Positions 1 through 64,000 of a stretch of 64,000 nt of DNA are shown piece after piece. A model generated the notes under the pieces. It did not search any database. It was given only the letters and a program-made list of their open reading frames with translations, and was not told where the DNA came from. This stretch comes from a virus (Duplodnaviria > Caudoviricetes), in the IMG/VR virus record IMGVR_UViG_3300029928_000009, positions 1 to 64,000 of that record; one strand, 5' to 3'. Made by a program: the position numbers and the translations under genes. Position 1 is the first letter of the stretch, and each line of letters opens with the position of its first letter.

Positions 1-110
1 GATTTTGCGTCGTATAAGGCAATCTTTTCATCGGAGTAATTACTTTCTCCGTCAAGCGAACTCAATCTCAATTCCAGATACGCAAGTACTACAGCTTTTA
101 TTTTTTTCAT
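1..110 (-). CDS. Partial hypothetical protein (runs off window start)
   Basis: ATG at 110 overlaps the stop of the preceding leftward gene; frame open to position 1 (MKKIKAVVLAYLELRL...). Confidence 0.5.
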   Translation of the reverse strand, partial: MKKIKAVVLAYLELRLSSLDGESNYSDEKIALYDAK

Positions 111-565
111 TTCCAGTAATCTAATTTAAATTTAGTCGGATGCCCCTTAGTGGGGATAGGGTCTATAATCTCGCATATCAAATAATTACGAAACATCTTC
201 AAATCGTATTCTGTACAACACAATTCAAAGTCTTGTCTATGCGGCTCAGCTCCTATAGGTGTCTTGGTTTGCACTTCAAGTGGCAACTTGTCAAACTCCT
301 TCCAATCCACGTATATGCCTACACATCTTCTGAAATTAAATTCCGAAAAGGGTTCACCGACGAGTAGGAATTGCGGTGTTACTATACCTCTCAATTTGCG
401 AAAATCCCTCTTTGCCTGTTCCAAATCACCGAGTCCGAAACAGAAGCCAATGGCGGTTGACTGACGCCCTAATGCAGCGTGTTCGGTTAAGTTTTGTACC
501 GTTTTCTTACGCATCAGTTTGTTCTTTTCCTTTCCAGACATGTATCTGTATATCTGCTTATTCAT
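107..565 (-). CDS. Hypothetical phage protein, 152 aa
   Basis: ORF tightly coupled within the leftward operon. Confidence 0.7.
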   Translation of the reverse strand: MNKQIYRYMSGKEKNKLMRKKTVQNLTEHAALGRQSTAIGFCFGLGDLEQAKRDFRKLRGIVTPQFLLVGEPFSEFNFRRCVGIYVDWKEFDKLPLEVQTKTPIGAEPHRQDFELCCTEYDLKMFRNYLICEIIDPIPTKGHPTKFKLDYWK

Positions 566-837
566 TCCACGTAATCGTCATAAATGGTTAATGTATCAAC
601 TCCCACTATCACTTCGCCCACAAGGTCTATGAACTGCATGAGCTCTGTAAGTCCCGAAATGGAAAGTATGGCTTCGTCGTAACATTCCGTATTTAGCCTT
701 AGTCTGCTGCTGTAATACACTTTGGTTCCTTCTTCAGTTCTCACCTTGAACCCTGCATCTTCGATAAGACAGAGCATGTCTGTCGTTATGGCTGCATCGG
801 CTGCCACGCTCGCCTGTTTTAATATAAAGTTCTTCAT
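562..837 (-). CDS. Hypothetical protein, 91 aa
   Basis: Stop/start overlap with the next gene. Confidence 0.65.
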   Translation of the reverse strand: MKNFILKQASVAADAAITTDMLCLIEDAGFKVRTEEGTKVYYSSRLRLNTECYDEAILSISGLTELMQFIDLVGEVIVGVDTLTIYDDYVE

Positions 838-919
838 AATTCTTTGTCTTTATTCCCTCCCGACAGGGCGCAGTACAGAAAGAGTACTGCTGCTATCAGG
901 AAGATAATTAGTAATGTTT

Positions 920-1519
920 TCATTTTTTCTGTGGGTAAAGTTCCTCGTTAACATTATGTAGAGTAATATTCGGAATGGTGTGGGTTTCTGGGTCCAGCCC
1001 ATTCTTACGACAATAGATTTTCCAAGCTTCGATACCGTGGGGGCGCTTCATTTCCTCCTCACGCTTACGTGCTTCCTCTTCGGCTTGGCGCTTCTCTTCG
1101 GCAATACCCCTTGCAGAAAGCAAATCCTTTTCGAATTCAGAAAGAGACATCATAATATCTTGCGGATTGACGGTATCACCTCCGTATAGCTTTCTGTATT
1201 CACCATTGGTGAAAGCGACAAAGAAAAAGTCAAGCTCAGCAGGTGTCATGTAGTAGAACTTATCACAGATGCGCTGAGCCAGCATTTTAACTTGATAATC
1301 TGTAATTTTGCCAAAAGCGCCAAGATAAGTAAAAACCTCGATAAGTTTCTTCTTAATCCAAAACGCCAGTTCTTCCGGTCTTTGCTTACGTATAGAACTG
1401 ATAGCCCTTTGGTTGCGCCCCACTGCATCGGAAAGAGAAGTAGGCGGCAGATATTTATTCTGCGCCAAGTATTCTTGCTGCTTTTTCTGCAAGCTGTTGC
1501 GTCCTTCTTGATTCGTCAT
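920..1519 (-). CDS. DUF6633-like putative helicase-loader/replication accessory protein
   Basis: Motif TPAELDFFF..F..GEY.KLYG...NPQ.IM resembles Bacteroides phage DUF6633; follows a replisome-organiser-like gene. Confidence 0.5.
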   Translation of the reverse strand: MTNQEGRNSLQKKQQEYLAQNKYLPPTSLSDAVGRNQRAISSIRKQRPEELAFWIKKKLIEVFTYLGAFGKITDYQVKMLAQRICDKFYYMTPAELDFFFVAFTNGEYRKLYGGDTVNPQDIMMSLSEFEKDLLSARGIAEEKRQAEEEARKREEEMKRPHGIEAWKIYCRKNGLDPETHTIPNITLHNVNEELYPQKK

Positions 1520-1892
1520 TTCCCTTAAATATTATTTCATCGTTCCAACATTCGCCGTTAAGATACGTGAGAGGATCCTTGCGGTAATTCTTATCACTTG
1601 TTGCTTGAACATAAGCCGGAGTTGCTTTCATGCAGGCAATCTTTTGGCTCGCTGAAAGTCTATTCCATTTTGCTTCCGATTTCTTGCGACCACGTTTTTT
1701 GTCGTAAACATTCCACCAATCAGAAAAAGCCGGGACTTTGCCGACAGGTTCCTCAGTAATGAAAATATCGACTTGTTTATAGAACTTCCCATTAATCACC
1801 CATTGGGCACCAGTGATAAAAGCCTCTTGCAAGTCTTTCCTGTCTGGAGCATATTCTTTTGCCTTCTTAGGGGCATCATTTAAATCCATCAT
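1455..1892 (-). CDS. Replisome-organiser C-terminal-like protein
   Basis: F.DWWNVYDKKRGRKKSEAKW...RKDPLTYLNGECWNDE is typical of phage initiator C-terminal domains. Confidence 0.6.
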   Translation of the reverse strand: MMDLNDAPKKAKEYAPDRKDLQEAFITGAQWVINGKFYKQVDIFITEEPVGKVPAFSDWWNVYDKKRGRKKSEAKWNRLSASQKIACMKATPAYVQATSDKNYRKDPLTYLNGECWNDEIIFKGNDESRRTQQLAEKAARILGAE

Positions 1893-2097
1893 ATTTAATT
1901 GGTTTAATCAGTATATCGTTAAGCGTTCTGCTGTAAGAGAGTCTCTTCTCCTCCAATAAGGAGTTAAGGCTCTCCGACAGGTCTTTTTGAACGGCATTTT
2001 TCAATCTCGAATAAAGAACACCCTGCGGAACATGGTTCTCATCGGGCATCAAGTCTTTAATCTTCTTGACGATGTAGCCATTAAAGTCTCCATTCAT
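1876..2097 (-). CDS. Small putative winged-helix protein
   Basis: 73-aa ORF in operon, helical with basic patch. Confidence 0.5.
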   Translation of the reverse strand: MNGDFNGYIVKKIKDLMPDENHVPQGVLYSRLKNAVQKDLSESLNSLLEEKRLSYSRTLNDILIKPIKYDGFK

Positions 2098-2101
2098 AAC
2101 T

Positions 2102-2416
2102 TTAGAAAGGAAGTTCAGACTTCTCCTCCTCAGAAAGAGAAGGCGCAGAATTAATTTCTTCGGCGGTAGGCTTATCGGGAGCTTTTTCCTGCCACTCCTT
2201 TAGGTCGCCGATAATAAATTTGTTGCGCTCCTCTTGAGGAGTACCCTTTGGGGCGGTGCTAATGAAATGAGTATCACCGAACTGGGAAGGCGATTTGCGC
2301 TTAGTAACAGTAACATTGAGGAAAAGATGAGTAGAGCCATCCTTCATCTTAACACTCTTAATAAGATTCTTGTCAATCTTAGACAGGTCTATGCTGCCAA
2401 TCATAAAATCACTCAT
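2102..2416 (-). CDS. Putative single-stranded DNA-binding protein (Bacteroidota phage type)
   Basis: Beta-rich N-terminus (GSIDLSKI..., FLNVTV) and acidic C-terminal tail ending ELPF. Confidence 0.6.
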   Translation of the reverse strand: MSDFMIGSIDLSKIDKNLIKSVKMKDGSTHLFLNVTVTKRKSPSQFGDTHFISTAPKGTPQEERNKFIIGDLKEWQEKAPDKPTAEEINSAPSLSEEEKSELPF

Positions 2417-3216
2417 AAGTATTTTTTTAAATTTAGATCAAGTTCTTTAGCGATCTCGTCCGGGTCGAGATTATTTTTGTCAAATGCCTTTTTTGCACAT
2501 TCGTTGAGCATTCTCCGGTCTTGCCCCTTCTTGGCGACAATCTCGCCAGCGAGCTGAAAGTCGTGAGACATTCCGACTTCCTTAGCCAGATCGTCAGAAA
2601 CGACAGCCCTCGTAACAAAATCCCATTTCTCCCGAATATCCTGCAAGTCAGCAAAGCGGTATTGTTTGCGAAGGTCAACACCGTAAACCTTACGCTGCAA
2701 GTTGAAGTAATCATCAAACCATACTGCACTCGTGGCAAGCATGCCTTGAGCAGCGGCAATATAAGAAATGGTATTGCGGTGGGGCACGTTCAATCTTGTC
2801 AAGACCGCAAGGATAGAGAGCCGGAGCATATCAATATGAGGCTGCATGACGGACTGATAATTGTCAGCCATATCAAGATATATCTGTATGCGCTTTTTAT
2901 CCGGAAGTTCCGAAAACAAAGACTGTTCATACATTTTAAACCCTTTCATTGCGAGGTTTGCCCATTTCTTAACTTCCCTTTTGTACAAAGGAGACTGGCG
3001 CAGAGAATTATATGCGTCAAAAAGAGCGAACCCGGCAAGATCGTTGATACAGTATATGATAGTAGACATGTTGCGTTTTGCCGCTATCGCACGAGCCACT
3101 TTATCAATAGCCATGTTATATTCAATACGCTTGCAAAGCTGCTGCTTGGTTGTGGTGGAGAAAGTAACACCCGTTCTCTCCGGCATCGGTGGAATTTCAA
3201 TTGATGCAGTAGGCAT
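2413..3216 (-). CDS. Hypothetical protein, 267 aa
   Basis: Long ORF overlapping both neighbours in the operon. Confidence 0.7.
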   Translation of the reverse strand: MPTASIEIPPMPERTGVTFSTTTKQQLCKRIEYNMAIDKVARAIAAKRNMSTIIYCINDLAGFALFDAYNSLRQSPLYKREVKKWANLAMKGFKMYEQSLFSELPDKKRIQIYLDMADNYQSVMQPHIDMLRLSILAVLTRLNVPHRNTISYIAAAQGMLATSAVWFDDYFNLQRKVYGVDLRKQYRFADLQDIREKWDFVTRAVVSDDLAKEVGMSHDFQLAGEIVAKKGQDRRMLNECAKKAFDKNNLDPDEIAKELDLNLKKYL

Positions 3217-3508
3217 GCGCTTGCTCCTCCTTAGCTTCGTTAATCATCTGTGCGGTGTCGAGCTTTTGTTGCAGCTCATAATTCTTTTTATTCAAAGCAT
3301 CACGCTCGGAACGGGCTTGTCCAATAAGTACGATACTTGTAACGATAGAGAAGACCAAGGTTCCCAACACATAAAAATATGGGTAACGCTTGACGCTGGA
3401 GTTAAACATGGAACACAAAGCATAGCCGATATTGGCTACACCTTTAATGAAATATCTGCTGCCTTCTTTAAGGCGCTCTACCGGAGTGAGGTTTTCTATA
3501 TTCTTCAT
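3197..3508 (-). CDS. Single-pass membrane/coiled-coil protein
   Basis: Hydrophobic segment YFYVLGTLVFSIVTSIVLIG followed by heptads. Confidence 0.65.
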   Translation of the reverse strand: MKNIENLTPVERLKEGSRYFIKGVANIGYALCSMFNSSVKRYPYFYVLGTLVFSIVTSIVLIGQARSERDALNKKNYELQQKLDTAQMINEAKEEQAHAYCIN

Positions 3509-3521
3509 ATTCCTGTAATTT

Positions 3522-3956
3522 TTAAATCATAGATTCATTACGTTCAATCTCCCGTTCACACCATTTTATACTAACGGTATCGTCGGGATCGGGGATTTCA
3601 ATGCCGCCAATGGAAGCCCACGCCATAAAATTGCGGATAGCCGAGGACATTTCAGAAGACGAGAGGTCGGCAGACGAACGGAAGGTCTTGATTTCCTTGC
3701 CCAATCTATTGACCTTTGTCCGTTTGAAGATTTGAGGACATGCCTGTCGTTTCATGTATATCTCAGAAGCTTCAGTTTCAGTGCATCCATATTGTAGCGC
3801 AAAGTAGCGGAGCATGAAGTGGTAGAAGCGGTTTTGCGGAGAAGTACGCTGTTTCCTCGGTTTACGTATCTCAATTTTCGCCTTTTCATTACAGGCTTTT
3901 TCAAAAACCTCAGAAGCAGCGAGGAAATCGCGAGGGTCGTTAAGGTCGTAAATCAT
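3522..3956 (-). CDS. NinB-like recombination protein
   Basis: KIEIRK..KQRT.PQNRFYH...T.DLSS.EMS pattern of the NinB family. Confidence 0.6.
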   Translation of the reverse strand: MIYDLNDPRDFLAASEVFEKACNEKAKIEIRKPRKQRTSPQNRFYHFMLRYFALQYGCTETEASEIYMKRQACPQIFKRTKVNRLGKEIKTFRSSADLSSSEMSSAIRNFMAWASIGGIEIPDPDDTVSIKWCEREIERNESMI

Positions 3957-3961
3957 ATAGC

Positions 3962-4189
3962 TTACAGATTAAATGGAGGTTGAGTGTTGCGGATTCTCTG
4001 GAAAATGTTTCTACCCACAAGAGCCTTGATATATGCTTTAAGGTTGGCATTCTCTTTTCTGTATTTGCTAATAAGAGCTTCATGAGCTTTCAAGTCGTCT
4101 TTATACTGGGCAGCTTGCACACCTATGATGTGGCGGAGGCGCTGGACTTCTGATAAATCCTCTTCGGGTTTTGTTTTTTGTTTAGTCAT
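3962..4189 (-). CDS. Hypothetical coiled-coil protein
   Basis: 75-aa ORF in operon. Confidence 0.55.
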   Translation of the reverse strand: MTKQKTKPEEDLSEVQRLRHIIGVQAAQYKDDLKAHEALISKYRKENANLKAYIKALVGRNIFQRIRNTQPPFNL

Positions 4190-4192
4190 ATC

Positions 4193-4912
4193 TTATAGAT
4201 TTATTGTTAGATTCTTTTCAGCGATAAAAGTAGGCACCGCAAAACGGGATGCTGTGCGAGTCTTAAACTGCGCTGCATCAGAATTGCGTGATGAGAGATG
4301 TATGAGCACAATGTTTTTGCTTTTCTCGGCATGACATCTGCCAAGATTGAGCAGACAGTTGTCAAGAGACATGTGAGAAACCATAAGACGTTTTCGCTGA
4401 CCGCAGTCAATCTTTCCCTTACGGACATTCTCTTTGAGAATATCATCGGAATAATTAGCCTCGATTAGGAAATGGTCAACATTTTGGAACTCGTAAGGAA
4501 GAGTATATGTATCGGTGGCGAATAACAGCGTTCCCATATCTTTATGGTGGACGATAAACCCAAAGTTCGGGACATCGTGCTTAACCTCGAAAGGAGTAAC
4601 ACGGAAAGAGCCGAAACTATAAGTCCTGCTTTCCTGCATGATTATCGGGTATAAAAGTCCGACCTTCTTATTTGCCACGTCTTGATTACACCCGATACGA
4701 ATACCAAGTTTAGAATAAGCCGTAGCATAGAGGGAGTGATCGCCATGAGCATGGGAAACGACACACCCGCTAATGGCATTCACTCGATAGTCGACACCTT
4801 TAATCATTTCCTTAGCCTTGACACCAGCCTCGATTAGGAAAATCTCACCATCATCGGAAATGAGAGCATACCCATTCCCGGATGATGATGAGCCAAGAAT
4901 ATGAAGTTTCAT
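4193..4912 (-). CDS. Metallo-beta-lactamase-fold nuclease/hydrolase
   Basis: MKLHILGSSSSGN start, SHAHGDH, HD, TDT and EANY motifs; start at 4912 couples to the recT stop. Confidence 0.85.
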   Translation of the reverse strand: MKLHILGSSSSGNGYALISDDGEIFLIEAGVKAKEMIKGVDYRVNAISGCVVSHAHGDHSLYATAYSKLGIRIGCNQDVANKKVGLLYPIIMQESRTYSFGSFRVTPFEVKHDVPNFGFIVHHKDMGTLLFATDTYTLPYEFQNVDHFLIEANYSDDILKENVRKGKIDCGQRKRLMVSHMSLDNCLLNLGRCHAEKSKNIVLIHLSSRNSDAAQFKTRTASRFAVPTFIAEKNLTINL

Positions 4913-5826
4913 CAGATAGGGCACTCTTCAACGTTTTCCTTAATCTCCTCGACCTGCGCTTCCTCAACCGCCTGAACGTCAAAGACAGGTTTGGCTTCGG
5001 TATTTTCCTCGTCACGCTGAGCGACAGGGGTATCGCTTTCGTCTTCGGAAAGAGCATTCATCATTTCGATAGAGAGATATCCATACTTGCCGAGAAGGCG
5101 GCGAAGAACGGTTTTTATCGCCATTGAATTAAAATCACCTTCCCATCCAATCTTTCCACTTGGTCCATTGACAGCTTGGTCGTTAGCCATATCGCACAAC
5201 TGGTCAATAGAAGGAAGTGGGTTCTTCTCTGTGTTCCGTTTAAATGTTGGCGAGTATTTGAGAGCGTAGTTCGCCATATCATTAAGCGACATGAAGAGAG
5301 TTTTCTTGAAGCCGTTGATGGTTTCAAAATGCGCAAAGTAGCCCTCAACCCTTTCAGAGGTTTTATCACCCGACAAGTCGATAGCTCCCGACAATTTATC
5401 CTTGCCTTTCAACTCTCCCTCGTACACAATATCAGCATTAATGTTGCGATACTGACCGGAACGTAGTGCAAGCTGGAGCAATCCTTTCCACCCGAGAATG
5501 AGGGTAGGGGTAGGAACGGCTTTCCTTGCCACCTTATCCCAGTTGTTGTAAACGACAATGTAAGCATACCCTAACTGCTTGTTGAGCGGAAGTTTCAAGG
5601 TTGCAGCCTTGATAGCCTCCTGTACGACTTTCTTCTGGTCGCACTTTTGGAGTTGGGTGTCGTTGGTGAACACCTCGACAAGAGAAGTGGCAAATGTGCC
5701 GGAGTTCTTGCCTAAAACCTGTTTGAGCTGGTTTTGAACATAGTTGCCGTTAACAGAGTTTGTGAACGACATGACAGCCTGTTGCGCAGGAGTCAATGCT
5801 TTTTTAGTAGTTACTGCTGTTTCCAT
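4912..5826 (-). CDS. recT: RecT-family single-strand annealing protein
   Basis: AATLKLPLNKQLGYAYIVVY, LILGWKGLLQLALRSGQY, MAIKTVLRRLL motifs; acidic tail. Confidence 0.9.
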   Translation of the reverse strand: METAVTTKKALTPAQQAVMSFTNSVNGNYVQNQLKQVLGKNSGTFATSLVEVFTNDTQLQKCDQKKVVQEAIKAATLKLPLNKQLGYAYIVVYNNWDKVARKAVPTPTLILGWKGLLQLALRSGQYRNINADIVYEGELKGKDKLSGAIDLSGDKTSERVEGYFAHFETINGFKKTLFMSLNDMANYALKYSPTFKRNTEKNPLPSIDQLCDMANDQAVNGPSGKIGWEGDFNSMAIKTVLRRLLGKYGYLSIEMMNALSEDESDTPVAQRDEENTEAKPVFDVQAVEEAQVEEIKENVEECPI

Positions 5827-7812
5827 TTATTTTATAGTTAAAGTTTCTTCTTCGGACACGAACAGTCGTATCTGCTGCCCCTCGGAAGGAATGAAATTTT
5901 CTGTATTAATACTTTCTGCGTTATCTATAATGATAGGCGCTGACACTTGATAAAACTTTGCAATTGCATTGCATATATCAATACCTGCCATGATGTACCC
6001 GGCAGAGTTAAGTCCGTCATTAGCTTCTGTCCCCTTGAAAAGACATTCGCAATATGGCTCCCGAGTGCCATTAACAAGAGTGCGAAACATCTTCCACTTC
6101 ACAAGAGAGAAGTGCTTGTTGATACGAGATTCAAGTAGGTTGTCAGCCCTTTTGGAGTATTCAATGGTAACATCTTCCCTGCGCTCCAAATCGGCAAGCT
6201 GCTGAGCCAAGTCGGTGTTCTCTTTCTTGATACCATCGATAAGAGAACATCCCTTTTCGTATTGAAGTTTCTCGGCAAGCAAGGCGGTAAGCCTTTTTAC
6301 CTCTTCTTTGTCTTTAGTCAAGTCAATCTTTTCATCCGTTTCGTCAGTCTTGCCCTTGGGTTCATCAATATCGGCGACCTCCATATATTCTGCCCTTAGC
6401 TTTTCGATAGCTTTTCCGGCATCAATATATGCGTCGTCAGCTCGGAGCATATCAAGGTAAACCTCATCGGGATAAGGCTTAACCTCTTTGAGTTTCTTGC
6501 TTCGGGCTTCAAACGAATTCATGACTTCGACAGACTGGTTTATAGTTTTTTCGCCAGAACTTATTATATCCTCGCTCTCGATCTTCTGTTTTTTAATTTC
6601 GCCAGCAAGTTTCCTAAGAGCAGCCAAATCGTCAGCCTTCTTTAGGTTGAAGTCGTCTTTTGCTTTCTGTATTATCTTTTCGATTTGTTCAGGAGGGAGT
6701 TCCTGTCCACAAGTCGGGCATACGTGAACATCGGGGGCGGAGAACTTTCGGTTTTGCACCTCTGCCCATTTTTTGCGGACGTCCAGGGTGTCTTTGTCGC
6801 AGCGTTGGAGTATTGCTTTATTCTCCGTTATGCTGCTATTCGCAGCAATGATTGCGTTTTGATACGGGAGGGCATCTTTCTGAATACTACCCAGTTCCCT
6901 TTGCGCTTTTTCATAGACATTACGAGCTTCCTCAACCTTCCCCTTGTAGAGCACCTCGATAACAGATTTTCTTTCCTCTTGTACCTTCTGCATCTTTCTT
7001 ATCTTTTCGTCAATATCGATGCGTCTTCGCTGTTCGGGGGGTAACTTCTGCCGCTCGGTAACCTTATCTATATAGTCTTGGAGCTCCTTTATCTTTTCTT
7101 CGGCAGAATCCCAGTCTTGCTTTTGAGGTAAGGCTTTTTCCTGTTCGGCAATGCGAACGGGTATCATATCAAGCTTCTTCTTGATCTCTCTTGTTAGAAA
7201 TTTAAGATGCTTGGTGTATTCTTCAATTGATTGCTTTTCGAGTTCAGAAATCAATCCGTCAAATTTACTATCTCCGCCAGTTATTTCCTCTTTAGAAATA
7301 TCTCCGGCAAGACTTTGCAGAAAACTTCTCTTCTCTTGCCATGAGAGAGAAAGAAAGTATGTTGGCGAAGTTATACATTTGAACACCGTTTCCTCGATGA
7401 ACGTGCCGACAAAGACAGAGAAGTTGGTAGACGAAACGAGCTCGCCATCAACATAACATTCTTGATAGTTGCCGGAGAATACTGTTTCAGCCTGTCCTCT
7501 TGGTTTAGTCCATTTCTCTTTAAGCGACCTTTTCAATGTACGTTCCACACCATCAACTACGATAACAAGCTCAACGAAATGCTCCAGTTTCGGAATATCG
7601 TTACCTTGTTCATCATGCGTTTTCAAGGCAAAAGTTGTTCTATACAGGTGGTCCTTATTGAACAAGCACCACATGATAGCGTCAAGAATGGTAGTCTTGC
7701 CCGACTCGTTGCGTCCGAAGATGTTGGTGACTCCATCGCTGAAAGCCATTGTAAAGGTCCGGAAAGCCTTGAAGTTGGCAAGAGTAATCCGTTTGAATTT
7801 AATACTCTTCAT
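5827..7812 (-). CDS. SMC/Rad50-like AAA ATPase
   Basis: Walker A GRNESGKT, long coiled coil, CPTCGQ zinc hook, signature LNSAG, Walker B IIIDNAE. Confidence 0.9.
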   Translation of the reverse strand: MKSIKFKRITLANFKAFRTFTMAFSDGVTNIFGRNESGKTTILDAIMWCLFNKDHLYRTTFALKTHDEQGNDIPKLEHFVELVIVVDGVERTLKRSLKEKWTKPRGQAETVFSGNYQECYVDGELVSSTNFSVFVGTFIEETVFKCITSPTYFLSLSWQEKRSFLQSLAGDISKEEITGGDSKFDGLISELEKQSIEEYTKHLKFLTREIKKKLDMIPVRIAEQEKALPQKQDWDSAEEKIKELQDYIDKVTERQKLPPEQRRRIDIDEKIRKMQKVQEERKSVIEVLYKGKVEEARNVYEKAQRELGSIQKDALPYQNAIIAANSSITENKAILQRCDKDTLDVRKKWAEVQNRKFSAPDVHVCPTCGQELPPEQIEKIIQKAKDDFNLKKADDLAALRKLAGEIKKQKIESEDIISSGEKTINQSVEVMNSFEARSKKLKEVKPYPDEVYLDMLRADDAYIDAGKAIEKLRAEYMEVADIDEPKGKTDETDEKIDLTKDKEEVKRLTALLAEKLQYEKGCSLIDGIKKENTDLAQQLADLERREDVTIEYSKRADNLLESRINKHFSLVKWKMFRTLVNGTREPYCECLFKGTEANDGLNSAGYIMAGIDICNAIAKFYQVSAPIIIDNAESINTENFIPSEGQQIRLFVSEEETLTIK

Positions 7813-7815
7813 ATC

Positions 7816-8268
7816 CTATTTAATTTGGTAGGCAAACTGCCTGGTTAGTTTCTTGTATGTTGCAGCAATCTCCTCCAGCTCGAAGGTGGAAAGCTTGCAG
7901 GTGCGGTTCTTTGCTGCTTCAAGAGCAAGGAGATTTTTTTCGCCTATTTTAAGATACAAGCCTTTGCGGTAGTTATAGATATTACCCTCGTCGAAGCGGT
8001 TGCAGTGCCGACACTGAGCATTGCAGTTTTCCTCCGAATACCTTAAAGCCATGTGGCGGCGGTTGATGTAATGACCGCAATCAGCCTGTTCTATGGGTAG
8101 AGTGCGCCCGCATGAGATACATTTAAAAGCCTTACCGTAGTAGGCTTGTGCGTCCCGTGTTCTTATATATAGCGAGAAAGCATCATCGGCTTTCTTCATT
8201 GCCCGTGAGCGTTCGTTTGAACCAACTTGCTGTAATTTTTTTGCTTTCTTTTTTGTTATCCTGTACAT
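7816..8268 (-). CDS. ninG: NinG/Rap-like Holliday-junction nuclease
   Basis: CISCG, DCGHY, NCNAQCRHCNRF zinc/HNH-like pattern. Confidence 0.8.
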   Translation of the reverse strand: MYRITKKKAKKLQQVGSNERSRAMKKADDAFSLYIRTRDAQAYYGKAFKCISCGRTLPIEQADCGHYINRRHMALRYSEENCNAQCRHCNRFDEGNIYNYRKGLYLKIGEKNLLALEAAKNRTCKLSTFELEEIAATYKKLTRQFAYQIK

Positions 8269-8417
8269 ACTGCTTTGTATTTAGCTGACAAGATATGGAT
8301 CTTGCGCATGTGCAGTTCTAACTGCAAGAGGGAGCAGGTCTCTATGTTCTGCATGATGAAATCATACTCCTCATCGATACGCAACATTATCTCTTGTTGT
8401 GGATTAAGTTCTATCAT
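8256..8417 (-). CDS. Small hypothetical protein, 53 aa (below ORF-track cutoff)
   Basis: Hand-translated MIELNPQQEIMLRIDEEYDF...VCTG*, overlapping the ninG start. Confidence 0.5.
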   Translation of the reverse strand: MIELNPQQEIMLRIDEEYDFIMQNIETCSLLQLELHMRKIHILSAKYKAVCTG

Positions 8418-8489
8418 TCGATGTAAAAACCCCTGTCTGCCCTGTTATGAAACAGACAGAGGAAAACAAAATACTAAATTAAAGAATGT

Positions 8490-8566
8490 GGGCGCATGCG
8501 GAGTCGAACCGCCAGCAAAGACATGGCTTCAGTATTGTTATAGATGTGCTGTACCCTTTTGCGCCC
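8490..8566 (-). ncRNA. Degenerate tRNA-like element 1
   Basis: 7-bp acceptor stem GGGCGCA/TGCGCCC and T-arm GCGG-TTCGACT-CCGC; no canonical D or anticodon arm. Confidence 0.5.
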
Positions 8567-8670
8567 GAAAGGCTTGTCCTCGCGGATTTGCCTATAATGA
8601 AGGATTTCTAACCTATAAAAAACAAAAAGCACCGCCGTGCAATTCAACTCAATATAAAGAACATTCTAAA

Positions 8671-8747
8671 TGGTGGAGCTGTGGGATTTGAACCCACTCG
8701 TATTCCGATTTTGCCATCCCTTACCATGTGGCGATGGTACCGCTCCA
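8671..8747 (-). ncRNA. Degenerate tRNA-like element 2
   Basis: TGGAGC/GCTCCA stem, T-arm GTGGG-TTCAAAT-CCCAC, 3' CCA, 6-bp hairpin TACCAT/ATGGTA in place of the D arm; no proper anticodon arm. Confidence 0.5.
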
Positions 8748-8807
8748 GTTTGAAGCCTCTATTCTCACGAACAAAGACTTCACGGTTATACACAATTTAC
8801 TGAACGT

Positions 8808-8902
8808 GGGTGTGGGCGGACTCGAACCGCCATCATCGGCCTGCCTTTCGAAACAAGATAATTAAGTTAGAGCCTTAGCCTACCAATTAGCTATACACAC
8901 CC
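8808..8902 (-). tRNA. Atypical tRNA/pseudo-tRNA (possible TCT anticodon, very long variable region)
   Basis: GGGTGTG/CACACCC acceptor, D-like TAGCTAATTGGTAGGCTA, T-arm GGCGG-TTCGAGT-CCGCC; 4-bp stem TAAG/CTTA closes loop GCTCTAA. Confidence 0.45.
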
Positions 8903-9224
8903 GGGGCTCACAGCGTTACCTGTGATTTAAGAGCCATGCTCACCAGAGATTATAATAGTATATTATATGTTGCGCTTGTTGTTACATTATGCCAAAGAAC
9001 TGCACTGCGGAAGAATAGTCGCCTTGCCTCTATTTCCTTATGGTTTATACTCGTGTGAGTAAAAGGCTTGCACCGTCCATTCAGTTGGTGGTGTGCCGGG
9101 TCTCGCTCCCCGATGCCAGTCTTTAGCTGTCTGCACACCTAAAATTTAATTATAAAGCATTTAAACAGGGCTGCATCTATTCTCGCGAACCAACACAGAA
9201 CGTTTATCATATGAAAAATTAAGG

Positions 9225-9428
9225 TCATACTGGGAATATGTATCTCGCCTTCCCCGATAGTCCGCTCTTCTCGCATGGTATCTCGCCTTTTCGAGCCTTG
9301 CGCCGGAGCGTTTCGGGTTTGATGCCCAACTGATGGGCTTTTTCCTCTGTGGTGAGAAACTTCTTCATTAGGGGAAGACGCTTATCTAATTCTTCGGCTA
9401 TGATTTGCCGTACTTCGTCTTGTGTCAT
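9225..9428 (-). CDS. Excisionase-like HTH DNA-binding protein
   Basis: FLTTEEKAHQLGIKPETLRRKARKGEIPC resembles MerR/Xis-like HTH_17. Confidence 0.7.
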   Translation of the reverse strand: MTQDEVRQIIAEELDKRLPLMKKFLTTEEKAHQLGIKPETLRRKARKGEIPCEKSGLSGKARYIFPV

Positions 9429-9822
9429 GATAATTCTTTAAGAATGGGAATAATACATGTAAATTATACTCGAAAGGATCGTGCTCTATCTTTTTCATCG
9501 GAAGATTGGCTAACTTTTGAGGTATACACCTAACCGCAATTGGAGGTTTAAGCCAGAACGCAGCTAAATGAACAAAAATCTGTTGAGGGAACCATATGTT
9601 TCTACCACAAGTTACCATATAGACAATCCCCTTCCTCCATCTACTGGCTTCATTGTTGACAAGTCTTGAAATAAAAGCCCTTGTCTCTTTGGACTCCAAG
9701 TAATCACGAATTGTTAAGTTTTGCCCACGGCTTTCATTCAATTTGTCGAGAAGCTGAGTTGCATTGATAAAGCCATCTTTCGCCCTTTTCTCAACCATAA
9801 AAGTATCTATTGATTCTTTCAT
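9382..9822 (-). CDS. KilA-N domain protein
   Basis: RAKDGFINATQLL...DYLESKETRAFISRL is the KilA-N signature. Confidence 0.75.
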   Translation of the reverse strand: MKESIDTFMVEKRAKDGFINATQLLDKLNESRGQNLTIRDYLESKETRAFISRLVNNEASRWRKGIVYMVTCGRNIWFPQQIFVHLAAFWLKPPIAVRCIPQKLANLPMKKIEHDPFEYNLHVLFPFLKNYHDTRRSTANHSRRIR

Positions 9823-10022
9823 TTCCCTTCCTTATATTTAATCCGGTTATTGGTAACGAGATTAAGAGTGCAGGCTTTCAGTCTCATTTGGTCAGCAAGA
9901 GCCGTATCAAACTCGTACTTCATCGCCCTGCGGACAGTTTGTGTGCTGACACCGAAGATGTCGGACAGCATTTTTATTCCGCCATATCTAAGTTTTAGTT
10001 CTTTTTTCTTGCTTGTTGTCAT
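9819..10022 (-). CDS. Cro-like HTH protein
   Basis: LSDIFGVSTQTVRRA HTH; first gene of the leftward operon, divergent from the repressor. Confidence 0.65.
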   Translation of the reverse strand: MTTSKKKELKLRYGGIKMLSDIFGVSTQTVRRAMKYEFDTALADQMRLKACTLNLVTNNRIKYKEGK

Positions 10023-10096
10023 ATTTATTTCTATATTTGCAAACTATTCAACTTGTGTAACACTTTCCTGTGGGATTGTGTTATATTTAACTGATG

Positions 10097-10152
10097 CAAA
10101 GGTAGTGGAAATTCTACTACTTTCCAAATAAAAGTAGTGGAAAAACTAACTA
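10097..10152. promoter_or_regulatory. Leftward Bacteroidota promoter with two operator-like sites
   Basis: TACCTTTG on - strand (10097-10104); GTAGT-N9-ACTAC at 10102-10120 and a degenerate copy at 10134-10152. Confidence 0.6.
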
Positions 10153-10233
10153 ATGCGGTTGAATTTAAACTATATAAAGTAATTGATACATAAGTTTAGA
10201 TTTACACCTTATTATATTTAGGAGGGACAAAGG

Positions 10234-10692
10234 ATGGCTTACGGAAGGGAGAAAATGAATGAGATTAGGGAGAGAGTGGAGAAAGTTCGTCAGATAAAGG
10301 GACTTTCAAAAAACGCTATGGCTAAAGCTCTTGGGTTTAAACAGGGCGGCTCATTCTGCGTACAGACGGTAAAAGACAGTAGATTGAACATATCGCCGGG
10401 CACACTCTATCGAATAACCAAAGAGTTCGGTGTCAACGAGAAATGGCTCATCGATGGTGTTGGGGATATGTTTTCTGCTCCTCCAGCCGAAGAGATTATG
10501 CAATCGTTTGACAGTGCTTTCAATATTAACGGAAACAACTCGTCAAACGTTACACAGAACGTAAATACGGATTACAAGAGTCTTGAAGTGATGAACAAGC
10601 TATTGATGTCGCAAGTCAAGGAAAAGGACGAAGAGATAGCAAGGCTTAACAAGCGTCTTGACAAGCTGATTGATATGCTGAATAAACAGTAA
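10234..10692 (+). CDS. CI-like XRE HTH repressor (no S24 domain)
   Basis: RVEKVRQIKGLSKNAMAKALG..., FGVNEKWLIDGVGDMF; coiled-coil C-terminus; divergent from the Cro-like gene. Confidence 0.75.
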   Translation: MAYGREKMNEIRERVEKVRQIKGLSKNAMAKALGFKQGGSFCVQTVKDSRLNISPGTLYRITKEFGVNEKWLIDGVGDMFSAPPAEEIMQSFDSAFNINGNNSSNVTQNVNTDYKSLEVMNKLLMSQVKEKDEEIARLNKRLDKLIDMLNKQ

Positions 10693-10719
10693 TCTGTTTA
10701 AACACAAAAACTACTGCTT

Positions 10720-11145
10720 ATGAAGAAAAATTGGGTTGAGAGGATAGATGAGACTGTTCTCGGGAAATTGGAGCGTACGTTGATTTGGAGAATAGCAAGA
10801 GCCGTTATCGGTATTTTACCGTTGTTGGGGACGCTGTTCTTTGCGGTCCATGTTGCATTGCTCGTTAAAGGATATGACTTTGAGCTGGCTTATGTGGCAT
10901 GTAGCTACTCGTTCTCGGGGTTTCTCGCTTGGTTCGTAGTGAGCGTTGCTTTTCAGTTTAACTGGATGCACAGGGCTTTTATTAGCTATAATTACCTTGT
11001 GAGCTTCTGTATCGACTTTCAGCGTGAAGTCGGGTTCGGGAGCTGGCTGATGCCTGCAAGGTGGTTTGTGCTCGCTTTGGGAGTGATTATAATAGCTGAC
11101 TTCATTCGGGAGAACGGATGGAGGAAGATGGGGAAGATAAATTAA
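10720..11145 (+). CDS. Multi-pass membrane protein
   Basis: About 4 hydrophobic helices. Confidence 0.7.
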   Translation: MKKNWVERIDETVLGKLERTLIWRIARAVIGILPLLGTLFFAVHVALLVKGYDFELAYVACSYSFSGFLAWFVVSVAFQFNWMHRAFISYNYLVSFCIDFQREVGFGSWLMPARWFVLALGVIIIADFIRENGWRKMGKIN

Positions 11146-11164
11146 TTAAATTTGTAAGGGAAAT

Positions 11165-11536
11165 ATGAGAAGTTTATTATTTTGTCTGGGGTTTTGTTTA
11201 TTGCTTGTCGCATGTTCAGAAAAGCCTAAGGAAATGACGGAAAAGGAAAAAATTGAGAATGGAATAGTTGGTGATTATGTTTATTTGGATGAAGACGGAA
11301 CTCTGCACGCTGATAGAAATTGCTTTAAAATCGGGGTTCTTGCTTCTGAAATAACGAAATCTTCGGCATTGCGCAGAGTGCCTTTGAATGAGCTAACAAA
11401 AGCTATGCTTAATAAGAGCTGCAACGAGTGCATAAATGATGTGATGTATGAGAATTTGAAGCAGATATGCATAAACAATGGCAATTATGAAGATGAGTAT
11501 GAGACAGATACTATTGCTGTAGACTCTCTTTCGTAA
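11165..11536 (+). CDS. Lipoprotein
   Basis: Signal peptide with lipobox LLVAC; H..RNC and CNEC motifs. Confidence 0.7.
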   Translation: MRSLLFCLGFCLLLVACSEKPKEMTEKEKIENGIVGDYVYLDEDGTLHADRNCFKIGVLASEITKSSALRRVPLNELTKAMLNKSCNECINDVMYENLKQICINNGNYEDEYETDTIAVDSLS

Positions 11537-12111
11537 TGATTATGAAGAACAATATTGGCATTTTAGCTGTTATTTCGTATGTTTTCTTATTGCCATTGCT
11601 AATCATAGGAGAAGTTGCTTCCCTGTTTTTTGAGAATGAAACCTATTCTATAATATGCAGTATAGGGTGTACCGCTTGCTTATTGGGTATAGGTTTATTG
11701 AATAGGCAATATAAATCGCTGTTTGTATTTACAGCTATTATGTTTGCCTTTGTTGTTGTCTCTGCAAAGTTTAATATAACTATATGGGTAGCGTTTGGGT
11801 GGGCGACTTTGGCTTATTCTGTATTGTCGTATTTAAATATAATAATTTATTGGATTAAGAAAATGAATAACATATTTTATAAGGCTTGCACCGTTTGTTT
11901 TTTGTTGATGTTTGGTGCGTATGTTTATGTTGAATATCTGAACGCATTGAATAAACGGTTTTACCTACTGGATAAAGTTGGTTCTATAATGTATGACAAT
12001 TGGACTGGAGGTGTCTATGTTATTCAAGACGGGAAAATGTATTACTTTGATATTGCTAAGGGGAGAGAAAAAGCCATATATAAAGAGGCTGTAAGTGGTA
12101 GCGATAAATAG
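11536..12111 (+). CDS. Multi-pass membrane protein
   Basis: About 5 hydrophobic helices. Confidence 0.7.
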   Translation: MIMKNNIGILAVISYVFLLPLLIIGEVASLFFENETYSIICSIGCTACLLGIGLLNRQYKSLFVFTAIMFAFVVVSAKFNITIWVAFGWATLAYSVLSYLNIIIYWIKKMNNIFYKACTVCFLLMFGAYVYVEYLNALNKRFYLLDKVGSIMYDNWTGGVYVIQDGKMYYFDIAKGREKAIYKEAVSGSDK

Positions 12112-12128
12112 AGATATGGATAAAATAT

Positions 12129-12953
12129 TTAATGCCGTGTCATTTTCTTGAAGTGGTATTCATCGCATATATCGCAGTATGCTCCGTATGCCATATCATC
12201 CGCCATTTCGTTGTACTTGTCCCCATTGTGTCCTTTGACCCAGTGGAAGCGCACACCTTCAACGTGGGCGGAACACTTCTTGAATAGTTCGTAGAGGTCT
12301 TTGTTAATCTGCGGTGCGGTTTTCTTGGATAATACGTAAATGCAATATTTGCTATCCGTGTAAACGTCTACACAGGCATTGTCGGGGCATGAATTTACTG
12401 CACTGATGATTGCAAGCAGTTCCATGCGGTTATTTGTGGTGCTTGGTGAGCCATGGCTCTTCATCTTGACTATTTCGCCATCTTTGATGATTATATAGGC
12501 TGAACCTCCTGCCTTGGATTTTACATTGTCGCAGCTCCCATCTGTATAGCATACGTAGTGTCTGCCGTTTTCGGGATATTCCTCTTCGGCTGTTTCAAGA
12601 CCGAAATACGGCATGTATGTATTGGGGTCTTTTCTCTCCTTACGCTGGATATTGTATTTGCGTAGCAAGATTCCATTGTGTACATTTACAAGCGTTCTCC
12701 AGTCCTTTGCCGGCTTGCCGTTTTTCTTTAGCCACCTACAATCTTCCATGTCGTTCCAAAGGGCGATAATATACTCCTTGTGCTCCCTTACGCTTAATCT
12801 CAGATGCAGTCTGCAATATTTCTTGAACTCGCCAAAAGACGGGTGCTCACCCATGACGTATGCGCACGAGAATAAATCACGCGCGGAATTTTCGAGCTGA
12901 TTTTTTGCGCAAAAATCTGAAAATCGGGCAAAATTATCTAAGGACTCTATCAT
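12129..12953 (-). CDS. rnhA: Ribonuclease HI with about 130-aa N-terminal extension
   Basis: YTDGSC, TNNRMELLA, YTDSKY, WVKGHNG..NEMAD: complete DEDD set. Confidence 0.9.
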   Translation of the reverse strand: MIESLDNFARFSDFCAKNQLENSARDLFSCAYVMGEHPSFGEFKKYCRLHLRLSVREHKEYIIALWNDMEDCRWLKKNGKPAKDWRTLVNVHNGILLRKYNIQRKERKDPNTYMPYFGLETAEEEYPENGRHYVCYTDGSCDNVKSKAGGSAYIIIKDGEIVKMKSHGSPSTTNNRMELLAIISAVNSCPDNACVDVYTDSKYCIYVLSKKTAPQINKDLYELFKKCSAHVEGVRFHWVKGHNGDKYNEMADDMAYGAYCDICDEYHFKKMTRH

Positions 12954-13054
12954 TCTCTTATTCTCTCTTTCTTTTAGTTAAACATTAAGTTAATTATCTA
13001 AGTTAATAAACCTCCTACCTCCCCTTACAATCCCTGCCTGAACCTTAGTTAGTA

Positions 13055-13855
13055 TTATTTTGTCTCCACTGCCTTTTCATGGTAAGATGGAGCCTTAATA
13101 CTACTATCCTTCATCAGATAAACATTGCTCTTTTTAATAAAAGCTCTTCTTGTGCGTGCGCTTTCTATAACAAGAGAACCGTCAGCGCATCGGTAGCTTT
13201 GGGTTCGAGTAATGTCTTTCGGGTTTTTGCTTAAAGTGATAGTGCGGACTATTTTCTTTACTATCTTGCGTTTGGTAAGATTGCCAGTAATCTTTACTGC
13301 CTGATATCTCGTTCCTTTAGTCAAAGTCATTATTGTAGCATACGAACAGCCGAGACGGTCTTCATTGAAGTCTGTTTTCAGCATACGTCCTTCTCTTTTC
13401 CGGGCAGACCGAATTTCATCTACGGTCTTTCCATCTTCTGCCTTATTGTGGGTATTGAAAACATCAGTGATAACTGCTATCTTGTTCTCAACTACAATAC
13501 GTTTGACAAGGAATTTAATTTGTGGCATGAAAAGGTTTGTCAAATCATCCTTGCGCAATAGATATGAATACTCGCTGTTTGAATATAATCTCCTTGCTAT
13601 ATATCTTACTACACCATTCTTATTGCAATCCTTTCTCACGTAGCCAAACTTGATAGCGTCAGCAACAAGTCTTTTGAACTTGTCTTTTTTGAGATGCATA
13701 GTTTCGGCTGCTTTGTTGAGCGAAGTGTAAATAAGGTCAGATGAGCGGAACATCAACTTAATCTTAATAGCAAAACAGAAGGCGTCTAAACGTTTCTTGT
13801 CGCTTAGAGCCTTCTGCGCTTCTATGATTGATATTCTGATTAAGTTGTAGCCCAT
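13055..13855 (-). CDS. Putative replication initiator (winged-helix, basic)
   Basis: Two wHTH-like segments, very basic, own promoter and leader; next to RNase H. Confidence 0.5.
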   Translation of the reverse strand: MGYNLIRISIIEAQKALSDKKRLDAFCFAIKIKLMFRSSDLIYTSLNKAAETMHLKKDKFKRLVADAIKFGYVRKDCNKNGVVRYIARRLYSNSEYSYLLRKDDLTNLFMPQIKFLVKRIVVENKIAVITDVFNTHNKAEDGKTVDEIRSARKREGRMLKTDFNEDRLGCSYATIMTLTKGTRYQAVKITGNLTKRKIVKKIVRTITLSKNPKDITRTQSYRCADGSLVIESARTRRAFIKKSNVYLMKDSSIKAPSYHEKAVETK

Positions 13856-13863
13856 ATTGGATA

Positions 13864-13989
13864 TAAAAGCGAAACTCCCGAAAGTGAATGGGCACTTCCG
13901 AGAGTTTCTATGTTGTCTGGCTTAAGCCAGAAAGGAGGCAAATTCAAATTAAACCTTGTACCCATTTACTTGATTCGTTTGCAAAGGTA
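13864..13989 (-). promoter_or_regulatory. Promoter plus attenuator-like leader of the Rep-like gene
   Basis: TACCTTTG (-) at 13982-13989; hairpin 13871-13908 followed by a T-run; 13958-13969 complementary to hairpin loop 13884-13895. Confidence 0.55.
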
Positions 13990-14130
13990 GTGTAAAATAA
14001 ACTATCATGCAAGTGTAATTTAAACTGTTTAACACTGGGAACCGAACCTTAAATAAGTATAAATGTGATATGTTTGTGTAATATTTTAGATTAAAATACA
14101 CTACCTTTGCAGCGGAAATATACTATTTAA

Positions 14131-14450
14131 ATTAAATACGAATTAAATACAGGCAAGAAAGGAGGATTTTGTAAGTACTTGATATTTAGGAGATAACATT
14201 AATAGGGTTCAACTCCCTGCGGAATCACTTTCGGGGAGTTAAATGCTCCCCTTTTTTGTATCTGATAACCAATAACTAAAAATGTAAAACGCTGAATATC
14301 AAGTAAATAAGTAAAGTTAAAGAGATTGTATGGGTGTATGTAATACGTATCTGATGTGTATCTGTACGTATCTAATGTGTATGAAATATGACACAAAATA
14401 AATACGAATTAAATACACGAAACAAAAAATCGGGAAATGTGTATTTAATT
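14131..14450 (+). mobile_element. attP with tRNA 3'-end core (Arg-like) and arm-type repeats
   Basis: Core TAGGG-TTCAACT-CCCTG-CGGAATC-A at 14203-14227; TAAATACGAATTAAATACA at 14133-14151 and 14399-14417, inverted partial copy at 14440-14450; direct repeat TACGTATCTRATGTGTAT at 14344 and 14366; immediately upstream of the integrase. Confidence 0.75.
14233..14258 (+). terminator. Intrinsic terminator after the tRNA fragment
   Basis: GGGGAG-TTAAATG-CTCCCC followed by a T-run. Confidence 0.7.
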
Positions 14451-14528
14451 TTGCCGTAAACCATTGATTAGAAAATGGTTACGGCTGTGAATGGAGCGTA
14501 TTTAAAAACAATGTTTAACAATTAGCTT

Positions 14529-15668
14529 ATGAAGATAGCGAAAATTAGGCTCGTTTTTGACCGTAGGCATACGGCTTCAAAAGACAAAGAAGGGTCGGTT
14601 GATATTAGGGTAGCCTATGGTGGCAAACAAAAATTTATCTCTACTGGTGTATCGGTATTGCCTACACAATGGGATATTAAGGCGGATTGCGTGAAGTTCC
14701 GTCTTGATGCGGTTGAGCTGAATAACAGATTAAGACAGTTGGTGAATGACTGCCACAAGATGATAGGAGAAATGGCGGAAAGCGGTATCGTGGATTTAGG
14801 TAAGCTGAACCGGGTTACTGATACAAGAGCATCGTCCATGACCTTTATAGATTACATCAAATCAAGAATACCTCAACGGAATGTATCGGAGCACACTCGG
14901 AACAGATACAGGTCATTCATCAAGGCTTTTTCGGAATGGGGGAAGATGATGTACTTCTCGGATATTACGGAGAGTAACGTCCGTGCCTTTGACGAGTGGC
15001 TGCATAGACGTGTGGTCGGTGGCAAGGGTCTTATGCAGAGTACCATTGCATCGTACCACAAATATCTGAAGATTTTCATCAATGACGCAATTACGGATGA
15101 GCTGGCGAGTGAAAATCCGTACCAAAGCAAGAGAATACACATAGACAAGGCGGAGGGCGGTCAGATTGCCTGTCTTACCATTGAACAGGTTGAGAAAATT
15201 GAGCAGCTTGATTTGACTGACGGATATTTACAGAGAACCAGGGATTTGTTTCTTTTCCAGTGTTATACTGGGTTGGCTTACTCGGATTTGATGAAATTCC
15301 GCTTGTCTGACTGCGAGAGGGAAGACGATGGTAGTTATCGGTTGAACGGCAAGAGAACAAAGACGAACACGGATTACACTCTTTATCTGACCGACAAGGC
15401 GGTGGAGATTACTCTTCGGTATGAGGGTCGGTTGCCTGTAATCAGTAATCAAAAGTATAATATGTACCTTAAGGCTCTCGGGCAAATGATTGGTGAACCC
15501 TCCCTTCATTCTCACATGGGGCGGAGTACCTTTGCTTCTACGATGCTCAACAGGGGTGTAAGTACTGACGTGATTAAGCATGCTCTTGGGCACACGACTA
15601 CGCTGCAAACGAACAGGTATGCAACGATGAGAGACAAGACGATTAAGGATGCTTTCAAGAAGATGTAA
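14529..15668 (+). CDS. int: Tyrosine integrase
   Basis: Arm-binding N-terminus, SAM-like domain, FQCYTGLAYSDL, HMGR, LGH.......RY. Confidence 0.93.
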   Translation: MKIAKIRLVFDRRHTASKDKEGSVDIRVAYGGKQKFISTGVSVLPTQWDIKADCVKFRLDAVELNNRLRQLVNDCHKMIGEMAESGIVDLGKLNRVTDTRASSMTFIDYIKSRIPQRNVSEHTRNRYRSFIKAFSEWGKMMYFSDITESNVRAFDEWLHRRVVGGKGLMQSTIASYHKYLKIFINDAITDELASENPYQSKRIHIDKAEGGQIACLTIEQVEKIEQLDLTDGYLQRTRDLFLFQCYTGLAYSDLMKFRLSDCEREDDGSYRLNGKRTKTNTDYTLYLTDKAVEITLRYEGRLPVISNQKYNMYLKALGQMIGEPSLHSHMGRSTFASTMLNRGVSTDVIKHALGHTTTLQTNRYATMRDKTIKDAFKKM

Positions 15669-15760
15669 AAGCTAACAGGAAACGTTACACAAGATGTTGC
15701 GTGTCGGGGATAAATAAAGGCTTGGGCGGTGGTGTGATGTGTAATGTTGGGTGTAAGAAT

Positions 15761-15792
15761 AAAGGGTGTAGCGTTGGTTGACTGCACCCTTT
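15761..15792. terminator. Bidirectional terminator between int and the antirepressors
   Basis: AAAGGGTG...CACCCTTT inverted repeat between convergent genes. Confidence 0.6.
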
Positions 15793-15861
15793 ATTTTAAA
15801 TACGTAAAATCTACGGAATTAAAATTCAGCTCATTCTTAGCAACTTCCGATATAAATTCGG

Positions 15862-16578
15862 TTAGATACTTTTAGCCATATTGGATATAACATCATACAT
15901 TTTACCAAGGAAACCGTTTTCCTCCGCTATGTCAAGCTTATTCTGCTTAGTCTTACGCTTGTATGAATTGATTGATATTCCGTAAGAGTAATAAAGTATT
16001 TCGTAAATTTTGTGCCATACTTCACATTGCCGTGTGTTGGTGGCGGCGGAGTATCTGTTGACAAGCTGTCTTACTTTGTCTCTAAGTTTGACTTCGGGGA
16101 CTTTATTAGTAGAAAGACTTACGGACAAGAGTAGTTTGCCGTTCTCTTCCCTTTCTTTATCCCATGCATCCAACCTGTTTTCGAGTTTGTTCATCCTTTC
16201 CTCCTGTTCTTTTAAGGCGAGAACGCTCTGGTAGAACAATTCGGTTGCGCTCTTTGGCTTTTTTGCTTCTTTCAACCGTTTTTCACATTCAATGAAGTAT
16301 TTCCTTGCGATGCGTCCCTGTTCGTTATTTTCAACCATTGCAAGTTCCTTTGCCATATCAAGGGTTATTGCATATTCCTTTGTCGGTCTACCTCCGTTAG
16401 GGTTTTCCCCAAAATTGGGGAAAACTTCAAAGTCCTCATTTTCAACGAAGCCGTATTTTTCTATCCGGCTTTTTATCCATGTTGAAAAGTCTTTCCCTAC
16501 CATTAAAAACTGATGTAATTCTCTTGCATTTACGACTTGCGTATTGTTGCGCTCTTCAACTTTGATAATTTCTTCCAT
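15862..16578 (-). CDS. AntA/AntB-family antirepressor
   Basis: VNARELHQFL.VGKDFSTWIKSRIEKYGF.ENEDF, ITLDMAKELAMVE, RKYFIECEK. Confidence 0.88.
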   Translation of the reverse strand: MEEIIKVEERNNTQVVNARELHQFLMVGKDFSTWIKSRIEKYGFVENEDFEVFPNFGENPNGGRPTKEYAITLDMAKELAMVENNEQGRIARKYFIECEKRLKEAKKPKSATELFYQSVLALKEQEERMNKLENRLDAWDKEREENGKLLLSVSLSTNKVPEVKLRDKVRQLVNRYSAATNTRQCEVWHKIYEILYYSYGISINSYKRKTKQNKLDIAEENGFLGKMYDVISNMAKSI

Positions 16579-16607
16579 GATTATGTCCTTTAATTATTTC
16601 TTCTATT

Positions 16608-17324
16608 TTACTTGTACAATAATCTGAATGTTTCTTTCCCCTGTGGTGTTATTAGCGTCTGTAATCCCGATTTGTGTTCGTCCCCCCAGTCTTTTAGCTT
16701 GAATAAGACGTTTGCGTGTTGTGAGTAAGGTTTGATTTTCCCTTTCTTGTCTCGGTATATGAACTTATCACGAATAAGAAGTTCTATAAACTGGTTCTGT
16801 TTCAGTCCTATCTGCTTGGCGGTATCACGGAAGTTTGTCAGCGTGTTGCGCTCGACAAGATTGTCGAAATAGTCAGCCTTGGGAGTTTGTTCTGCAAGTA
16901 GTTTCTGTTGCTGCTCTATCTTCTCCTGTTGCTTTGCTGCGAGCATAAGAGCTTGGGCAAAGGTCTGTGGAACTTGTGATGAGTAACTTCCTGTCTTTCG
17001 GATTTTCTTCAATATCTCTTTTACTCCTTTTTTGAACTGCTTCGCTATTGGCTTGCGAGACTGCATGAGAACTTCATAAAGTCCGTCCTCTGTTAGAAAC
17101 CACATTAATTGGCTCCCACCAAGGGTACAAACATTGTTTGTAACCTTTTCGTCATCATCCACATTGCGCATCATGGTTGAGACGTCTGAATGTTCAATCC
17201 ACTCTGCAACGTCTTTTGCTTTGAACAGTGGTTCATCAGCTGAACCGTACACATCAATCTCGTGTCCGAGTAATGTACTTTTACAAATGACTTCGATTGC
17301 TTTGTCTAAACTTACTTCTTTCAT
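16608..17324 (-). CDS. BRO-N/KilAC (ANT) antirepressor
   Basis: EPLFKAKDVA, FLTEDGLYEVLMQSRKPIAKQFK, PQTFAQAL, LITPQGK. Confidence 0.9.
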   Translation of the reverse strand: MKEVSLDKAIEVICKSTLLGHEIDVYGSADEPLFKAKDVAEWIEHSDVSTMMRNVDDDEKVTNNVCTLGGSQLMWFLTEDGLYEVLMQSRKPIAKQFKKGVKEILKKIRKTGSYSSQVPQTFAQALMLAAKQQEKIEQQQKLLAEQTPKADYFDNLVERNTLTNFRDTAKQIGLKQNQFIELLIRDKFIYRDKKGKIKPYSQHANVLFKLKDWGDEHKSGLQTLITPQGKETFRLLYK

Positions 17325-17336
17325 CTTTTACTGGGA

Positions 17337-17453
17337 TAAAAAGCGTCCCTATCTTCGGAGGTAGCAGCTCGTCAGATAGGGACTATATATAATCATTCGC
17401 TTATGATGTCTAATCGGTATGTGTGTTCTGCTACAACTCACGGTGCAAAATTA
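17337..17453 (-). promoter_or_regulatory. Promoter plus attenuator-like leader of the antirepressor genes
   Basis: TAATTTTG (-) at 17446-17453; perfect 10-bp stem 17345-17354/17374-17383 followed by a T-run; loop GTAGCAG 17361-17367 complementary to CTGCTAC 17428-17434. Confidence 0.55.
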
Positions 17454-17498
17454 AGAAATGGATTTATGCGTTTTTCCGTTCACGCAATTTAGGGCAAT

Positions 17499-17525
17499 AA
17501 AAAAGGATGCTTGTTAGGCATCCTT
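17499..17525 (-). terminator. Intrinsic terminator ending the small-gene operon
   Basis: AAGGATGC/GCATCCTT stem with T-run on the - strand. Confidence 0.7.
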
Positions 17526-17585
17526 GTTGAGTTGTCATAAACGTTCAATTTCTTCTTTCTCTATTCAACCTCCATGCTCGGGGAG

Positions 17586-17771
17586 TTATTCTGTTACTAC
17601 TATTATATCATTGCCATCAAATGCGGCAGGACAAACTGCTTGCAATTTGACAAAATTATCATCATCTATCTCACATACATTACCTTCAATACAGGTAATA
17701 TGTATATTGTTTTCATTGATTACTTCTGCAAGTTCGTTCGCAATACCTCCAACAAATTCTATTTTCTTCAT
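17586..17771 (-). CDS. Small acidic hypothetical protein
   Basis: 61-aa ORF in operon. Confidence 0.6.
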   Translation of the reverse strand: MKKIEFVGGIANELAEVINENNIHITCIEGNVCEIDDDNFVKLQAVCPAAFDGNDIIVVTE

Positions 17772-17986
17772 AATTAATTGACTTATCCGTGATGTCGAGG
17801 GCTGAATGATTATATATATTGTAATAACGCAAAATATTGTGATTTATTTTGTGTCGCACATAGATAATGCCATAAGACTAATCCAAAATGCTGCTTTCAG
17901 TATATCTCCGATAAATCTGTCTCTTGCCATGCGGTTGCATCTCCTTGTCATTTTGTCCGTGTCCTTGTTTGGAAACCAAAAACTCA

Positions 17987-19147
17987 TTATGCTACCTCCT
18001 TTCTTTTCTTTGTCAGTTGTCTTACTTTGTACATATTCTTGTTCATAAGCTGTACTATCTCGTTGTGATATGCGCTCGGGTCGTTCATGAACCCTCGACA
18101 CTGCACTATCGAGAAGTTCTTTAGATTGAGTTCTATTGTTTCCATGTGCTTGCCGTTCACCTGTGCTGACAGGATTAAACAGTCTGGCTTCTTATAGTAA
18201 CCCATATCGAACACACAGTGGTGCATCATCTTGCCCTCGGCTCTGAACTCTTCTATTGACTTCAACGGCTGAATGGTAACCGTTCCGTCTGTTATGATAA
18301 GGCTTAAGAATTTCTTGATGAACTCATTGAAGTGCTTCTTTGCCTTTTTGTCGCTCATCGCTCTCATCTCCTCTCTTCTCCTCTCTTCTTCGGCTCTCTG
18401 TCGGTTAAGTCTGCGAGTATACAGATTGTGGGCGGTCTGCAAGTTCTGTGGGCAAACATAGATAGGGTTATGGATGTCTAAGTTAAGACGTCTTGCCATA
18501 GAGACGGTGTCAGACCATAAATTGTAATCTAAATCTTCGGTCAAATATCCGTGTTTCCATGCGAGCTTTACAATATCCTGGTCTTTGATATGGTTGAGCA
18601 AGAGAAGTTCGGCTATCCTCGGTTTCTGTTTCAGTATTGTTTCTAAGAATGGGAACTTGTCTACGTTCATATCGTCTGTCAACCATAGATACCCTTTGCC
18701 TATCATGTAGTACTGGTTCTCTTTGTAGTTACAGATTACTCTCTTTGCTTTTTTGGAACGGACAAAGAGTTTAGAGTAACCAATATCGGTAAGCCTGTTA
18801 TAACAGTAGTTTCTGTTGTTCTGTCTTATCTTCATGGGACTGTCAGTTAGGAACGTGTCGTAATAATGCCCCATAGAGAAACGCTGCTTCGCCCTTACTG
18901 CATTGCCGTGCTCGCTCATATAGACTTGCATGAATTCTTGACAAACATTCTCTATCCTCTTGTGCTTGATATACTTGAAATATCTTACAACTGAATAGTC
19001 TTTCACTTGCTCCAACACCGCATAATATCTTGTGCGGTTGTACTCCTCGGTTGCTTGATAGAACTTGTCAAGCAGATATTGCGGTAATGGTCTTAATCTC
19101 TTGGATAATTCCTCTACCTCTTTTTGTATCTTGGTCTGCGGTTTCAT
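17987..19147 (-). CDS. PcfJ-like domain protein
   Basis: C-terminal IQPLKSIEEF..EGKMMHHCV....Y....LILSA...METIEL.L..F.IVQCRG..N. Confidence 0.85.
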   Translation of the reverse strand: MKPQTKIQKEVEELSKRLRPLPQYLLDKFYQATEEYNRTRYYAVLEQVKDYSVVRYFKYIKHKRIENVCQEFMQVYMSEHGNAVRAKQRFSMGHYYDTFLTDSPMKIRQNNRNYCYNRLTDIGYSKLFVRSKKAKRVICNYKENQYYMIGKGYLWLTDDMNVDKFPFLETILKQKPRIAELLLLNHIKDQDIVKLAWKHGYLTEDLDYNLWSDTVSMARRLNLDIHNPIYVCPQNLQTAHNLYTRRLNRQRAEEERRREEMRAMSDKKAKKHFNEFIKKFLSLIITDGTVTIQPLKSIEEFRAEGKMMHHCVFDMGYYKKPDCLILSAQVNGKHMETIELNLKNFSIVQCRGFMNDPSAYHNEIVQLMNKNMYKVRQLTKKRKEVA

Positions 19148-19148
19148 A

Positions 19149-19547
19149 TTAGAATAAACTTAGTTCTTGACACTTCGGGTTCTTACTCTCTTTCTTTGCC
19201 TTGCTGCCTTTCTTCCGTGGCGGTATAGGCATCTGTATTACCTTTGTCGGTTCGGTCTTTGGCTTGGTTACTGGCGGTGTTGTGGTTACGTTGCTCGGTA
19301 GTTCCTGTGCCTTGATACTGTCCTCTTGGTAATAGTGAATGATTTGTCCGGTCATTGTAGCATCACTCCAACCAACACAACGGCATGAGCCTTTCTGTTT
19401 CTCGGCTTCCTTGTATGCTTCGCTCTCTAAAAACTTGGCACATTCCTCTATTGATTTGTTCGGCTTGGATAATAAAGCCTTGAACTCGGGGTCTTTCTCG
19501 CTCTGCTGCTTAATCAGCATTTCAATATATGATTTTAAGTCATTCAT
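19149..19547 (-). CDS. PcfK-like / AcrIIA9-family protein
   Basis: DPEF......PNKSIEEC..F...EA......SD......IIHYY.EDSI...QLSLF-type tail; adjacent to PcfJ. Confidence 0.75.
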   Translation of the reverse strand: MNDLKSYIEMLIKQQSEKDPEFKALLSKPNKSIEECAKFLESEAYKEAEKQKGSCRCVGWSDATMTGQIIHYYQEDSIKAQELPSNVTTTPPVTKPKTEPTKVIQMPIPPRKKGSKAKKESKNPKCQELSLF

Positions 19548-19551
19548 GATG

Positions 19552-19920
19552 TTATGCTTTAAAGTTGAAAATGTTTAATCTCTCTATTTTTGCGGTTAAG
19601 ATTTTATCTTTAATCTCGCTCCAGTGCTTGACAAGCTGCTCAATTAGGTAGAATGGGAGTTGTATCTTCCTAATGTTGTATTTCAACGTGGATTTTTTAA
19701 GTCCTTGTGTAAAATAAATCCTGTACACGGAATAGTTCCCTCTCTCGTCTCGATAGTCTATCGTGGCATCACCTTGGTTAAGGTCTAAAAAGGCTTTGCC
19801 GTGTTCGGTCGGTATCGTGTACTCTCCTGTATCACCTTTGCAGTTTTCTAAAACCCACTGTCGGATGTCGTTCCAACAGTGGATTAACTGGTTATTTTTT
19901 TCAACGTCTGCTCTTATCAT
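19552..19920 (-). CDS. Hypothetical protein, 122 aa
   Basis: Coupled ORF in operon. Confidence 0.65.
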   Translation of the reverse strand: MIRADVEKNNQLIHCWNDIRQWVLENCKGDTGEYTIPTEHGKAFLDLNQGDATIDYRDERGNYSVYRIYFTQGLKKSTLKYNIRKIQLPFYLIEQLVKHWSEIKDKILTAKIERLNIFNFKA

Positions 19921-20180
19921 AACTGTGATAATGGTTGCTCTTGTTCTCTTTTTAGATGTGCCCTGTACTCTTTGGCTGCTTCCTCCTCTGTGTCGTAACA
20001 GTCTGCGGTCTGCAAGATATGGTCGCCTGTTACGTCTGTTACAAACACTTGATAATAATACTCCACCCCCTCGTTTATCTTGACAAGAAAAACGTAATGT
20101 GCATCGTATAGACTTTCGCCTTTTCTGATGATTTCGTACTGTCGGATAGCGTTTTCGAAGATTTCTTTTAATGTAGTCAT
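19917..20180 (-). CDS. Hypothetical protein, 87 aa
   Basis: Coupled ORF in operon. Confidence 0.65.
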   Translation of the reverse strand: MTTLKEIFENAIRQYEIIRKGESLYDAHYVFLVKINEGVEYYYQVFVTDVTGDHILQTADCYDTEEEAAKEYRAHLKREQEQPLSQL

Positions 20181-20479
20181 GATTTCTTTAATTTAAGTTC
20201 TTTATTAATTATTTCTTTAATCTCTTTGTTCATGTACTGACGGTAGCCTTTGCCGTTCTTGCTGACTTTCCAAATGTAGCAAGTTCCTGTTTTCCTGTTG
20301 ACTACTATTGGATAGGTCTTGCCGTTACTCTCGTACTTGTAATTAGTAACAAGCGTATCTCTCACGGCTGCTCGCTTTGTCTGCGCAAAGGTGTTGCCCT
20401 TTCTTGTTGTCTGCCCCTGTGCGCATATCGCACACAATAGGACGAATGATAATAATTTAATCTTCATATTTATCTGCAT
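20177..20479 (-). CDS. Small secreted protein
   Basis: Signal-like KIKLLSFVLLCAICAQG. Confidence 0.6.
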   Translation of the reverse strand: MQINMKIKLLSFVLLCAICAQGQTTRKGNTFAQTKRAAVRDTLVTNYKYESNGKTYPIVVNRKTGTCYIWKVSKNGKGYRQYMNKEIKEIINKELKLKKS

Positions 20480-20642
20480 TAAAATCTGTTGTTATATAGT
20501 CGTCCGATGTAAGTATATACTTCTCCTCGGGGTGCTTAGAGTAATAGTTGTCCTCTACGGTGTCTATTGCTTCTTGCACGTTGTCTGCATCTACAATTAT
20601 TTCCTTTTGCAGATATTCAGTGATTGTTACTTTGTATTTCAT
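20457..20642 (-). CDS. DpnD/PcfM-family protein
   Basis: KYKVTITEYLQKEIIVDADN..EAID.VE..Y......LTSDDY pattern. Confidence 0.75.
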   Translation of the reverse strand: MKYKVTITEYLQKEIIVDADNVQEAIDTVEDNYYSKHPEEKYILTSDDYITTDFNADKYED

Positions 20643-20646
20643 GTTC

Positions 20647-20850
20647 CTAAATATTACCTGTTAATACTCTCTTTAATTCTTTCTTAGCGTCCTCGGCATA
20701 AGCTCGGCACTGGTTGGATAATTCTGTATATCCTTTTCTGTCGTTCTCTCGCTCCATGCGCCTGAACGCTGCTACCCACAAGACAAAGTGTTTGATGTGC
20801 TCGTCTCGGGTTTTCCAATACCCTTTGTTCTTTTCTTCTAATAGTTTCAT
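20647..20850 (-). CDS. Hypothetical protein, 67 aa
   Basis: ORF in operon. Confidence 0.6.
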   Translation of the reverse strand: MKLLEEKNKGYWKTRDEHIKHFVLWVAAFRRMERENDRKGYTELSNQCRAYAEDAKKELKRVLTGNI

Positions 20851-20855
20851 ATTCT

Positions 20856-21029
20856 TCAGTTTAAAACAACATAATCTTCTTTTGCGACTGCTATAAAGGT
20901 GTAACCGCCTTTATAGAATTGTGTCATGCCCCCACACTCTGTTGTACGGTTGTCAACAAAGTGCTCACTCCACGTGTCTACGCACGTGTATCGGTCTATA
21001 AATTGCCTGTTTCTGATTTTGATTTTCAT
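20856..21029 (-). CDS. Small hypothetical protein, 57 aa (below cutoff)
   Basis: Hand-translated MKIKIRNRQFIDRYTCVDTW...VVLN*. Confidence 0.5.
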   Translation of the reverse strand: MKIKIRNRQFIDRYTCVDTWSEHFVDNRTTECGGMTQFYKGGYTFIAVAKEDYVVLN

Positions 21030-21107
21030 ATCTTTTGAGTTTAAATTAATACTTGTGCCGTTGTCGGTGTCGCTCCGAAATAGTTTCTATCCTCAACGGC
21101 TGCGCTT

Positions 21108-21356
21108 TCACCTGTATAGAGTAACAATATTGTCGGTTATTACTCGCTTGGTACTCGGGTTAATCATATCGACTTTTAAATCCAACATTTTGGATATTAC
21201 ATTATAGTTCCCTCCGTCTTTTGCCTTGAAGTAGGCGAAATTGTCGGTGATGAACAATACTGCTGACTCTCCTCCGATATTCCCTGTGATGTCATTTAAC
21301 CGCTCCTGTGCCGTCCCTCGGTCAAACAGTCTCTTTAATTCATTCTTTGTTATCAT
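21108..21356 (-). CDS. Hypothetical protein, 82 aa
   Basis: ORF in operon. Confidence 0.6.
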   Translation of the reverse strand: MITKNELKRLFDRGTAQERLNDITGNIGGESAVLFITDNFAYFKAKDGGNYNVISKMLDLKVDMINPSTKRVITDNIVTLYR

Positions 21357-21498
21357 GTTTCACTATATTTTCAATATTAATAATATGTTTTGCTATCTCG
21401 TCAATGCATACAAGCATAAGTGTTGAAAGTGGCTGCTTAATCATTACCTCCATAACACTTGTTATACGCTCGATTTCTTTCAGTATCTCTTTATCCAT
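21340..21498 (-). CDS. Small hypothetical protein, 52 aa (below cutoff)
   Basis: Hand-translated MDKEILKEIERITSVMEVM...DNKE*, overlapping both neighbours. Confidence 0.5.
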   Translation of the reverse strand: MDKEILKEIERITSVMEVMIKQPLSTLMLVCIDEIAKHIINIENIVKHDNKE

Positions 21499-21745
21499 AT
21501 AATATTATTCTTTCTCCGTTGTTTTCCTGTGTCATATCTTCGCTCAACTCCTTCTTGCGCTCTTTGATGATGCTCGCTACCGTGTTGTAAACGACTGGGT
21601 AGAAAGGTGTAATGACAATTATATTATTGCTCCAGCGTACAAAACACGGTGTACCTCCAATATATCCCAGATAGGGGAATTCTTGGATTACCGATTTTTC
21701 TATATATTGTTCATCGAACAACTTTGCAACATGCTCTTTTATCAT
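21491..21745 (-). CDS. Hypothetical protein, 84 aa
   Basis: ORF in operon. Confidence 0.55.
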   Translation of the reverse strand: MIKEHVAKLFDEQYIEKSVIQEFPYLGYIGGTPCFVRWSNNIIVITPFYPVVYNTVASIIKERKKELSEDMTQENNGERIILYG

Positions 21746-22008
21746 TTTATATCCTCCTGTGTGATGTTATACACTTGCCCGTATGCGGTTTTGTAATATA
21801 CGGTGGTTAGTCGTGCCGTGTGGTCGGGTCTAACTACTACATTAATTCTATCTCTGTTGCACTTCAATAAGCGTCTGTCGTATTGACTGTAAAACGTTAT
21901 AAAGGCTTCTTTAAGCCTGTGCTCCGCTTCGGGTGTAAGTTCGCTAAACCCGCATGCCCTGTATAAGGCAACTACATTTTCTGATACTCTGTTCATAACT
22001 GTTTCCAA
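21742..22008 (-). CDS. Hypothetical protein, 88 aa
   Basis: Coupled ORF. Confidence 0.6.
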   Translation of the reverse strand: METVMNRVSENVVALYRACGFSELTPEAEHRLKEAFITFYSQYDRRLLKCNRDRINVVVRPDHTARLTTVYYKTAYGQVYNITQEDIK

Positions 22009-22304
22009 AATAATATGTTTATCGAATTGTTTTCTATCGCTTTGTATATCGATATGCCGTTGTCGTATTTAATCCTGTTGCTTATTTCATCGTATATCTT
22101 CTTAATATCGCTTTTTAGAACTGGTTTGATACGTACTCTATTGCAGTCTATATACAGGTGAATAAGATTGTCGTCAACGGCTGCAACATATTTGTTATAC
22201 ACTCTGCTCTTTAGATAGTCTTCTTCGTCGAACAAGTACTTTATTTGCTCGATTGTAACGAAAAGCGGTTCAACCGCTCTTGTTATCTGTTCATCTCTGT
22301 TCAT
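21993..22304 (-). CDS. Hypothetical protein, 103 aa
   Basis: Coupled ORF. Confidence 0.6.
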   Translation of the reverse strand: MNRDEQITRAVEPLFVTIEQIKYLFDEEDYLKSRVYNKYVAAVDDNLIHLYIDCNRVRIKPVLKSDIKKIYDEISNRIKYDNGISIYKAIENNSINILFWKQL

Positions 22305-22554
22305 TTTTAATCTCCTTTATTTTTTTTAATAGTCCGTCTTCAGTATATTTCTCAACAGTAATCACCGATATATCGTGGTCTTTAAGAGTACAAGCGTAAT
22401 TGATTGCGTCTTCGTCTGTTGCTCCGAAAATCGGTTCGCTACGACTGCACTCATCTTTATATAAACGGTTTACTCTGTGTGTAACGTCTATTGTTGATTC
22501 AAATATCTCTTCACTGGTTAAATCTTGTTGTCTTTTCATCTCTCTACCTCCCAA
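22291..22554 (-). CDS. Hypothetical protein, 87 aa
   Basis: Coupled ORF. Confidence 0.55.
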   Translation of the reverse strand: MGGREMKRQQDLTSEEIFESTIDVTHRVNRLYKDECSRSEPIFGATDEDAINYACTLKDHDISVITVEKYTEDGLLKKIKEIKNEQR

Positions 22555-22889
22555 TATGTTTTAATGATTATACTATATTTTGCGCCTAAAACATCAAAGG
22601 TGGTAACGTCTGTTTTCAAGTCGTCGGTGTTTTCTTCCATATCTCTGCACCACTCCTGTACTCTTAAAATAGTTTCTTTCTTTGAGCATATAATGTTCGT
22701 TACATTGCTCCGTGTGTGTGCAAAGATGCTAACCTTTGTGTCCACTCCGATGCGTCCTGTAAAGTACATTGTACCTTTCTTCTCTTCGTAAGAGTATTGT
22801 TCGTCAAGCACTTCATCTACTGCGTCAATAGATAGATTACTCTCGTCCCACTTGGCTGGGATTAACTTTGTTTTCGTTAGTGTTATCAT
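22536..22889 (-). CDS. Hypothetical acidic protein, 117 aa
   Basis: Coupled ORF. Confidence 0.6.
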   Translation of the reverse strand: MITLTKTKLIPAKWDESNLSIDAVDEVLDEQYSYEEKKGTMYFTGRIGVDTKVSIFAHTRSNVTNIICSKKETILRVQEWCRDMEENTDDLKTDVTTFDVLGAKYSIIIKTYWEVER

Positions 22890-22910
22890 TGTCTCCTATA
22901 ATTTAATTCA

Positions 22911-23069
22911 TCACTTGTTGTATACTGTTATAAACCGTCTTACTCCGTTAAATACTTTTGATGCAACGAAACGTTGCTCTTCCATCCACTCTACTTCGAA
23001 ACCATCGTCTTTGTAGAGCTCCGCATAGCGATTAAGCCACGCTTTATTAATTGCTTGTTGATATACCAT
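22911..23069 (-). CDS. Small hypothetical protein, 52 aa (below cutoff)
   Basis: Hand-translated MVYQQAINKAWLNRYAELYKDDGF...VYNK* after an AT-rich leader. Confidence 0.55.
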   Translation of the reverse strand: MVYQQAINKAWLNRYAELYKDDGFEVEWMEEQRFVASKVFNGVRRFITVYNK

Positions 23070-23096
23070 ATCTTTAATTTTTTTGATTAAACTTGT

Positions 23097-23481
23097 GCGG
23101 TCTGTGGTCTTGATCCACTTGTGCGCCTATTCGCTGACCGCTGCACGGTGTACGTTGTGCGCCCTACGTCTGCAAGCGTTATGCAGTCTTGCTTTTGCAG
23201 TTAAGCTCCGCATATAGAGCTGCTGTCTTATCAGATGCAAAGCTGACGTGTGATTTTCCGACTTCACCACGTTTTGTCGGTGTAGGTAATCCGCCTACGC
23301 TCGGTTGATTACGTTTTCTCGGTTCCCTATTATGGGAGTTGGCTCTCGATTTCCGCTTTCAGTCGTTTTTTAAAGTGGTCGGCTCAAAGGTAACTTCTAA
23401 CCGCAAATCACTTCCACTATCTTAGCTAAGTTTGTTCCGTGCCACGGCTTGAACGTGGTGTGAGCCTTGAACTCTCACGGA
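23097..23481 (-). ncRNA. Structured non-coding region bounded by two minimal tRNA-like (T-loop) elements
   Basis: Three-way junctions at 23097-23141 and 23436-23481; at least 5 further hairpins in between; no ORF of 60 aa or more. Confidence 0.5.
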
Positions 23482-23487
23482 TAATTG

Positions 23488-23817
23488 TTATCTCCTCTTT
23501 GCTTTAAAATCCATATACCACGTGTCTAAATCTTCCTCCACTGGTGTAAAAATTACATCAGTCTTGACGTATCGATTTTCGTTTTTGATAATAAGACTCT
23601 TAGCCATATCAAAACAGTACTTACCGTCAAAAAGACTATCTGTTGTCTGATGGTTGCCGTAATAGACGGTAAAGCTTGTTAGTGCCTTATCAACATTAAA
23701 TACTTTGCGCTCTGCTACTGCAAGTATACCATAAAAAGAGTTGTGGAAAATGTACTGTGCGCCTGTAAAGATTACATTAATCTCGCTTCCGTGTCTTCTA
23801 ATTTTAGTTATTTCCAT
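23488..23817 (-). CDS. Hypothetical protein, 109 aa
   Basis: ORF with AT-rich leader. Confidence 0.65.
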   Translation of the reverse strand: MEITKIRRHGSEINVIFTGAQYIFHNSFYGILAVAERKVFNVDKALTSFTVYYGNHQTTDSLFDGKYCFDMAKSLIIKNENRYVKTDVIFTPVEEDLDTWYMDFKAKRR

Positions 23818-23900
23818 ATCTTTATAATTTTAAGTTGTTATTAATTGTAGGTAGAGTAGACGTTGCATCTACTCCGAACGGCTTAGATACCGTATCTACC

Positions 23901-24089
23901 TTACTTGTTTATTCCTCTTGTTTCCGTTATTCTCACCTGTGCACCGTTAAGGCGGTATTCTCTTGCATCTCGCTTTACATCTTGATAGGTGCTTTCTGTT
24001 TTGTCGTAAGTGCACTCTATTTCCCAACCGTAACCGTAGTTAGTCCACAAGTTCCAACCGTACCAATATTTATTTTTTTTCATTTTCAT
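23901..24089 (-). CDS. Hypothetical protein, 62 aa
   Basis: Aromatic-rich ORF (YWYGWNLWTNYGYGWE). Confidence 0.6.
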   Translation of the reverse strand: MKMKKNKYWYGWNLWTNYGYGWEIECTYDKTESTYQDVKRDAREYRLNGAQVRITETRGINK

Positions 24090-24171
24090 TCCTCCGTAAA
24101 TTGTTTATAATGTTTGCCTACATAAATACCTATAAGGTATGCTATCAAACTTGATGCTAATAGTAAGTATA

Positions 24172-24396
24172 TCATTTGTTCACCCTCCCTTTAGTTTTAG
24201 GGTAAGTAGCATCGATAAGTCTGCACACGTGGTCGCTACCGTCATATCTTTCAAGTGTTCCGTCCTCTTCCATATCGTACAAGAGTGTGCGGATGTCATT
24301 CTTCAAGTTGTGGTTTTCACGTGCTAACCTGTTCATATTAGCACAACTTGCTACCAATAGAGTAGCGCATACAATTAATAAGATGTTCTTTTTCAT
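24172..24396 (-). CDS. Small lipoprotein
   Basis: MKKNILLIVCATLLVASC lipobox; first gene after leftward promoter TATCTTTG at about 24433-24440. Confidence 0.65.
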   Translation of the reverse strand: MKKNILLIVCATLLVASCANMNRLARENHNLKNDIRTLLYDMEEDGTLERYDGSDHVCRLIDATYPKTKGRVNK

Positions 24397-24619
24397 ATTC
24401 TTTTGGTTTAATTGTTTATTGTTTTCGGTTGCAAAGATATGTAGATATTTCTAAAGTTCCAAACTTTTAATTTAGTTTCTTCTTCATTTAACATTAAATT
24501 AACGTTATGAAGTATTCTCTTAACATATCTTTATAAAATGTAGATAAAACTAAATATATTTGCGTCCTATATATATAATGTGTATCTTTGCAAGCAAAAT
24601 TAATTAAGACTATACTAAT

Positions 24620-24877
24620 ATGTACGATATAAAAAAAGCAATTAAGGCAAAAGGTTATACTCTCAAGCAAGTTAGCGAGAGACTTAACGTTACACAGTCC
24701 GCTCTTTCTCAACAAATCAACAACAATACTATATCAGTCGCAAAGGTGCAAGAGATTGCAGATATACTCTCCTGTCCTCTCACTGACTTACTGGCGGATG
24801 CTGACGATACATCAATTACTCTCACGTGTCCTCACTGCAAGCGTACAATACACTTGCAAGTGATTAATCAAGACTAA
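24620..24877 (+). CDS. XRE HTH regulator with CPHC zinc ribbon
   Basis: IKAKGYTLKQVSERLNVTQSALSQQIN; TCPHCK; TATCTTTG promoter at about 24583. Confidence 0.85.
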   Translation: MYDIKKAIKAKGYTLKQVSERLNVTQSALSQQINNNTISVAKVQEIADILSCPLTDLLADADDTSITLTCPHCKRTIHLQVINQD

Positions 24878-25334
24878 TTATATACCTTTATTATAATGTA
24901 GTGTAACACTTCTTTGCCTTAAAGTGTTCTAAACTTCTTTGCGAGTAACGATTTTCTCGGGTGAGTATATCCTAAAAGTCGTTTTTTCAAGTGCTGCAAA
25001 TGTTACAGTGCTTGATTTTTCGTGTCCTGTTAATTAATCCATACTTCATTTTTATCAACTAAAAGTGCCGTTAAAGGTAAAATTTAGTTAATTTTGCCAA
25101 TAGTTACCAAAAGAGAGTGTTAGGATTTGGGGCGCAACGACAAGATTTTTGCGCAAATGTTACACTTCTTTTTTGCGCTCAAAAACCGCTTTTCAGCGCA
25201 AACGGAAATACTTTAATCGTTTTCTTTTAACTTCGCCACGTACCCCAGTGTGTGCGTGCGTTCCTTGACTTCATTCCTCTCTCCTGTTCTTTCAATGTCG
25301 ATGGCGATGTGGCAACTTCACTCCAAATCACGGC

Positions 25335-25432
25335 AAATAAATACGAATTAAATACATCTTGATACGTGGATATGCGTAATGTGGTGCGTATCAGCGTGTT
25401 GCAAAAGAGGGTTCGAATCCATACAGGAGTGC
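25335..25432 (+). other. Second att-like site (arm repeat plus tRNA-T-arm-like core)
   Basis: 22-bp copy of the attP arm motif at 25335-25356; GAGGG-TTCGAAT-CC at 25407-25420. Confidence 0.5.
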
Positions 25433-25637
25433 AACCCCACAGGATGCACCTATTATATATAGGAGATGCCAAGATGATTTTTCTTCCTTTTCTCGCTGAT
25501 GTGAGAGTACCCACGAGGTAGCAAGGAGAGGTTGCAGTGAGTTCCAATCGCATCTCCCACGTACCGTTTTCGAGGGTATGCGCAAGGCGAGGCAAAGCGA
25601 AATGCGACACACCACAATATGACACAAGCGACCCCAA

Positions 25638-25813
25638 GGGTGGGGGGGGGATAGGTACCTCGGACGCGGGTTCACTCGTAGTAATCACACGCACAAATAT
25701 CAATAGGGGGGGCTTAGGTACCCCACGCAAAGGTGGTCCATACTTCCGGGGAATGATACGAGCACACAGGCTATATGCCAGAAGAAATGTTGAGGGGGTG
25801 GGGTATTAGGTAC
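25638..25813 (+). repeat. Three G-tract + TAGGTAC motifs (candidate pac/terminal region)
   Basis: TAGGTAC at 25652, 25715 and 25807, each preceded by G-runs. Confidence 0.55.
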
Positions 25814-25890
25814 TGCGCTGATAGGAGGTAGGTGTTTATTTCCAAAATGGGAAGAGTTGTTGATATAGTTAATAATTAAATTTTAAGAAT

Positions 25891-26547
25891 ATGCGAGAGA
25901 TTAATATTAGAGATTTGAGTAATGTTCCTTATGGTTCAGTCCGTAAGGAATGGGTACAGATAGCGTTAGCGGCTGCGAGTGTTGCGAGTTCGTTGTTTGG
26001 TGGAGCAAAGAGTGCGAGTGCCGCAAAGAAAGCGGAGCAAGAGCAGAAGGCGAGGGAGAATGCAGAGAACGCATGGTATCAGCGTAGGTACAATGAGAAT
26101 TATGCGGACACGGCAGCAGGCAAGGCTATGATTAACGAGGCTAAGGAATATGCTCGAGAGAACTGGAAGAAGGCGAGTGGTGCAGCAGCGGTTACGGGAG
26201 GGACGGACGCAGCCACGGCGCAAGCTAAGGAAGCTGGCAATAAGATGGTGGCTGATACTGTAAGGAATATGGCAGCGCAAGACACGGCAAGGAAAGATTC
26301 CGTTGACGCTCAGCACATGAAGATGCAGGATAACTTTGCACAGGATAGAATAGCTTTGCAGCAGCAGAGGGCGGACAATATAGCCAACACTGCATCGGGA
26401 GTAAGTAACGGATTGATGAGTGCAGCTACTGCGATGGGAGGGAGTGGCAAGTCTAATTTGAAAGGTGGAAGTAATGGTGGTATTACCGAAGAAAATAAGC
26501 AGTGGTTTGCCAACCATAGAAATGACTTGTCCAAATTCAAGAAATGA
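25891..26547 (+). CDS. Putative ejection/DNA-transfer protein 1
   Basis: Ala/Gly-rich amphipathic N-terminus WVQIALAAASVASSLFGG, then Gln/Ala coiled coil; first gene of the late operon. Confidence 0.6.
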   Translation: MREINIRDLSNVPYGSVRKEWVQIALAAASVASSLFGGAKSASAAKKAEQEQKARENAENAWYQRRYNENYADTAAGKAMINEAKEYARENWKKASGAAAVTGGTDAATAQAKEAGNKMVADTVRNMAAQDTARKDSVDAQHMKMQDNFAQDRIALQQQRADNIANTASGVSNGLMSAATAMGGSGKSNLKGGSNGGITEENKQWFANHRNDLSKFKK

Positions 26548-26568
26548 TTACTTTAAAAGTAAAGGAAT

Positions 26569-28014
26569 ATGGCGAATTATTTTATAAACAATGATGAGAA
26601 GCAGAAGACTCCAACGGGTACAGTTACTCCTACGGTTCAGCCGAACGGCAAGACAGAGGCTCCGGCAGATGCGAAGAAGATAACTACTCCAGTTGGTGGT
26701 GATGCTGTCAATACTCCAGTTCAGCAACAGGCGGTAGTTCCAGCTTCAAGCAATGCAGTTGGTAATGCCCAGCAGGGGGCTCCTCAGCCAACTCCCGAAC
26801 AGGTTCAGCCACAGAATTACTTTGCTCCGAATACTGCGACGAAAGATGTTACCCAAGGTGAGCAGCAAGAGCAGAGTGGTGAAGATGAGGGTCTGAGTGA
26901 TGATGAAAAGGCATCGATAGCAATGAACGATGCCATTCTGAACAATTACAGGAAGCAGTATAAACAGGCGAGCGATGTAACGCAGGGAGTGTTTGATTAT
27001 CTGAATGGTGGTGCACAGAAAGAGGAAGAGCCTTATAAGAAGAAGAACAATGCGAAGGAGAAACTGTATGCCTTGGCAGATGCGATAAGACAGATTGGTA
27101 ATTTGGCTTATGTTACGAAGGGCGCGACACCACAGAAGTTCAACAACCCGGTAGCAGAGCAAGAGGCGAAGTATCAGCAGGAGAAAGCTCTTAGGGATAA
27201 GGATAGAGCTGCGAGAGCCGATGCTGCACAGAAGAAAGCCAAGATGGATGCAGATGCAGCATATAAGGATGCTTTGTTGGCAATGAAGAACAATGAGTTC
27301 AATAGGAATGTCTTTAATGATTACCGGAAGGCTAAAGAGAATGCAGACAAGTTCGCTTGGAACAAACAGAAGGATCAAGCAAATTTGGATTTGAGGGGCA
27401 GAGCATTGGACGATGCCAGGGAGTACCACAACAAGCAATTGGCACAAGGCGAGAGGAGGCTGCAGCTTAGTGCACAGAGAAACGCTATTGAGGCGGCGAA
27501 GGGCGGCTCTTCTGGAGGGAAGTCAGCTTCACTGACAAATCTTTCTTCTCCGTCCGGTCATTTGAACCGCAAGAAAGACTTGAATTCAATAGAGAAGAAG
27601 CAGATTACTCAATACTTGATAAACAATGGATTTATCAACAAGGCGAATATGGATATGTGGAAGAGGTATAATATGCTTGGAGACTCAAAGAGTGCAAACG
27701 ACCTCCAAAACTATTGGATAGCCTATGCTGCAAATATGGCAGGCAAAAAGGGTGATGCGTTCCGCAAGGTGTTGAAAGACCATTATATGTATGGTGAGAC
27801 TACGACAGTGAGTGCACCAAAGAAACCAGCCACTCCAAAGAAGCCAGCATCTAAACCGCAGCAAAGTAAATCGGCATCTAAACCGCAGCAGCAGAAGCCA
27901 GCATCTAAACCAGCAGCGAAGAAACCTGCGGCACGCCAGAACGGAGGGCAGAATAAGAGTGGTGTCGGGAAAAGCCATAATGGCTATAAGCACACCAAAG
28001 CATTAGGATTATAA
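26569..28014 (+). CDS. Putative ejection protein 2
   Basis: Low-complexity termini, coiled-coil core, KPASKP repeats; located between the other ejection-like genes. Confidence 0.6.
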   Translation: MANYFINNDEKQKTPTGTVTPTVQPNGKTEAPADAKKITTPVGGDAVNTPVQQQAVVPASSNAVGNAQQGAPQPTPEQVQPQNYFAPNTATKDVTQGEQQEQSGEDEGLSDDEKASIAMNDAILNNYRKQYKQASDVTQGVFDYLNGGAQKEEEPYKKKNNAKEKLYALADAIRQIGNLAYVTKGATPQKFNNPVAEQEAKYQQEKALRDKDRAARADAAQKKAKMDADAAYKDALLAMKNNEFNRNVFNDYRKAKENADKFAWNKQKDQANLDLRGRALDDAREYHNKQLAQGERRLQLSAQRNAIEAAKGGSSGGKSASLTNLSSPSGHLNRKKDLNSIEKKQITQYLINNGFINKANMDMWKRYNMLGDSKSANDLQNYWIAYAANMAGKKGDAFRKVLKDHYMYGETTTVSAPKKPATPKKPASKPQQSKSASKPQQQKPASKPAAKKPAARQNGGQNKSGVGKSHNGYKHTKALGL

Positions 28015-28031
28015 ACAAAAATATAAATAAT

Positions 28032-31000
28032 ATGGGTGGAGATAAATTTGACCAGCTATACAATGCGCTAAAAGCAGATGGCGCAGTGTCAGGAACGAGA
28101 GAGAATTTTAAGAAATTCGTCTATGCTCCGGGCAAACAGGGTTATCAGAACAGATTGCAGCTGTATAATGCCCTTCATGCAGATGGGGCGGTATCAAGTA
28201 AATCTTATGAGGAGTTTGCACAAAAGATAGGACTGCACGCAGTAAACAATACAAAACAGCCAACAGCTCAACCTCGGAGCAAGGCTGCACAACAGGCGGT
28301 GGCTTATAAGGCTCCGCAAGTGCCGGAGAACTTTGGCACTCTTGATACGACGACAGCCGGGCAATCTTGGCTGCAAAGACAGAACAGCGAGAGCAAGCCT
28401 GTCAACAGAATAAATGTGGCAAAAGATACACCGGTTGATGTTACATCGAGAGTAACGGGTAAGCAAGGTAAAGCCCCACGTGTCGTAAAGCATAATAAAA
28501 ACGAGTTTTTCACCCAAACCCAATTAGGGGATAGTGATTTGGCTCTTGACTATGGATTTGAGGGGAGAACGCAAAAGGTAGAGGATGACAAGAAAAGAGC
28601 CGCAGCATTGTTGCTTGACCAGCTTACAAAATCAGACTTTGACGAAATAGACAAACTCTATGCGCAAAAGTCTGGCAAACTTTTCGGAAAAGGCATGATT
28701 TCCGGGATTACTACCGACCCAAATGATGCTATGGGGACAATGCTTGGCTCTATGCGTGAGGCAAGTCAGAAGTATGGCACAGATGCAATAATAGCTGCAT
28801 ACAACAAAGCGATTCCTTCGATATTCAGTAACGACAGTTCCCGTAAGGCAATACTGGAGCAGTCAAAGAAACTCGGAATGGACCCAGATGTTTTTGTTCA
28901 GCAATACATGCTCCCAAATATTGAAAAATCAATTCATGACCGACTCGTCAAGCAGCACATGCCAAAGTCTGATATGGATTACGTCATGAGGGGAGTTCTC
29001 AATGGTGTTGGAGGAAATCTGTTTACTCGCGGCGTCATGACAAAGACAGGAAGAGATATAATGAATGAAGGACATGAAAAATATCTCTCGAATATTGAAG
29101 AGCGTATAAAAGATGATGGAGTGTTTAGTAAGGCTGGAGTAGCCAAGTATGGTAACACGACCATGGGAATGGCATCTGATATTGCCGCGTTTGCTGGAGC
29201 CGGAAAGATTGCAGGCGGAATGATGTCCGGTCTTGGTACAGGTGTAAGCTTACTAACAAATACACCACTCGGCAAGCGACTTATTGGCGGTGCGATAACG
29301 TCAACAAGCAAATTGGTAGAGAAGTATGGTGTAGAGGGGGCCGCGAGAATAGCAAGCTTTGTTGGAAATAATAAAACATGGCTGGGCACGATACTTACGG
29401 ATGGCGCAAAAGGAACATTAAGAAGCGGTCTTACCCTTGGTAACTATGGCGCAATGCAATACGTTACAGGTGAAGGATATGACAAGGCGGAAAGTGGTGA
29501 TACGGATAATTGGATCGGCGGTCTGTTTAATAGTTATTCGGATGAATTTAAGACAGGTCTGAAGTTTGGTGTTGTTGGGGCTGTCGGCTCGACAATAGGA
29601 CGTAACGTCGGAATTACGGGAGCGGAGACAAGTAACCTTCAAAGAATAAAGAATGGAATAAAGAAAGCTTCCGTTTCAACAGGAGCCTTTGTTGCAGAGA
29701 GCCTTGCCTTTAGGTCAGACCAAATAGCAGAAGAATGGGCGAAGGATCATAAAATAAACTTCATGGACAACTTTATCCAAGGAGCTTGTGAGAATATGGC
29801 AATGAAGTTGGGAAGCGGTCATTATAAACAATTTAGTCCGAAGAATATTCTTCGTAGCATGACGATGGCTGCTGGAGATAAGAGCCTAAAGCTTACTGAT
29901 ACAGAGAAGAGGATATTCCTTGAAAATACAGATGCAAGAAACCTTGTTGAGGCATGCGAAGCGTTGGAGCCAAACCATAAGACACAGGGTGAAGGTCTTG
30001 CTTCGGAAAATACTTCCGGCATGAAGTATAAAGACCGTGTAGCTGTTGTAAATAAAAAACAGCGAGACCTTTCGGCAAGAGATGCGCAGGGTAATGCCGT
30101 TGGCAAATTGCAGCAGTTCCTTGACAACAAAGAAATACCTTTGAAGTTGAGGATGAAAGTTTCTGCAGCACTTGGTGGAACAATGGGAACAAAAATACCA
30201 AGAGCAAGCAGAATAGTTATTGAGCAGGGTGCGAACGGCAAGAATATCGTAAAGGAGTATGCCGAAGATGGAGAATTGATAGATGCTAAGGAACACTCCA
30301 CTTATGGCGGTGCAGAGGAAGATAGACAAGAGCGCTATCTAAGAAGACAAGACCGCGATTTTAAAGACGAGTACTTAAACGCTATGGACGTTACCACACA
30401 GGAAGACATGATGTCTGTAATGGAGCTTGTAGCCAAAGATAACGGCTTTGACAGCATACAGGATATGATACATGAAAGCGCTTTACGGAACTCACAGGGG
30501 GACGATAGTCTTGACAAAAAGATAAAGGCAGACTATAAGAAGCGAGGCGAGGAATACGCTGGTACTAAAGCCAAGAGGGTGCTTGATATTCAGAGAGCAG
30601 TCAGTGAAGAATATAAGGTAGACCTTGACAAGGCTATGGACAAAGATTTCATGCTAAGGACGGATGAGGAGAATGAAGCCATAGACGAATTCAAAAGGCG
30701 CTTACGCGGAATGAACACCGACAAGAACGATGAGGCGCAGAACAAAGCTGTTGCACACCAAGACGGAGCGGACTTGTCGGAGCAGACGGAGTTGGAGGAT
30801 AGCGAGAAGTTTACGGAGAACGCAAAGACTGTGAACGACAGACAAGCATCTGCAACGGCAGCTTGGATGGAGATGGTGAAGAACACTCCGGAACTGGAAG
30901 AGTGGATGAAGAATAATCCAGATGCTACCGTTGAGGAAATGCGTGATAACTTCGGTGATGATGTTGCTGATGCCTATATGGAACTGAGCAAGGCGAAGTC

Positions 31001-34000
31001 TATGAAAGACGGTTTCATCCAAAATACTTCGCAGAAGATAGAGGATGCCGTGCAGAACCAAGTGGCGCAGGCGAGGTTTACGGGAACTATGCAAAACAAG
31101 CAAGGTGCCAAAGTTGCGACAGATAACACTGTTACTATTTTTTCAGACAAAGACGGGAATGAATATACTCTTGTTGGTGGAGATGTAATTGTTGATACGG
31201 CAGGAGACGGTTCGTATAGCGTCGGGAAGTCGGGGCTTGTGATATTCCGTGATAAAGACGGTAATACTGTTCAACGTACAAACTTTGACGGTCTGACCGA
31301 AGTCGGGACACTGTCGGCAGAGGATTATGCCAACCGCGTTCGCACGACCTTACAGGAACGGAAGACAGCCGAGATACAGAGTTCTGAAACGCCATTGCCG
31401 GAGGTTCAGAAGGAAGAACCAAAGGGAGAGAAGAAATCTGACGAACCTAATGGTGAGGGCGAGTCTTCACACAAGGAAGAGGACGAACCATATAAGATAG
31501 GCGATGAGGTAGAGTTGCGTGATGTCCTTTTTGATGGAGAAGATACAGATAAGACAAGAAAGTACAAAATTGTCGGCTATGATAAAGATACCAAAAGATG
31601 GAAAATGGTAGGTCCTGACGGTATCGAAACTCTCAGTGCTGAAACGTCATATCTTGACGATAATATCGTTAAGCCGAACAAAAATGTTCCTCATGGGCGA
31701 AAGATTATTACACACCATTTAGACATGCTTGATAAGGCGGAAAGTCCGGAGGAAAAACTCAATGCAATAAGCGCAATAAGGAATAATGTAAAGAATGGCG
31801 GTATAATCACAACCGAGGAACAAGCCAAGGTAAACAAGATAGAGCAAGAACTCAAAGAGCAAGGCTATGAAATCGTAGACTTGACAGGCAAGGAATATAA
31901 CGGAGGTGAAAAGGTTGAAATTTCACAAAGTATATCCGTTGAACCCGGCGACCCATTATATGACAAACTTGAAGACGGACAGACTATTATCAAATCTGTG
32001 CGAAAACCGCAGATAATGAAAGATGGAAAACTCTACCGGTCAGCAGAAGTAATAACTGCAACAAGAGAGGACACATCAGTATCAACAGTTTTGTATGACG
32101 ACAAACTTGTGCTTGGCGGTATACAAAAAATTAAGAATCCAAGTGAGACAGTCCTAAAACGGATAGACGACTTGAAGGCGGAAATCTCCGAGCTTGAAAA
32201 GAAGAAAGCTGAGGAATTGAAGAAAACCGATAACAACAATGAAACGGAAGAGGAAATTCCGAAGTTCAAGGACGGAACGGCGGTTCCGATGAATGAGAAG
32301 GGAGAGCCGGACTTTAGCAAGATGGCACCCGAACAGGGAGCAGAGCTTTATGAAGAGAACTTCGGTGCTGATGCAGAGAGTACGCTTGCGAACGAAAGGA
32401 AAGCAGCAGAGAAAGCCTTGAAGGACGCCAACAAGATGAAGATAAGCGGTAGCGGTTGGAGTGAAAAGGTGAAGGCAAAGAAAGAGAAAGAAGCAACAAT
32501 AGCGGCAGCACAGGCAGAGATAGACAGAGTAGACGCTATACAGAAGGCACTGACAGCAAAGAAAGTTGAGGGAACACTTGCTGCAAGCAAACCGGAAATC
32601 GCAGATGGCGAAGAGGCTAATACGGCAGGAAGTGTTGCTGCTGAAAAGTTCCAGAAAGCATCAAAGGTTGTTGGCCGTAAAGGTTCACGGACACTTGCGG
32701 ACGGAACGAAGATAAAGGGAACATATATGATTGTTCCGGCAGAGAGCCTTACTGCAAGCCATGATGCGACAAACGGCTATAAGAAGAGCGAAGGCTTCCC
32801 TGTGAATGAAGAGGGCAGAACAATCAACGACAGAGATTATGAGCACGATAAGGATGCACAGGATGTAACTGAGCAGATGAGTGCCAAATATGACGGACAG
32901 GCTGTAAACCAAGTTCCAACGGTAAGCGATGAGGGAATTGTTTATGACGGTAACGGCAGAACAATGGCAGGACAGCTTGCAGCAAAGAAAGGCACGGACA
33001 AGGAATACATCGAAGCCTTGAAAGAGAATGCAGAAGCATTTGGACTTACAGCCGAAGATGTAGACAAGATAGAGCACCCGAGAGTGATATTCGTGCCGGA
33101 CGAACGATTGCCATACGACACGGAGACCTTTGCGAGGTTCAACAGGAATGAGAAGAAATCACAGAGCAATACGCAAGAGGCTATTGCCAACAGCAAGAAA
33201 CTGTCGGCAAAAGATGTAGGCGCAATCATTAGCGAGATGGAGAGTTCGGGTAGTTTGGATAGTTTCTTTAACAATCCGAAAGCAATAAATGAACTGGTAA
33301 AGACGTTAGTAGAGAAAGGTGTAATCGGTCAGAACGAAGTTGCCGGACTTATGGATGGAGATCTGATGTCAGCAAAAGGCAGGGAGTTTGTACAGAACCT
33401 CTTGCTTGGTGCGGTATTCAAGGAGGACACCTTAAAGATGATGGGTATCGAGAAAGGCTTGAAGAGCAAGGCTCTCAACGCTATGCGTCAGATTATGGAC
33501 AACGCGAAGTTGGGTGAGTATTCTCTTAGAGAAGAAATAGACAAGGCTGTCCAGTTGCTTTATGAGGCAAAGAGAAAAGGCTACACCGTAGACGGTCTGT
33601 TACGACAGCCGGAAATGTTCGGAGAGTCAGCATCGGAGCGTTACCCGATAGAGGTGCAGATAATGGCAAAGGCACTGGAGGGCAAGGTCGCAGACTTCAA
33701 GGAAATCATGGAGGCTTACAACCGGAATGCACAGGCATACAATACAGGTGAGGTAGACATGTTTGGCGATAAGCCTACAAAGGAAGAGTTTATTAACGAG
33801 ATATTAAAACTTGAAAGTTGGAAGAAGTATGACACAAGAAAAGAACAACAAGCCGAGCAAGGCACAGTTGATGATGGCAGCACTAAAGGAAGTGAACCGG
33901 AGACACGAGGAGATAATGAAAAAGGAAAAGGAGGAGTAAAGCTCGAAGACCCATCCAATGCAGAGGAGGGACTAAGGGCAAATGCCGAGGCATACAAGAA

Positions 34001-37000
34001 AGAGGAGGCAAAGGAAGAGCAACCACCTACCGATACTGGAACGAAGAAGTGGGAGGATATGACACCCGAAGAAAAGGGCAAGGAGGCAGACGAACACCCA
34101 CTTACTGAGGAGGAGATACGGAATGGGGCGAGTGAAGAGAATCAAGAGCTTGTAGCGGCGGCAATAGCCTACGTGGACGGCGACAAGAGTTTATTAAACC
34201 AAATAGCTTATTTAAAAATTTACGGAGATGTTAGGAATCGACATGAGAATGTTCCCGGCAATAGCGGAACAGAAGACGGAACACAGTTGGCTGCAACCGA
34301 TAATGGAAGCGGCAACGGATTGGAGCTGGAGCCAGGACGAGGCAGCGGAGGAGTTGCTGAGCCAGTGGATAAAGGAGCAGGCGGAGAAACTGCACCCGGA
34401 GAGCCAGAGAGCGGAGAGAATGGTGAGGGAGGTGCTAATCCTCCTGCTGGAAAACAAGGCGATAGCCAAGGTGAAGGAGGAACACCCGGAGTGGGCGGAC
34501 TATCTGCCGGAAGTACTAAACCCGAAGGAAGCGGCACAACTGGCGGCAAGGGAAGTGTGGGCAGAGGAGGAAGACGAGGAGGCAGCGGAGGACCTTCTAA
34601 GTCAGATGCAAAGCGGAAGCCTACAGCCAAGCAAGGAACTATCTTCCCGGATAGCAAAGGGAAAGATGTAAAGAAAGAAACGAGCGATGCAAAGGCAGCG
34701 ATGAAAGCAGCCTTTGCTAAGTTCAAAGAGCTAAACAAAAAAGATAAAGGCAAATTGTCTTCGTCATTATTGTTTGGTTTGGAGAATAAAATACCGACAG
34801 CAGAAGCACTTGAATATCTGCCCGAAGTAATGAAAGCCACAGGGCGGTATGGAATTGCCGTAATGCGAGAGGGCATCTACAAGGCTAAAGAATGGTTTGA
34901 CAGTGTTCGAGAGGCTATATCAGACGATATGAAAGACTGTGGCTTTTCTGACGAAGATGTGGATGCTTTCATAAGAGAGATGTGGCACATGCCTTGGACA
35001 ATGGACGGTGAGACCCATAAGATAGGCGAGTGGTCGAGCATCTACGGATATTCCACACTGAGAAGCAAACTGAAAGAACCACTGAAAAAGAAATTCGATG
35101 CACAGGTACTTGCCGAGCCGACAGAAGTAAAGGTTGGCGACAAGAAGAATATCGAGGAAACCTTGCCGTTCCTTTTGCCACAGCAGCAAGACGATGTGCT
35201 GAGAGCCGAGACGCAGTTCTTTGACGAGAGCCACAAGGATAAAGCTCACGCTGGAGGCAAGGGGTATATGTTTACCAACGGCACGGAAACAGGAAAGACC
35301 TATACTGGATTAGGCATCGTAAAGCGAATGGTGAAACAAGGAAAGAAGCGAATCCTTATCATAACACCAAGTCAGGCGAAAGTAACCGACTGGAAGAATG
35401 ACGGAAAGAACCTGTGCCTTGACATCAGAGACCTCGACGACTGGGCAAAAGAACATGGCACGACAGCGACGACGGAGAAAGGCGAGGGTGTGGTGATAAC
35501 GACCTTTGCCAATTTTAGAGCCAACAAGTCATTGCTTGAAGACCAGTTCGACATGGTTGTATATGATGAGAGCCACAGAATCATGGAGAACAAGAAAGGT
35601 ATAGATACCGAGGGTAGCAGGCAGCACTATATGCTGACGAACAGGAATGAGGACTATGCCTTGATGCGTCTTGAAGAAACCAACGAAGACTGGCAGAAGC
35701 TGAAAGGTCTTGCCGGGGACTTTGACAATGCAAGAAAGAAAAAGATAAACGAGATAGAGGAGCAGTACAGAAAAGAAAATCCAAGTGCAACGGACAGAGA
35801 CGTGAGGAATGCTACACAGAAGTTGTACCCAAAGGATATGAACAGCTTTAGCGTAGCAGAGAAGCAGAAGTTTCCCGAGTTGGGCAAAATATATGATGAT
35901 TACATTGCAACCATCAGTCATTATGAGACAGACGTAAAGCCGGGACTTGTAGAGCAGGCAAAGAAATCGGTAGACGCGACAAAGGTAGTATTCCTTTCTG
36001 CGACACCATTCAATTCAAGAGAGAATATAGAATATGCCGAGGGCTACTTGTTCTCATATCCCGAGAGGAACGCTATGGGACAGAGCGGCAAGATGCAGCG
36101 ATGGAGGGAGAAGATGGGCGAGACCTACGACAAGTACTCCCAAATGGAAAAGACCGAACAGAACGGCGATAAGCAAGCCGTGTTCGGAGAACTGAAAGAA
36201 CTCGCATGCAAGCTTGCCGGAATGACCGAAGATGAAATGAGGAGGTATCTGACATCGAAGAATAGCAAAGGCTATGACGATGGAGGTGTGAGGTTTAGAA
36301 TGGAACTTGGCAAGACTTTCTCTGATTCAAAGGAAGATTTTGACGGTGTTAGAGATAGAGCTGTGGAAGAGAAAGGTATCGTAATGCCTAACCTAAATAA
36401 GGAAAGCGTTAAGGTTGTGTCTGTGGAGAAGCATAGGTTCGGTGAAGATGTAGGCAAGATGCTTGATAATGCGGAAGAATGGGCAAAGTCTAATCTTGTT
36501 ACAACGGACAAATCAAATTTGCCAACAATGCGTGATGGCACACCTTATACTATAAGTAAGAACGCTATCGATAAGTATTTGTCTTCAAGTGCCACAAAAA
36601 AGAGCGACAACCTTGGTGTTCATCTTTCTGTTCTCCCAAATCTTAAAGATGTTATCCATGAAAGCATCGAAACCGAGATACACCCAGATTATAACAAGGG
36701 TGAAGACGGAAACCGAAGCATAGGGAATGGATATGGAAATAATGTGTTGGTTCATCGTTTGTATGGTGCCGTGAAACTTGATGGTAAAATTTATCGTGTA
36801 AAAACGACCATGCAGGAGTTTAGAGGCGGCGAAGAGAATAAGCCTCACAGCTATGAGGTAACAAGAATAGAGCTGTTGGAAGGCTCTGAGGCAGCGAAAG
36901 AATCCGACAGTCTCCATGTGAGCAGGACAACCAACAACTCTATTTCTGCTGCAAAGTTACTAAATGGAGTTGGAAAATCCTACGATAAAGGGAAAAAACT

Positions 37001-40000
37001 TCTTGACGAGAGTAAAGATTTAGCAGATGGAGAGACACGTTTCCGCAAGGACGAAAGCGAAAATGCCACGAGCGGAGAACTTACTCCACGCGAGAGAGAG
37101 CAGCAGGAGCAGATGGAGAAGCACAGAGCCACTGTTCTGAAAACTACCGAGAAGCTGAATACCAGAACTACAATCCACGACAGTTTGGAGGATATTGAGA
37201 ATGAGACAGTGCGCAAGGCTATCGAGAATGGCGAGAAGGTAAAGGCTTGGTATGATATGAAGACCGGGGAAGTTCATCTGTATCTGCCGAACGTAACCGA
37301 CAAGTATGATGCACAGAAGAGTATAGTGCATGAAGTTGTAGGACACAAGGGAATGAGAAATCTCCTTGGCGAAAGCGGTTATAGAGACATGATGCGCAGA
37401 ATGTATACCCACCTTAGCGCAGAAGAAGCAGCCGAAGTGAATGAACGCATGATGAAAAACGGCTGGGACTTCTATACCGCAATGGACGAGTGGGTTGCAG
37501 ACAAGGCAGAAGAAAGCGTGTGGACACCGCAGGAATATCCGAAGTATATAGGATTGAGCAACCTTTGGAGTCATATCAAACATTATGTTACCGAGGCAAT
37601 CCATAAGGCTGGATATAATATCAACCCGAATGTGGACGATGTGAAGTACTGGCTTTGGGAGAGCAAGAGAGCTTTGCAGAATGGCGATACCTATACCGAG
37701 ATGAAGAGAAACTCCTTCCTTTGGAGATTAAACCACGGCACAGGAAAAGAAACACTTGACGATGTTATAAATTCGCCTGCATATAATCACGGTGATGCAC
37801 AAGAGAGTGTGAGATACCGCAAGGAAACCAGTGATGATGCAATGATAGAAGAGGCTAAAACACTTTTCCGCAAGGGTAGCCTTGATTACAGCAAGAACGA
37901 CACGCCACAGGAAACGGCAACAAAGGATGCCATAGAGCAAAGACTGGGCAGTTGGCAGTACCGCGAAACCGAAGCGTGGAAAGACAACATGGCAAGTCTG
38001 GACACGACACAGAAAGAGATGAGCAAGAGCATAAAGAACTTTGATTCATCAATGGACGTGTATCACGGAGCAATAAACCAAAGTTCGGTAGTAGCCGAGA
38101 AGAGAGCCAACTTCGAGAGAAGAGAGCTGAAGGACCTCCAGCAAGCACTAAGGAAGCCAACCAAAGCACTTGGAGGCGGAGAAAGAGGTTATGAGAACGT
38201 GAACATGTATATCTACATGAAGAGTGGACTGGAGAGAAACCGTGTGCTGCTTGTAAGAGATGTAGCCAATAATATAGATACGAGGATAAAGAAGTTCAAT
38301 GCCGAGCTAAGGGAAAACGATCCGAAAGCAAACGTGATAACCTTTACAGGAATAGAGCAGTACAGGGATGAGTTCCATGCCGAGAAAGACTATCTTACCA
38401 CATTGTTGGAGCAAGGGCAGATAGACCTGCACCAATACTACGACAAGCTCGACAAGTTTATCAGAGACTTTGAGTTTACGAAGACAGGCGACAAAGCGGT
38501 AGACGCAAAGATAGACAAGCTGAACAAATGGTATAAAGACAGTGTAGCCGACAAGTACGATCCAAATGGAAACGACTATTCGGGAATATCGTCAATCGTG
38601 CAGTACAGAGTAAACGGACAGTTCAGCGACAGCGCAATCATAGATGCCGTGATGCAAGCAGAGAATACAATCGGAATAGACGATGTTGAAAATCTATGGT
38701 CGGCAGTAAGAGGAGTAACCGGATATGCACTGGAGAGCGACCACAAATATGGAATAGTAAGCAGTGCAGCCAAAGACAGAGCCAAGGGAATGTTCAACTG
38801 GTATATTCCGATGCGAGGATTCAAGGAAGACTCAATGGAAGACAGCTACGCATATATGCACAGCGATTCAAACAAGCTTGCAAGTTCAAGTCTGAAAACC
38901 GCCAAAGGACGAACAACCCTTGCACAAAGTCCATTAGGCACAGCAGCAGCAATGGCAGAAAGGGCAATATCAAGAGGCGAAGACAATGCCAACAAGCAGA
39001 GAATGTATCGCCTTGCAAACGCATGGCTGAAAGAACATACAGAGGAAGACGGTAATGGCGGTATGAGACTGACCGAAGTCCCTCCAGTAATGGTGAGCGA
39101 TGTCTGGTACGAGAAGAAATACGACAGCTTGGGAAATGAGTATTGGGAAGTAGCCACCCCCGACATAAAGCCTGATATGAGTGCAGAGGCAATCCGCAAA
39201 GAGATAACCGACTTCGAGAACGATATGAAAGCCAAGCAAGCAAAAGGCGGAGCAACAAAGACCCTGCAAAAGGGGGGTTATGCAAAGCCGTTTGAAGACC
39301 CGATGCACAAGAAGCAGAATATCGTTACCGTATGGTTCGGAGGCAAGCAGAGACAGATAATCTTCACAGGTAATCCGAGAGCAGCGCAAGCACTGAACGG
39401 AGAGTTGAAGAGTGATGAACACGGTAACAGATTGATGCGATTTATGGGAAGCATGTTTACATCGTATAACGTAACCTTCTCCGTAAGTAATCTTAGCCGC
39501 GATACATTATTTGCGAATAACAATATCTCGATAAAGGAAAACGCAGAGTATTATGCAAGGTTCACGGCAATGCAGGCAAGACTGTTGGGCGGACAGACAA
39601 TAGGGATGCTAACAGCTAACGTACACGAGAAAGTACGTGGTGAATACTTCAACATGTGGGCACATTACAAACAAGGCAAAGCTCCAAAGGGCGACCTCGA
39701 AAAACTGTTCTATGAGTTTATGGACAATGGCGGTAAGACCGGATTTGTAAAGACAAAGACGATAGACAACTTCGAGGACGAGATAAGAAAGAATGCCGGA
39801 GGACGGAAAGCCATGGAGACAGTAGGCAAGGTGTTACATTCTCTACCCGAAGTAATCGAAGGTCTGAACGAAAGAGCTGAAAACCTAAACCGCTTTGCTT
39901 GCTACGCCACAAGTCGCAAGATGGGAAGAAGCATAATGAGAAGTATCACCGATGCGAAAGAAGTAAGCGTAAACTTCAACCGCCGAGGTTTGGGGGCAAA

Positions 40001-41183
40001 AGCCTTTGATGTGCCGGGGGCGACATGGATAGAGAAGGCTTTTGTAGCAAATGCTGCAAGATGGTGTAGAGGTAGCTATATGTTCTTTAATGCTGGAATG
40101 CAAGGCTTGAGAACTTTACAGAAGAATATGGTAAAGCATCCTATAAAGACAACGATTAACATGATAGGAATACCTATGGTACTGGGCGGCTATCTTATAC
40201 CTTTGCTTAACCAAGTCTTGGCAGGAGACGATGGCGAGAAGTATGCAAGTCTGCCGGAGTGGGAAAGAAGGAATAATTTCTGCTTCTACCTTGGCAAGGA
40301 CAAATGGTTGAAGATACCATTGGCAATAGAACTAAGAGCGTTCTACGGGCTTGGCGATGTTGCAAGAAGTGTAGAAGACAAGAGATTGCAGTCGGCCAAT
40401 AATATATGGCTCGATGCCGCTGCACAGCTAACACAGATACTCCCGGTAGACTTCATGGGAGAAGGCATGAGCCCTGTAAATGCAGCAGTGCCAGATTATG
40501 CAAAACCAGTGTGGCAAGTAGCCAATAATGAAGACTGGACTGGTAAGCCGATATATAAGGACTACGATTATATGAAGTACGATCCCGAATATCTGAAGGT
40601 ATATGCAGGTGAGTTCGAGCCATTTGTAAACCTCAGCAAGTTTATAAACAAGGCTTCGGGTGGAACGGCAGTAACAAAAGGTGATTGGGACGGAAAGTGG
40701 AACAATCCTGCGATATGGAACAACATCGTGCAAGGTTATTTCGGTGGAGCAGGAAGTGATGCAACCCGAACCGCAAAGATAGTCAAGAGACTTGTTACGG
40801 GCGACTGGGACGGTTTCTCGACAAGAGAAGTACCGATGGTAAGAGCCATGTATAGCACACCGACAGAAAAGACTGTTTATTACAGAGGTCTGAGCAAGTA
40901 TGCCAAATACAAGGAACTCTCCGACAAGTACGACCACGACATGAGAGTATGGAAGAAGAACCAGGATAACCCGGAGATAAGCATGAAGTATAATGCGGAG
41001 CTACATGGCAACTCATTAGACAAGCGGATAAATGCGTTAATCAAAGAAAACGAAAAAGTGTTCAAGAAATGCCGCAAGATAATCAATAGCGGAGAGTTGA
41101 GCGACGACGAGGCGAAAGCCATGCAGATGCAAATGGATAAAGCAAAGTTGGATTTGGTAAACGAGATTGACAATATGAAATAA
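28032..41183 (+). CDS. 4383-aa large polyvalent (DarB-like) virion-injected protein: DdrB/ParB-like, partial SF2 helicase, LPD3-like, zincin peptidase, LPD38-like domains
   Basis: YDGNGRT (about 32943); TNGTETGKT, DESH and SAT (35274-36005); HRLYGAV..GKIYRVKTT (about 36750); HEVVGH (37329-37346); VNFNRRG...FFNAGMQG (about 39970-40100). Confidence 0.85.
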   Translation: MGGDKFDQLYNALKADGAVSGTRENFKKFVYAPGKQGYQNRLQLYNALHADGAVSSKSYEEFAQKIGLHAVNNTKQPTAQPRSKAAQQAVAYKAPQVPENFGTLDTTTAGQSWLQRQNSESKPVNRINVAKDTPVDVTSRVTGKQGKAPRVVKHNKNEFFTQTQLGDSDLALDYGFEGRTQKVEDDKKRAAALLLDQLTKSDFDEIDKLYAQKSGKLFGKGMISGITTDPNDAMGTMLGSMREASQKYGTDAIIAAYNKAIPSIFSNDSSRKAILEQSKKLGMDPDVFVQQYMLPNIEKSIHDRLVKQHMPKSDMDYVMRGVLNGVGGNLFTRGVMTKTGRDIMNEGHEKYLSNIEERIKDDGVFSKAGVAKYGNTTMGMASDIAAFAGAGKIAGGMMSGLGTGVSLLTNTPLGKRLIGGAITSTSKLVEKYGVEGAARIASFVGNNKTWLGTILTDGAKGTLRSGLTLGNYGAMQYVTGEGYDKAESGDTDNWIGGLFNSYSDEFKTGLKFGVVGAVGSTIGRNVGITGAETSNLQRIKNGIKKASVSTGAFVAESLAFRSDQIAEEWAKDHKINFMDNFIQGACENMAMKLGSGHYKQFSPKNILRSMTMAAGDKSLKLTDTEKRIFLENTDARNLVEACEALEPNHKTQGEGLASENTSGMKYKDRVAVVNKKQRDLSARDAQGNAVGKLQQFLDNKEIPLKLRMKVSAALGGTMGTKIPRASRIVIEQGANGKNIVKEYAEDGELIDAKEHSTYGGAEEDRQERYLRRQDRDFKDEYLNAMDVTTQEDMMSVMELVAKDNGFDSIQDMIHESALRNSQGDDSLDKKIKADYKKRGEEYAGTKAKRVLDIQRAVSEEYKVDLDKAMDKDFMLRTDEENEAIDEFKRRLRGMNTDKNDEAQNKAVAHQDGADLSEQTELEDSEKFTENAKTVNDRQASATAAWMEMVKNTPELEEWMKNNPDATVEEMRDNFGDDVADAYMELSKAKSMKDGFIQNTSQKIEDAVQNQVAQARFTGTMQNKQGAKVATDNTVTIFSDKDGNEYTLVGGDVIVDTAGDGSYSVGKSGLVIFRDKDGNTVQRTNFDGLTEVGTLSAEDYANRVRTTLQERKTAEIQSSETPLPEVQKEEPKGEKKSDEPNGEGESSHKEEDEPYKIGDEVELRDVLFDGEDTDKTRKYKIVGYDKDTKRWKMVGPDGIETLSAETSYLDDNIVKPNKNVPHGRKIITHHLDMLDKAESPEEKLNAISAIRNNVKNGGIITTEEQAKVNKIEQELKEQGYEIVDLTGKEYNGGEKVEISQSISVEPGDPLYDKLEDGQTIIKSVRKPQIMKDGKLYRSAEVITATREDTSVSTVLYDDKLVLGGIQKIKNPSETVLKRIDDLKAEISELEKKKAEELKKTDNNNETEEEIPKFKDGTAVPMNEKGEPDFSKMAPEQGAELYEENFGADAESTLANERKAAEKALKDANKMKISGSGWSEKVKAKKEKEATIAAAQAEIDRVDAIQKALTAKKVEGTLAASKPEIADGEEANTAGSVAAEKFQKASKVVGRKGSRTLADGTKIKGTYMIVPAESLTASHDATNGYKKSEGFPVNEEGRTINDRDYEHDKDAQDVTEQMSAKYDGQAVNQVPTVSDEGIVYDGNGRTMAGQLAAKKGTDKEYIEALKENAEAFGLTAEDVDKIEHPRVIFVPDERLPYDTETFARFNRNEKKSQSNTQEAIANSKKLSAKDVGAIISEMESSGSLDSFFNNPKAINELVKTLVEKGVIGQNEVAGLMDGDLMSAKGREFVQNLLLGAVFKEDTLKMMGIEKGLKSKALNAMRQIMDNAKLGEYSLREEIDKAVQLLYEAKRKGYTVDGLLRQPEMFGESASERYPIEVQIMAKALEGKVADFKEIMEAYNRNAQAYNTGEVDMFGDKPTKEEFINEILKLESWKKYDTRKEQQAEQGTVDDGSTKGSEPETRGDNEKGKGGVKLEDPSNAEEGLRANAEAYKKEEAKEEQPPTDTGTKKWEDMTPEEKGKEADEHPLTEEEIRNGASEENQELVAAAIAYVDGDKSLLNQIAYLKIYGDVRNRHENVPGNSGTEDGTQLAATDNGSGNGLELEPGRGSGGVAEPVDKGAGGETAPGEPESGENGEGGANPPAGKQGDSQGEGGTPGVGGLSAGSTKPEGSGTTGGKGSVGRGGRRGGSGGPSKSDAKRKPTAKQGTIFPDSKGKDVKKETSDAKAAMKAAFAKFKELNKKDKGKLSSSLLFGLENKIPTAEALEYLPEVMKATGRYGIAVMREGIYKAKEWFDSVREAISDDMKDCGFSDEDVDAFIREMWHMPWTMDGETHKIGEWSSIYGYSTLRSKLKEPLKKKFDAQVLAEPTEVKVGDKKNIEETLPFLLPQQQDDVLRAETQFFDESHKDKAHAGGKGYMFTNGTETGKTYTGLGIVKRMVKQGKKRILIITPSQAKVTDWKNDGKNLCLDIRDLDDWAKEHGTTATTEKGEGVVITTFANFRANKSLLEDQFDMVVYDESHRIMENKKGIDTEGSRQHYMLTNRNEDYALMRLEETNEDWQKLKGLAGDFDNARKKKINEIEEQYRKENPSATDRDVRNATQKLYPKDMNSFSVAEKQKFPELGKIYDDYIATISHYETDVKPGLVEQAKKSVDATKVVFLSATPFNSRENIEYAEGYLFSYPERNAMGQSGKMQRWREKMGETYDKYSQMEKTEQNGDKQAVFGELKELACKLAGMTEDEMRRYLTSKNSKGYDDGGVRFRMELGKTFSDSKEDFDGVRDRAVEEKGIVMPNLNKESVKVVSVEKHRFGEDVGKMLDNAEEWAKSNLVTTDKSNLPTMRDGTPYTISKNAIDKYLSSSATKKSDNLGVHLSVLPNLKDVIHESIETEIHPDYNKGEDGNRSIGNGYGNNVLVHRLYGAVKLDGKIYRVKTTMQEFRGGEENKPHSYEVTRIELLEGSEAAKESDSLHVSRTTNNSISAAKLLNGVGKSYDKGKKLLDESKDLADGETRFRKDESENATSGELTPREREQQEQMEKHRATVLKTTEKLNTRTTIHDSLEDIENETVRKAIENGEKVKAWYDMKTGEVHLYLPNVTDKYDAQKSIVHEVVGHKGMRNLLGESGYRDMMRRMYTHLSAEEAAEVNERMMKNGWDFYTAMDEWVADKAEESVWTPQEYPKYIGLSNLWSHIKHYVTEAIHKAGYNINPNVDDVKYWLWESKRALQNGDTYTEMKRNSFLWRLNHGTGKETLDDVINSPAYNHGDAQESVRYRKETSDDAMIEEAKTLFRKGSLDYSKNDTPQETATKDAIEQRLGSWQYRETEAWKDNMASLDTTQKEMSKSIKNFDSSMDVYHGAINQSSVVAEKRANFERRELKDLQQALRKPTKALGGGERGYENVNMYIYMKSGLERNRVLLVRDVANNIDTRIKKFNAELRENDPKANVITFTGIEQYRDEFHAEKDYLTTLLEQGQIDLHQYYDKLDKFIRDFEFTKTGDKAVDAKIDKLNKWYKDSVADKYDPNGNDYSGISSIVQYRVNGQFSDSAIIDAVMQAENTIGIDDVENLWSAVRGVTGYALESDHKYGIVSSAAKDRAKGMFNWYIPMRGFKEDSMEDSYAYMHSDSNKLASSSLKTAKGRTTLAQSPLGTAAAMAERAISRGEDNANKQRMYRLANAWLKEHTEEDGNGGMRLTEVPPVMVSDVWYEKKYDSLGNEYWEVATPDIKPDMSAEAIRKEITDFENDMKAKQAKGGATKTLQKGGYAKPFEDPMHKKQNIVTVWFGGKQRQIIFTGNPRAAQALNGELKSDEHGNRLMRFMGSMFTSYNVTFSVSNLSRDTLFANNNISIKENAEYYARFTAMQARLLGGQTIGMLTANVHEKVRGEYFNMWAHYKQGKAPKGDLEKLFYEFMDNGGKTGFVKTKTIDNFEDEIRKNAGGRKAMETVGKVLHSLPEVIEGLNERAENLNRFACYATSRKMGRSIMRSITDAKEVSVNFNRRGLGAKAFDVPGATWIEKAFVANAARWCRGSYMFFNAGMQGLRTLQKNMVKHPIKTTINMIGIPMVLGGYLIPLLNQVLAGDDGEKYASLPEWERRNNFCFYLGKDKWLKIPLAIELRAFYGLGDVARSVEDKRLQSANNIWLDAAAQLTQILPVDFMGEGMSPVNAAVPDYAKPVWQVANNEDWTGKPIYKDYDYMKYDPEYLKVYAGEFEPFVNLSKFINKASGGTAVTKGDWDGKWNNPAIWNNIVQGYFGGAGSDATRTAKIVKRLVTGDWDGFSTREVPMVRAMYSTPTEKTVYYRGLSKYAKYKELSDKYDHDMRVWKKNQDNPEISMKYNAELHGNSLDKRINALIKENEKVFKKCRKIINSGELSDDEAKAMQMQMDKAKLDLVNEIDNMK

Positions 41184-41191
41184 GCAATAAA

Positions 41192-41228
41192 AAAAAGAAA
41201 GGATGGCGAATGGCTGTCCTTTCTTTTT
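41192..41228. terminator. Bidirectional terminator
   Basis: AAAAAGAAAGGA...TCCTTTCTTTTT between convergent operons. Confidence 0.75.
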
Positions 41229-41251
41229 GTATGGTAGGTGTTTTAGGTTTG

Positions 41252-41881
41252 TTAAGGGAAAGGGTGCATGCCTTTTCGGAGTTTGCCCGGCTTGTAAGAA
41301 CAAAGGGCATTGTGAATTTCCTCAAAGGCAAGTTCCTTCTGCTGTTCCTTGGTAGCCGTAACAGGGTCGTTTGGAGTGAGGTAGAGAAGAAGATACTCGT
41401 ATATGCAACCGTTGACAATAAAGTCGTGAACGGCATTAGAGAGCGGTTCAAGAGCATTAGAGTTCCACCAATCACCGATAGAAAGAACGAGGTCAATCTC
41501 CTCTTTATCCTTGATATTATTAGAAGTAGAAAGAATACGCTCCTCCTTCAACACAGAAGCGAGCTTACGCTTAACCAAAGAAAGATACTTGCCAAACCAC
41601 CGGTCGATAAGCGGACGGACAGCATCAATATTCTCGATATTGTTGTCTTGCGCCTGCGCTTCATTTCGGCGAGACTTCGTGATAATACTAAGCTGCGCCT
41701 CAATATCGTAGATAACTTGCGCACGCATGATATAAATATGATATGTGTCCTTCTGTTCGCAGCAGCACCGAGTGGCTTTGCCAGTCATTTCGTCGCAAGC
41801 ACGCTGGAGAACAGGGTCAAGAGCATAACGCTCAACGGCATCACACTGAGGATTGTCCGGGTCGTGAAAAATCTGTTCCAT
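41252..41881 (-). CDS. Putative head-tail adaptor/neck protein
   Basis: Helical, 209 aa, in the terminase operon; VHDFIVNGCIYEYL motif parallels that of 42355-43131. Confidence 0.5.
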   Translation of the reverse strand: MEQIFHDPDNPQCDAVERYALDPVLQRACDEMTGKATRCCCEQKDTYHIYIMRAQVIYDIEAQLSIITKSRRNEAQAQDNNIENIDAVRPLIDRWFGKYLSLVKRKLASVLKEERILSTSNNIKDKEEIDLVLSIGDWWNSNALEPLSNAVHDFIVNGCIYEYLLLYLTPNDPVTATKEQQKELAFEEIHNALCSYKPGKLRKGMHPFP

Positions 41882-41882
41882 A

Positions 41883-42338
41883 CTAATTTGATTTTATAAA
41901 GTGATAATATACATACATGAACGCATACCCCAAGAAGAGAGCGTAGATGTGGATAAGAAGATTAATGCCGGGGAGAAGTCCGAAGACAACAGTCCACGGA
42001 AGAATCTTTCTGCACATAATGCCCAACCCTTTAGTCGGAGCCCAAGTAGTGCCGAGGTGGGCAAACAGGAGAGCCGACATGCCGACAGTAGGGACGTTAG
42101 GCATAGGCAGGAAAGAAGCGGCAACAGCAGCAAGCCAAGCAAAGGCATTGACACTTTTCCCGAAAGAAAGAAGCACAAAGACATTTGCAAGCAAGTGAAA
42201 TATATTGGCATGGGAAAAGATATACAACAGATGGTTAAAGTCATATACATTCCAAACCATAGGGTAATGGAATCCACAGATGAAAGCCACCGCCATAAGT
42301 ACAGCCAGTATATTGTTCTGCCAGTTGCGGAAGAACAT
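41883..42338 (-). CDS. Rhomboid-family intramembrane serine protease (minimal, about 151 aa)
   Basis: FSHANIFHLLAN (H....H...N), catalytic VGMSA (GxS), TM6 INLLIH; about 6 hydrophobic segments. Confidence 0.8.
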   Translation of the reverse strand: MFFRNWQNNILAVLMAVAFICGFHYPMVWNVYDFNHLLYIFSHANIFHLLANVFVLLSFGKSVNAFAWLAAVAASFLPMPNVPTVGMSALLFAHLGTTWAPTKGLGIMCRKILPWTVVFGLLPGINLLIHIYALFLGYAFMYVYYHFIKSN

Positions 42339-42354
42339 CGGACCGCCGGGAGAA

Positions 42355-43131
42355 CTAAACGTTATCGTCATTGACATTAACCAAGATTAGAGCCTTAACC
42401 GTAGGGTCGTGTCGGGAATACAACTGAATGGTAGCCGAACCGCAATCCTTGGCAAAAACAGAAACCAAGCCATTCTCAACCTTATCCACAGAAACAGCAT
42501 TAAGATTAAGCGAAGACACCTCTACATCATCAATATCCCCCTGCTTGATAGAATACTGGAGCTTGTAAGTATTACCCTTGATAATATTCTGCGGTTCGGT
42601 GGGGGCAGAAATAGTTTTAGGGTAGGGATAAGCAGGCGGTTGAGGTGGCAAACGGTTAAAGCACCTCATGATAGGAGTAAGCGTCTTGTCAGACAAGTTA
42701 AGGAAAATCTCGGCCCTTTGAGGGTTGATGTTCTCCCACCAAAGCATAAGCATCTTGTTCTTGATATAATCAGACCCAAGACGTGCGAGAGAGTCCACGT
42801 AAGCATCATTAAACCTGTCAGACAAGAACATGCGGTATTTCACGGCAGACGAATCAGACATATCAAGGAGAACGGCATTATCCGCCGTAGTCTGTCTGCC
42901 CTGTACTGCGTAATCAGAGAAAAATGTTTTAAGTTCCTCGGCAGCCGTAAGCATATCACGCTCCAGTTTGCGCTCGATATAAAGGTCATCGCCAACCGCC
43001 TCGTGGTAAGCAAGACGAGAAGCCTTCTCATCAGCTGCACGATCAGCATTAGAGGTAATAAGTGTTTCAGATTTCACAGCGTCAATAATAGTAGAACGCA
43101 GTAAAGTAAGTTGTATCGTTTTCATATTCAA
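42355..43131 (-). CDS. Neck/adaptor-like virion protein with C-terminal Ig-like domain
   Basis: Helical N-terminus; C-terminal VSSLNLNAVSVD...G.ATIQLYS resembles Big_2-type Ig. Confidence 0.55.
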   Translation of the reverse strand: MNMKTIQLTLLRSTIIDAVKSETLITSNADRAADEKASRLAYHEAVGDDLYIERKLERDMLTAAEELKTFFSDYAVQGRQTTADNAVLLDMSDSSAVKYRMFLSDRFNDAYVDSLARLGSDYIKNKMLMLWWENINPQRAEIFLNLSDKTLTPIMRCFNRLPPQPPAYPYPKTISAPTEPQNIIKGNTYKLQYSIKQGDIDDVEVSSLNLNAVSVDKVENGLVSVFAKDCGSATIQLYSRHDPTVKALILVNVNDDNV

Positions 43132-43163
43132 AAAAAATTATAAGACAAATAAGACTGATAGGA

Positions 43164-43643
43164 CTAATACTGTGTAACAGACCCGGTAGTATTCACGAGA
43201 GGGTCAGAACTTGTAAGATACCCCGACTTGTAGAAGATAGAATTGCGGAGCGAGACAAGATTAGCATCAGCCTCGTCCGCATAAATCTTAGCATAGTCAG
43301 GAAGAACAGAAGCAACATGGCGGGCAATACAGAAAGCCACCACATAGCCGAGCGTAGCATCGTTGAAATACTCCGTTAGGTCGTCGGCATCCCTACCCCC
43401 ATTGATGGAGAAGAGATAATCATCTCCATCCTTATGATAATCGGAGATGCGTTCGGGCGCAACAGCCCATAAGGCATGAAGCGCCTCGCGAATATATTGC
43501 TCGACAATTATCTTCTCCCTTGAAGAAAGAATGGCGTTAGTGTAAACAGACTCGCCCTCTTTAGTTCTGATGCGAGAAGCAAGAGACCCGATGCGGTCGT
43601 TGGCAAGGTCGAAGACCTGTGATATGTTTATTTTCAGTTTCAT
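43164..43643 (-). CDS. Putative adaptor-like virion protein
   Basis: Helical ORF directly after the terminase. Confidence 0.5.
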   Translation of the reverse strand: MKLKINISQVFDLANDRIGSLASRIRTKEGESVYTNAILSSREKIIVEQYIREALHALWAVAPERISDYHKDGDDYLFSINGGRDADDLTEYFNDATLGYVVAFCIARHVASVLPDYAKIYADEADANLVSLRNSIFYKSGYLTSSDPLVNTTGSVTQY

Positions 43644-43692
43644 ATTTTCTTGTTTTTGTTATAAGACTAATAGGACTGACAAGACGGATAGT

Positions 43693-45819
43693 TTATATCG
43701 AAGCTTCGGAGACACCCTCGTGCGTACGCTCACGTTGATAATGTATGCGCCAAGAAGGTCTGTCCATATCCGACATAGACACCCAAAGAGCGATAGCCGT
43801 AGACATGACAATATCATCATGGTTGTCTTTGCCGCGGATATTTCCAAGAGAACCATCATCATGGCGCTCATAGATGCGCAGCTCATTGTAGCAAGCCTCG
43901 TCTGGCTCGTCCCAAAGTTTATCCTCAACACTTGCAATCATATTATCAATAAGCTGAGTTTTGGTGAGCTTGTTAGTTTGGAAACCCCATTTCATTTCCT
44001 TCTTGTCAGCCACCTCCTCCGAACCGACAGAACGCTGATAGAGGTTAGGGTAGAAGTCGGCAATCTCCTCGATGATAGTAGCGAAGTGGTCGCCCTCAGC
44101 ATTAGAGTTACGTTCACGGTCGGCAGTATTGGACTCAATGACAAGTAAGGCATCGTCATAGAAATGAGCGAGAGCCGCAGCTTTCCACGCAAGAATATCG
44201 TGTCGGCAATGCCCTCGCCACCTTGCAACAACCTGCGGAACACCACCCTTCATCTCCGGCATAAGTCCCTTGCGGTCGAGAACCGTCATTACAGTATAGT
44301 CAGAGCGCACACTCTTACCGCCAATATCCACAGCCACCAAGTAGCGGTTGCGAATATCGAGAATGTTGTTGTTCGGCAGTTGCCAAATCTTCAAATCCCC
44401 GTCGTCATTAAAATTAATCTTAGCCGATTTGTACAAGTCGCGGCATTTCTTCATGCTGTACGGCAGTTGAATATCCGCCCTATAAGTAGGAGTACGCTTG
44501 AACATCTGCTGCATCTCGTCAATAGAGTAAGCGTCAAAGACAAGATTGCCAGCATTTCGGAAAGCCTCCACCGGGTCAACAGGAGCCTCAGTAGCAAAGT
44601 GGGCATGGTCGGAATATCGGTTGCGGTTGATGCGGTACCAGTTGATAGCATTAAAGCAAGCACCAAGGTTCCACAGCCTCCAGAAGAACTTACCTGATTC
44701 GCGATAACCCTTAGAGTAAGTATTGCTATCCTTATTCTCAATCAGCCACCTCGCAAATTCATAATCATTATCCACCTTCTCCATATCCTTTTCAAGATAG
44801 TAGAAAGGAATGAAAATAAACTTATAGGCATCATTATTGTCCGGGTTCATTGCAGACTGGCACTTGTCGTAGAAAAAACCAGCCATACCCTTACCCGTAG
44901 ACTCAAACACCTCAATGTTGTCGGGAATATGTTCAAGACCACCCGACACGGCAGAGAGGACATCTTCCGGGTCGTGTCCGTCAGTGGATTTCCAACTCGC
45001 CACTTCGGAGTAATGTGCGCAGTGGAAGTTATCACCACGGACATTCTCAAAGTTCTCAAAAGACGCTACCGTGATAGTGGAAGTACGGATAGGCTTCTGT
45101 CCGTCAGAAACAACAAAGTCGTCAGTGGACCCCTCGTAGGGCGACATCATAAGTTGTTTGCCATTAGCACCGACAGTCCAGCCAGCCTGCGCCTCAATAG
45201 CCTTGCGGTACATAGCCTTAATCTTTTTAGACGTGCCCTTGACCTGTGCGAGGACAATAGAGTTCCAACCATCGGGATGGCGGAAGTCCTGCATCCACTT
45301 GATATAAAGCTGAGTAAGAGTAGAACCGCCCCATTGTCGAGCTTTAAGAATAACGACAAAGATAGGCTGTCGCGACTTGCGGAGTTTCTCAAAGAGGGCA
45401 AGCAACCTTCGCTGAGGATAATTCAGTTTAAACTTGATAAAAGCACCGGACCGCTTATCGACAATCTTGTCGGTAAGATACATCGCGAACTCTGGATCTT
45501 CGCGCATGCGAGCCTTGCAAATCTCCATAGTAACCGCAGAGTGGAGAACATCAGAATACTGCTTGCCCCACACATCAGTAATATACCTATATATAGACCC
45601 GGCATGCACGACATCAGTAAAGAGCCTATTAAGCAAGCACTCCTTGGGTACATACATAATCGGGTAGACAAAATCAGCAATCTCAACCTTGATACGATTG
45701 TCAAAGTCGTAACATCCGACACCCGTGATAGGGTCGTAATCGCCAAAAATCTCTTTCATTCGGCGAGAGTTTTCTGCAACAATGGCGGTAATTTCTCTAT
45801 CAATATCCTCTAAATTCAT
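43693..45819 (-). CDS. terL: Terminase large subunit
   Basis: ILKARQWGGST, HYSEVASW, FESTGKG, VAVDIGG...DYTV, IESN, HDDIVMS. Confidence 0.93.
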   Translation of the reverse strand: MNLEDIDREITAIVAENSRRMKEIFGDYDPITGVGCYDFDNRIKVEIADFVYPIMYVPKECLLNRLFTDVVHAGSIYRYITDVWGKQYSDVLHSAVTMEICKARMREDPEFAMYLTDKIVDKRSGAFIKFKLNYPQRRLLALFEKLRKSRQPIFVVILKARQWGGSTLTQLYIKWMQDFRHPDGWNSIVLAQVKGTSKKIKAMYRKAIEAQAGWTVGANGKQLMMSPYEGSTDDFVVSDGQKPIRTSTITVASFENFENVRGDNFHCAHYSEVASWKSTDGHDPEDVLSAVSGGLEHIPDNIEVFESTGKGMAGFFYDKCQSAMNPDNNDAYKFIFIPFYYLEKDMEKVDNDYEFARWLIENKDSNTYSKGYRESGKFFWRLWNLGACFNAINWYRINRNRYSDHAHFATEAPVDPVEAFRNAGNLVFDAYSIDEMQQMFKRTPTYRADIQLPYSMKKCRDLYKSAKINFNDDGDLKIWQLPNNNILDIRNRYLVAVDIGGKSVRSDYTVMTVLDRKGLMPEMKGGVPQVVARWRGHCRHDILAWKAAALAHFYDDALLVIESNTADRERNSNAEGDHFATIIEEIADFYPNLYQRSVGSEEVADKKEMKWGFQTNKLTKTQLIDNMIASVEDKLWDEPDEACYNELRIYERHDDGSLGNIRGKDNHDDIVMSTAIALWVSMSDMDRPSWRIHYQRERTHEGVSEASI

Positions 45820-45836
45820 ACGCTCCTATATTAAAG

Positions 45837-47804
45837 TTAAGCCGACTGCATCATCTGCTGAGCCTGCTGTACATTCTGTTCGGACTGCGCCTGCTGCTGC
45901 GGAGACATACCCTGCTGCTGCATGGCAAGTTGCTGCTGCATCTGCTGCTGCATCTCGTTAGATTCAAGCTGTTGCAGAAGTCGGTCGCTAAACGGAAGAT
46001 TGACACACTGGAGATACTGCTGAATGTTGATAGCTCCAAGCTGGAGAAGTTGCAGAGCTGTATCATTGACCTGCGTCTGATAAGCGGCAGTTGCGGCACT
46101 CTCCTTGATAGAAACCTTGAACATGACATCACGAGCCGAGAGACGGTCGTATTCAATAAGGTTAGTATTATCCTTGTTGAGAATAAGCCTTCCATCATCG
46201 TAATACTGCTTGATATTGGAAACCTTCTTACGGGTAAGCTTCTCCGTAAATACAGTCATATCAGAAAGGAGAGAATAAAGCGATGTGGTGGCGTTCTGCT
46301 GTTCAAGCGAGTATCGGGAAGCCGAAGTTCCGGCAGACGGAGTCTTGCCCTGCAAGGCACCACTGACATTTGTAATCTCCCTTGTGAGGTTAAGCTGCAT
46401 CTGGAGAAGTTCGGTAGTACCGATCTGAACGGCATTAGAAGTGATAATCTCCGGTCGGGCATTAGGGTTAAGACGAGAAGTTTCGTAGAAAATGATACCG
46501 TCATATTCCGTAAACTCATCAGCAAAATCCTGTGGTGTCATATCATCCGGAATACAACTCTTAGGAACAATAGTGATACCCTTAGCCGAAGAGCGGGCAG
46601 CCATATCATGCATGACGATAAGGCGGTTGATATACCTTTGTTGGTCGATGATGTTAGACATAAACGGGTGCACCTCGCCATTGACAAACGGGAAAAGCTT
46701 AACAGTAAACGGATGGCTATTGAACTCATAAGGCGATTCCCCTTCACAAAGAATAGTGCCATCGGGAGTAAGGAAAGTGTAATACCAATAAGAGTCTACA
46801 ATAAGTTCAGCCTTGATATAAGCACGCTGCTCCTTGGGCACTCCAGCTTGGTCGTAGATTTTCTTTCTGCCCACATTGATAGCACGAACCTTATCAATAT
46901 CCCCGAGTTCGCAACGGAAACGAGCATCATCAGCGTTTGTGGCAATAGGGTCAACACATTGATAGCGCATCTTTGTTTCCTTAGTCCACACTTCAATAAC
47001 ACGGCGGAAAGACTTGTTGGCAGGAGACGTAAAGGAAAGATTTTCAAGAGTATTCTCTTCATTCTGTTGAAGTCCCGAAGATTCATCAAAATCCTCGTTA
47101 AAAGAAAAGATAGTATCAATATCATCAACAGACAAGCCAAATTCGGGTTTGGCAAATTTAGAATAAAGCTCCGGGCGAGAGCAGTCATGAAGCATTCCGA
47201 TAAGCGTAACGTCTTGGTGTCGCGGGTCAGAACCGCCTTCCCAAAATGCGAAGTTAGGATTAACATAGTCCGTCCAAGTATCAAATAACCCATCACGCTC
47301 CTCGTAACTTTCACGAACGATAGCAACACCGCCTGTGAGATAGTCTTTAAAGACGGTATTAAGGACATCGGGCATAAATGTATCTTGCCAGTTCGCCTGG
47401 GTAGTTGCGGACATCATATCAGACAACCACTGGGCATCGTGTGCACGAGCAAAACAAACAGGCTCGGTGGCTTGCTTAGCATACAGACCAGCCACCGTAT
47501 TGAAGATAGAAATCATAATATTGTTGGTAAGCGGAACATTACCTTTACGTTTAAGATATTCACGTTCCGTGACGTATCCACACTTGTAGTAAATGACATC
47601 TCCCCATTGGTCGCCAAACGTGTAATTGTTGGTCCGCTCACGCACCTCCCTAATATTCCTTTTAGTCTCCCAAGCCTTGTTGCATCTTGTTACGAGGTCG
47701 GGGTCGTGTTTGCATTGCGATAGCCTTGCCTTTCTACGCTTCACCGTATCGGTATGATGTGAAGGCATGACATCGCTAAGAGTAGGTAAATTTTTTACAG
47801 TCAT
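45837..47804 (-). CDS. Portal protein (P22/podovirus-like)
   Basis: 655 aa adjacent to terL; FGDQW, NNIM, IDQQRYINRL, SGALQG motifs; Gln-rich tail. Confidence 0.85.
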   Translation of the reverse strand: MTVKNLPTLSDVMPSHHTDTVKRRKARLSQCKHDPDLVTRCNKAWETKRNIREVRERTNNYTFGDQWGDVIYYKCGYVTEREYLKRKGNVPLTNNIMISIFNTVAGLYAKQATEPVCFARAHDAQWLSDMMSATTQANWQDTFMPDVLNTVFKDYLTGGVAIVRESYEERDGLFDTWTDYVNPNFAFWEGGSDPRHQDVTLIGMLHDCSRPELYSKFAKPEFGLSVDDIDTIFSFNEDFDESSGLQQNEENTLENLSFTSPANKSFRRVIEVWTKETKMRYQCVDPIATNADDARFRCELGDIDKVRAINVGRKKIYDQAGVPKEQRAYIKAELIVDSYWYYTFLTPDGTILCEGESPYEFNSHPFTVKLFPFVNGEVHPFMSNIIDQQRYINRLIVMHDMAARSSAKGITIVPKSCIPDDMTPQDFADEFTEYDGIIFYETSRLNPNARPEIITSNAVQIGTTELLQMQLNLTREITNVSGALQGKTPSAGTSASRYSLEQQNATTSLYSLLSDMTVFTEKLTRKKVSNIKQYYDDGRLILNKDNTNLIEYDRLSARDVMFKVSIKESAATAAYQTQVNDTALQLLQLGAINIQQYLQCVNLPFSDRLLQQLESNEMQQQMQQQLAMQQQGMSPQQQAQSEQNVQQAQQMMQSA

Positions 47805-47824
47805 AATAAAACGTTTTATGCAGG

Positions 47825-47956
47825 CAAAAATAGAGATATAGGGTTTTTGTTTTTCCGTTGGCGCAATATGGGAGAGGCGTGAGGCGATAGTAAAATGCCG
47901 TAAAAAGCCCCAAACAAGCGGTATCGGAAAAAGAAAAGCGACAAGGATATATATTT
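47825..47956. promoter_or_regulatory. Divergent late promoters
   Basis: TATTTTTG on - (about 47825-47832) toward portal; TATATTTG on + (about 47950-47957) toward scaffold. Confidence 0.5.
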
Positions 47957-47984
47957 GCCGAAGAAAACCAAAATCTTATAAGAA

Positions 47985-48764
47985 ATGGAAGAAGAAGAGA
48001 AAAAGAAACAGCCAATGGCGGAAGCGCAGGAGCAGACGGAAGAAACACCGCCTACACCCAACAGAGACGCCTACAAAGCTGCGTTCGGTGAAGACTATCC
48101 GGACGTAGACTTTGAGAACAAAGAAGAGCGTTACGGCAAGATGCTTGACGATAGAAAGAAGCTGAAATCATACCGTGAGAGCGGCAAACGTCTGAACGAC
48201 ACATTCAGCAAGAACCGGTGGCTTGCAGCCATGATGCAGGACATAACAGAGAATGACGACCCCGACTATTCGCCGATAGACTGGATGGCGGACCACGGCA
48301 TCGACATTAACGAGGCAATGGAAGACGAGGCGACAAGAAAGAAAGTGTCGGAGAAGATTGCAGCCTTTCAGCAGAAACAGGCAGAAGGCGAGAAGGAAGA
48401 CGAAGAGCGACAGAAGAATTTCGCCAAGAGTGCAGAAGCCTTGAAGAAACTCGGGCTTGACGAAGATACAGCCAATCAGATGTGGGTAGACTTCTTTACC
48501 AACATCATAGACGCAGGACTACGAGGTGAAGTAACCGAAGACACATGGCGCATGATACAGAAAGGGCAGAACTATGACAACGACATAGAGAATGCCAAGC
48601 AAGAGACCGCCATGAAAACAAGGAACGAGAAGATAGCAAACAAGGTGAAGAAGTTTGACGAGCCGATGCCTCCAACATTATCACAGGGCGGTCCGGGTGT
48701 ACAGGCAAAACAGAAGCCAAAGAAAGAAAACTTCTTCTCTGATTTGAAAGACGCAGGCTATTAA
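47985..48764 (+). CDS. Putative capsid scaffolding protein
   Basis: Acidic coiled-coil protein directly upstream of the major capsid gene. Confidence 0.65.
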   Translation: MEEEEKKKQPMAEAQEQTEETPPTPNRDAYKAAFGEDYPDVDFENKEERYGKMLDDRKKLKSYRESGKRLNDTFSKNRWLAAMMQDITENDDPDYSPIDWMADHGIDINEAMEDEATRKKVSEKIAAFQQKQAEGEKEDEERQKNFAKSAEALKKLGLDEDTANQMWVDFFTNIIDAGLRGEVTEDTWRMIQKGQNYDNDIENAKQETAMKTRNEKIANKVKKFDEPMPPTLSQGGPGVQAKQKPKKENFFSDLKDAGY

Positions 48765-48825
48765 TAATAATATATAAGGTGAAAAGACCTTCAGGATAAC
48801 AAACTTTAAATTAAACAATAACGAA

Positions 48826-50544
48826 ATGAAGAAAATTATTCAGGAAATCAGAAAGGGCAATATGGGCATACTATTGATGTTCATGCTGCTCGCAGTGTTG
48901 ACAGGCGGCATCGGTATGGCAGAAGGTGCAGTAATCGGTGCGGAAGGACCGGAGCCGCTAAGTAAAGACGAGACCCACGACCCCGCAGACCCGGATTCGG
49001 GAACAGGTCAGAACCCCGACGACGATCCATCGGGACGACTTGCACCGGGTGATACCACCGCAGGACAGAACCTTGACGGTTCACAGGCATCAAGTTCGCA
49101 GGCTCGCCAAGGTGGTTTGGAGGAAGACGAGTATGACTCGATTATCACCAAGTTCCAGCCATACCGAACCCCATTGCTTGCCATTGCAAGAAAAGTATCA
49201 CGCACAGTACACATTCAGAACTGGAGTGTAAAGCACGGACGTGTCGGAGGTGAAACCCTTGACGGAAGAACAAAGGCAAAAATCGCCCCAGAGTCGGATG
49301 GTTCAATCAAGCTGACAAAGACAAATTTCAGCGGTTCGCTAAAACCGTTCTACAAATGTTCTACTCTTCTTGTGCCGTTCGTTTCCGGTTATTCGCAGAA
49401 CTCGACTTCCACTTCTCAGATAAAAGAAGGCTCACTCATGCTTTATGTGGTTGAGAACACAGGAACCGAAGTAATCTGCCGTGCGGTGAACGGTATTCCG
49501 ACAGACGATGCAGTCGTTGATGATTTGGATGCAAAGAAGTGTCCGGAAATTCCAGCCGACACCTACATCTGTGCAGCATCAACCGCAATGTCAGAGAGTC
49601 AGTTGCTGCTGACCCCGGAAAACTATCAGCCAAGAACTTCTATATTCTACGTACAGAAGACAGGATTCAATATCGTGTTTACAGAAGACTACGAGAAGAC
49701 AAAGAAGAAATTGCCGTTGAAGGTAGCTGACCTCAAAGCCGATTCACTTTTCAAGTACAACATGCGTTCAAACCGCAGATATTGGGCAAGTGCACAGGCG
49801 CGCTTCCAAGTAAGAAACGGAGACGGTTCAATCGAAGATGTGTTCACTACAAACGGAATCCTTAATCAGATTACCAACAGCTACCGCTATCAGAAAGGAA
49901 AGTTGACAGTATCAGACCTTATCGCCATAAGCAAGTTGCAGTTCACCACATTCTCGCAGTCAGACGAGGCGTACGTATTCTGCGGTAAGGATGCTATGGA
50001 AGAGCTGATGAACCTCAACTTCGAGGGAACAACAAAGCTTATTGATTTTAAGGATACAAAAGTACTTGACCTCGATTTCCAGCTATTGAAGACAACCTTT
50101 GGAACACTGAAATTCATTTACGATCAAGGCTTGGATTCGTTAGGCTTCAAGGACGCGATGGTAGTCTTGGATTTAAATGGTGCAACACGCTACGTAAAGA
50201 GTTCGAAGAAAGAGCAGACCAACGATATGTCGAAGGGTGCTGGCGAAGTGCGTGAGGCAAAGCGCTTCATCTACACCGAGGCAGATGGTATCGCATTGAG
50301 AGGTTACAACTCAATCATTGTTCTTCCAGACGACAGAGCCCTTGGCTTGCCGGGTGCACAGATGCGCTCAAAGGTAATCAGTTCGGCAACACTTCCTGAC
50401 GATGCACAGGTAACAGACAAGATGATTATCGCCTTGACCGCAGACTACAAGACCTACAAGAAGGGTTATGTATACCAGGCAACAGTATCGGGTGGTACCG
50501 TAACATGGAAGCCGTATACAGGATATACGTCAGTAATTATGTAA
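48826..50544 (+). CDS. Major capsid protein with N-terminal hydrophobic leader
   Basis: HK97-like segments (PYRTPLL, TTNGILNQI, YVFCG, TTFGTLKFIYD); follows the scaffold; strong terminator after. Confidence 0.75.
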   Translation: MKKIIQEIRKGNMGILLMFMLLAVLTGGIGMAEGAVIGAEGPEPLSKDETHDPADPDSGTGQNPDDDPSGRLAPGDTTAGQNLDGSQASSSQARQGGLEEDEYDSIITKFQPYRTPLLAIARKVSRTVHIQNWSVKHGRVGGETLDGRTKAKIAPESDGSIKLTKTNFSGSLKPFYKCSTLLVPFVSGYSQNSTSTSQIKEGSLMLYVVENTGTEVICRAVNGIPTDDAVVDDLDAKKCPEIPADTYICAASTAMSESQLLLTPENYQPRTSIFYVQKTGFNIVFTEDYEKTKKKLPLKVADLKADSLFKYNMRSNRRYWASAQARFQVRNGDGSIEDVFTTNGILNQITNSYRYQKGKLTVSDLIAISKLQFTTFSQSDEAYVFCGKDAMEELMNLNFEGTTKLIDFKDTKVLDLDFQLLKTTFGTLKFIYDQGLDSLGFKDAMVVLDLNGATRYVKSSKKEQTNDMSKGAGEVREAKRFIYTEADGIALRGYNSIIVLPDDRALGLPGAQMRSKVISSATLPDDAQVTDKMIIALTADYKTYKKGYVYQATVSGGTVTWKPYTGYTSVIM

Positions 50545-50570
50545 GAGACATTTGACATAATAGATTCAAA

Positions 50571-50610
50571 GGGGCGAAGCGTAGCCAAAACGGCTCCTCC
50601 GCTCCTTTTT
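50571..50610 (+). terminator. Terminator after the capsid gene
   Basis: GGGGCG...CGCTCC stem plus TTTTT. Confidence 0.6.
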
Positions 50611-50646
50611 CAATACAAAAAAATAACAAATAAAAAATACAAAACA

Positions 50647-51054
50647 ATGATAAAGATATACAGGTGGAACGAGTATAAAAACCACGCAGAAGTAATCATG
50701 AGGGCACCGGGAGGATGTGCAGGCAAGTTGATATTCGAGAATGGAAATACAGCATTGAGAGTATTGCCGACAGTAAGAGTAGCGAGTGAATTTTGGCAGC
50801 AAATAATCGAAAGCAGCAACTATTATAAAAGGGGATTTATACAGTGTGTACAGACCTTCAACGACGAGGAAACAAATGGCGAAGAAGATACGACACAGGA
50901 GAACTATAACCCAGTAGAAGACGTTGTATCCTTGCAGCAAGCAGTAGATTTCATTGCAGACAACTATGAAGAGAAGGCGCACACCATAAACGAAGCCTTG
51001 AAGATAGCGCACAGCCATGGAGTGGACTTTCCGAACTTGAAGAAGAAAAAATAA
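50647..51054 (+). CDS. Hypothetical virion-associated protein
   Basis: 135-aa ORF after the capsid gene. Confidence 0.65.
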   Translation: MIKIYRWNEYKNHAEVIMRAPGGCAGKLIFENGNTALRVLPTVRVASEFWQQIIESSNYYKRGFIQCVQTFNDEETNGEEDTTQENYNPVEDVVSLQQAVDFIADNYEEKAHTINEALKIAHSHGVDFPNLKKKK

Positions 51055-51068
51055 GAGGAGGGTAGACT

Positions 51069-51740
51069 ATGGACGTGAGCGAAATACTAACAAGGGTGAA
51101 ATCCGTTATAGATGAGTTGTCAAACTTAGGCAACCAAGACGTAACAGGTGAGGAGAACACCCAAAACCTTGACAGTATAATAAAAGACAAGATACCATAC
51201 GCTTTAGAGTGGGTGCTGCAAAATGCACCGCAGAACAAGATAGACAGCAGTATGGTAAGCTCATATAAAGGTGGGAGCAGTGAAGCCGACGGAATATTAA
51301 AGGCAACAAGAGGCTATAATGATGTAGTTACGGTAGAACTGCCGGACAGCTTTTTAAGAGTACTGTCGGCAAAGCTAAGCTCATGGTTTTATAGTCCAAC
51401 CCCAGTAAGTGAATTTTCAGACGTGGCACTGATGCAGCAGGGGAGAACCACAATGGGAAGCCCCGACAAGCCAGCTACGGTGTTGTGCACAGAAGGAGGA
51501 AAGAGCGTTTTGAAGATGTATACGGCAGAACCGGGCGATAGCGTGGAAGTCAGTGTGCAGCTGATAAACGCTCCAACCGTAAACAAGAATGCAACAGCCG
51601 TAAGCGTGCCAACAAAATTAGAAAAGTCCTTCATCTACTATATAGCATATCTGACATTGCTTGCGTTCAGAGATGCGAGTGCGGCAAGCTTCTATCAAGT
51701 TGCGGCAAGCGACTTGGGGGCAGAAGACAAGAACCAATAA
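51069..51740 (+). CDS. Putative tail tubular/adaptor protein
   Basis: 223 aa; VELPDSFLR... and YYIAYL patterns of head-closure-like proteins. Confidence 0.5.
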   Translation: MDVSEILTRVKSVIDELSNLGNQDVTGEENTQNLDSIIKDKIPYALEWVLQNAPQNKIDSSMVSSYKGGSSEADGILKATRGYNDVVTVELPDSFLRVLSAKLSSWFYSPTPVSEFSDVALMQQGRTTMGSPDKPATVLCTEGGKSVLKMYTAEPGDSVEVSVQLINAPTVNKNATAVSVPTKLEKSFIYYIAYLTLLAFRDASAASFYQVAASDLGAEDKNQ

Positions 51741-51752
51741 AACGAAGAACCA

Positions 51753-52901
51753 ATGAACAAAATACAGATAGGCAACAGCGTTGCCGTAACTTGGAAGATA
51801 GATCTGTCGTCGGCAAAAGGCAAGAACACGCTGACCGTAGACAAGACAGAACTATATTTAAGGAATGCCTACGAGATAAAGAAGATAGAGAACTACACGA
51901 TAAATGATAATGTAGTATGCTTCATCTTTGCGTCAGACACCCAAAAGTATACAGGTACGTACGACCTCGTCTTGAAAGACACGGAGGCAGGAACAAGGTA
52001 CATCACAAAGACAAATGCCTTTGCCCTTGTGCTCCATGAGATAGAAGAGCGAGGGGCGATAAACGGCAAGGACAGCAGTGGGAACTATGTGGTTGAGTTG
52101 GCAGACAAAGCAGTAACCATAAAAGACATAGACGAAGATGCTGGAATATACGTAAGGGTAGCAGCGATAGAGGCAAAGTTGAAAGACGGATGCATACTGA
52201 CACCAGAAGAAAGGGCATTCTTTAACAATATTCTCTTGGCAAACAAGGACAAGCTCGATACTCTACCGGACGAGATAGTTGTAGATGTAACGGGAACAAT
52301 AACCGAAGACAAGGTCGCCATCGAAATCGGGAAGATGCAAAACAACGGAGGAGAGGATGGTTACCAAGACTTGAATGAAGTGTTAGACATTGCAGCTGCT
52401 ACAACAACGAAGGCTGGAGTAATGAGTGCTGCCGACAAGCAAAGGTTGGAGCAAGGGGTAAAAAGCGTAGACTTGAATGATCTTGACAAACTCAACAACA
52501 CGACAGACGGGGAAGCTGGTAAACCTGTGGTATATGCCGTAACATCAACCAATCCAATCTATGGCAGTAGAAATGTGGGAGTATTACTGTTGTTTAGCGA
52601 CGACATGGAGCATGTAACGACACAGATACTCACAACACACTGTTATTATGACAGCAGCAAAAAAGCTTTCAATGGGCACACGGACAATAAAATATACCAG
52701 TATAGCCGAGTGTACAACAATAGCGCATCGCATGGATTGTCAGACATGGGAACATGGTCAGAATGGAGTCCATTCATTGATGATACGATAGCTTCTATAA
52801 TATCTATAATGAATAAAAATATATCTAATTTACAGGATGCATTAAACAAAATATCATCATTGTCGGATAGCGAAATTGATGAGGTCTGGAACAACAATTA
52901 A
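51753..52901 (+). CDS. Tail fibre/baseplate-upper-like protein
   Basis: BppU-like beta-rich N-terminus; AT.TKAGVMSAADK fibre repeat. Confidence 0.65.
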   Translation: MNKIQIGNSVAVTWKIDLSSAKGKNTLTVDKTELYLRNAYEIKKIENYTINDNVVCFIFASDTQKYTGTYDLVLKDTEAGTRYITKTNAFALVLHEIEERGAINGKDSSGNYVVELADKAVTIKDIDEDAGIYVRVAAIEAKLKDGCILTPEERAFFNNILLANKDKLDTLPDEIVVDVTGTITEDKVAIEIGKMQNNGGEDGYQDLNEVLDIAAATTTKAGVMSAADKQRLEQGVKSVDLNDLDKLNNTTDGEAGKPVVYAVTSTNPIYGSRNVGVLLLFSDDMEHVTTQILTTHCYYDSSKKAFNGHTDNKIYQYSRVYNNSASHGLSDMGTWSEWSPFIDDTIASIISIMNKNISNLQDALNKISSLSDSEIDEVWNNN

Positions 52902-52912
52902 ATAGGAATATT

Positions 52913-55900
52913 ATGGCAGATGAAAAGAAATATTTAGACAAAACAGGACTGACGAACCTTGTAGGGAAGATCAAGTCCGAGTTATCAAAGAAGGCGAATA
53001 CGGAAGACGTTCAGCCAAAGGGTGAGTATGCTACATTAGTAGATGGAACAGTTCCGGCATCGCAGTTGCCGAGTTATGTTGATGATGTTGTGGAATTCAG
53101 CGGCTTTACTTTAGGGGAAGTATCGGCTAAGGCAATGAGCACCACGAAAACATCGCAAGATCTACTGTGTAGAGTGCAGTATGTTGCCAAAAACAATGTC
53201 TTTGTCTTTTATGACGGAAAGGACTTTTATAGTAATTGGGGCGACGCAAATACATGGGGAACTCCGACTACTGGGACATTTACCGGCATGTTTACAACTG
53301 GCGGTAGACAACCCGAATCCGGGAAAATCTATGTTGACACGACTACGGGGAAAACATACCGATGGAGTGGCAGCAGCCTTGTAGAGATAAGTGCAAGCCT
53401 TGCCTTAGGAGAAACAAGTGAAACTGCATTTGCCGGAGATAGAGGAGTTGCCGTTGAAAAGAGTTTGGAAACAGTCAAGTCCGAGTTATCAAAGAAGGCG
53501 AATGCGGAAGACGTAGAAAGTCTAAGCAATGACGTTAAGGTAAACACTGCATCACTGGAAGCAAAAAGTGTAACCTCTATAAGCACTAAAATGGTGGGCG
53601 ATGTGCTAAATATTGTTGCAACAAAAATAAATGGAGATGAGGCTACGTCATATGTGAGACCAGCAACAACAGGTACGACCGGGCTAATGAGCGCTGAGGA
53701 TAAAAACAAACTTGACAATACAATATTTGAAGAAGACAAGAGACAGATAGCAGAAAAATCCCGAGTTGAAACCGAGACCTCTCGAGTTGCAGCAGAACAG
53801 AGCCGTGTAAGAGCGGAGAACGAAAGAGATACAAATGAAGATTCACGTGTTTCCGCCGAACAGACAAGAGAGCAGAGCTTCACCACCAAGGTCGGGGAAG
53901 TGGACACGGCTATCAAAAACTGCAACACAGCTACCGAGGGAGCGGAGAGGGTGGATGCCACCATTACCGAGGCTAACGTGCTGCAAGTTACCGACAGGAA
54001 CGGAACACAGAAAACTCTTGACCTTGCTGCCGTGGTTAAGGCTAACTCTGTGGCGGAGGATGTGGACCGCATAAAAGAAAGTATGGGTGCATACAGCGAC
54101 AGACCGGATATTACGCTCACCGCAAAGGAGAACAACGTGGCTATATCGACTGACGGAGTGAAGGTGAGCAAGAGCGGTTGGGCGATTGCGGAGTTTACGG
54201 CGGAAAAGGGCAATGAATATCTTTTCAAGCCGAATGTGATTGACGGAAGCGTGTGCATCTTTGCCGAGAAAATAGACAAGGTGGAGAAGCGCGGTATCGA
54301 CTACACGTATACCTACAACGAGAACGGAACGATAGCAACGGCAACGGCTACATACTTAGGCAAGACGCATATCTATACTTATAGTTACACAACCGCAGAT
54401 AGCGGAGCAACAGACGTTGCAATTACAGATGAAACGGGGGCTGTTGTAACGGAACTGCCTTATCAATATCTTACCACTGTCGGCTCGTATTCCCCCCTCG
54501 TCAGACTTAATGCCGGGGCAGAATTGCCGAAAGACGGGTATTGCCGTTTTATGAGCCACTTCCAGGGTAATAATTCCTTGAAGGTCGCTGTGTCGTACAA
54601 GGTGGGCACGGCAGACCTGACAATGAAGGTGGTACGTGATGGTGTGATGGCAAGCATCTCGACGCAGCTGGGCAATATTTCGCAGAAGGAGAATGAAACG
54701 CGCTCGCTTGTGATGGACTTGAAAACTGCCGTAGATACATTCGTAGACAAGGATGGCTATGTGGGCATGGCGCGAATGAACGGCGATGCGAGCGGCGATG
54801 CGGAAACGACATACGGCACGGCGGAGAAAATTCACACTATGGGAGCGAAGTTCCGTCTGTGTACGGTGAAGAACGGCAAGATTACCCACCGATGCGCTCC
54901 GGGCAGACTGACGCTCGACGAGAACGGCGAGGAGGTGAAGATTGACGGAACGGACGGAGATGTGATGCTCTGCGTGGAGGATGGCTTGAACCTGCTGAAA
55001 GCCACAAAGGATATTGGCGGAAGGGAAATGAACATCATAGGTATCGGCGACAGAAAGTCTGTATGGTATGGTGTTCAGTCAAAGGAGATTCCTGCCTTTG
55101 GTTTCACACCTTGCGCTACGGTGAACGCTAAAATCCTTGACGATGTGCGCTCACAGGCTCACTGCGTGTACAATACAACAGCAATGGGTTCATACGCTAA
55201 TGCTTTGGATTATAAGATATTCAAGGACGTATACAAGAAGAGCGGTGGCGGATATGCATCCAAGCAGTTCTCTTCCGTTCTGAATATCCAATATGCACAA
55301 AACAAGAACGAGGACAATCTGACGTGCAAGCCTTATATGGGACTGCACTTCGAGTATATGGAATGTTTGCTCGCCATGATGTTCTCTGAGATAGGAAGTG
55401 TGTGCCATACCAATCTTGACATGTTCGGCGTGGGGATAACCAACAACACGATGAGCGCAAGTCTTTTCAATGACGATGCCATAAGCGGTGTGAGCGGATG
55501 GAAGTTCATTACGGCTGACGGAACGGAAAAATATCAGAATTGGTGGACAAATGTATATACAGGTGGACAGACAGCGACTGCCACCGAATTGGTAAGAGGT
55601 ATTGTCGGCAACGACAGATACTTGTGTGTGGAGATGCTTGAAGCGCAGCGTGTTCTTGATGCCGTAATGAAAGCAGGACTTGCTGACAGGATAGGAAGCA
55701 AGAGCAATATATTCCACTATGACGAAAACGGGGATATGGTATGCACGTCTGACGGAAGCGTGAATCTTGACACAGGCGAGGGCATGGAAGCGTGCAAGCA
55801 CTACTTCGTGATACGCAACGTGCCGAGATGCGAGGGGTTGGCGGACGGTGTGATGACTGCCGTGATAAATTCATACACCAAGTTGGAGTGTTGTGATGGT

Positions 55901-56476
55901 TTGGTTTTGAACGACAAGACAACGGATATGACAGGCGGAATAGCAATCATGAAGAGAAGCCTGCCTATATATAGAGGCTGGACGTTACCCTATATCGGAG
56001 TGTTCCGCCACTTGAACTATGGCTACTACGTGATACGTGTAGATACCGAGGGCGTGGTGGATGTGGAATATGATGCCATTGAAGTAAAGGACGTTAAACC
56101 GCTTACGGTGTTAAATAACACCGCTTACGAAGCATCAGGCAAGAATAGCACAGTTCCTATGCTTGAAGGCGCGTCAAAGGTTTACCAAGTGGGCAAAGGC
56201 TCAGGTCTTAATGGCGAATTTTGGACAATGAAGAGCAACTACTCCATGGGTTTGTTCTGTTTAAAACAACGAGGCGGAGGATTTAGAACGCATGAAAATG
56301 CGTATCTGTGGCTATATTCAACGAATAATCATGGTAATGATAGTGTACAGGTGCACGGCTCCGTTTCGGGTTGCTCTGCGGATAGTGGTCAGGCGTCTGT
56401 TCGGACTGCGTCTTGTTTCAACTACGCTGGCTATGGCTTTGTCAACTACGCTGGGGCGTTCGCTGTCCAGCTATAA
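52913..56476 (+). CDS. Tail fibre/receptor-binding protein, DGR target
   Basis: Fibre modules (GTVPASQLPSYVDDV, GLMSAEDKNKLD, coiled-coil shaft); last 40 codons form the DGR variable repeat. Confidence 0.9.
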   Translation: MADEKKYLDKTGLTNLVGKIKSELSKKANTEDVQPKGEYATLVDGTVPASQLPSYVDDVVEFSGFTLGEVSAKAMSTTKTSQDLLCRVQYVAKNNVFVFYDGKDFYSNWGDANTWGTPTTGTFTGMFTTGGRQPESGKIYVDTTTGKTYRWSGSSLVEISASLALGETSETAFAGDRGVAVEKSLETVKSELSKKANAEDVESLSNDVKVNTASLEAKSVTSISTKMVGDVLNIVATKINGDEATSYVRPATTGTTGLMSAEDKNKLDNTIFEEDKRQIAEKSRVETETSRVAAEQSRVRAENERDTNEDSRVSAEQTREQSFTTKVGEVDTAIKNCNTATEGAERVDATITEANVLQVTDRNGTQKTLDLAAVVKANSVAEDVDRIKESMGAYSDRPDITLTAKENNVAISTDGVKVSKSGWAIAEFTAEKGNEYLFKPNVIDGSVCIFAEKIDKVEKRGIDYTYTYNENGTIATATATYLGKTHIYTYSYTTADSGATDVAITDETGAVVTELPYQYLTTVGSYSPLVRLNAGAELPKDGYCRFMSHFQGNNSLKVAVSYKVGTADLTMKVVRDGVMASISTQLGNISQKENETRSLVMDLKTAVDTFVDKDGYVGMARMNGDASGDAETTYGTAEKIHTMGAKFRLCTVKNGKITHRCAPGRLTLDENGEEVKIDGTDGDVMLCVEDGLNLLKATKDIGGREMNIIGIGDRKSVWYGVQSKEIPAFGFTPCATVNAKILDDVRSQAHCVYNTTAMGSYANALDYKIFKDVYKKSGGGYASKQFSSVLNIQYAQNKNEDNLTCKPYMGLHFEYMECLLAMMFSEIGSVCHTNLDMFGVGITNNTMSASLFNDDAISGVSGWKFITADGTEKYQNWWTNVYTGGQTATATELVRGIVGNDRYLCVEMLEAQRVLDAVMKAGLADRIGSKSNIFHYDENGDMVCTSDGSVNLDTGEGMEACKHYFVIRNVPRCEGLADGVMTAVINSYTKLECCDGLVLNDKTTDMTGGIAIMKRSLPIYRGWTLPYIGVFRHLNYGYYVIRVDTEGVVDVEYDAIEVKDVKPLTVLNNTAYEASGKNSTVPMLEGASKVYQVGKGSGLNGEFWTMKSNYSMGLFCLKQRGGGFRTHENAYLWLYSTNNHGNDSVQVHGSVSGCSADSGQASVRTASCFNYAGYGFVNYAGAFAVQL
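52971..53514 (+). repeat. 40-bp direct repeat (39/40 identical) flanking an in-frame 504-bp fibre module
   Basis: 52971-53010 vs 53475-53514. Confidence 0.85.
56350..56467 (+). repeat. DGR variable repeat (VR)
   Basis: 118-bp ungapped match to TR; 15 mismatches, all opposite TR adenines. Confidence 0.96.
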
Positions 56477-56632
56477 TCAAATTTAAATCGAGAGTAATAA
56501 ACATTAACAATAACAATAAACCTCAAGCTGCGACTTAGCAAACAATGGGTTTTGGCAAAGGCAATGGCTTCAAATCGGATGCAAAGGGGCGAAACGGCTT
56601 AGTGTAGCCCCGGTCCGGGCGGCAAATTAAGA

Positions 56633-58405
56633 ATGAAGAAAAATATTCACATCATACAGGAAAAGAGAAAAACTTTTGCACCTCGGGATCTTAATTCCGG
56701 GAATGTCGGTGTGATGTGTAAGGGAGTGAATCCTCCCAAAAGCGAAGGTGGGGAGAACGGCTCCGTTTCGGGTTGCACTGCGAATAATGGTCAAGCGTCT
56801 GTTCGGACTGCGAATTGTAACAACAACGCTGGCAATGGCAATGACAACTACGCTGGGGCGTTCGCTGTCGATAAGGATATAATGAAAGGAAGCCCCACAT
56901 CGCGAGCAGCAAGCTCAAAGATTAAAGACAGCCATACCGCCACAGGTGGGTATGGGCGGTGCGATTACGACTCGTTGCCTTTTATGGGTGATGAGAACAA
57001 AGCGGAAAGCAACGCAACGGCTACCGATATGGATGCCGTAATGCAAGAATTGAAGACAGCAAACAGAAAAAGGAAGCTGAAAGGCTTAAAACGTTTCTTC
57101 ACTAACCGCCTGCTGATAGAGTATGCTTTTGACAGGACGATGGAAAGGACAAACTCCAACACGTCGCTTTATATAGCAAAAAAGAAAGAAATCTGCGCCC
57201 GTCTGCGAAAGGAACTCACCGATATGACATATACCCCCGGCGATAGCCACAGGAGAGTGATACACAAGAAGGGAAAGGGTGATAAGAAGCGAAATGCAGA
57301 CATCTACCCGATGTATGACAGAATAGTTCAGACACTGATACTTATCGTGATAGAGCAGAAATTCCGCAATATGATGATAAGGAATATTTATTCCGGAATA
57401 GAGGGAAGAAGTCTGTTGAGTAACGACCGCCGATATTGTATGGTAAACAAAATACGCCATTGGGTTAAGACACATCAGGGCAAGTGGGTGGGTCTTACTG
57501 ATATTCACCATTTCTATGAAACGCTGAAAATGAAAGTCGTACTCGGCGAAATGTTCAGCGTTATAGTATGCCCATATACACGGTGGCTACTATTGTTGGC
57601 TTTCAGCAAGACGGAATATCTGCCGATAGGCGGATGCCTTAGTCAGATAATGGCAATGTTTACAGTTGTTTCGGCAGACAGAGAACTGCTGCGGAGATAT
57701 AACGTTGAGCTTTTCTGTTTTGGCGACAACAGGCTTATCGGCGGAGCAAAGGCGGAAGTTAGAGAGGCTATGAGCTTTCTGATGTCATATTACGAAAGCA
57801 GGTACGGACTAAGTGTTAAGTCTGATTATCAGATGCGTAAGGTGTCTGACGGGTTCCGCTTTTGTAAATATGACTATAAAGACAGTTATGTGCATGTGAG
57901 AGCTGAAATAAGAAGAAGGGCGATACGTGCATGGAAGCAGGGCAAACAGCATTATGCAGGGTATAAAGGGATGTTGGATAAGACCGACAGCAAGAGGTTG
58001 GAATATCTAATAGAAAACAGATATATGGAACTGGTGAACAAACACGGAATGACCGTGAGAACACAAAGAGGAGATAAAGTGAAACTCCGTGATTTGGCGA
58101 ATGGCAGCGAGATTGTTCCTGTGGAATATTCAATAGAGCCATCTGAAGCTAAAAGAAAAGAAGGACGCGACGGAAATATGGTAAGGCTTACATATATCCA
58201 TCTTCTCAACGGGACAAAAAGGCTTTGTCATTCCACGGAGGGGAGCGAAGAAGTAGTAGAGTTCTTCAAGCTTGTTAAAGACGGAATACAGGAGCTTCAT
58301 CAGCGTTTGCACGTAAAACACGACGGAACAAAAGCTTATTTCGAAGAGTTCCATACAACTAAAGAAGAGGCATGTGAATTAATTTGCAAAAAATTAGGTA
58401 TATGA
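56633..58405 (+). CDS. DGR reverse transcriptase (true start probably 56882 or 57029); FGDN in place of YxDD; C-terminal extension
   Basis: YDRIVQ, YSGIEGR, LTDIHHFYE, LPIGGCLSQ (DGR IGxxxSQ), FCFGDNRL, GFRFC. Confidence 0.9.
   Translation: MKKNIHIIQEKRKTFAPRDLNSGNVGVMCKGVNPPKSEGGENGSVSGCTANNGQASVRTANCNNNAGNGNDNYAGAFAVDKDIMKGSPTSRAASSKIKDSHTATGGYGRCDYDSLPFMGDENKAESNATATDMDAVMQELKTANRKRKLKGLKRFFTNRLLIEYAFDRTMERTNSNTSLYIAKKKEICARLRKELTDMTYTPGDSHRRVIHKKGKGDKKRNADIYPMYDRIVQTLILIVIEQKFRNMMIRNIYSGIEGRSLLSNDRRYCMVNKIRHWVKTHQGKWVGLTDIHHFYETLKMKVVLGEMFSVIVCPYTRWLLLLAFSKTEYLPIGGCLSQIMAMFTVVSADRELLRRYNVELFCFGDNRLIGGAKAEVREAMSFLMSYYESRYGLSVKSDYQMRKVSDGFRFCKYDYKDSYVHVRAEIRRRAIRAWKQGKQHYAGYKGMLDKTDSKRLEYLIENRYMELVNKHGMTVRTQRGDKVKLRDLANGSEIVPVEYSIEPSEAKRKEGRDGNMVRLTYIHLLNGTKRLCHSTEGSEEVVEFFKLVKDGIQELHQRLHVKHDGTKAYFEEFHTTKEEACELICKKLGI
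56752..56869 (+). repeat. DGR template repeat (TR)
   Basis: AAY-codon-rich copy of VR, 402 bp downstream; 27 adenines. Confidence 0.96.
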
Positions 58406-58977
58406 AAAAAGAAACAATGCAGTTTGCGGAACGTCAGCCCAAGGCGACAATCTGCAATGGAGGAAAGAAAGTTCTCGTTCTGCTGAACGAGAGGGAAACG
58501 GAACGCACTCTTGAACCTATTGACGAACAGGATGCGACCAAAGTAACGGAGTATGCGTATGATGCCTACTGGCTCAACATTAACGGCAAGACAGACGATG
58601 ATATACTCACGGCAGCAAAGGCGGCGGTGGTGAATGACATTGAGCAGTATGACACATCTTCCTCGGTCAACGGCTTTTCCCTCAACGGCAGCGTCGTTTG
58701 GCTCGACAAGGCAACGAGAGTGGGACTGATGAACTCCACGACCATCGCCAAGGCGGCAGGGAACAAAACAACGACCCTGTGGCTCGGAGAGATGAAGCTG
58801 GAGGTAGACTGCGACAAGGCTATTCAGCTCCTGTCTGCACTCGAAATGTATGCTTTGCAATGCTTCAATGTAACGGCGGCACACAAGGCGGAAGTCAGCG
58901 ACATGACGGACATAGACAAGGTACTCGCTTACGACGTTACGGCAGGCTATCCGGCACAACTGAAAATGGAGGTGTAG
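58384..58977 (+). CDS. DUF4376-like tail-fibre-associated protein
   Basis: VNGFSLNG..VWLDKATRVGL...LLSALEMYALQC.NVT..HK.EV. Confidence 0.75.
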   Translation: MQKIRYMKKETMQFAERQPKATICNGGKKVLVLLNERETERTLEPIDEQDATKVTEYAYDAYWLNINGKTDDDILTAAKAAVVNDIEQYDTSSSVNGFSLNGSVVWLDKATRVGLMNSTTIAKAAGNKTTTLWLGEMKLEVDCDKAIQLLSALEMYALQCFNVTAAHKAEVSDMTDIDKVLAYDVTAGYPAQLKMEV

Positions 58978-58981
58978 GCTT

Positions 58982-59437
58982 ATGGAAATGATGGCATTAG
59001 CATCCCTCTGCATCATGGTGGGCTATCTGCTTGCAATGGCTAAGAAGTACGGCAGGCAGGAGGTAATCTCGGAATATGCCTACAAGGGCGGTGCATGGCA
59101 GTTCAGCCTTAGCATCGGCTTGTCGGCAGCTCTCCTTATGCCTCCGATGATAGAGCGGAGCCCCGAAAATTTTCAGTTCCTCGGCTTCCTCGCTCCTGCG
59201 GCGCTGCTCTTCGTGGCTGCTGCACCTCACTACAAGGATGAGGATAGCAAGGTGCACAAATGGGCGGCAATGCTCGCTGCGGTATTCTGCGTATTGTGGG
59301 GACTGGTTACGATGCCGGGTGTTCCTGTGATGCTCGCTCTCATCTACGCTCTCATCTACCCGATAGACAACAAGGGACGGTGGATAGATGCAGAGGTCTT
59401 CGGGCTTGCTATACCATACATCGTTTTATTGAATTAG
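58982..59437 (+). CDS. Multi-pass membrane protein
   Basis: About 5 hydrophobic segments. Confidence 0.7.
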   Translation: MEMMALASLCIMVGYLLAMAKKYGRQEVISEYAYKGGAWQFSLSIGLSAALLMPPMIERSPENFQFLGFLAPAALLFVAAAPHYKDEDSKVHKWAAMLAAVFCVLWGLVTMPGVPVMLALIYALIYPIDNKGRWIDAEVFGLAIPYIVLLN

Positions 59438-59477
59438 GAATTAGGAAAGAGGAATTAGGAATTAATTTGGCTTAATC

Positions 59478-59702
59478 ATGAATAAGGCAACGAAACGAAA
59501 CATACTGGGCATGGCGGTTTATTTTCTCATCGCCGTGCTTTTCGGGGGCGGAATAGCCCTCTTGGCGATGATAGTCCACGAGGACAACGACAGATGCCAC
59601 TACAATTCGGGTAAGTTCGAGAAGTGGGATTTGGTGAGAGGATGCATTGCGGTGGGGCTGGGAACGGCTCTCGGGTATTGGCTGAAAGGAGGTGGGGAAT
59701 GA
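59478..59702 (+). CDS. Small two-TM membrane protein
   Basis: Two hydrophobic helices. Confidence 0.65.
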   Translation: MNKATKRNILGMAVYFLIAVLFGGGIALLAMIVHEDNDRCHYNSGKFEKWDLVRGCIAVGLGTALGYWLKGGGE

Positions 59703-60040
59703 ATGACAAAGAGAAAGAGATGTGGAGGATTCTTGACAACACGATTAAGTGTTGTGCTTTGGAGGTAGACGGGACGGAAACTTTATCAATGACAAGGGAT
59801 GATGTTCTCGGCAAGAGTAAGGCTGAAAATCTCGTTATGACACGCTGTATTCTCGCCGTACAGCTTTATCGCGCCGGGTATAGCAAGACAACCATTGCTG
59901 GACTACTGAATAGAACGACAAGAGCCGTGGCGCATCTCATTAAGCTTGACAGAGATTATACGGACACGTCAAGAGCTTATAGAATAGCAAGCGCACAGGC
60001 AACAATTCTGAATAAGGATATTCAGCCGTGCGGCTTGTAG
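59699..60040 (+). CDS. HTH protein (DnaA-C-terminal-like)
   Basis: LVMTRCILA.QL..AGYSKTTIA.LLNRT; start MNDKEKE overlaps the previous stop. Confidence 0.6.
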   Translation: MNDKEKEMWRILDNTIKCCALEVDGTETLSMTRDDVLGKSKAENLVMTRCILAVQLYRAGYSKTTIAGLLNRTTRAVAHLIKLDRDYTDTSRAYRIASAQATILNKDIQPCGL

Positions 60041-60169
60041 TAATAAAAACGAAATAAAAGAAACGTTCTTTGACTTTATTACGGGTGCTAATTTATTGTG
60101 GCGCTTTGTAAACTTGCATATCTTTGCGGCAATCCCAATACCGGGAGAAACCAACACAAAATAAGAGAT

Positions 60170-61030
60170 ATGGAAGAAAACAGAGTAACGGAGAAGGTCT
60201 ACTGTTATGACCATCCGAGTGCGTACAACAACCATGATGCCCTTGCTATTGCGGCGATGGCACGTGAGGGGAAGAATAACTGCGATCCAATGGCAATGAT
60301 GGCTGCTATGAATGGAGGTATGAATGGAGGGCAATGGAATAACCCGTTTGTCTATCTTGTGTGGATGATGTTCGCTAACCGCTTTTTCGGAGAAAATGGA
60401 ATGAACGGGCAGAACGCACAAAATGTAGAAATGCAGAATCAGTTGCAGGCGATCCGCTCGCAGATGCAGGACAATCAGAACACAAACGCATTGATGGATG
60501 CTATCAAGGGAAACGGATGCAACATTCAACAGCTCGCAGGACAGCTTAATTGCGACTTCAATACCTTAAACGGTGCTATCTGTGATGTACGACAGGGTAT
60601 CAGCACTTTATCCGGGCAGGTAGGATATGGCGCAGAACGTATAATAAACGCTATTAATCTCGGTGACTTGAATCTTGTGCAGCAACTGAAAGACTGCTGC
60701 TGTCAGACGCAACAGAACATCATCAAGATGGGCTATGAGAACCAGCTCGGACAGAAAGACATCATCAACAGCATGCAGCGCGGTTTCGAGTTCAATAACA
60801 GAAGTATAGAACGTGGCTTCTCTGCCCTCGGCTATCAGAACGCACAGGATAAGTGCGACATCATCAGAGCCGGGCAAGACAACACGCAGCGCATCATTGA
60901 CACACTCAATGGACACTGGCAAGCAGACTTGCAGCAGAGATACAACGACGCAAGACTTGAACTCTCACAGCAACGTCAGAACGCAGAGCTCATCGCAGCG
61001 CTAAAGACCACAACAACAGCAACCACATAA
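60170..61030 (+). CDS. Asn/Gln/Cys-rich uncharacterised phage protein
   Basis: MMAAMNGG, hydrophobic NPFVYLVWMMF, heptads, DCCCQTQ; promoter TATCTTTG at about 60119. Confidence 0.75.
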   Translation: MEENRVTEKVYCYDHPSAYNNHDALAIAAMAREGKNNCDPMAMMAAMNGGMNGGQWNNPFVYLVWMMFANRFFGENGMNGQNAQNVEMQNQLQAIRSQMQDNQNTNALMDAIKGNGCNIQQLAGQLNCDFNTLNGAICDVRQGISTLSGQVGYGAERIINAINLGDLNLVQQLKDCCCQTQQNIIKMGYENQLGQKDIINSMQRGFEFNNRSIERGFSALGYQNAQDKCDIIRAGQDNTQRIIDTLNGHWQADLQQRYNDARLELSQQRQNAELIAALKTTTTATT

Positions 61031-61115
61031 GGGGTTGAATTAAGTTAGTAATCAACCGCATTGCATACAAGACGTGTGCGGTGCGGTTTTTCGTTAAACA
61101 TAAATTGACAATATT

Positions 61116-61568
61116 ATGACATTCAGAGAAATTAAACAGGGAAGTACGGTACACATCCTGAACAAGGACGATATGACCGTAACAAGCGGAAATGTACAGG
61201 CAGTATCTTTTCCGCACATGGGAAATAATGGAGGCATGGCGGTAGATGTTACCATCGAAACAGACGGTAAGGCTGCAACGTATACCATCCCAGAGAATCT
61301 TAGTGTAACCTACGCTAATAATATAGTTTTGGCGACGGATCGGCAAATGTTATCGGGGGAAGTGCAGCGCATGAAAACCGAAGCAGAGAACGCTCTTGCT
61401 TCAGTAGAATACCATAAAAAGGTAATCGAGAAGGCTGACGAACTGCTTGCAGAACTTAACCCAGCAATCAGGGAGAAGCAGGAAACAGAAAGACGCTTTT
61501 GTAACATTGAGGATAGCGTCAAGGATGTTAAGGGTATGATTAAAACATTACTGGATAAATTGGCATAG
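61116..61568 (+). CDS. Hypothetical protein (SH3-like beta N-terminus plus coiled coil)
   Basis: ORF following the Cys-rich gene. Confidence 0.65.
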   Translation: MTFREIKQGSTVHILNKDDMTVTSGNVQAVSFPHMGNNGGMAVDVTIETDGKAATYTIPENLSVTYANNIVLATDRQMLSGEVQRMKTEAENALASVEYHKKVIEKADELLAELNPAIREKQETERRFCNIEDSVKDVKGMIKTLLDKLA

Positions 61569-61570
61569 AT

Positions 61571-62158
61571 ATGAATAGAACGCAGCTTAATGCGCAGATA
61601 GCGCAAATCAAAAATGCAACATCTATCGGCGAAAACACAGCGGAAAGGATAGGTACTGTGCTGGAATCACTCACAACACTAATCTTTGACGAAGCGTTTC
61701 AGGGCGCTGTATTTCGCGGTTCTGAAACCACAAAAATTGCTGAGGTTAACAGTTGGCTTGATGATGTATCGTTCGCTAACACGGAGAGTGACCTAAAAAA
61801 AATCGGGCGTTGCAAGATATATGTAGAGGGTGTTAACCTTGAGGTCTACAATTTTGTTTTGTCATGGGCGTCAGAAGAGGGTTCACAAATGGTGTTCGGT
61901 AACGTCGGTATCGTGAATAACGGCAACAATATTACCGTGGGCGGTGGAAACTTCAATATAATATATCGCTACAAACAAAACAAGAAGTGGGGCAAATGGC
62001 TGTATGTAACGGGCGTTGCGCCAACGCAACAGGATGCGGCATATATAAACGTTGGCGGTAAGTTGTATGAGGTAGACAGGGAAAAAGCTATTGCAGCCGG
62101 GCTGTATAAAGAGGTGAGTACAAAGCAAGAAGGTGAGTTAACGAATGGCACAGAATAG
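61571..62158 (+). CDS. Hypothetical virion protein
   Basis: I.NAT.IGENTAERIG pattern of Bacteroidota fibre-like N-termini. Confidence 0.55.
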   Translation: MNRTQLNAQIAQIKNATSIGENTAERIGTVLESLTTLIFDEAFQGAVFRGSETTKIAEVNSWLDDVSFANTESDLKKIGRCKIYVEGVNLEVYNFVLSWASEEGSQMVFGNVGIVNNGNNITVGGGNFNIIYRYKQNKKWGKWLYVTGVAPTQQDAAYINVGGKLYEVDREKAIAAGLYKEVSTKQEGELTNGTE

Positions 62159-62624
62159 TATAGCAACATCCTCGGGCAAGGCGGCAATCATTACCACTAT
62201 GGGCGGTGAAGCCTTGACAGCTTTATATGATTTAAGGTGGATGCTCGTCTTTATCGTGGTGCTGATATGTGCCGACTTTTGGTTTGGTGTCAGCGAGAGC
62301 ATCAAGAAACGGGAGCACTTCCGCTTTTCGAGAGCCGGGCGCAGAACGTGCAACAAGGCGGTGGACTACCTCACGTACTTGCTTGTGGGCGCACTCCTCG
62401 GAATGGCAATCTTCGAGCCTCTCGGCTGGACAGACCACACCACAACGGCAGCCGTAGGTTTAGGCTTCGGCTGCATCTGGGAGATAGACTCCATTGTGGG
62501 TCATGTGTGCGCCCTGCACGGAATAACAAACCGTTTCAGCGTCAAACGCTTCATCATCTCGCTCATCAAAAAGAAGAACGAGGACGTGGGCGAAGCACTG
62601 GAGGATGCGATGGAAGAAAAGTAA
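62145..62624 (+). CDS. Holin (phage holin 4-1-like)
   Basis: LIVADF-like ICADFWFGV, SRAGRRTCNKAVDY, WEIDSI; upstream of the endolysin. Confidence 0.8.
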   Translation: MAQNSIATSSGKAAIITTMGGEALTALYDLRWMLVFIVVLICADFWFGVSESIKKREHFRFSRAGRRTCNKAVDYLTYLLVGALLGMAIFEPLGWTDHTTTAAVGLGFGCIWEIDSIVGHVCALHGITNRFSVKRFIISLIKKKNEDVGEALEDAMEEK

Positions 62625-62715
62625 AAATAATAAAAATACTAAGGTAAGGAGGGTTAGTATTTTAAAATACTAAGGTTTGTACTAACCTTTGTACTAAGGT
62701 ATCAAAAAGTTACTA

Positions 62716-63162
62716 ATGGATAAGACGATGAAATCAAGCAACACTCTAATAGAGAAGATTAAGGAATTTGAGGGTTACAAGGCTAAAGCCTACAAGTGCC
62801 CTGCCGGGGTATGGACGTGCGGACATGGACACACAAAGGGAGTAACCGCCACAACCACCTGCACCAAAGCGGCAGCAGAGGAATGGTTACGACAAGACCT
62901 TGCCCCGATAGAACGCTACCTAAGCGGAACAACAGGCATAGACAATCAGTTTAAGTTCGATGCCTGCGTTGACTTCTGCTTCAACCTCGGAATGGGGAAC
63001 TTCAGCGGCTCTACACTGCGCAAGAAGATTATCGCCCACGCTCCCGAAAAGGAGATAAGGGCAGAGTTCATGCGGTGGGTCTACGGCGGAGGAAAACGTC
63101 TGTCGGGACTTGTGAAGAGAAGGGAATGGGAAGCGGAGAGATTCTTTAAGGAGAGGAGGTGA
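62716..63162 (+). CDS. Endolysin, GH24 lysozyme
   Basis: FEG...AYKCPAGVWTCGHGHT (E-x8-C-x5-T), FNLG.GNF..STL, GLVKRREWE. Confidence 0.9.
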   Translation: MDKTMKSSNTLIEKIKEFEGYKAKAYKCPAGVWTCGHGHTKGVTATTTCTKAAAEEWLRQDLAPIERYLSGTTGIDNQFKFDACVDFCFNLGMGNFSGSTLRKKIIAHAPEKEIRAEFMRWVYGGGKRLSGLVKRREWEAERFFKERR

Positions 63163-63648
63163 AAATGGAGAAACGTAAAATTAGCCGTTCTAACGCATTA
63201 TTTTTCTTTGGCTGGGCAATTGCACCCCTCTTACTTTTTGCGTGCGCTGGCGGCAAATCGGTGGAAAATAACTATAATCAGGCAACATCCGAGGTGATGC
63301 ACGACACATTGCTCCATTATATTTGGAGTAATGATAGCGTGAGCCGTACTGATAGCGTCTACCATAAGGATAGCGTTGTGTATGTGTACCGGAACGACAG
63401 CGTGATGATAGACCGATGGCACACGAGATATATAAAAAAAATGGAGGAATGAAGTTAAAACCGATACTGTCCGAGCGTACATATACAAGTATATTGCGAA
63501 CACGGACACAATAAGACAAAACAAGATAGAATACAAGGAGGTGAACCGTCTGACGCTGTGGCAGCAGATGAGAATGGGAATTGGCGACATACTGGGCGTC
63601 GCTCTAATAATATATGTATTGGTACTTTTTATAAGGTTAAAAGTTTAG
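63159..63648 (+). pseudogene. Unimolecular-spanin-like lipoprotein split by a frameshift in an A8 run
   Basis: Lipobox LLFAC and DT/DSV repeats; removing one A at 63434-63441 restores a frame ending in RLTLWQQ plus a C-terminal TM and TAG at 63646-63648. Confidence 0.7.
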
Positions 63649-63660
63649 GTTATTATTGAG

Positions 63661-63690
63661 TGCTGCGTCGTGAGATGCGGCATTTTTCTT
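63661..63690 (+). terminator. Terminator after the lysis cassette
   Basis: TGCTGCGTC-GTGA-GATGCGGCA plus T-run. Confidence 0.7.
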
Positions 63691-63720
63691 GCCTAAAAGC
63701 AAAAATTTGCAAAATTAAAT

Positions 63721-63811
63721 AGTTGTATAGCATACAACTTTTAAAAAATGCAAAAGTATTAATACTTTTTACTAAACCGCTTGTTTGTTCCGAAAAGTAT
63801 TAATACCTTTG
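63721..63811 (+). promoter_or_regulatory. Promoter with palindromic operators
   Basis: AGTTGTAT-AGC-ATACAACT; perfect 18-bp palindrome 63752-63769; one-mismatch copy 63793-63810 overlapping TACCTTTG. Confidence 0.7.
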
Positions 63812-63852
63812 CATTGTCAAAATAAAACAATAACAATCAAATTCAAAACAAA

Positions 63853-64000
63853 ATGGAAACAATAACAAATTACAAAAAATTAGATTTACAAGGCTCTGTA
63901 ATGTATAACGGAGAAGAATCGTATATTGCTTATGCAGTAACAAAGAGTAAAATGTTCAAAACGGCAAAGGGAGCAAACGCATTCATGGTTAGAAATGGTT
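63853..64000 (+). CDS. Partial DUF1391-like small protein
   Basis: TKSKMFKTAKGANAFM resembles the DUF1391 SKTFKT.GA..W motif; truncated by window end. Confidence 0.45.
   Translation, partial: METITNYKKLDLQGSVMYNGEESYIAYAVTKSKMFKTAKGANAFMVRNG

Follow-up and report, generated by a model that had tools for sequence, protein, structure and literature searches.

Why would a tailed phage encode an intramembrane protease among its head genes, and does that enzyme have anything to do with a major capsid protein (MCP) that begins with a membrane-like leader? Both genes lie in a 64-kb stretch of DNA (the window), which is part of the complete 75.4-kb genome of a Quimby-like gut phage. The original prediction for this locus was that capsid precursors are tethered to the membrane and freed by the phage rhomboid. 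We estimate the probability that the rhomboid removes or otherwise handles the MCP leader at about 0.5. A literature search found no paper on the pairing of a phage rhomboid with a leader-bearing MCP. The features discussed are collected in Table 1.

Table 1 Head-module features and their positions in the window.
Feature	Position	Strand	Evidence or remarks
p209	41252-41881	(-)	Rhomboid operon neighbour; phrog_19255 match; no clear TM segment
Rhomboid, 164 aa, 6 TM (predicted)	41883-42377	(-)	PF01694, invariant motifs, AF2 match to GlpG
p258	42355-43131	(-)	Rhomboid operon neighbour; phrog_19255 match; no clear TM segment
p159	43164-43643	(-)	Rhomboid operon neighbour; no clear TM segment
Large terminase (TerL)	43693-45819	(-)	PHROG terminase match; 60-62% identity to relatives' TerL
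P22-type portal protein	45837-47804	(-)	PF16510, E 8.8e-35; phrog_156, E 1e-59
Scaffold-like acidic helical protein	47985-48764	(+)	phrog_22323, E 9e-23; synteny
MCP ORF, 572 aa	48826-50544	(+)	PF17236
MCP leader, residues 1-32	48826-48921	(+)	Conservation, charge pattern, predicted helix 2-25
Acidic, Pro/Gly-rich disordered MCP linker, residues 33-104	48922-49137	(+)	pLDDT <50, alignments
HK97-fold MCP body, SU10 type	49138-50544	(+)	PF17236, Foldseek

The rhomboid gene belongs to a minus-strand run in the window (portal–TerL–p159–p258–rhomboid–p209), in keeping with the earlier placement of it inside the portal–terminase operon. The scaffold-like protein is encoded directly 5' of the MCP in all relatives examined. 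Synteny places the rhomboid ancestrally on the TerL strand, where it directly follows p130 and precedes TerL, and the ancestral module order is TerL ← rhomboid ← p130 / scaffold → MCP (with leader). Rhomboid and MCP are 6 to >10 kb apart in the window and its own clade; across the deep MCP family they are usually separated by 1–2 kb, within one head module.

The phage protein is a rhomboid with every catalytic feature of an active enzyme, and is predicted to be active. In Pfam profile searches, it scores 23.6 bits against PF01694 (cut-off 22.6; E = 6.5e-5). The cut-off is also exceeded in 5/5 and 15/43 relatives' records, and the rhomboids of loci L254 and L266 reach 28.7–29.9 bits. The motifs H56xxxxH61xxxN65 (TM2), G99-M-S101 and H143 are all present (the codons of S101 and H143 are at nucleotides 42075-42077 and 41949-41951, respectively), and H56, H61, N65, G99, S101 and H143 are each invariant in 91/91 distinct phage homologues. 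The AF2 model (pLDDT 84, pTM 0.79) aligns with the core of Escherichia coli GlpG over 145 residues (Z 13.7, r.m.s.d. 3.7 Å), compared with a Z of 4.2 for the best chain outside the rhomboid superfamily and at most 4.2 for unrelated chains. These results bear out the claim of a compact rhomboid with intact motifs. Lysine and arginine residues are found in loops L2 and L4 (2.2 and 4.1 per sequence, respectively), with higher values in both tails, and are nearly absent from L1, L3 and L5 (at most 0.15 each). This distribution implies the canonical N-in orientation, and the positive-inside charges place the active site at the periplasmic face.

GlpG of E. coli and Haemophilus influenzae (MEROPS S54, PF01694; PDB 2IC8, 2NR9, 5F5K) shares with the phage protein a six-TM core, a serine on TM4 within GxS, a histidine on TM6, the H/H/N set on TM2 and an N-in/C-in orientation by the positive-inside rule, and the predicted phage fold covers the whole GlpG core (residues 93–272). 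Unlike GlpG, the phage rhomboid is only 150–165 aa long, has no cytoplasmic domain, has a shortened L1 loop lacking the WR motif (W42-N43 in the window), barely exceeds the Pfam cut-off and is phage-encoded, within the head-packaging module. The window protein has GMSA rather than GxSG, and its relatives have GLSG.

The MCP is an HK97-fold protein of the SU10 type. It matches PF17236 (SU10_MCP) at 36.8 bits (cut-off 24.1), and Foldseek matches it to VP1 (8e-21), crAss001 (1.5e-13) and SU10 (2.5e-9), and to the P1 and HK97 capsids. Residues 1–32 agree with the original description of a basic, hydrophobic leader: a basic n-region (1–12) is followed by a hydrophobic span (13 to ~26) and a TGG-IG-MA end. 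The acidic, disordered linker described after it is seen at residues 27–104 (pLDDT <50). Within this linker lies a conserved stretch, GQxLxGSQASSxQxxxGGL, the form of which in leaderless relatives is TQxPGQATTVS. Judged from the sequence, the leader is translated: its ATG-AAG-AAA start is preceded by an AT-rich spacer, and relatives have an in-frame stop shortly before the start codon; K2, M20, L22, A23, T26, G27, G28, M31 and A32 are invariant among MCPs of ~48% identity; and its variable nucleotide columns are distributed 14/8/18 over the three codon positions. The leader and the rhomboid are both real, conserved and under purifying selection.

The leader is present on 91 of the 108 full-length MCP representatives (50% identity), which fall on either side of the tree's deepest split. 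Across 101 leader-bearing homologues, the N-terminal flank has a net charge of +2.6 and is positive in 99/101, and the span free of charged residues is 20 aa long (median). The 25 aa after it carry a net charge of −3.5, and the C-terminal flank is negative in 100/101. Among the genes common to five complete genomes, and leaving aside the multi-TM rhomboid, a single clear N-terminal TM-like segment (Kyte–Doolittle of at least 2) is found in the MCP only; p159 and a giant polyvalent protein each have one marginal hydrophobic window (~1.6), neither of them N-terminal.

Many HK97-fold MCPs lose an N-terminal assembly domain, textbook cases being HK97 gp5 and T4 gp23, and AF2 predicts a plain helix at residues 2–25 of the MCP. 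The hydrophobic N terminus could thus be no membrane segment but an internal assembly propeptide resembling a delta domain and bundled within the procapsid. It would be independent of the rhomboid, and would either stay untrimmed or be cut by an unrecognised protease. We give this little credence: in 99–100 of the 101 homologues a basic n-region, an uncharged span of 20 aa and an acidic flank together read as a signal or anchor, a separate scaffold protein is always present, and the co-variation with the rhomboid described below would be unexplained.

The suggestion that the leader looks like a Sec signal holds for its overall build: a basic n-region, a hydrophobic h-region and a small-x-small site (in 101/104 leaders, with A.A in 74/104). 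The leaders depart from the Q-rule of Bacteroidetes signal peptidase I (SPase I), with Gln at +1 of the cleavage site (PMC10367356), a rule that applies only with Bacteroidota hosts: just 6/104 leaders have Q after a small residue near the site, where Q accounts for 0.7% of residues.

The absence of a recognisable prohead protease, first reported for the window, extends to the whole genome: PF04586, PF00574, PF01343 and PF03420 gave no match at E ≤1 across the complete 75.4 kb. No S78, S14/ClpP, S49 or S77 protease was found in the genome, nor did the head-module ORFs yield one in Pfam or PHROGs scans. The phage resembles prohead-protease systems (HK97 gp4/gp5, T4 gp21/gp23) in having an N-terminal MCP extension without counterpart in mature or leaderless relatives, and a candidate protease encoded in the head module. 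It differs from them in lacking those four families, in its candidate being intramembrane and in having a separate scaffold protein; in place of a coiled-coil delta domain, the extension consists of a signal-like TM segment and a disordered linker. Some MCPs of Porphyromonas gingivalis 'Nixviridae' prophages have SignalP-predicted signal peptides, the removal of which was credited to 'phage-encoded prohead proteases', with no mention of a rhomboid (Matrishin et al. 2023, PMC10367356). Such predicted signal peptides are the point of likeness to the leader-bearing MCPs described here.

Leader and rhomboid tend to occur together. Among near-complete genomes, the rhomboid is present in 16/17 that are leader-bearing and 0/20 that are leaderless (Fisher test, non-phylogenetic, p = 1.3e-9), and in the window's own clade it is present in 16/16 records at least 90% complete. 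Distant leader-bearing MCPs, found via the MCP alone, have a mini-rhomboid 1–2 kb upstream. The TerL ← rhomboid ← p130 / scaffold → MCP module is found in L075 (the MCP of which matches the window's MCP profile at E ~1e-15), L076, L073/74 and L243/244, at 27 loci among L251-L284, and in the cultured Bacteroides phage BKO1-TP3. Where a search with the rhomboid alone led to a locus with an MCP in range, that MCP bore a leader in 9/9 cases.

In the leaderless clade, the MCP starts with 'MAE..', with an in-frame stop 6–39 nt upstream. TerL and p130 are 60–160 nt apart, and the rhomboid slot is therefore empty; PF01694 has matches in 0/20 near-complete genomes and the phage-rhomboid profile in 0/40 records of this clade. 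The slot is also empty in a second, independent leaderless lineage (P0037/L242), nested among rhomboid-bearing relatives. When the MCPs are aligned, the leaderless ones start at the Met of the '[F/V]AMA' leader end ("MA"), so that the predicted mature ends coincide. Only two phylogenetically independent contrasts were resolved, both concordant co-losses, and a sign test is thus without reach of significance. Leader and rhomboid are co-retained, syntenic and co-varying, although the coupling is not absolute. Co-occurrence across relatives had been proposed as a check on the idea, and both the 16/17 versus 0/20 contrast and the two lineages with an empty slot support a functional link.

In the mechanism that we propose, the MCP would be made as a precursor, the N-terminal 30–35 residues of which form a signal-peptide or signal-anchor-like leader. 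This leader would take the nascent MCP to the cytoplasmic membrane and then be removed, leaving a mature N terminus equal to the natural start of the leaderless relatives, 'MA-E/V/T...'. The dedicated enzyme of this step would be the phage's own six-TM rhomboid, which may cut in the outer leaflet, close to the small residues that end the leader (GG..MA), or may dispose of the leader in some other way; it would stand in for the missing prohead protease and tie capsid-protein supply to the membrane. We infer each of the three parts: membrane insertion of the leader, its removal, and the role of the rhomboid as the enzyme removing it. In its strictest form, with an obligatory membrane-anchored precursor from which the rhomboid releases assembly-competent MCP, the proposal is tentative and we lean against it.

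The difficulty is topological. By charge, the leader is N-in. Its cleavable end therefore lies on the periplasmic side, which would leave the capsid body outside the cytoplasm. Rhomboids classically prefer N-out (type I) substrates. The charge pattern thus poses a problem for a tethered cytoplasmic precursor released by a rhomboid. Providencia stuartii AarA is a bacterial rhomboid that matures TatA by removing a short N-terminal piece beside its single TM helix; TatA is N-out, and most of its TM stays on the membrane protein after the cut. The phage rhomboid would similarly mature one specific protein by a short N-terminal removal. Unlike TatA, the MCP leader reads N-in, and the whole hydrophobic span must go to yield the N terminus of the leaderless relatives. 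A further likeness is to the rhombosortase/GlyGly-CTERM system (TIGR03902), which also combines a compact, dedicated rhomboid with a signal of Gly-Gly, TM helix and basic cluster; of four phage mini-rhomboids compared with NCBIfam, three have TIGR03902 as their top model (E = 2.7e-5 to 7e-3). Rhombosortase identity was nevertheless rejected: relatives score 16–24 bits against a cut-off of 84, the window protein has no match, and the MCP signal is N-terminal and in reversed order (basic cluster, TM, then GG).

Two types of exception also bear on the proposal. The MCPs of G090 (a 100% complete record of 59 kb with terminal repeats), L250 and L247 bear the leader, yet neither profile finds a rhomboid in these sequences at E ≤10; TerL abuts p130 there, and the 'LAMA/MMA' leader end is still kept. 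Retention of this end, in one complete genome among others, favours cleavage by host enzymes, either SPase I at an AxA-like site or a GlpG-type host rhomboid, and both are viable as alternative cutters. The phage rhomboid would then be auxiliary, raising capacity or, in the manner of a signal-peptide peptidase, ridding the membrane of hydrophobic leader remnants, which would accumulate in very large amounts, and lineages could lose it. The frequent A.A and small-x-small sites fit this explanation, as do a PF01694 gene in the control genome of Bacteroides thetaiotaomicron and the predicted signal peptides of the Porphyromonas phage MCPs (PMC10367356). However, the rarity of Q after a small residue is unlike typical Bacteroidetes SPase I substrates, and the 20-aa median span is longer than expected of a cleaved signal and closer to that of an anchor. 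Moreover, for SPase I to make the cut the capsid protein would have to be exported, which raises the topology problem again, as for the phage rhomboid; nor does host cleavage explain why loss of the leader goes with an empty rhomboid slot. We regard host cleavage as unlikely, if a serious contender.

The second type is a provirus fragment (L307) with an intact rhomboid beside p130 and a leaderless MCP, and with no other leader-bearing ORF in its 21-kb locus. Together with the small number of resolved co-losses, it speaks for another substrate, the association with the leader then reflecting shared descent and linkage in the head-packaging module. Candidates would be a host envelope protein (for receptor shedding, superinfection exclusion or Tat activation as in AarA–TatA) or a phage lysis or ejection protein, and the window genome has further small TM- or signal-bearing ORFs (for example, 11165-11536, 20177-20479, 58982-59437 and 64048-64410). 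However, in the comparison of five complete genomes, none of these is conserved alongside the rhomboid. The rhomboid keeps to the head module, not the lysis/moron region, across MCPs of only ~25% identity, and it is cleanly deleted from its slot in two leaderless lineages, making a separate substrate quite improbable in our view. For the original prediction of a tethered precursor freed by the rhomboid, co-occurrence, synteny and start position thus count in favour, and the N-in topology and the two types of exception count against.

The pairing of leader and rhomboid points to what may be an undescribed membrane-linked step in tailed-phage capsid building. We know of no counterpart to a membrane-anchored-precursor route among HK97-fold viruses. 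If it is true, an unconventional topology or an aborted-translocation step would be needed for the Sec-like leader, and intramembrane proteolysis would gate the supply of capsid protein.

The window spans bases 1–64000 of a single IMG/VR virus record of 75,366 bp, rated 100% complete. In several respects the genome resembles the 'Quimbyviridae' that Benler et al. (PMC8008677) described from the gut as phages of Bacteroidales: its size is ~75 kb, its portal is P22-type, and it has a diversity-generating retroelement and a polyvalent protein of 4383 aa. The region of interest consists of a minus-strand operon and a diverging plus-strand gene pair. As the original prediction had it, the rhomboid gene lies inside the portal–terminase operon, in the minus-strand order portal, TerL, p159, p258, rhomboid, p209. 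The two ORFs flanking it, p209 and p258, look like diverged paralogues and are kept in 4/4 complete relatives compared.

Positions of features in the window and, where a locus is named, in loci of relatives
Feature	Position	Strand	Remarks
portal	45837-47804	-	minus-strand operon
TerL	43693-45819	-	minus-strand operon
p159		-	minus-strand operon; between TerL and p258 in gene order
p258	42355-43131	-	flanks rhomboid; phrog_19255 match
rhomboid	41883-42377	-	PF01694 match
p209	41252-41881	-	flanks rhomboid; phrog_19255 match
scaffold-like protein	47985-48764	+	diverging pair with MCP
major capsid protein (MCP)	48826-50544	+	SU10_MCP match
ORF with T7 gp14 match	25891-26547	+	weak match
polyvalent protein	28032-41183	+	4383 aa
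diversity-generating retroelement	52913-58405
retroelement RT ORF	56633-58405		RVT_1 match over residues 210-395
template repeat	56752-56869
variable repeat	56350-56467		at C-terminal end of the 1187-aa ORF
1187-aa ORF	52913-56476
p130, L243	8664-9056
p130, L052	990-1445
p130, L242	3445-3849
p130, L246	5613-6047
lone MCP-like gene, L249	1474-3261		P0076; GCA_031288175.1 contig; 595 aa

Elsewhere in the window, the polyvalent protein carries LPD38, ddrB-ParB, ResIII/helicase and LPD3 domains and a HEVVGH metalloprotease-like motif. Similar giant proteins occur in relatives; that of BKO1-TP3, a cultured Bacteroides phage, bears the annotation 'DarB-like antirestriction'. One ORF weakly matches T7 gp14, an internal virion protein, at 22.8 bits, under the cut-off of 27; a 481-aa ORF separates it from the giant protein, an order that suggests an ejection-protein block. 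In the retroelement, 15/15 mismatches between template and variable repeats fall at template adenines; because the RT ORF as called has the template within its 5' part, the true RT start is probably further downstream.

Judging from its sequence and predicted structure, the phage rhomboid looks active. The window's copy exceeds the Pfam gathering score by a small margin (23.6 versus 22.6 bits). The HxxxxHxxxN, GxS and His motifs originally read as intact are so in the homologues compared: H56, H61, N65, G99, S101 and H143 are invariant in 91/91 distinct phage homologues. The AF2 model (pLDDT 84) has six TM helices and matches the whole E. coli GlpG core (Z 13.7, rmsd 3.7 Å, 145 residues); the top 36 matching chains are all GlpG or iRhom, with Derlins at Z 7–9 and unrelated chains at ≤4.2. 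Lys and Arg residues number 2.2 per sequence in L2, 4.1 in L4 and more in both tails, and ≤0.15 in each of L1, L3 and L5; the enzyme is therefore predicted to adopt the GlpG orientation, with an active site that opens towards the periplasm. Compared with GlpG, it is small (150–165 aa) and its L1 loop is short and lacks the WR motif; the window's copy also has GMSA where the GlpG motif is GxSG. The NCBIfam model nearest to the relatives' rhomboids is rhombosortase, at 16–24 bits, far under the cut-off of 84; the window rhomboid has no match in NCBIfam.

The MCP model matches the HK97-fold capsids of VP1, crAss001, P1, SU10 and HK97, with a helix at residues 2–25, disorder at residues 27–104 and the fold beginning near residue 105. 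The basic and hydrophobic N-terminal leader and acidic linker noticed in this protein are upheld by its relatives, and sequence conservation indicates that the leader is translated. At 48/48 related loci (MCP ~48% identical), the frame starts with a conserved ATG-AAG-AAA, preceded by an AT-rich spacer and, close by, an in-frame stop; residues K2, M20, L22, A23, T26, G27, G28, M31 and A32 are invariant, and nucleotide variation in the leader tracks codon position (14/8/18). A profile search of 1.84 billion representatives gave 323 matches, and the leader architecture is found in 91 of 108 full-length MCP representatives, and these lie on either side of the tree's deepest split. Across 101 leader-bearing proteins, the N-flank is a median of 9 aa long with a net charge of +2.6 and is positive in 99; the uncharged span that follows has a median length of 20 aa. 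The 25 residues after it carry a net charge of -3.5 (negative in 100), and Asp or Glu is the first charged residue past the span in 100. A small-x-small site, often [F/V]AMA, ends most leaders, with A.A in 74/104; Gln follows a small residue in only 6/104, unlike SPase I substrates that obey the Bacteroidetes Q-rule. An internal start at M31, which would give long membrane and short cytoplasmic MCP forms, is unlikely to operate generally: only 67/104 leaders contain 'MA', and the codons preceding M31 are ordinary G+C-rich coding sequence, in contrast to the AT-rich leader sequence ahead of real starts.

Separately, a lone SU10-type MCP-like gene in L249 has a different N-terminus and is surrounded by ordinary bacterial genes, and no scaffold, TerL or portal gene is close to it. 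This gene may be what is left of a prophage, or a capsid gene domesticated by its host.

A tblastn search with the window rhomboid found nothing in the ±10-kb flanks of 48 related MCP loci, because the homologues in the window's clade are only 32–40% identical and lie just beyond 10 kb. Whole-record searches of this clade with PF01694 recovered a rhomboid in every near-complete record (5/5 and 10/10) and in 34 of all 43 records; the other nine are fragments. Distant leader-bearing lineages fetched by MCP alone also have the module TerL <- rhomboid <- p130 / scaffold -> MCP: loci L075 (MCP representative P0142), L076 (P0030), L073/74 and L243/244 (P0052), 27 further viral loci, and BKO1-TP3 (L246, PQ571269). 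Searched alone, P0142 gave no viral locus and P0041 gave two. Among GenBank phages, the window MCP and rhomboid had no match, and the distant representatives matched three Bacteroides temperate phages. When loci were fetched with the rhomboid profile, 9/9 MCPs in range bore the leader (L077, L078, L080, L111/112, L338, L339, L340 and L343). The p130 of the module is a small protein (~130–160 aa) with two PAPxF/Y-I/V-S/T repeats, always located between the scaffold gene and the rhomboid or TerL, and where rhomboid and p130 no longer adjoin TerL, the two have remained neighbours. It may act as a small terminase or a DNA-binding protein; no homologue was found in the window's own genome.

Contigs with a mini-rhomboid and a leader-bearing MCP carry the MAG labels Agathobaculum, Clostridium sp. 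CAG:217 and Bacilli (L338, L339 and L336), and also Segatella and Alistipes. Such labels mean either that Firmicutes, which lack a periplasm, are among the hosts or that phage contigs were mis-binned.

The main leaderless clade comprises 13 representatives and 136 loci over two scans (with some overlap). Its MCP ORFs begin 'MAE/MDGE...', with in-frame stops 6–39 nt upstream; this start aligns with the Met of 'AMA' at the end of the leader, and a TQxPGQATTVS / GSQASS stretch downstream of it is common to leaderless and leader-bearing MCPs. TerL and p130 are 60–160 nt apart, a gap that leaves the rhomboid slot cleanly empty. The phage rhomboid profile found it in 0/40 whole records and PF01694 in 0/20 near-complete genomes. 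In the nearest leader-bearing sister, P0052/L243, this very slot holds the rhomboid. The leader was lost a second time in P0037/L242, which lies within 'FAMA' lineages that bear a rhomboid, and there too the order is TerL <- p130 without a rhomboid; in the third truly leaderless lineage, P0118/L245, the contig stops before the slot. P0050 and P0074 were rejected as leaderless, the former being a gene miscall whose full ORF in L241 has the leader, the latter having an atypical leader.

The co-occurrence of the rhomboid with TM-leader capsids, proposed originally as a check, thus held in large part. In near-complete genomes the rhomboid is present in 16/17 leader-bearing versus 0/20 leaderless cases (non-phylogenetic Fisher test, p = 1.3e-9), and there are two independent co-losses; the pairing failed in a few lineages. 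The L253 record, which is 59 kb long with terminal repeats and rated 100% complete, encodes an MCP with the leader, and neither profile finds a rhomboid in it at E ≤ 10. L250 and L247 appear to be of the same kind, and the leader in this small clade has a longer acidic c-region (..DEACGSTCLAMA). L247 also bears a Phage_holin_4_1 holin. Conversely, L307, a provirus fragment deep within the leaderless clade, has an intact rhomboid adjoining p130 and a leaderless MCP, with no other leader-bearing ORF in its 21 kb, a combination that recombination could explain. On a tree of 66 representatives, the leader changes three times and the rhomboid five times; in an independent-pairs test, two pairs differ in leader, with the rhomboid concordant in both and discordant in none, too few for significance. 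The association is strong and repeated, yet not obligatory.

In the simplest reading, the leader would be a removable membrane-targeting propeptide and the phage rhomboid its dedicated processing enzyme. Two results fit. No HK97/S49/U35-type prohead protease had been recognised in the window, and a profile search of the complete 75.4-kb genome likewise gave no S78, S14, S49 or S77 protease. Among the genes common to five complete genomes, a clear N-terminal TM-like segment is found only in the MCP, apart from the rhomboid itself; p159 and the giant protein each have just one marginal hydrophobic window. The leader's small-residue end would sit in the outer leaflet, where the GlpG-type active site lies. 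However, the leader geometry is N-in with the cleavable end outside, and rhomboids classically take N-out substrates. With such a geometry, the capsid body would be exported, or its translocation would be aborted or undone once the leader is cut; this is the main argument against a 'tether and release' picture. This topology problem keeps two alternatives alive: that host SPase I or a host rhomboid cuts the leader, the phage enzyme being a helper or peptide-clearer, or that the phage rhomboid acts on an unrelated substrate.

Rhomboid-mediated capsid maturation had been put forward as a possible route that is not known to have been described, and full-text literature searches agree, yielding no paper that links a phage rhomboid to a capsid protein and no relevant one on a rhomboid or intramembrane protease with a phage capsid. 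The isolation paper of BKO1-TP3 does not mention a rhomboid (PMC12694917). In the record of this phage, the rhomboid is annotated 'glycoside hydrolase', TerL 'tail spike protein' and the MCP 'DUF2951'; in L241 the MCP is called from an internal Met and the leader lost, as gene callers sometimes do, and in L076 the rhomboid is shortened to 98 aa. Such errors in rhomboid annotation and MCP start are worth fixing.

Phages of this MCP family are common in human gut viromes. Processing of the leader by the phage rhomboid is directly testable, as BKO1-TP3 (host B. koreensis HM3), which has the relatives BF1-TP2 and BS-TP4, is cultured and has the full module. The interest lies in a Sec-like leader long kept on the most abundant phage protein, together with a phage-borne intramembrane protease. 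Natural substrates of bacterial-type rhomboids are still scarce; if the reading is true, the MCP would be an abundant, genetically tractable one. It also poses the topological question of how a signal-bearing protein stays in, or returns to, the cytoplasm. HK97-fold capsid proteins are regarded as soluble and cytoplasmic, maturing, if at all, by soluble prohead proteases; leader processing by the rhomboid would add a membrane-linked step to tailed-phage morphogenesis and break with this textbook picture.

Follow-up and report, generated by a model that had tools for sequence, protein, structure and literature searches.

The window, by which we mean the whole 64,000-nucleotide stretch of phage DNA analysed here, very probably carries a working diversity-generating retroelement (DGR) whose reverse transcriptase (RT), from a large and old lineage with F-G-D-N (FGDN) at motif C, introduces diversity into the last ~30 codons of a tail-fibre-like protein. 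The YxDD box, which nearly all known RTs have in place of FGDN, is treated as a universal RT signature. It characterizes RTs at large and is not part of the definition of a DGR, and by functional criteria the element is a DGR even though its RT lacks the canonical box.

Ungapped comparison of the variable repeat (VR) with the template repeat (TR) gave 15 mismatches over 118 nt, all at TR adenines and with no indels, reproducing the count reported in the initial annotation. The changes affect 15 of the 27 adenines of the TR, which often lie within AAY codons, and comprise ten A-to-T, three A-to-G and two A-to-C substitutions; the probability that all 15 would fall on adenines at random is ~0.229^15, or roughly 2.5e-10. 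The VR encodes the last ~40 residues of the target and ends 9 nt ahead of its stop codon; read in the frame of the target ORF, 14 of the 15 changes hit the first or second base of a codon (Table 1). The mismatches at 56352 and 56354, where the homology begins on its 5' side, are shared by the window and loci L027–L030, and are thus fixed edge differences; the stretch that is demonstrably variable is about 56375–56446. At their 3' ends, VR and TR share a GC-rich, A-free and IMH-like segment of 18 nt (56450–56467 in the VR, GCTGGGGCGTTCGCTGTC), which ends abruptly at 56467 and 56869, respectively, and carries no IMH/IMH* difference. Directly downstream of the VR, no significant fold was detected (z = 0.31), and no Bordetella-like hairpin follows straight after the IMH-like segment. 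A GC-rich hairpin is located 119 nt downstream of the VR, in the same place in all aligned lineages; as judged by eye, its stem sequences differ between lineages in a compensating way, and no T-tract follows it.

The target gene encodes a putative tail-fibre or receptor-binding protein. Its N-terminus has PHROG matches to virion structural and unknown phage families, and the gene is flanked by a 382-aa ORF on one side and a DUF4376 tail-fibre-like gene on the other. Searches of the protein against Pfam and NCBIfam returned no matches, including any to a C-type-lectin-fold or Ig-like VR domain, and an Atlas feature search with its C-terminal part gave scores of 0.86 or less, including a faint FGE-sulfatase lead that is not usable.

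Table 1 Features of the DGR locus and the evidence on which each was placed.
Feature	Position	Strand	Evidence
Target gene, 1187 aa, putative tail-fibre or receptor-binding protein	52913..56476	+	ORF, PHROG, neighbours
Variable repeat (VR)	56350..56467	+	comparison with TR and with related loci
GC-rich hairpin (GGGGC...GCCCC), between target stop codon and RT start	56586..56611	+	alignment by eye
RT ORF, 590 aa	56633..58405	+	ORF, profile, alignment, structure model
Long-range helix bracketing TR, 5' strand (GCGA-AG-GUGGGG)	56742..56753	+	covariation
Template repeat (TR), codons ~41–79 of RT ORF, in frame	56752..56869	+	VR/TR comparison, ORF list
Long-range helix, 3' strand (CCCCAC-A-UCGC)	56893..56903	+	covariation
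Spacer hairpin 1 (GAGC AGCAA GCUC)	56904..56916	+	4 pairs, 3 compensatory, 100% paired
Spacer hairpin 2 (CCAUACCGCC ACA GGUGGGUAUGG)	56932..56955	+	10 pairs, 4 compensatory, 99.5% paired
Invariant D290 of LTDIHHF, the catalytic Asp of motif A	57500..57502	+	homologue alignment
Motif B, LPIGGCLSQ, DGR-type GxxxSQ signature	57620..57646	+	alignment
Motif C, F-G-D-N-R (F363–R367) vs Y-M-D-D-I of Bordetella bRT	57719..57733	+	alignment
C-terminal extra domain, absent from bRT	58097..58351	+	predicted model me467919a2070, pLDDT 80

The TR lies within the RT reading frame, a location absent from the initial annotation. The RT ORF can be divided into a leader–TR–spacer part (codons 1–130), an RT core (about 131–460) and a C-terminal domain (about 462–590). 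From the upstream ATG, the frame is open through the TR and the spacer in 27/27 loci, which span about seven lineages and whose leaders contain indels and diverge by 56–59%; the other frames contain 1–24 stops. This conservation of the frame suggests that the leader–TR–spacer part would be translated. The same region shows signs of RNA structure. A long-range helix brackets the TR, with 98.9% of cells paired, as compared with 28–56% in slid controls, and compensatory changes in 6 of 10 pairs; the covariation indicates that this helix closes the TR into a loop. Such pairing across the TR recalls the Bordetella avd–TR–Sp RNA. Two further covarying hairpins are located in the spacer (Table 1). 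Rfam has no family over 56300–57200, and a promoter/terminator scan revealed nothing above shuffled expectation.

Codons 1–130 (the first ~390 nt) evolve like a structured RNA, with no protein-type codon-position pattern, the corresponding protein segment is predicted to be disordered (AlphaFold pLDDT below 40), and an ATG is present 52–58 codons after the TR in many loci, all of which would fit an RT that starts near codon 131 (about 57023), just ahead of the folded domain, with the upstream frame untranslated and the TR placed upstream of the gene as in ordinary TR–RT cassettes. We consider this late start unlikely, because the frame has remained open in every lineage despite the indels and divergence of the leader, in three loci (L005, L006 and L011) the first 70 codons past the TR lack an in-frame ATG, and the candidate start residue is M, F, L, T or Y among the homologues.

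Within the RT ORF, LTDIHHF, LPIGGCLSQ and the FGDN codons are all present, in agreement with the initial annotation, with TTT GGC GAC AAC at 57719–57730 encoding F363, G364, D365 and N366. A profile was needed to relate the RT to known structures, as the single sequence gave no match in the PDB; the profile search returned Bordetella bRT (PDB 8ub7) as the best match, with FGDN aligned column for column with YMDD. The RT model superposes on bRT with a TM of 0.76, the best match by target TM-score, at a Foldseek sequence identity of only ~20%, and the RT scores 29.8 bits against Pfam RVT_1 (cut-off 29.6). One relative bears the GenBank name of group II intron protein. The possibility that the true catalytic pair lies elsewhere was rejected, as D349 aligns with a structural Asp of bRT (AVDRLL) and FGDN with YMDD. 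D290, D365 and the other RT motifs are invariant across the homologues, and the alignment points to D290 (motif A), D365 and N366 as the likely catalytic residues. For the C-terminal domain, the best structural matches (Z 4–5.5) are nearly all OB-fold single-strand binders (SSB/PriB-like); the predicted domain thus weakly resembles an OB fold (Z at most 5.5), which we treat as a lead only.

The phage genome (75 kb, CheckV-complete) encodes one RT only. A search for Avd across its entire length turned up no candidate gene (no PF05635 match at E up to 1), and no small ORF is present between the target and the RT; Avd proteins are poorly conserved, and a divergent Avd-like gene could have been missed. 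A megablast search with 19 kb of the window found nothing similar among GenBank phages. A search of the RT protein against 50,697 GenBank phage records gave five matches, all weak (about 24% identity), four of which are to Hankyphage (Bacteroides phage p00), and a scan of 185,579 species genomes identified a single member, in a Bacteroidaceae MAG. The carrier is a temperate gut phage whose host probably belongs to the Bacteroidaceae, and the FGDN lineage is abundant in metagenomes, apparently from the human gut.

Adenine-specific transfer could in principle be achieved if the FGDN protein were a dead RT-fold, RNA-binding cofactor and the cDNA were made in trans by a host or co-infecting RT. 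DGR RTs need their cognate RNA in the Bordetella system, which counts against such a scheme, as do the embedding of the RNA elements in the RT ORF at every locus, the invariance of D290, D365 and all other RT motifs, and the lack of a second RT in the phage. The non-canonical motif itself, the invariant Arg after the Asn, which shifts the local charge by about +2, and the occurrence of Bacteroides genomes with many DGRs of their own, as described in one study (10.1101/2024.11.15.621889), speak for the dead cofactor; with an FGDN RT-Cas1 known to be active (PMC11662929), we regard it as very improbable.

The initial annotation had preferred a divergent, non-canonical RT lineage, and the alignment of homologous RTs that it proposed as a check bears this out: FGDNR is invariant in 120/120 homologues, down to 45% identity, and its codons vary synonymously (AAC/AAT, GAC/GAT, TTT/TTC, GGC/GGT/GGA). 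These observations indicate that the Asn is ancestral and under selection, and is neither a recent GAC-to-AAC lesion nor a sequencing error. Moreover, divergence by codon position in close pairs (0.042/0.026/0.192) indicates that the RT protein is under strong purifying selection. Evidence for recent activity of the element comes from L030, a contig from an independent sample in which the RT protein, the TR (118/118) and the flanks (100%) are identical to those of the window while the VR differs at 17 sites, all of them TR adenines. Similarly, the VRs differ at 9–23 sites, nearly all at TR adenines, in 17 pairs of loci whose TRs share at least 98% identity. The VR is covered in 25 related loci (24 from IMG/VR and one Bacteroidaceae MAG), and each of these shows 7–20 TR/VR mismatches that are A-only or almost A-only. 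The alternative raised in the initial annotation, a frozen DGR in which a recent GAC-to-AAC mutation inactivated the RT, leaving a single receptor variant fixed, or in which the Asn is a sequencing error, draws only on the general expectation that YxDD needs both aspartates, a point on which the window alone cannot decide, and is effectively eliminated by the invariance of the Asn in 120/120 homologues, among which both Asn codons are in use, by the purifying selection on the RT ORF and by the different VR of L030.

The FGDN clade is monophyletic and comprises at least 15 clusters at 50% identity; its full-length representatives in an exhaustive search all carry FGDN, with the exception of P0133 (YGDD). 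On this sequence evidence, FGDN is the hallmark of a large, old RT lineage. Beyond the wider Asn/Phe-variant group, the next closest RTs are canonical DGR-type enzymes carrying PIGNYxSQ and YxDD. YADN occurs in a second, distinct lineage of DGR RTs (P0159), for which locus L036 contains an A-only VR/TR pair; P0140 (FTDN), P0152 (FADN) and P0133 are on contigs that end short of any VR. The FGDN lineage is apparently undescribed so far, as our literature search found no paper combining a DGR with FGDN. The epsilon-crAss paper reports a different oddity (GxxxSP) together with a normal YxDD (PMC11054128), and RT motifs are not discussed in the tentaclin paper (PMC10743442) or in Roux 2021 (PMC8144416).

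Based on these data, we envisage the following course of events. The 5' region of the RT mRNA would also be the template RNA of the DGR, as a counterpart of the Bordetella avd–TR–Sp RNA. The FGDN RT would bind this RNA, prime in or near the spacer, and misincorporate opposite A while copying the TR; the A-free 3' segment common to both repeats would then direct replacement of the VR by the cDNA. The nucleic-acid binding of Avd may be replaced by the OB-like C-terminal domain, by the disordered N-terminal extension, or by both. HIV-1 RT is considered to require both aspartates of motif C, which counts against catalysis by FGDN; by analogy with the GDN of Mononegavirales and the FGDN of RT-Cas1, Asn at the second position of motif C might still support two-metal catalysis.

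More tentatively, and with somewhat less than even confidence, we suggest that the lineage combines a remodelled active site (Asp-Asn-Arg for Asp-Asp-hydrophobic) and the absence of Avd with a translated template RNA, such that one RNA would act as both message and template. It is part of this tentative reading that Asn at the second motif C position may have arisen at least twice in DGR RTs, once in the FGDN clade and once in the YADN lineage. If true, the use of one RNA as message and template could lead to cis-preference or to self-regulation of translation, adenine-specific infidelity could stem in part from the altered metal-binding site, and two origins of the Asn would imply that DGR RTs can do without the second aspartate of motif C.

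An active FGDN lineage would show that Asn in place of the second aspartate is compatible with RT function. Dead-RT controls are made by mutating the YxDD site, on which homology-based finders of RTs and DGRs may also depend; DGR surveys may under-count elements of this kind. The system is compact: the template RNA is carried within a single gene, and no Avd was detected. A DGR with an FGDN RT would be attractive for the study of A-specific infidelity and for targeted mutagenesis tools, and the covarying helices provide a concrete, testable RNA model.

The element resembles the DGR of Bordetella phage BPP-1 (mtd–avd–TR–Sp–brt; PDB 8ub7–8ubf) in its A-specific TR-to-VR transfer into the 3' end of a receptor-binding gene, in a GxxxSQ-containing RT that is closest to bRT, and in a structured RNA 3' of the TR. 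It differs from the BPP-1 DGR in having FGDNR for YMDDI, no detected Avd, and an RT ORF that contains the TR and spacer RNA; relative to bRT, its RT is longer by 130 residues at the N-terminus and by about 130 at the C-terminus. Like Hankyphage, which is a temperate Bacteroides phage, the carrier is a temperate phage with a DGR, although the identity of 24.5% over 42% of the query places the two RTs in different lineages. The L polymerases of Mononegavirales work with GDN at motif C of the palm domain, with Asn replacing the second Asp after Gly; these are RNA-dependent RNA polymerases unrelated in sequence, and the comparison is an analogy only. In the available part of a DGR survey (Wu et al. 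2018, PMC5758913), architecture A1 has the same target–TR–RT order without avd, HRDC, MSL or CH1, 29% of DGRs have no accessory genes and one lineage lacks avd, the TR is not translated and RT sizes are 300–500 aa; a changed catalytic motif and a TR in the RT ORF are both unmentioned in that text. The catalytic core of the type VI-A/RT2 RT-Cas1 of Eubacteriaceae bacterium CHKCI004 is FGDN, purified RT-Cas1 proteins have RT activity in vitro, and the authors, who treat FGDN as the active site, used an FGDN-to-FGAA mutant as the RT-deficient control, with spacer acquisition down six-fold (PMC11662929). Unlike the DGR RT described here, the CHKCI004 enzyme is a Cas1-fused RT of CRISPR adaptation, with a reported origin from RTs of group II introns.

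Ungapped comparison of 56350-56467 (the variable repeat, VR) with 56752-56869 (the template repeat, TR) over 118 nt revealed 15 mismatches, each of them at a TR adenine, bearing out the adenine-only substitutions described in the initial annotation. Fifteen of the 27 TR adenines are altered (A-to-T 10, A-to-G 3, A-to-C 2), and the chance of all 15 mismatches hitting A is 0.229^15 (~1 in 4e9). The VR ends 9 nt ahead of the stop codon of the target ORF (52913-56476, 1187 aa), and 14 of its 15 changes affect the first or second position of a target codon. The first two mismatches, 56352 and 56354, carry the same base in four related loci and thus represent fixed edge differences; the demonstrably variable VR stretch is ~56375-56446.

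The same arrangement recurs in all 24 IMG/VR loci encoding a reverse transcriptase (RT) of the FGDN clade, with the VR ~400-525 bp upstream of the TR and 7-20 TR/VR mismatches each, confined entirely or almost entirely to TR adenines. The sole bacterial genome with a clade member, a Bacteroidaceae MAG, displays this adenine-biased pattern as well. In 17 locus pairs with TRs at least 98% identical, the VRs have 9-23 differences, nearly all of them at TR-A sites; one such comparison (L007 vs L008) has flanks 99.7% identical and 15/15 VR differences at A. The strongest evidence of activity comes from L030 (ENA ERZ26858441), a 5.2-kb contig from another sample. Its 590-aa RT is identical to that of the window, as are the TR (118/118) and the 400-nt flanks on both sides, while the two VRs differ at 17 positions, 17/17 being TR adenines. 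This comparison indicates that the window's element rewrote its VR after the two copies diverged, and it refutes a frozen diversity-generating retroelement (DGR) with one locked VR.

The RT ORF (56633-58405) barely passes the Pfam RVT_1 cut-off (29.8 bits against 29.6) and also matches PHROG 1423, "reverse transcriptase". LTDIHHF, LPIGGCLSQ and the FGDN codons are all present in it as originally described. With a profile built from 32 homologues, the best PDB sequence match is the Bordetella phage DGR RT (bRT, 8ub7), and the alignment places aFGDnRlig opposite RYMDDIVVL of bRT. For the AlphaFold model (core pLDDT 80-97), the target-normalised TM-score against bRT is 0.76; other structural matches are group II intron RTs, DRT9 and retron RTs. 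Based on the profile alignment and the model match to bRT, F corresponds to Y, G to x, D to D, and N to the second D of YxDD.

A word-indexed search returned 358 relatives, one of which nr annotates as a group II intron protein. The best 120 of the 358 span 100% to 45% identity, are all ~560-670 aa, and carry FGDNR in 120/120. This finding, together with the occurrence of both Asn codons (AAC/AAT), refutes an Asn unique to this genome or a recent GAC-to-AAC change. When 1.84 billion representatives were searched exhaustively with HMMER, 32 proteins reached an E-value of 1e-30 or better, and the clade members covering the motif have FGDNR in all but the singleton P0133 (YGDDR). In a FastTree phylogeny of 103 RT cores (midpoint-rooted, approximate), 15 FGDN representatives and P0133 form one clade with SH-like support of 0.997. 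An FCDD pair branches as sister to it (support 0.97), and both sit within a wider group holding xADN, FTDN, YADD and FADD; the remainder of the tree consists of canonical DGR RTs (PIGNYxSQ, Y[ACM]DD). The FGDNR codons vary among loci as TTT/TTC, GGC/GGT/GGA, GAC/GAT, AAC/AAT and Arg CGN/AGR; this synonymous-only variation indicates purifying selection on the five amino acids. Divergence of the RT core in close pairs is 0.042/0.026/0.192 at codon positions 1/2/3. Motif conservation, codon variation and codon-position divergence therefore indicate that the Asn is ancestral and maintained. Collectively, the conserved FGDNR, the single clade and the recent VR changes support the divergent, active RT lineage that had been preferred over a frozen DGR.

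P0133 (locus L031, a 1.8-kb contig too small to reach a VR, Logan SRR30347329) is the only YGDDR member and is nested inside the FGDN clade, reflecting either a double reversion (F-to-Y plus N-to-D) or a singleton artefact. In one FGDN subclade (P0123, P0127-P0132), motif B ends in LSP in place of the DGR-typical LSQ; a similar SP-type motif has been described as odd in DGR RTs of epsilon crAss-like phages (PMC11054128). GenBank phage records contain no member of the FGDN clade.

Can FGDN be catalytic? Polymerases of the Mononegavirales carry GDN. In the type VI-A RT-Cas1 of Eubacteriaceae bacterium CHKCI004, the catalytic core reads FGDN; polymerisation on poly(rA)/oligo(dT) was observed with purified RT-Cas1 proteins, and spacer acquisition fell six-fold with an FGDN-to-FGAA mutant (PMC11662929). 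In addition, a second RT lineage, represented by P0159, has YADN opposite YMDD of bRT and YADD of the GsI-IIC RT, and its TR/VR pair has 16 mismatches, 16/16 at TR-A. By analogy with the RT-Cas1 precedent and the P0159 lineage, catalysis by the FGDN RT is credible. P0159 belongs to a different phage DGR (L036:902-1371 and 1566-2870, ENA ERZ13405075), in which a separately called 67-aa ORF upstream of the RT contains the TR. RTs close to P0159 have FADN, YADN, YCDN, YNDN or FTDN at motif C. The residue following Asn is an invariant Arg in the FGDN clade, but I, M, L, V or F in canonical DGR RTs. The Arg thus shifts the local charge by ~+2, a hint that the surroundings of the metal or the primer terminus have been remodelled.

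The gap between the target stop and the RT start is just 156 nt. The TR is in frame within the RT ORF: in 27/27 loci (~seven lineages), the RT frame has no stop between an ATG located 41-85 codons before the TR and the RT domain, a stretch that takes in the TR and a spacer of ~50 codons, and 1-24 stops interrupt the other two frames. Three loci have no in-frame ATG in the 70 codons after the TR, and homologues differ (M, F, L, T or Y) at the one position that could plausibly serve as an internal start. A contig of the FCDD sister clade (L034:360-1829, P0139) begins in an apparent VR 3' end (15 nt = 485-499) and has the matching TR end within its RT ORF; the layout therefore seems older than the change to FGDN.

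In close pairs, the leader diverges by 0.050/0.061/0.026 and the spacer by 0.039/0.031/0.037 at codon positions 1/2/3; third positions here are five- to sevenfold better conserved than those of the RT core. AlphaFold pLDDT is <40 for RT residues 1-130. Codons 1-130 are not evolving like protein, and the constraint on them is RNA structure. The long-range helix is 98.9% paired in 19 sequences, with compensatory changes at 6/10 pairs (slid controls 28-56%), and the two spacer hairpins are 99.6% paired, with 7/14 pairs compensatory (slid controls 22-39%). The leader-TR-spacer RNA has no Rfam match; its helix-plus-hairpins layout presumably resembles that of the Bordetella avd-TR-Sp RNA. A further GC-rich hairpin between the VR and the RT start (56586-56611) keeps its position in all lineages aligned, and its stems vary in a compensating way (GGGGC/GCCCC, GTAGCGGC/GCCGCTAC, GGAGCGGC/GCCGCTCC). 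Its loop includes GGCT(G)TTAG and no T-tract follows; candidate roles are those of a terminator, of a target-site element or of the DGR RNA's 5' end.

Coordinates of RT motif, RNA and phage features
Feature	Position	Strand	Detail
F363-G364-D365-N366	57719-57730	+	codons TTT GGC GAC AAC
Long-range helix	56742-56753 with 56893-56903		closes TR into loop
Spacer hairpins	56904-56916 and 56932-56955		3' of long-range helix
Integrase	14529-15668		window's own
Polyvalent protein, single 4383-aa ORF	28032-41183	+	LPD38, ResIII/AAA_34 helicase, ddrB-ParB and LPD3 domains

No PF05635 (accessory variability determinant, Avd) match and no second RT were found anywhere in the phage. The RT has an additional C-terminal domain (~462-590, model pLDDT 80) weakly like OB-fold single-strand binders (SSB, PriB; Z 4-5.5). 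As these scores fall below the level of a trustworthy fold match, a role as Avd substitute is a lead only.

The source virus record is 75,366 bp and complete by CheckV, the window covering 64 kb of it. The phage encodes an integrase, a portal, a terminase-like gene and a polyvalent protein, whose ORF takes up 17% of the genome. A 95%-identical relative (L027, ENA ERZ27271108, 145-kb contig) seems to be integrated in a bacterial contig, where its neighbours are a Bacteroidota-type integrase (Arm-DNA-bind_5, Phage_int_SAM_5) and a gene for an AI-2E transporter; it has a HicA toxin gene near the lysis genes.

Our literature search found no paper pairing DGRs with FGDN. The large DGR surveys consulted (PMC5758913, PMC8144416) address neither the catalytic motif nor a TR within the RT ORF, and the former describes the TR as untranslated. 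Beyond the comparative evidence, the mechanism is one that we infer. The window's element is a DGR by function, as indicated by the TR/VR pair, the A-bias, the DGR-type RT and recent activity; the catalytic motif, the architecture and the absence of a detectable Avd make it a distinct variant.
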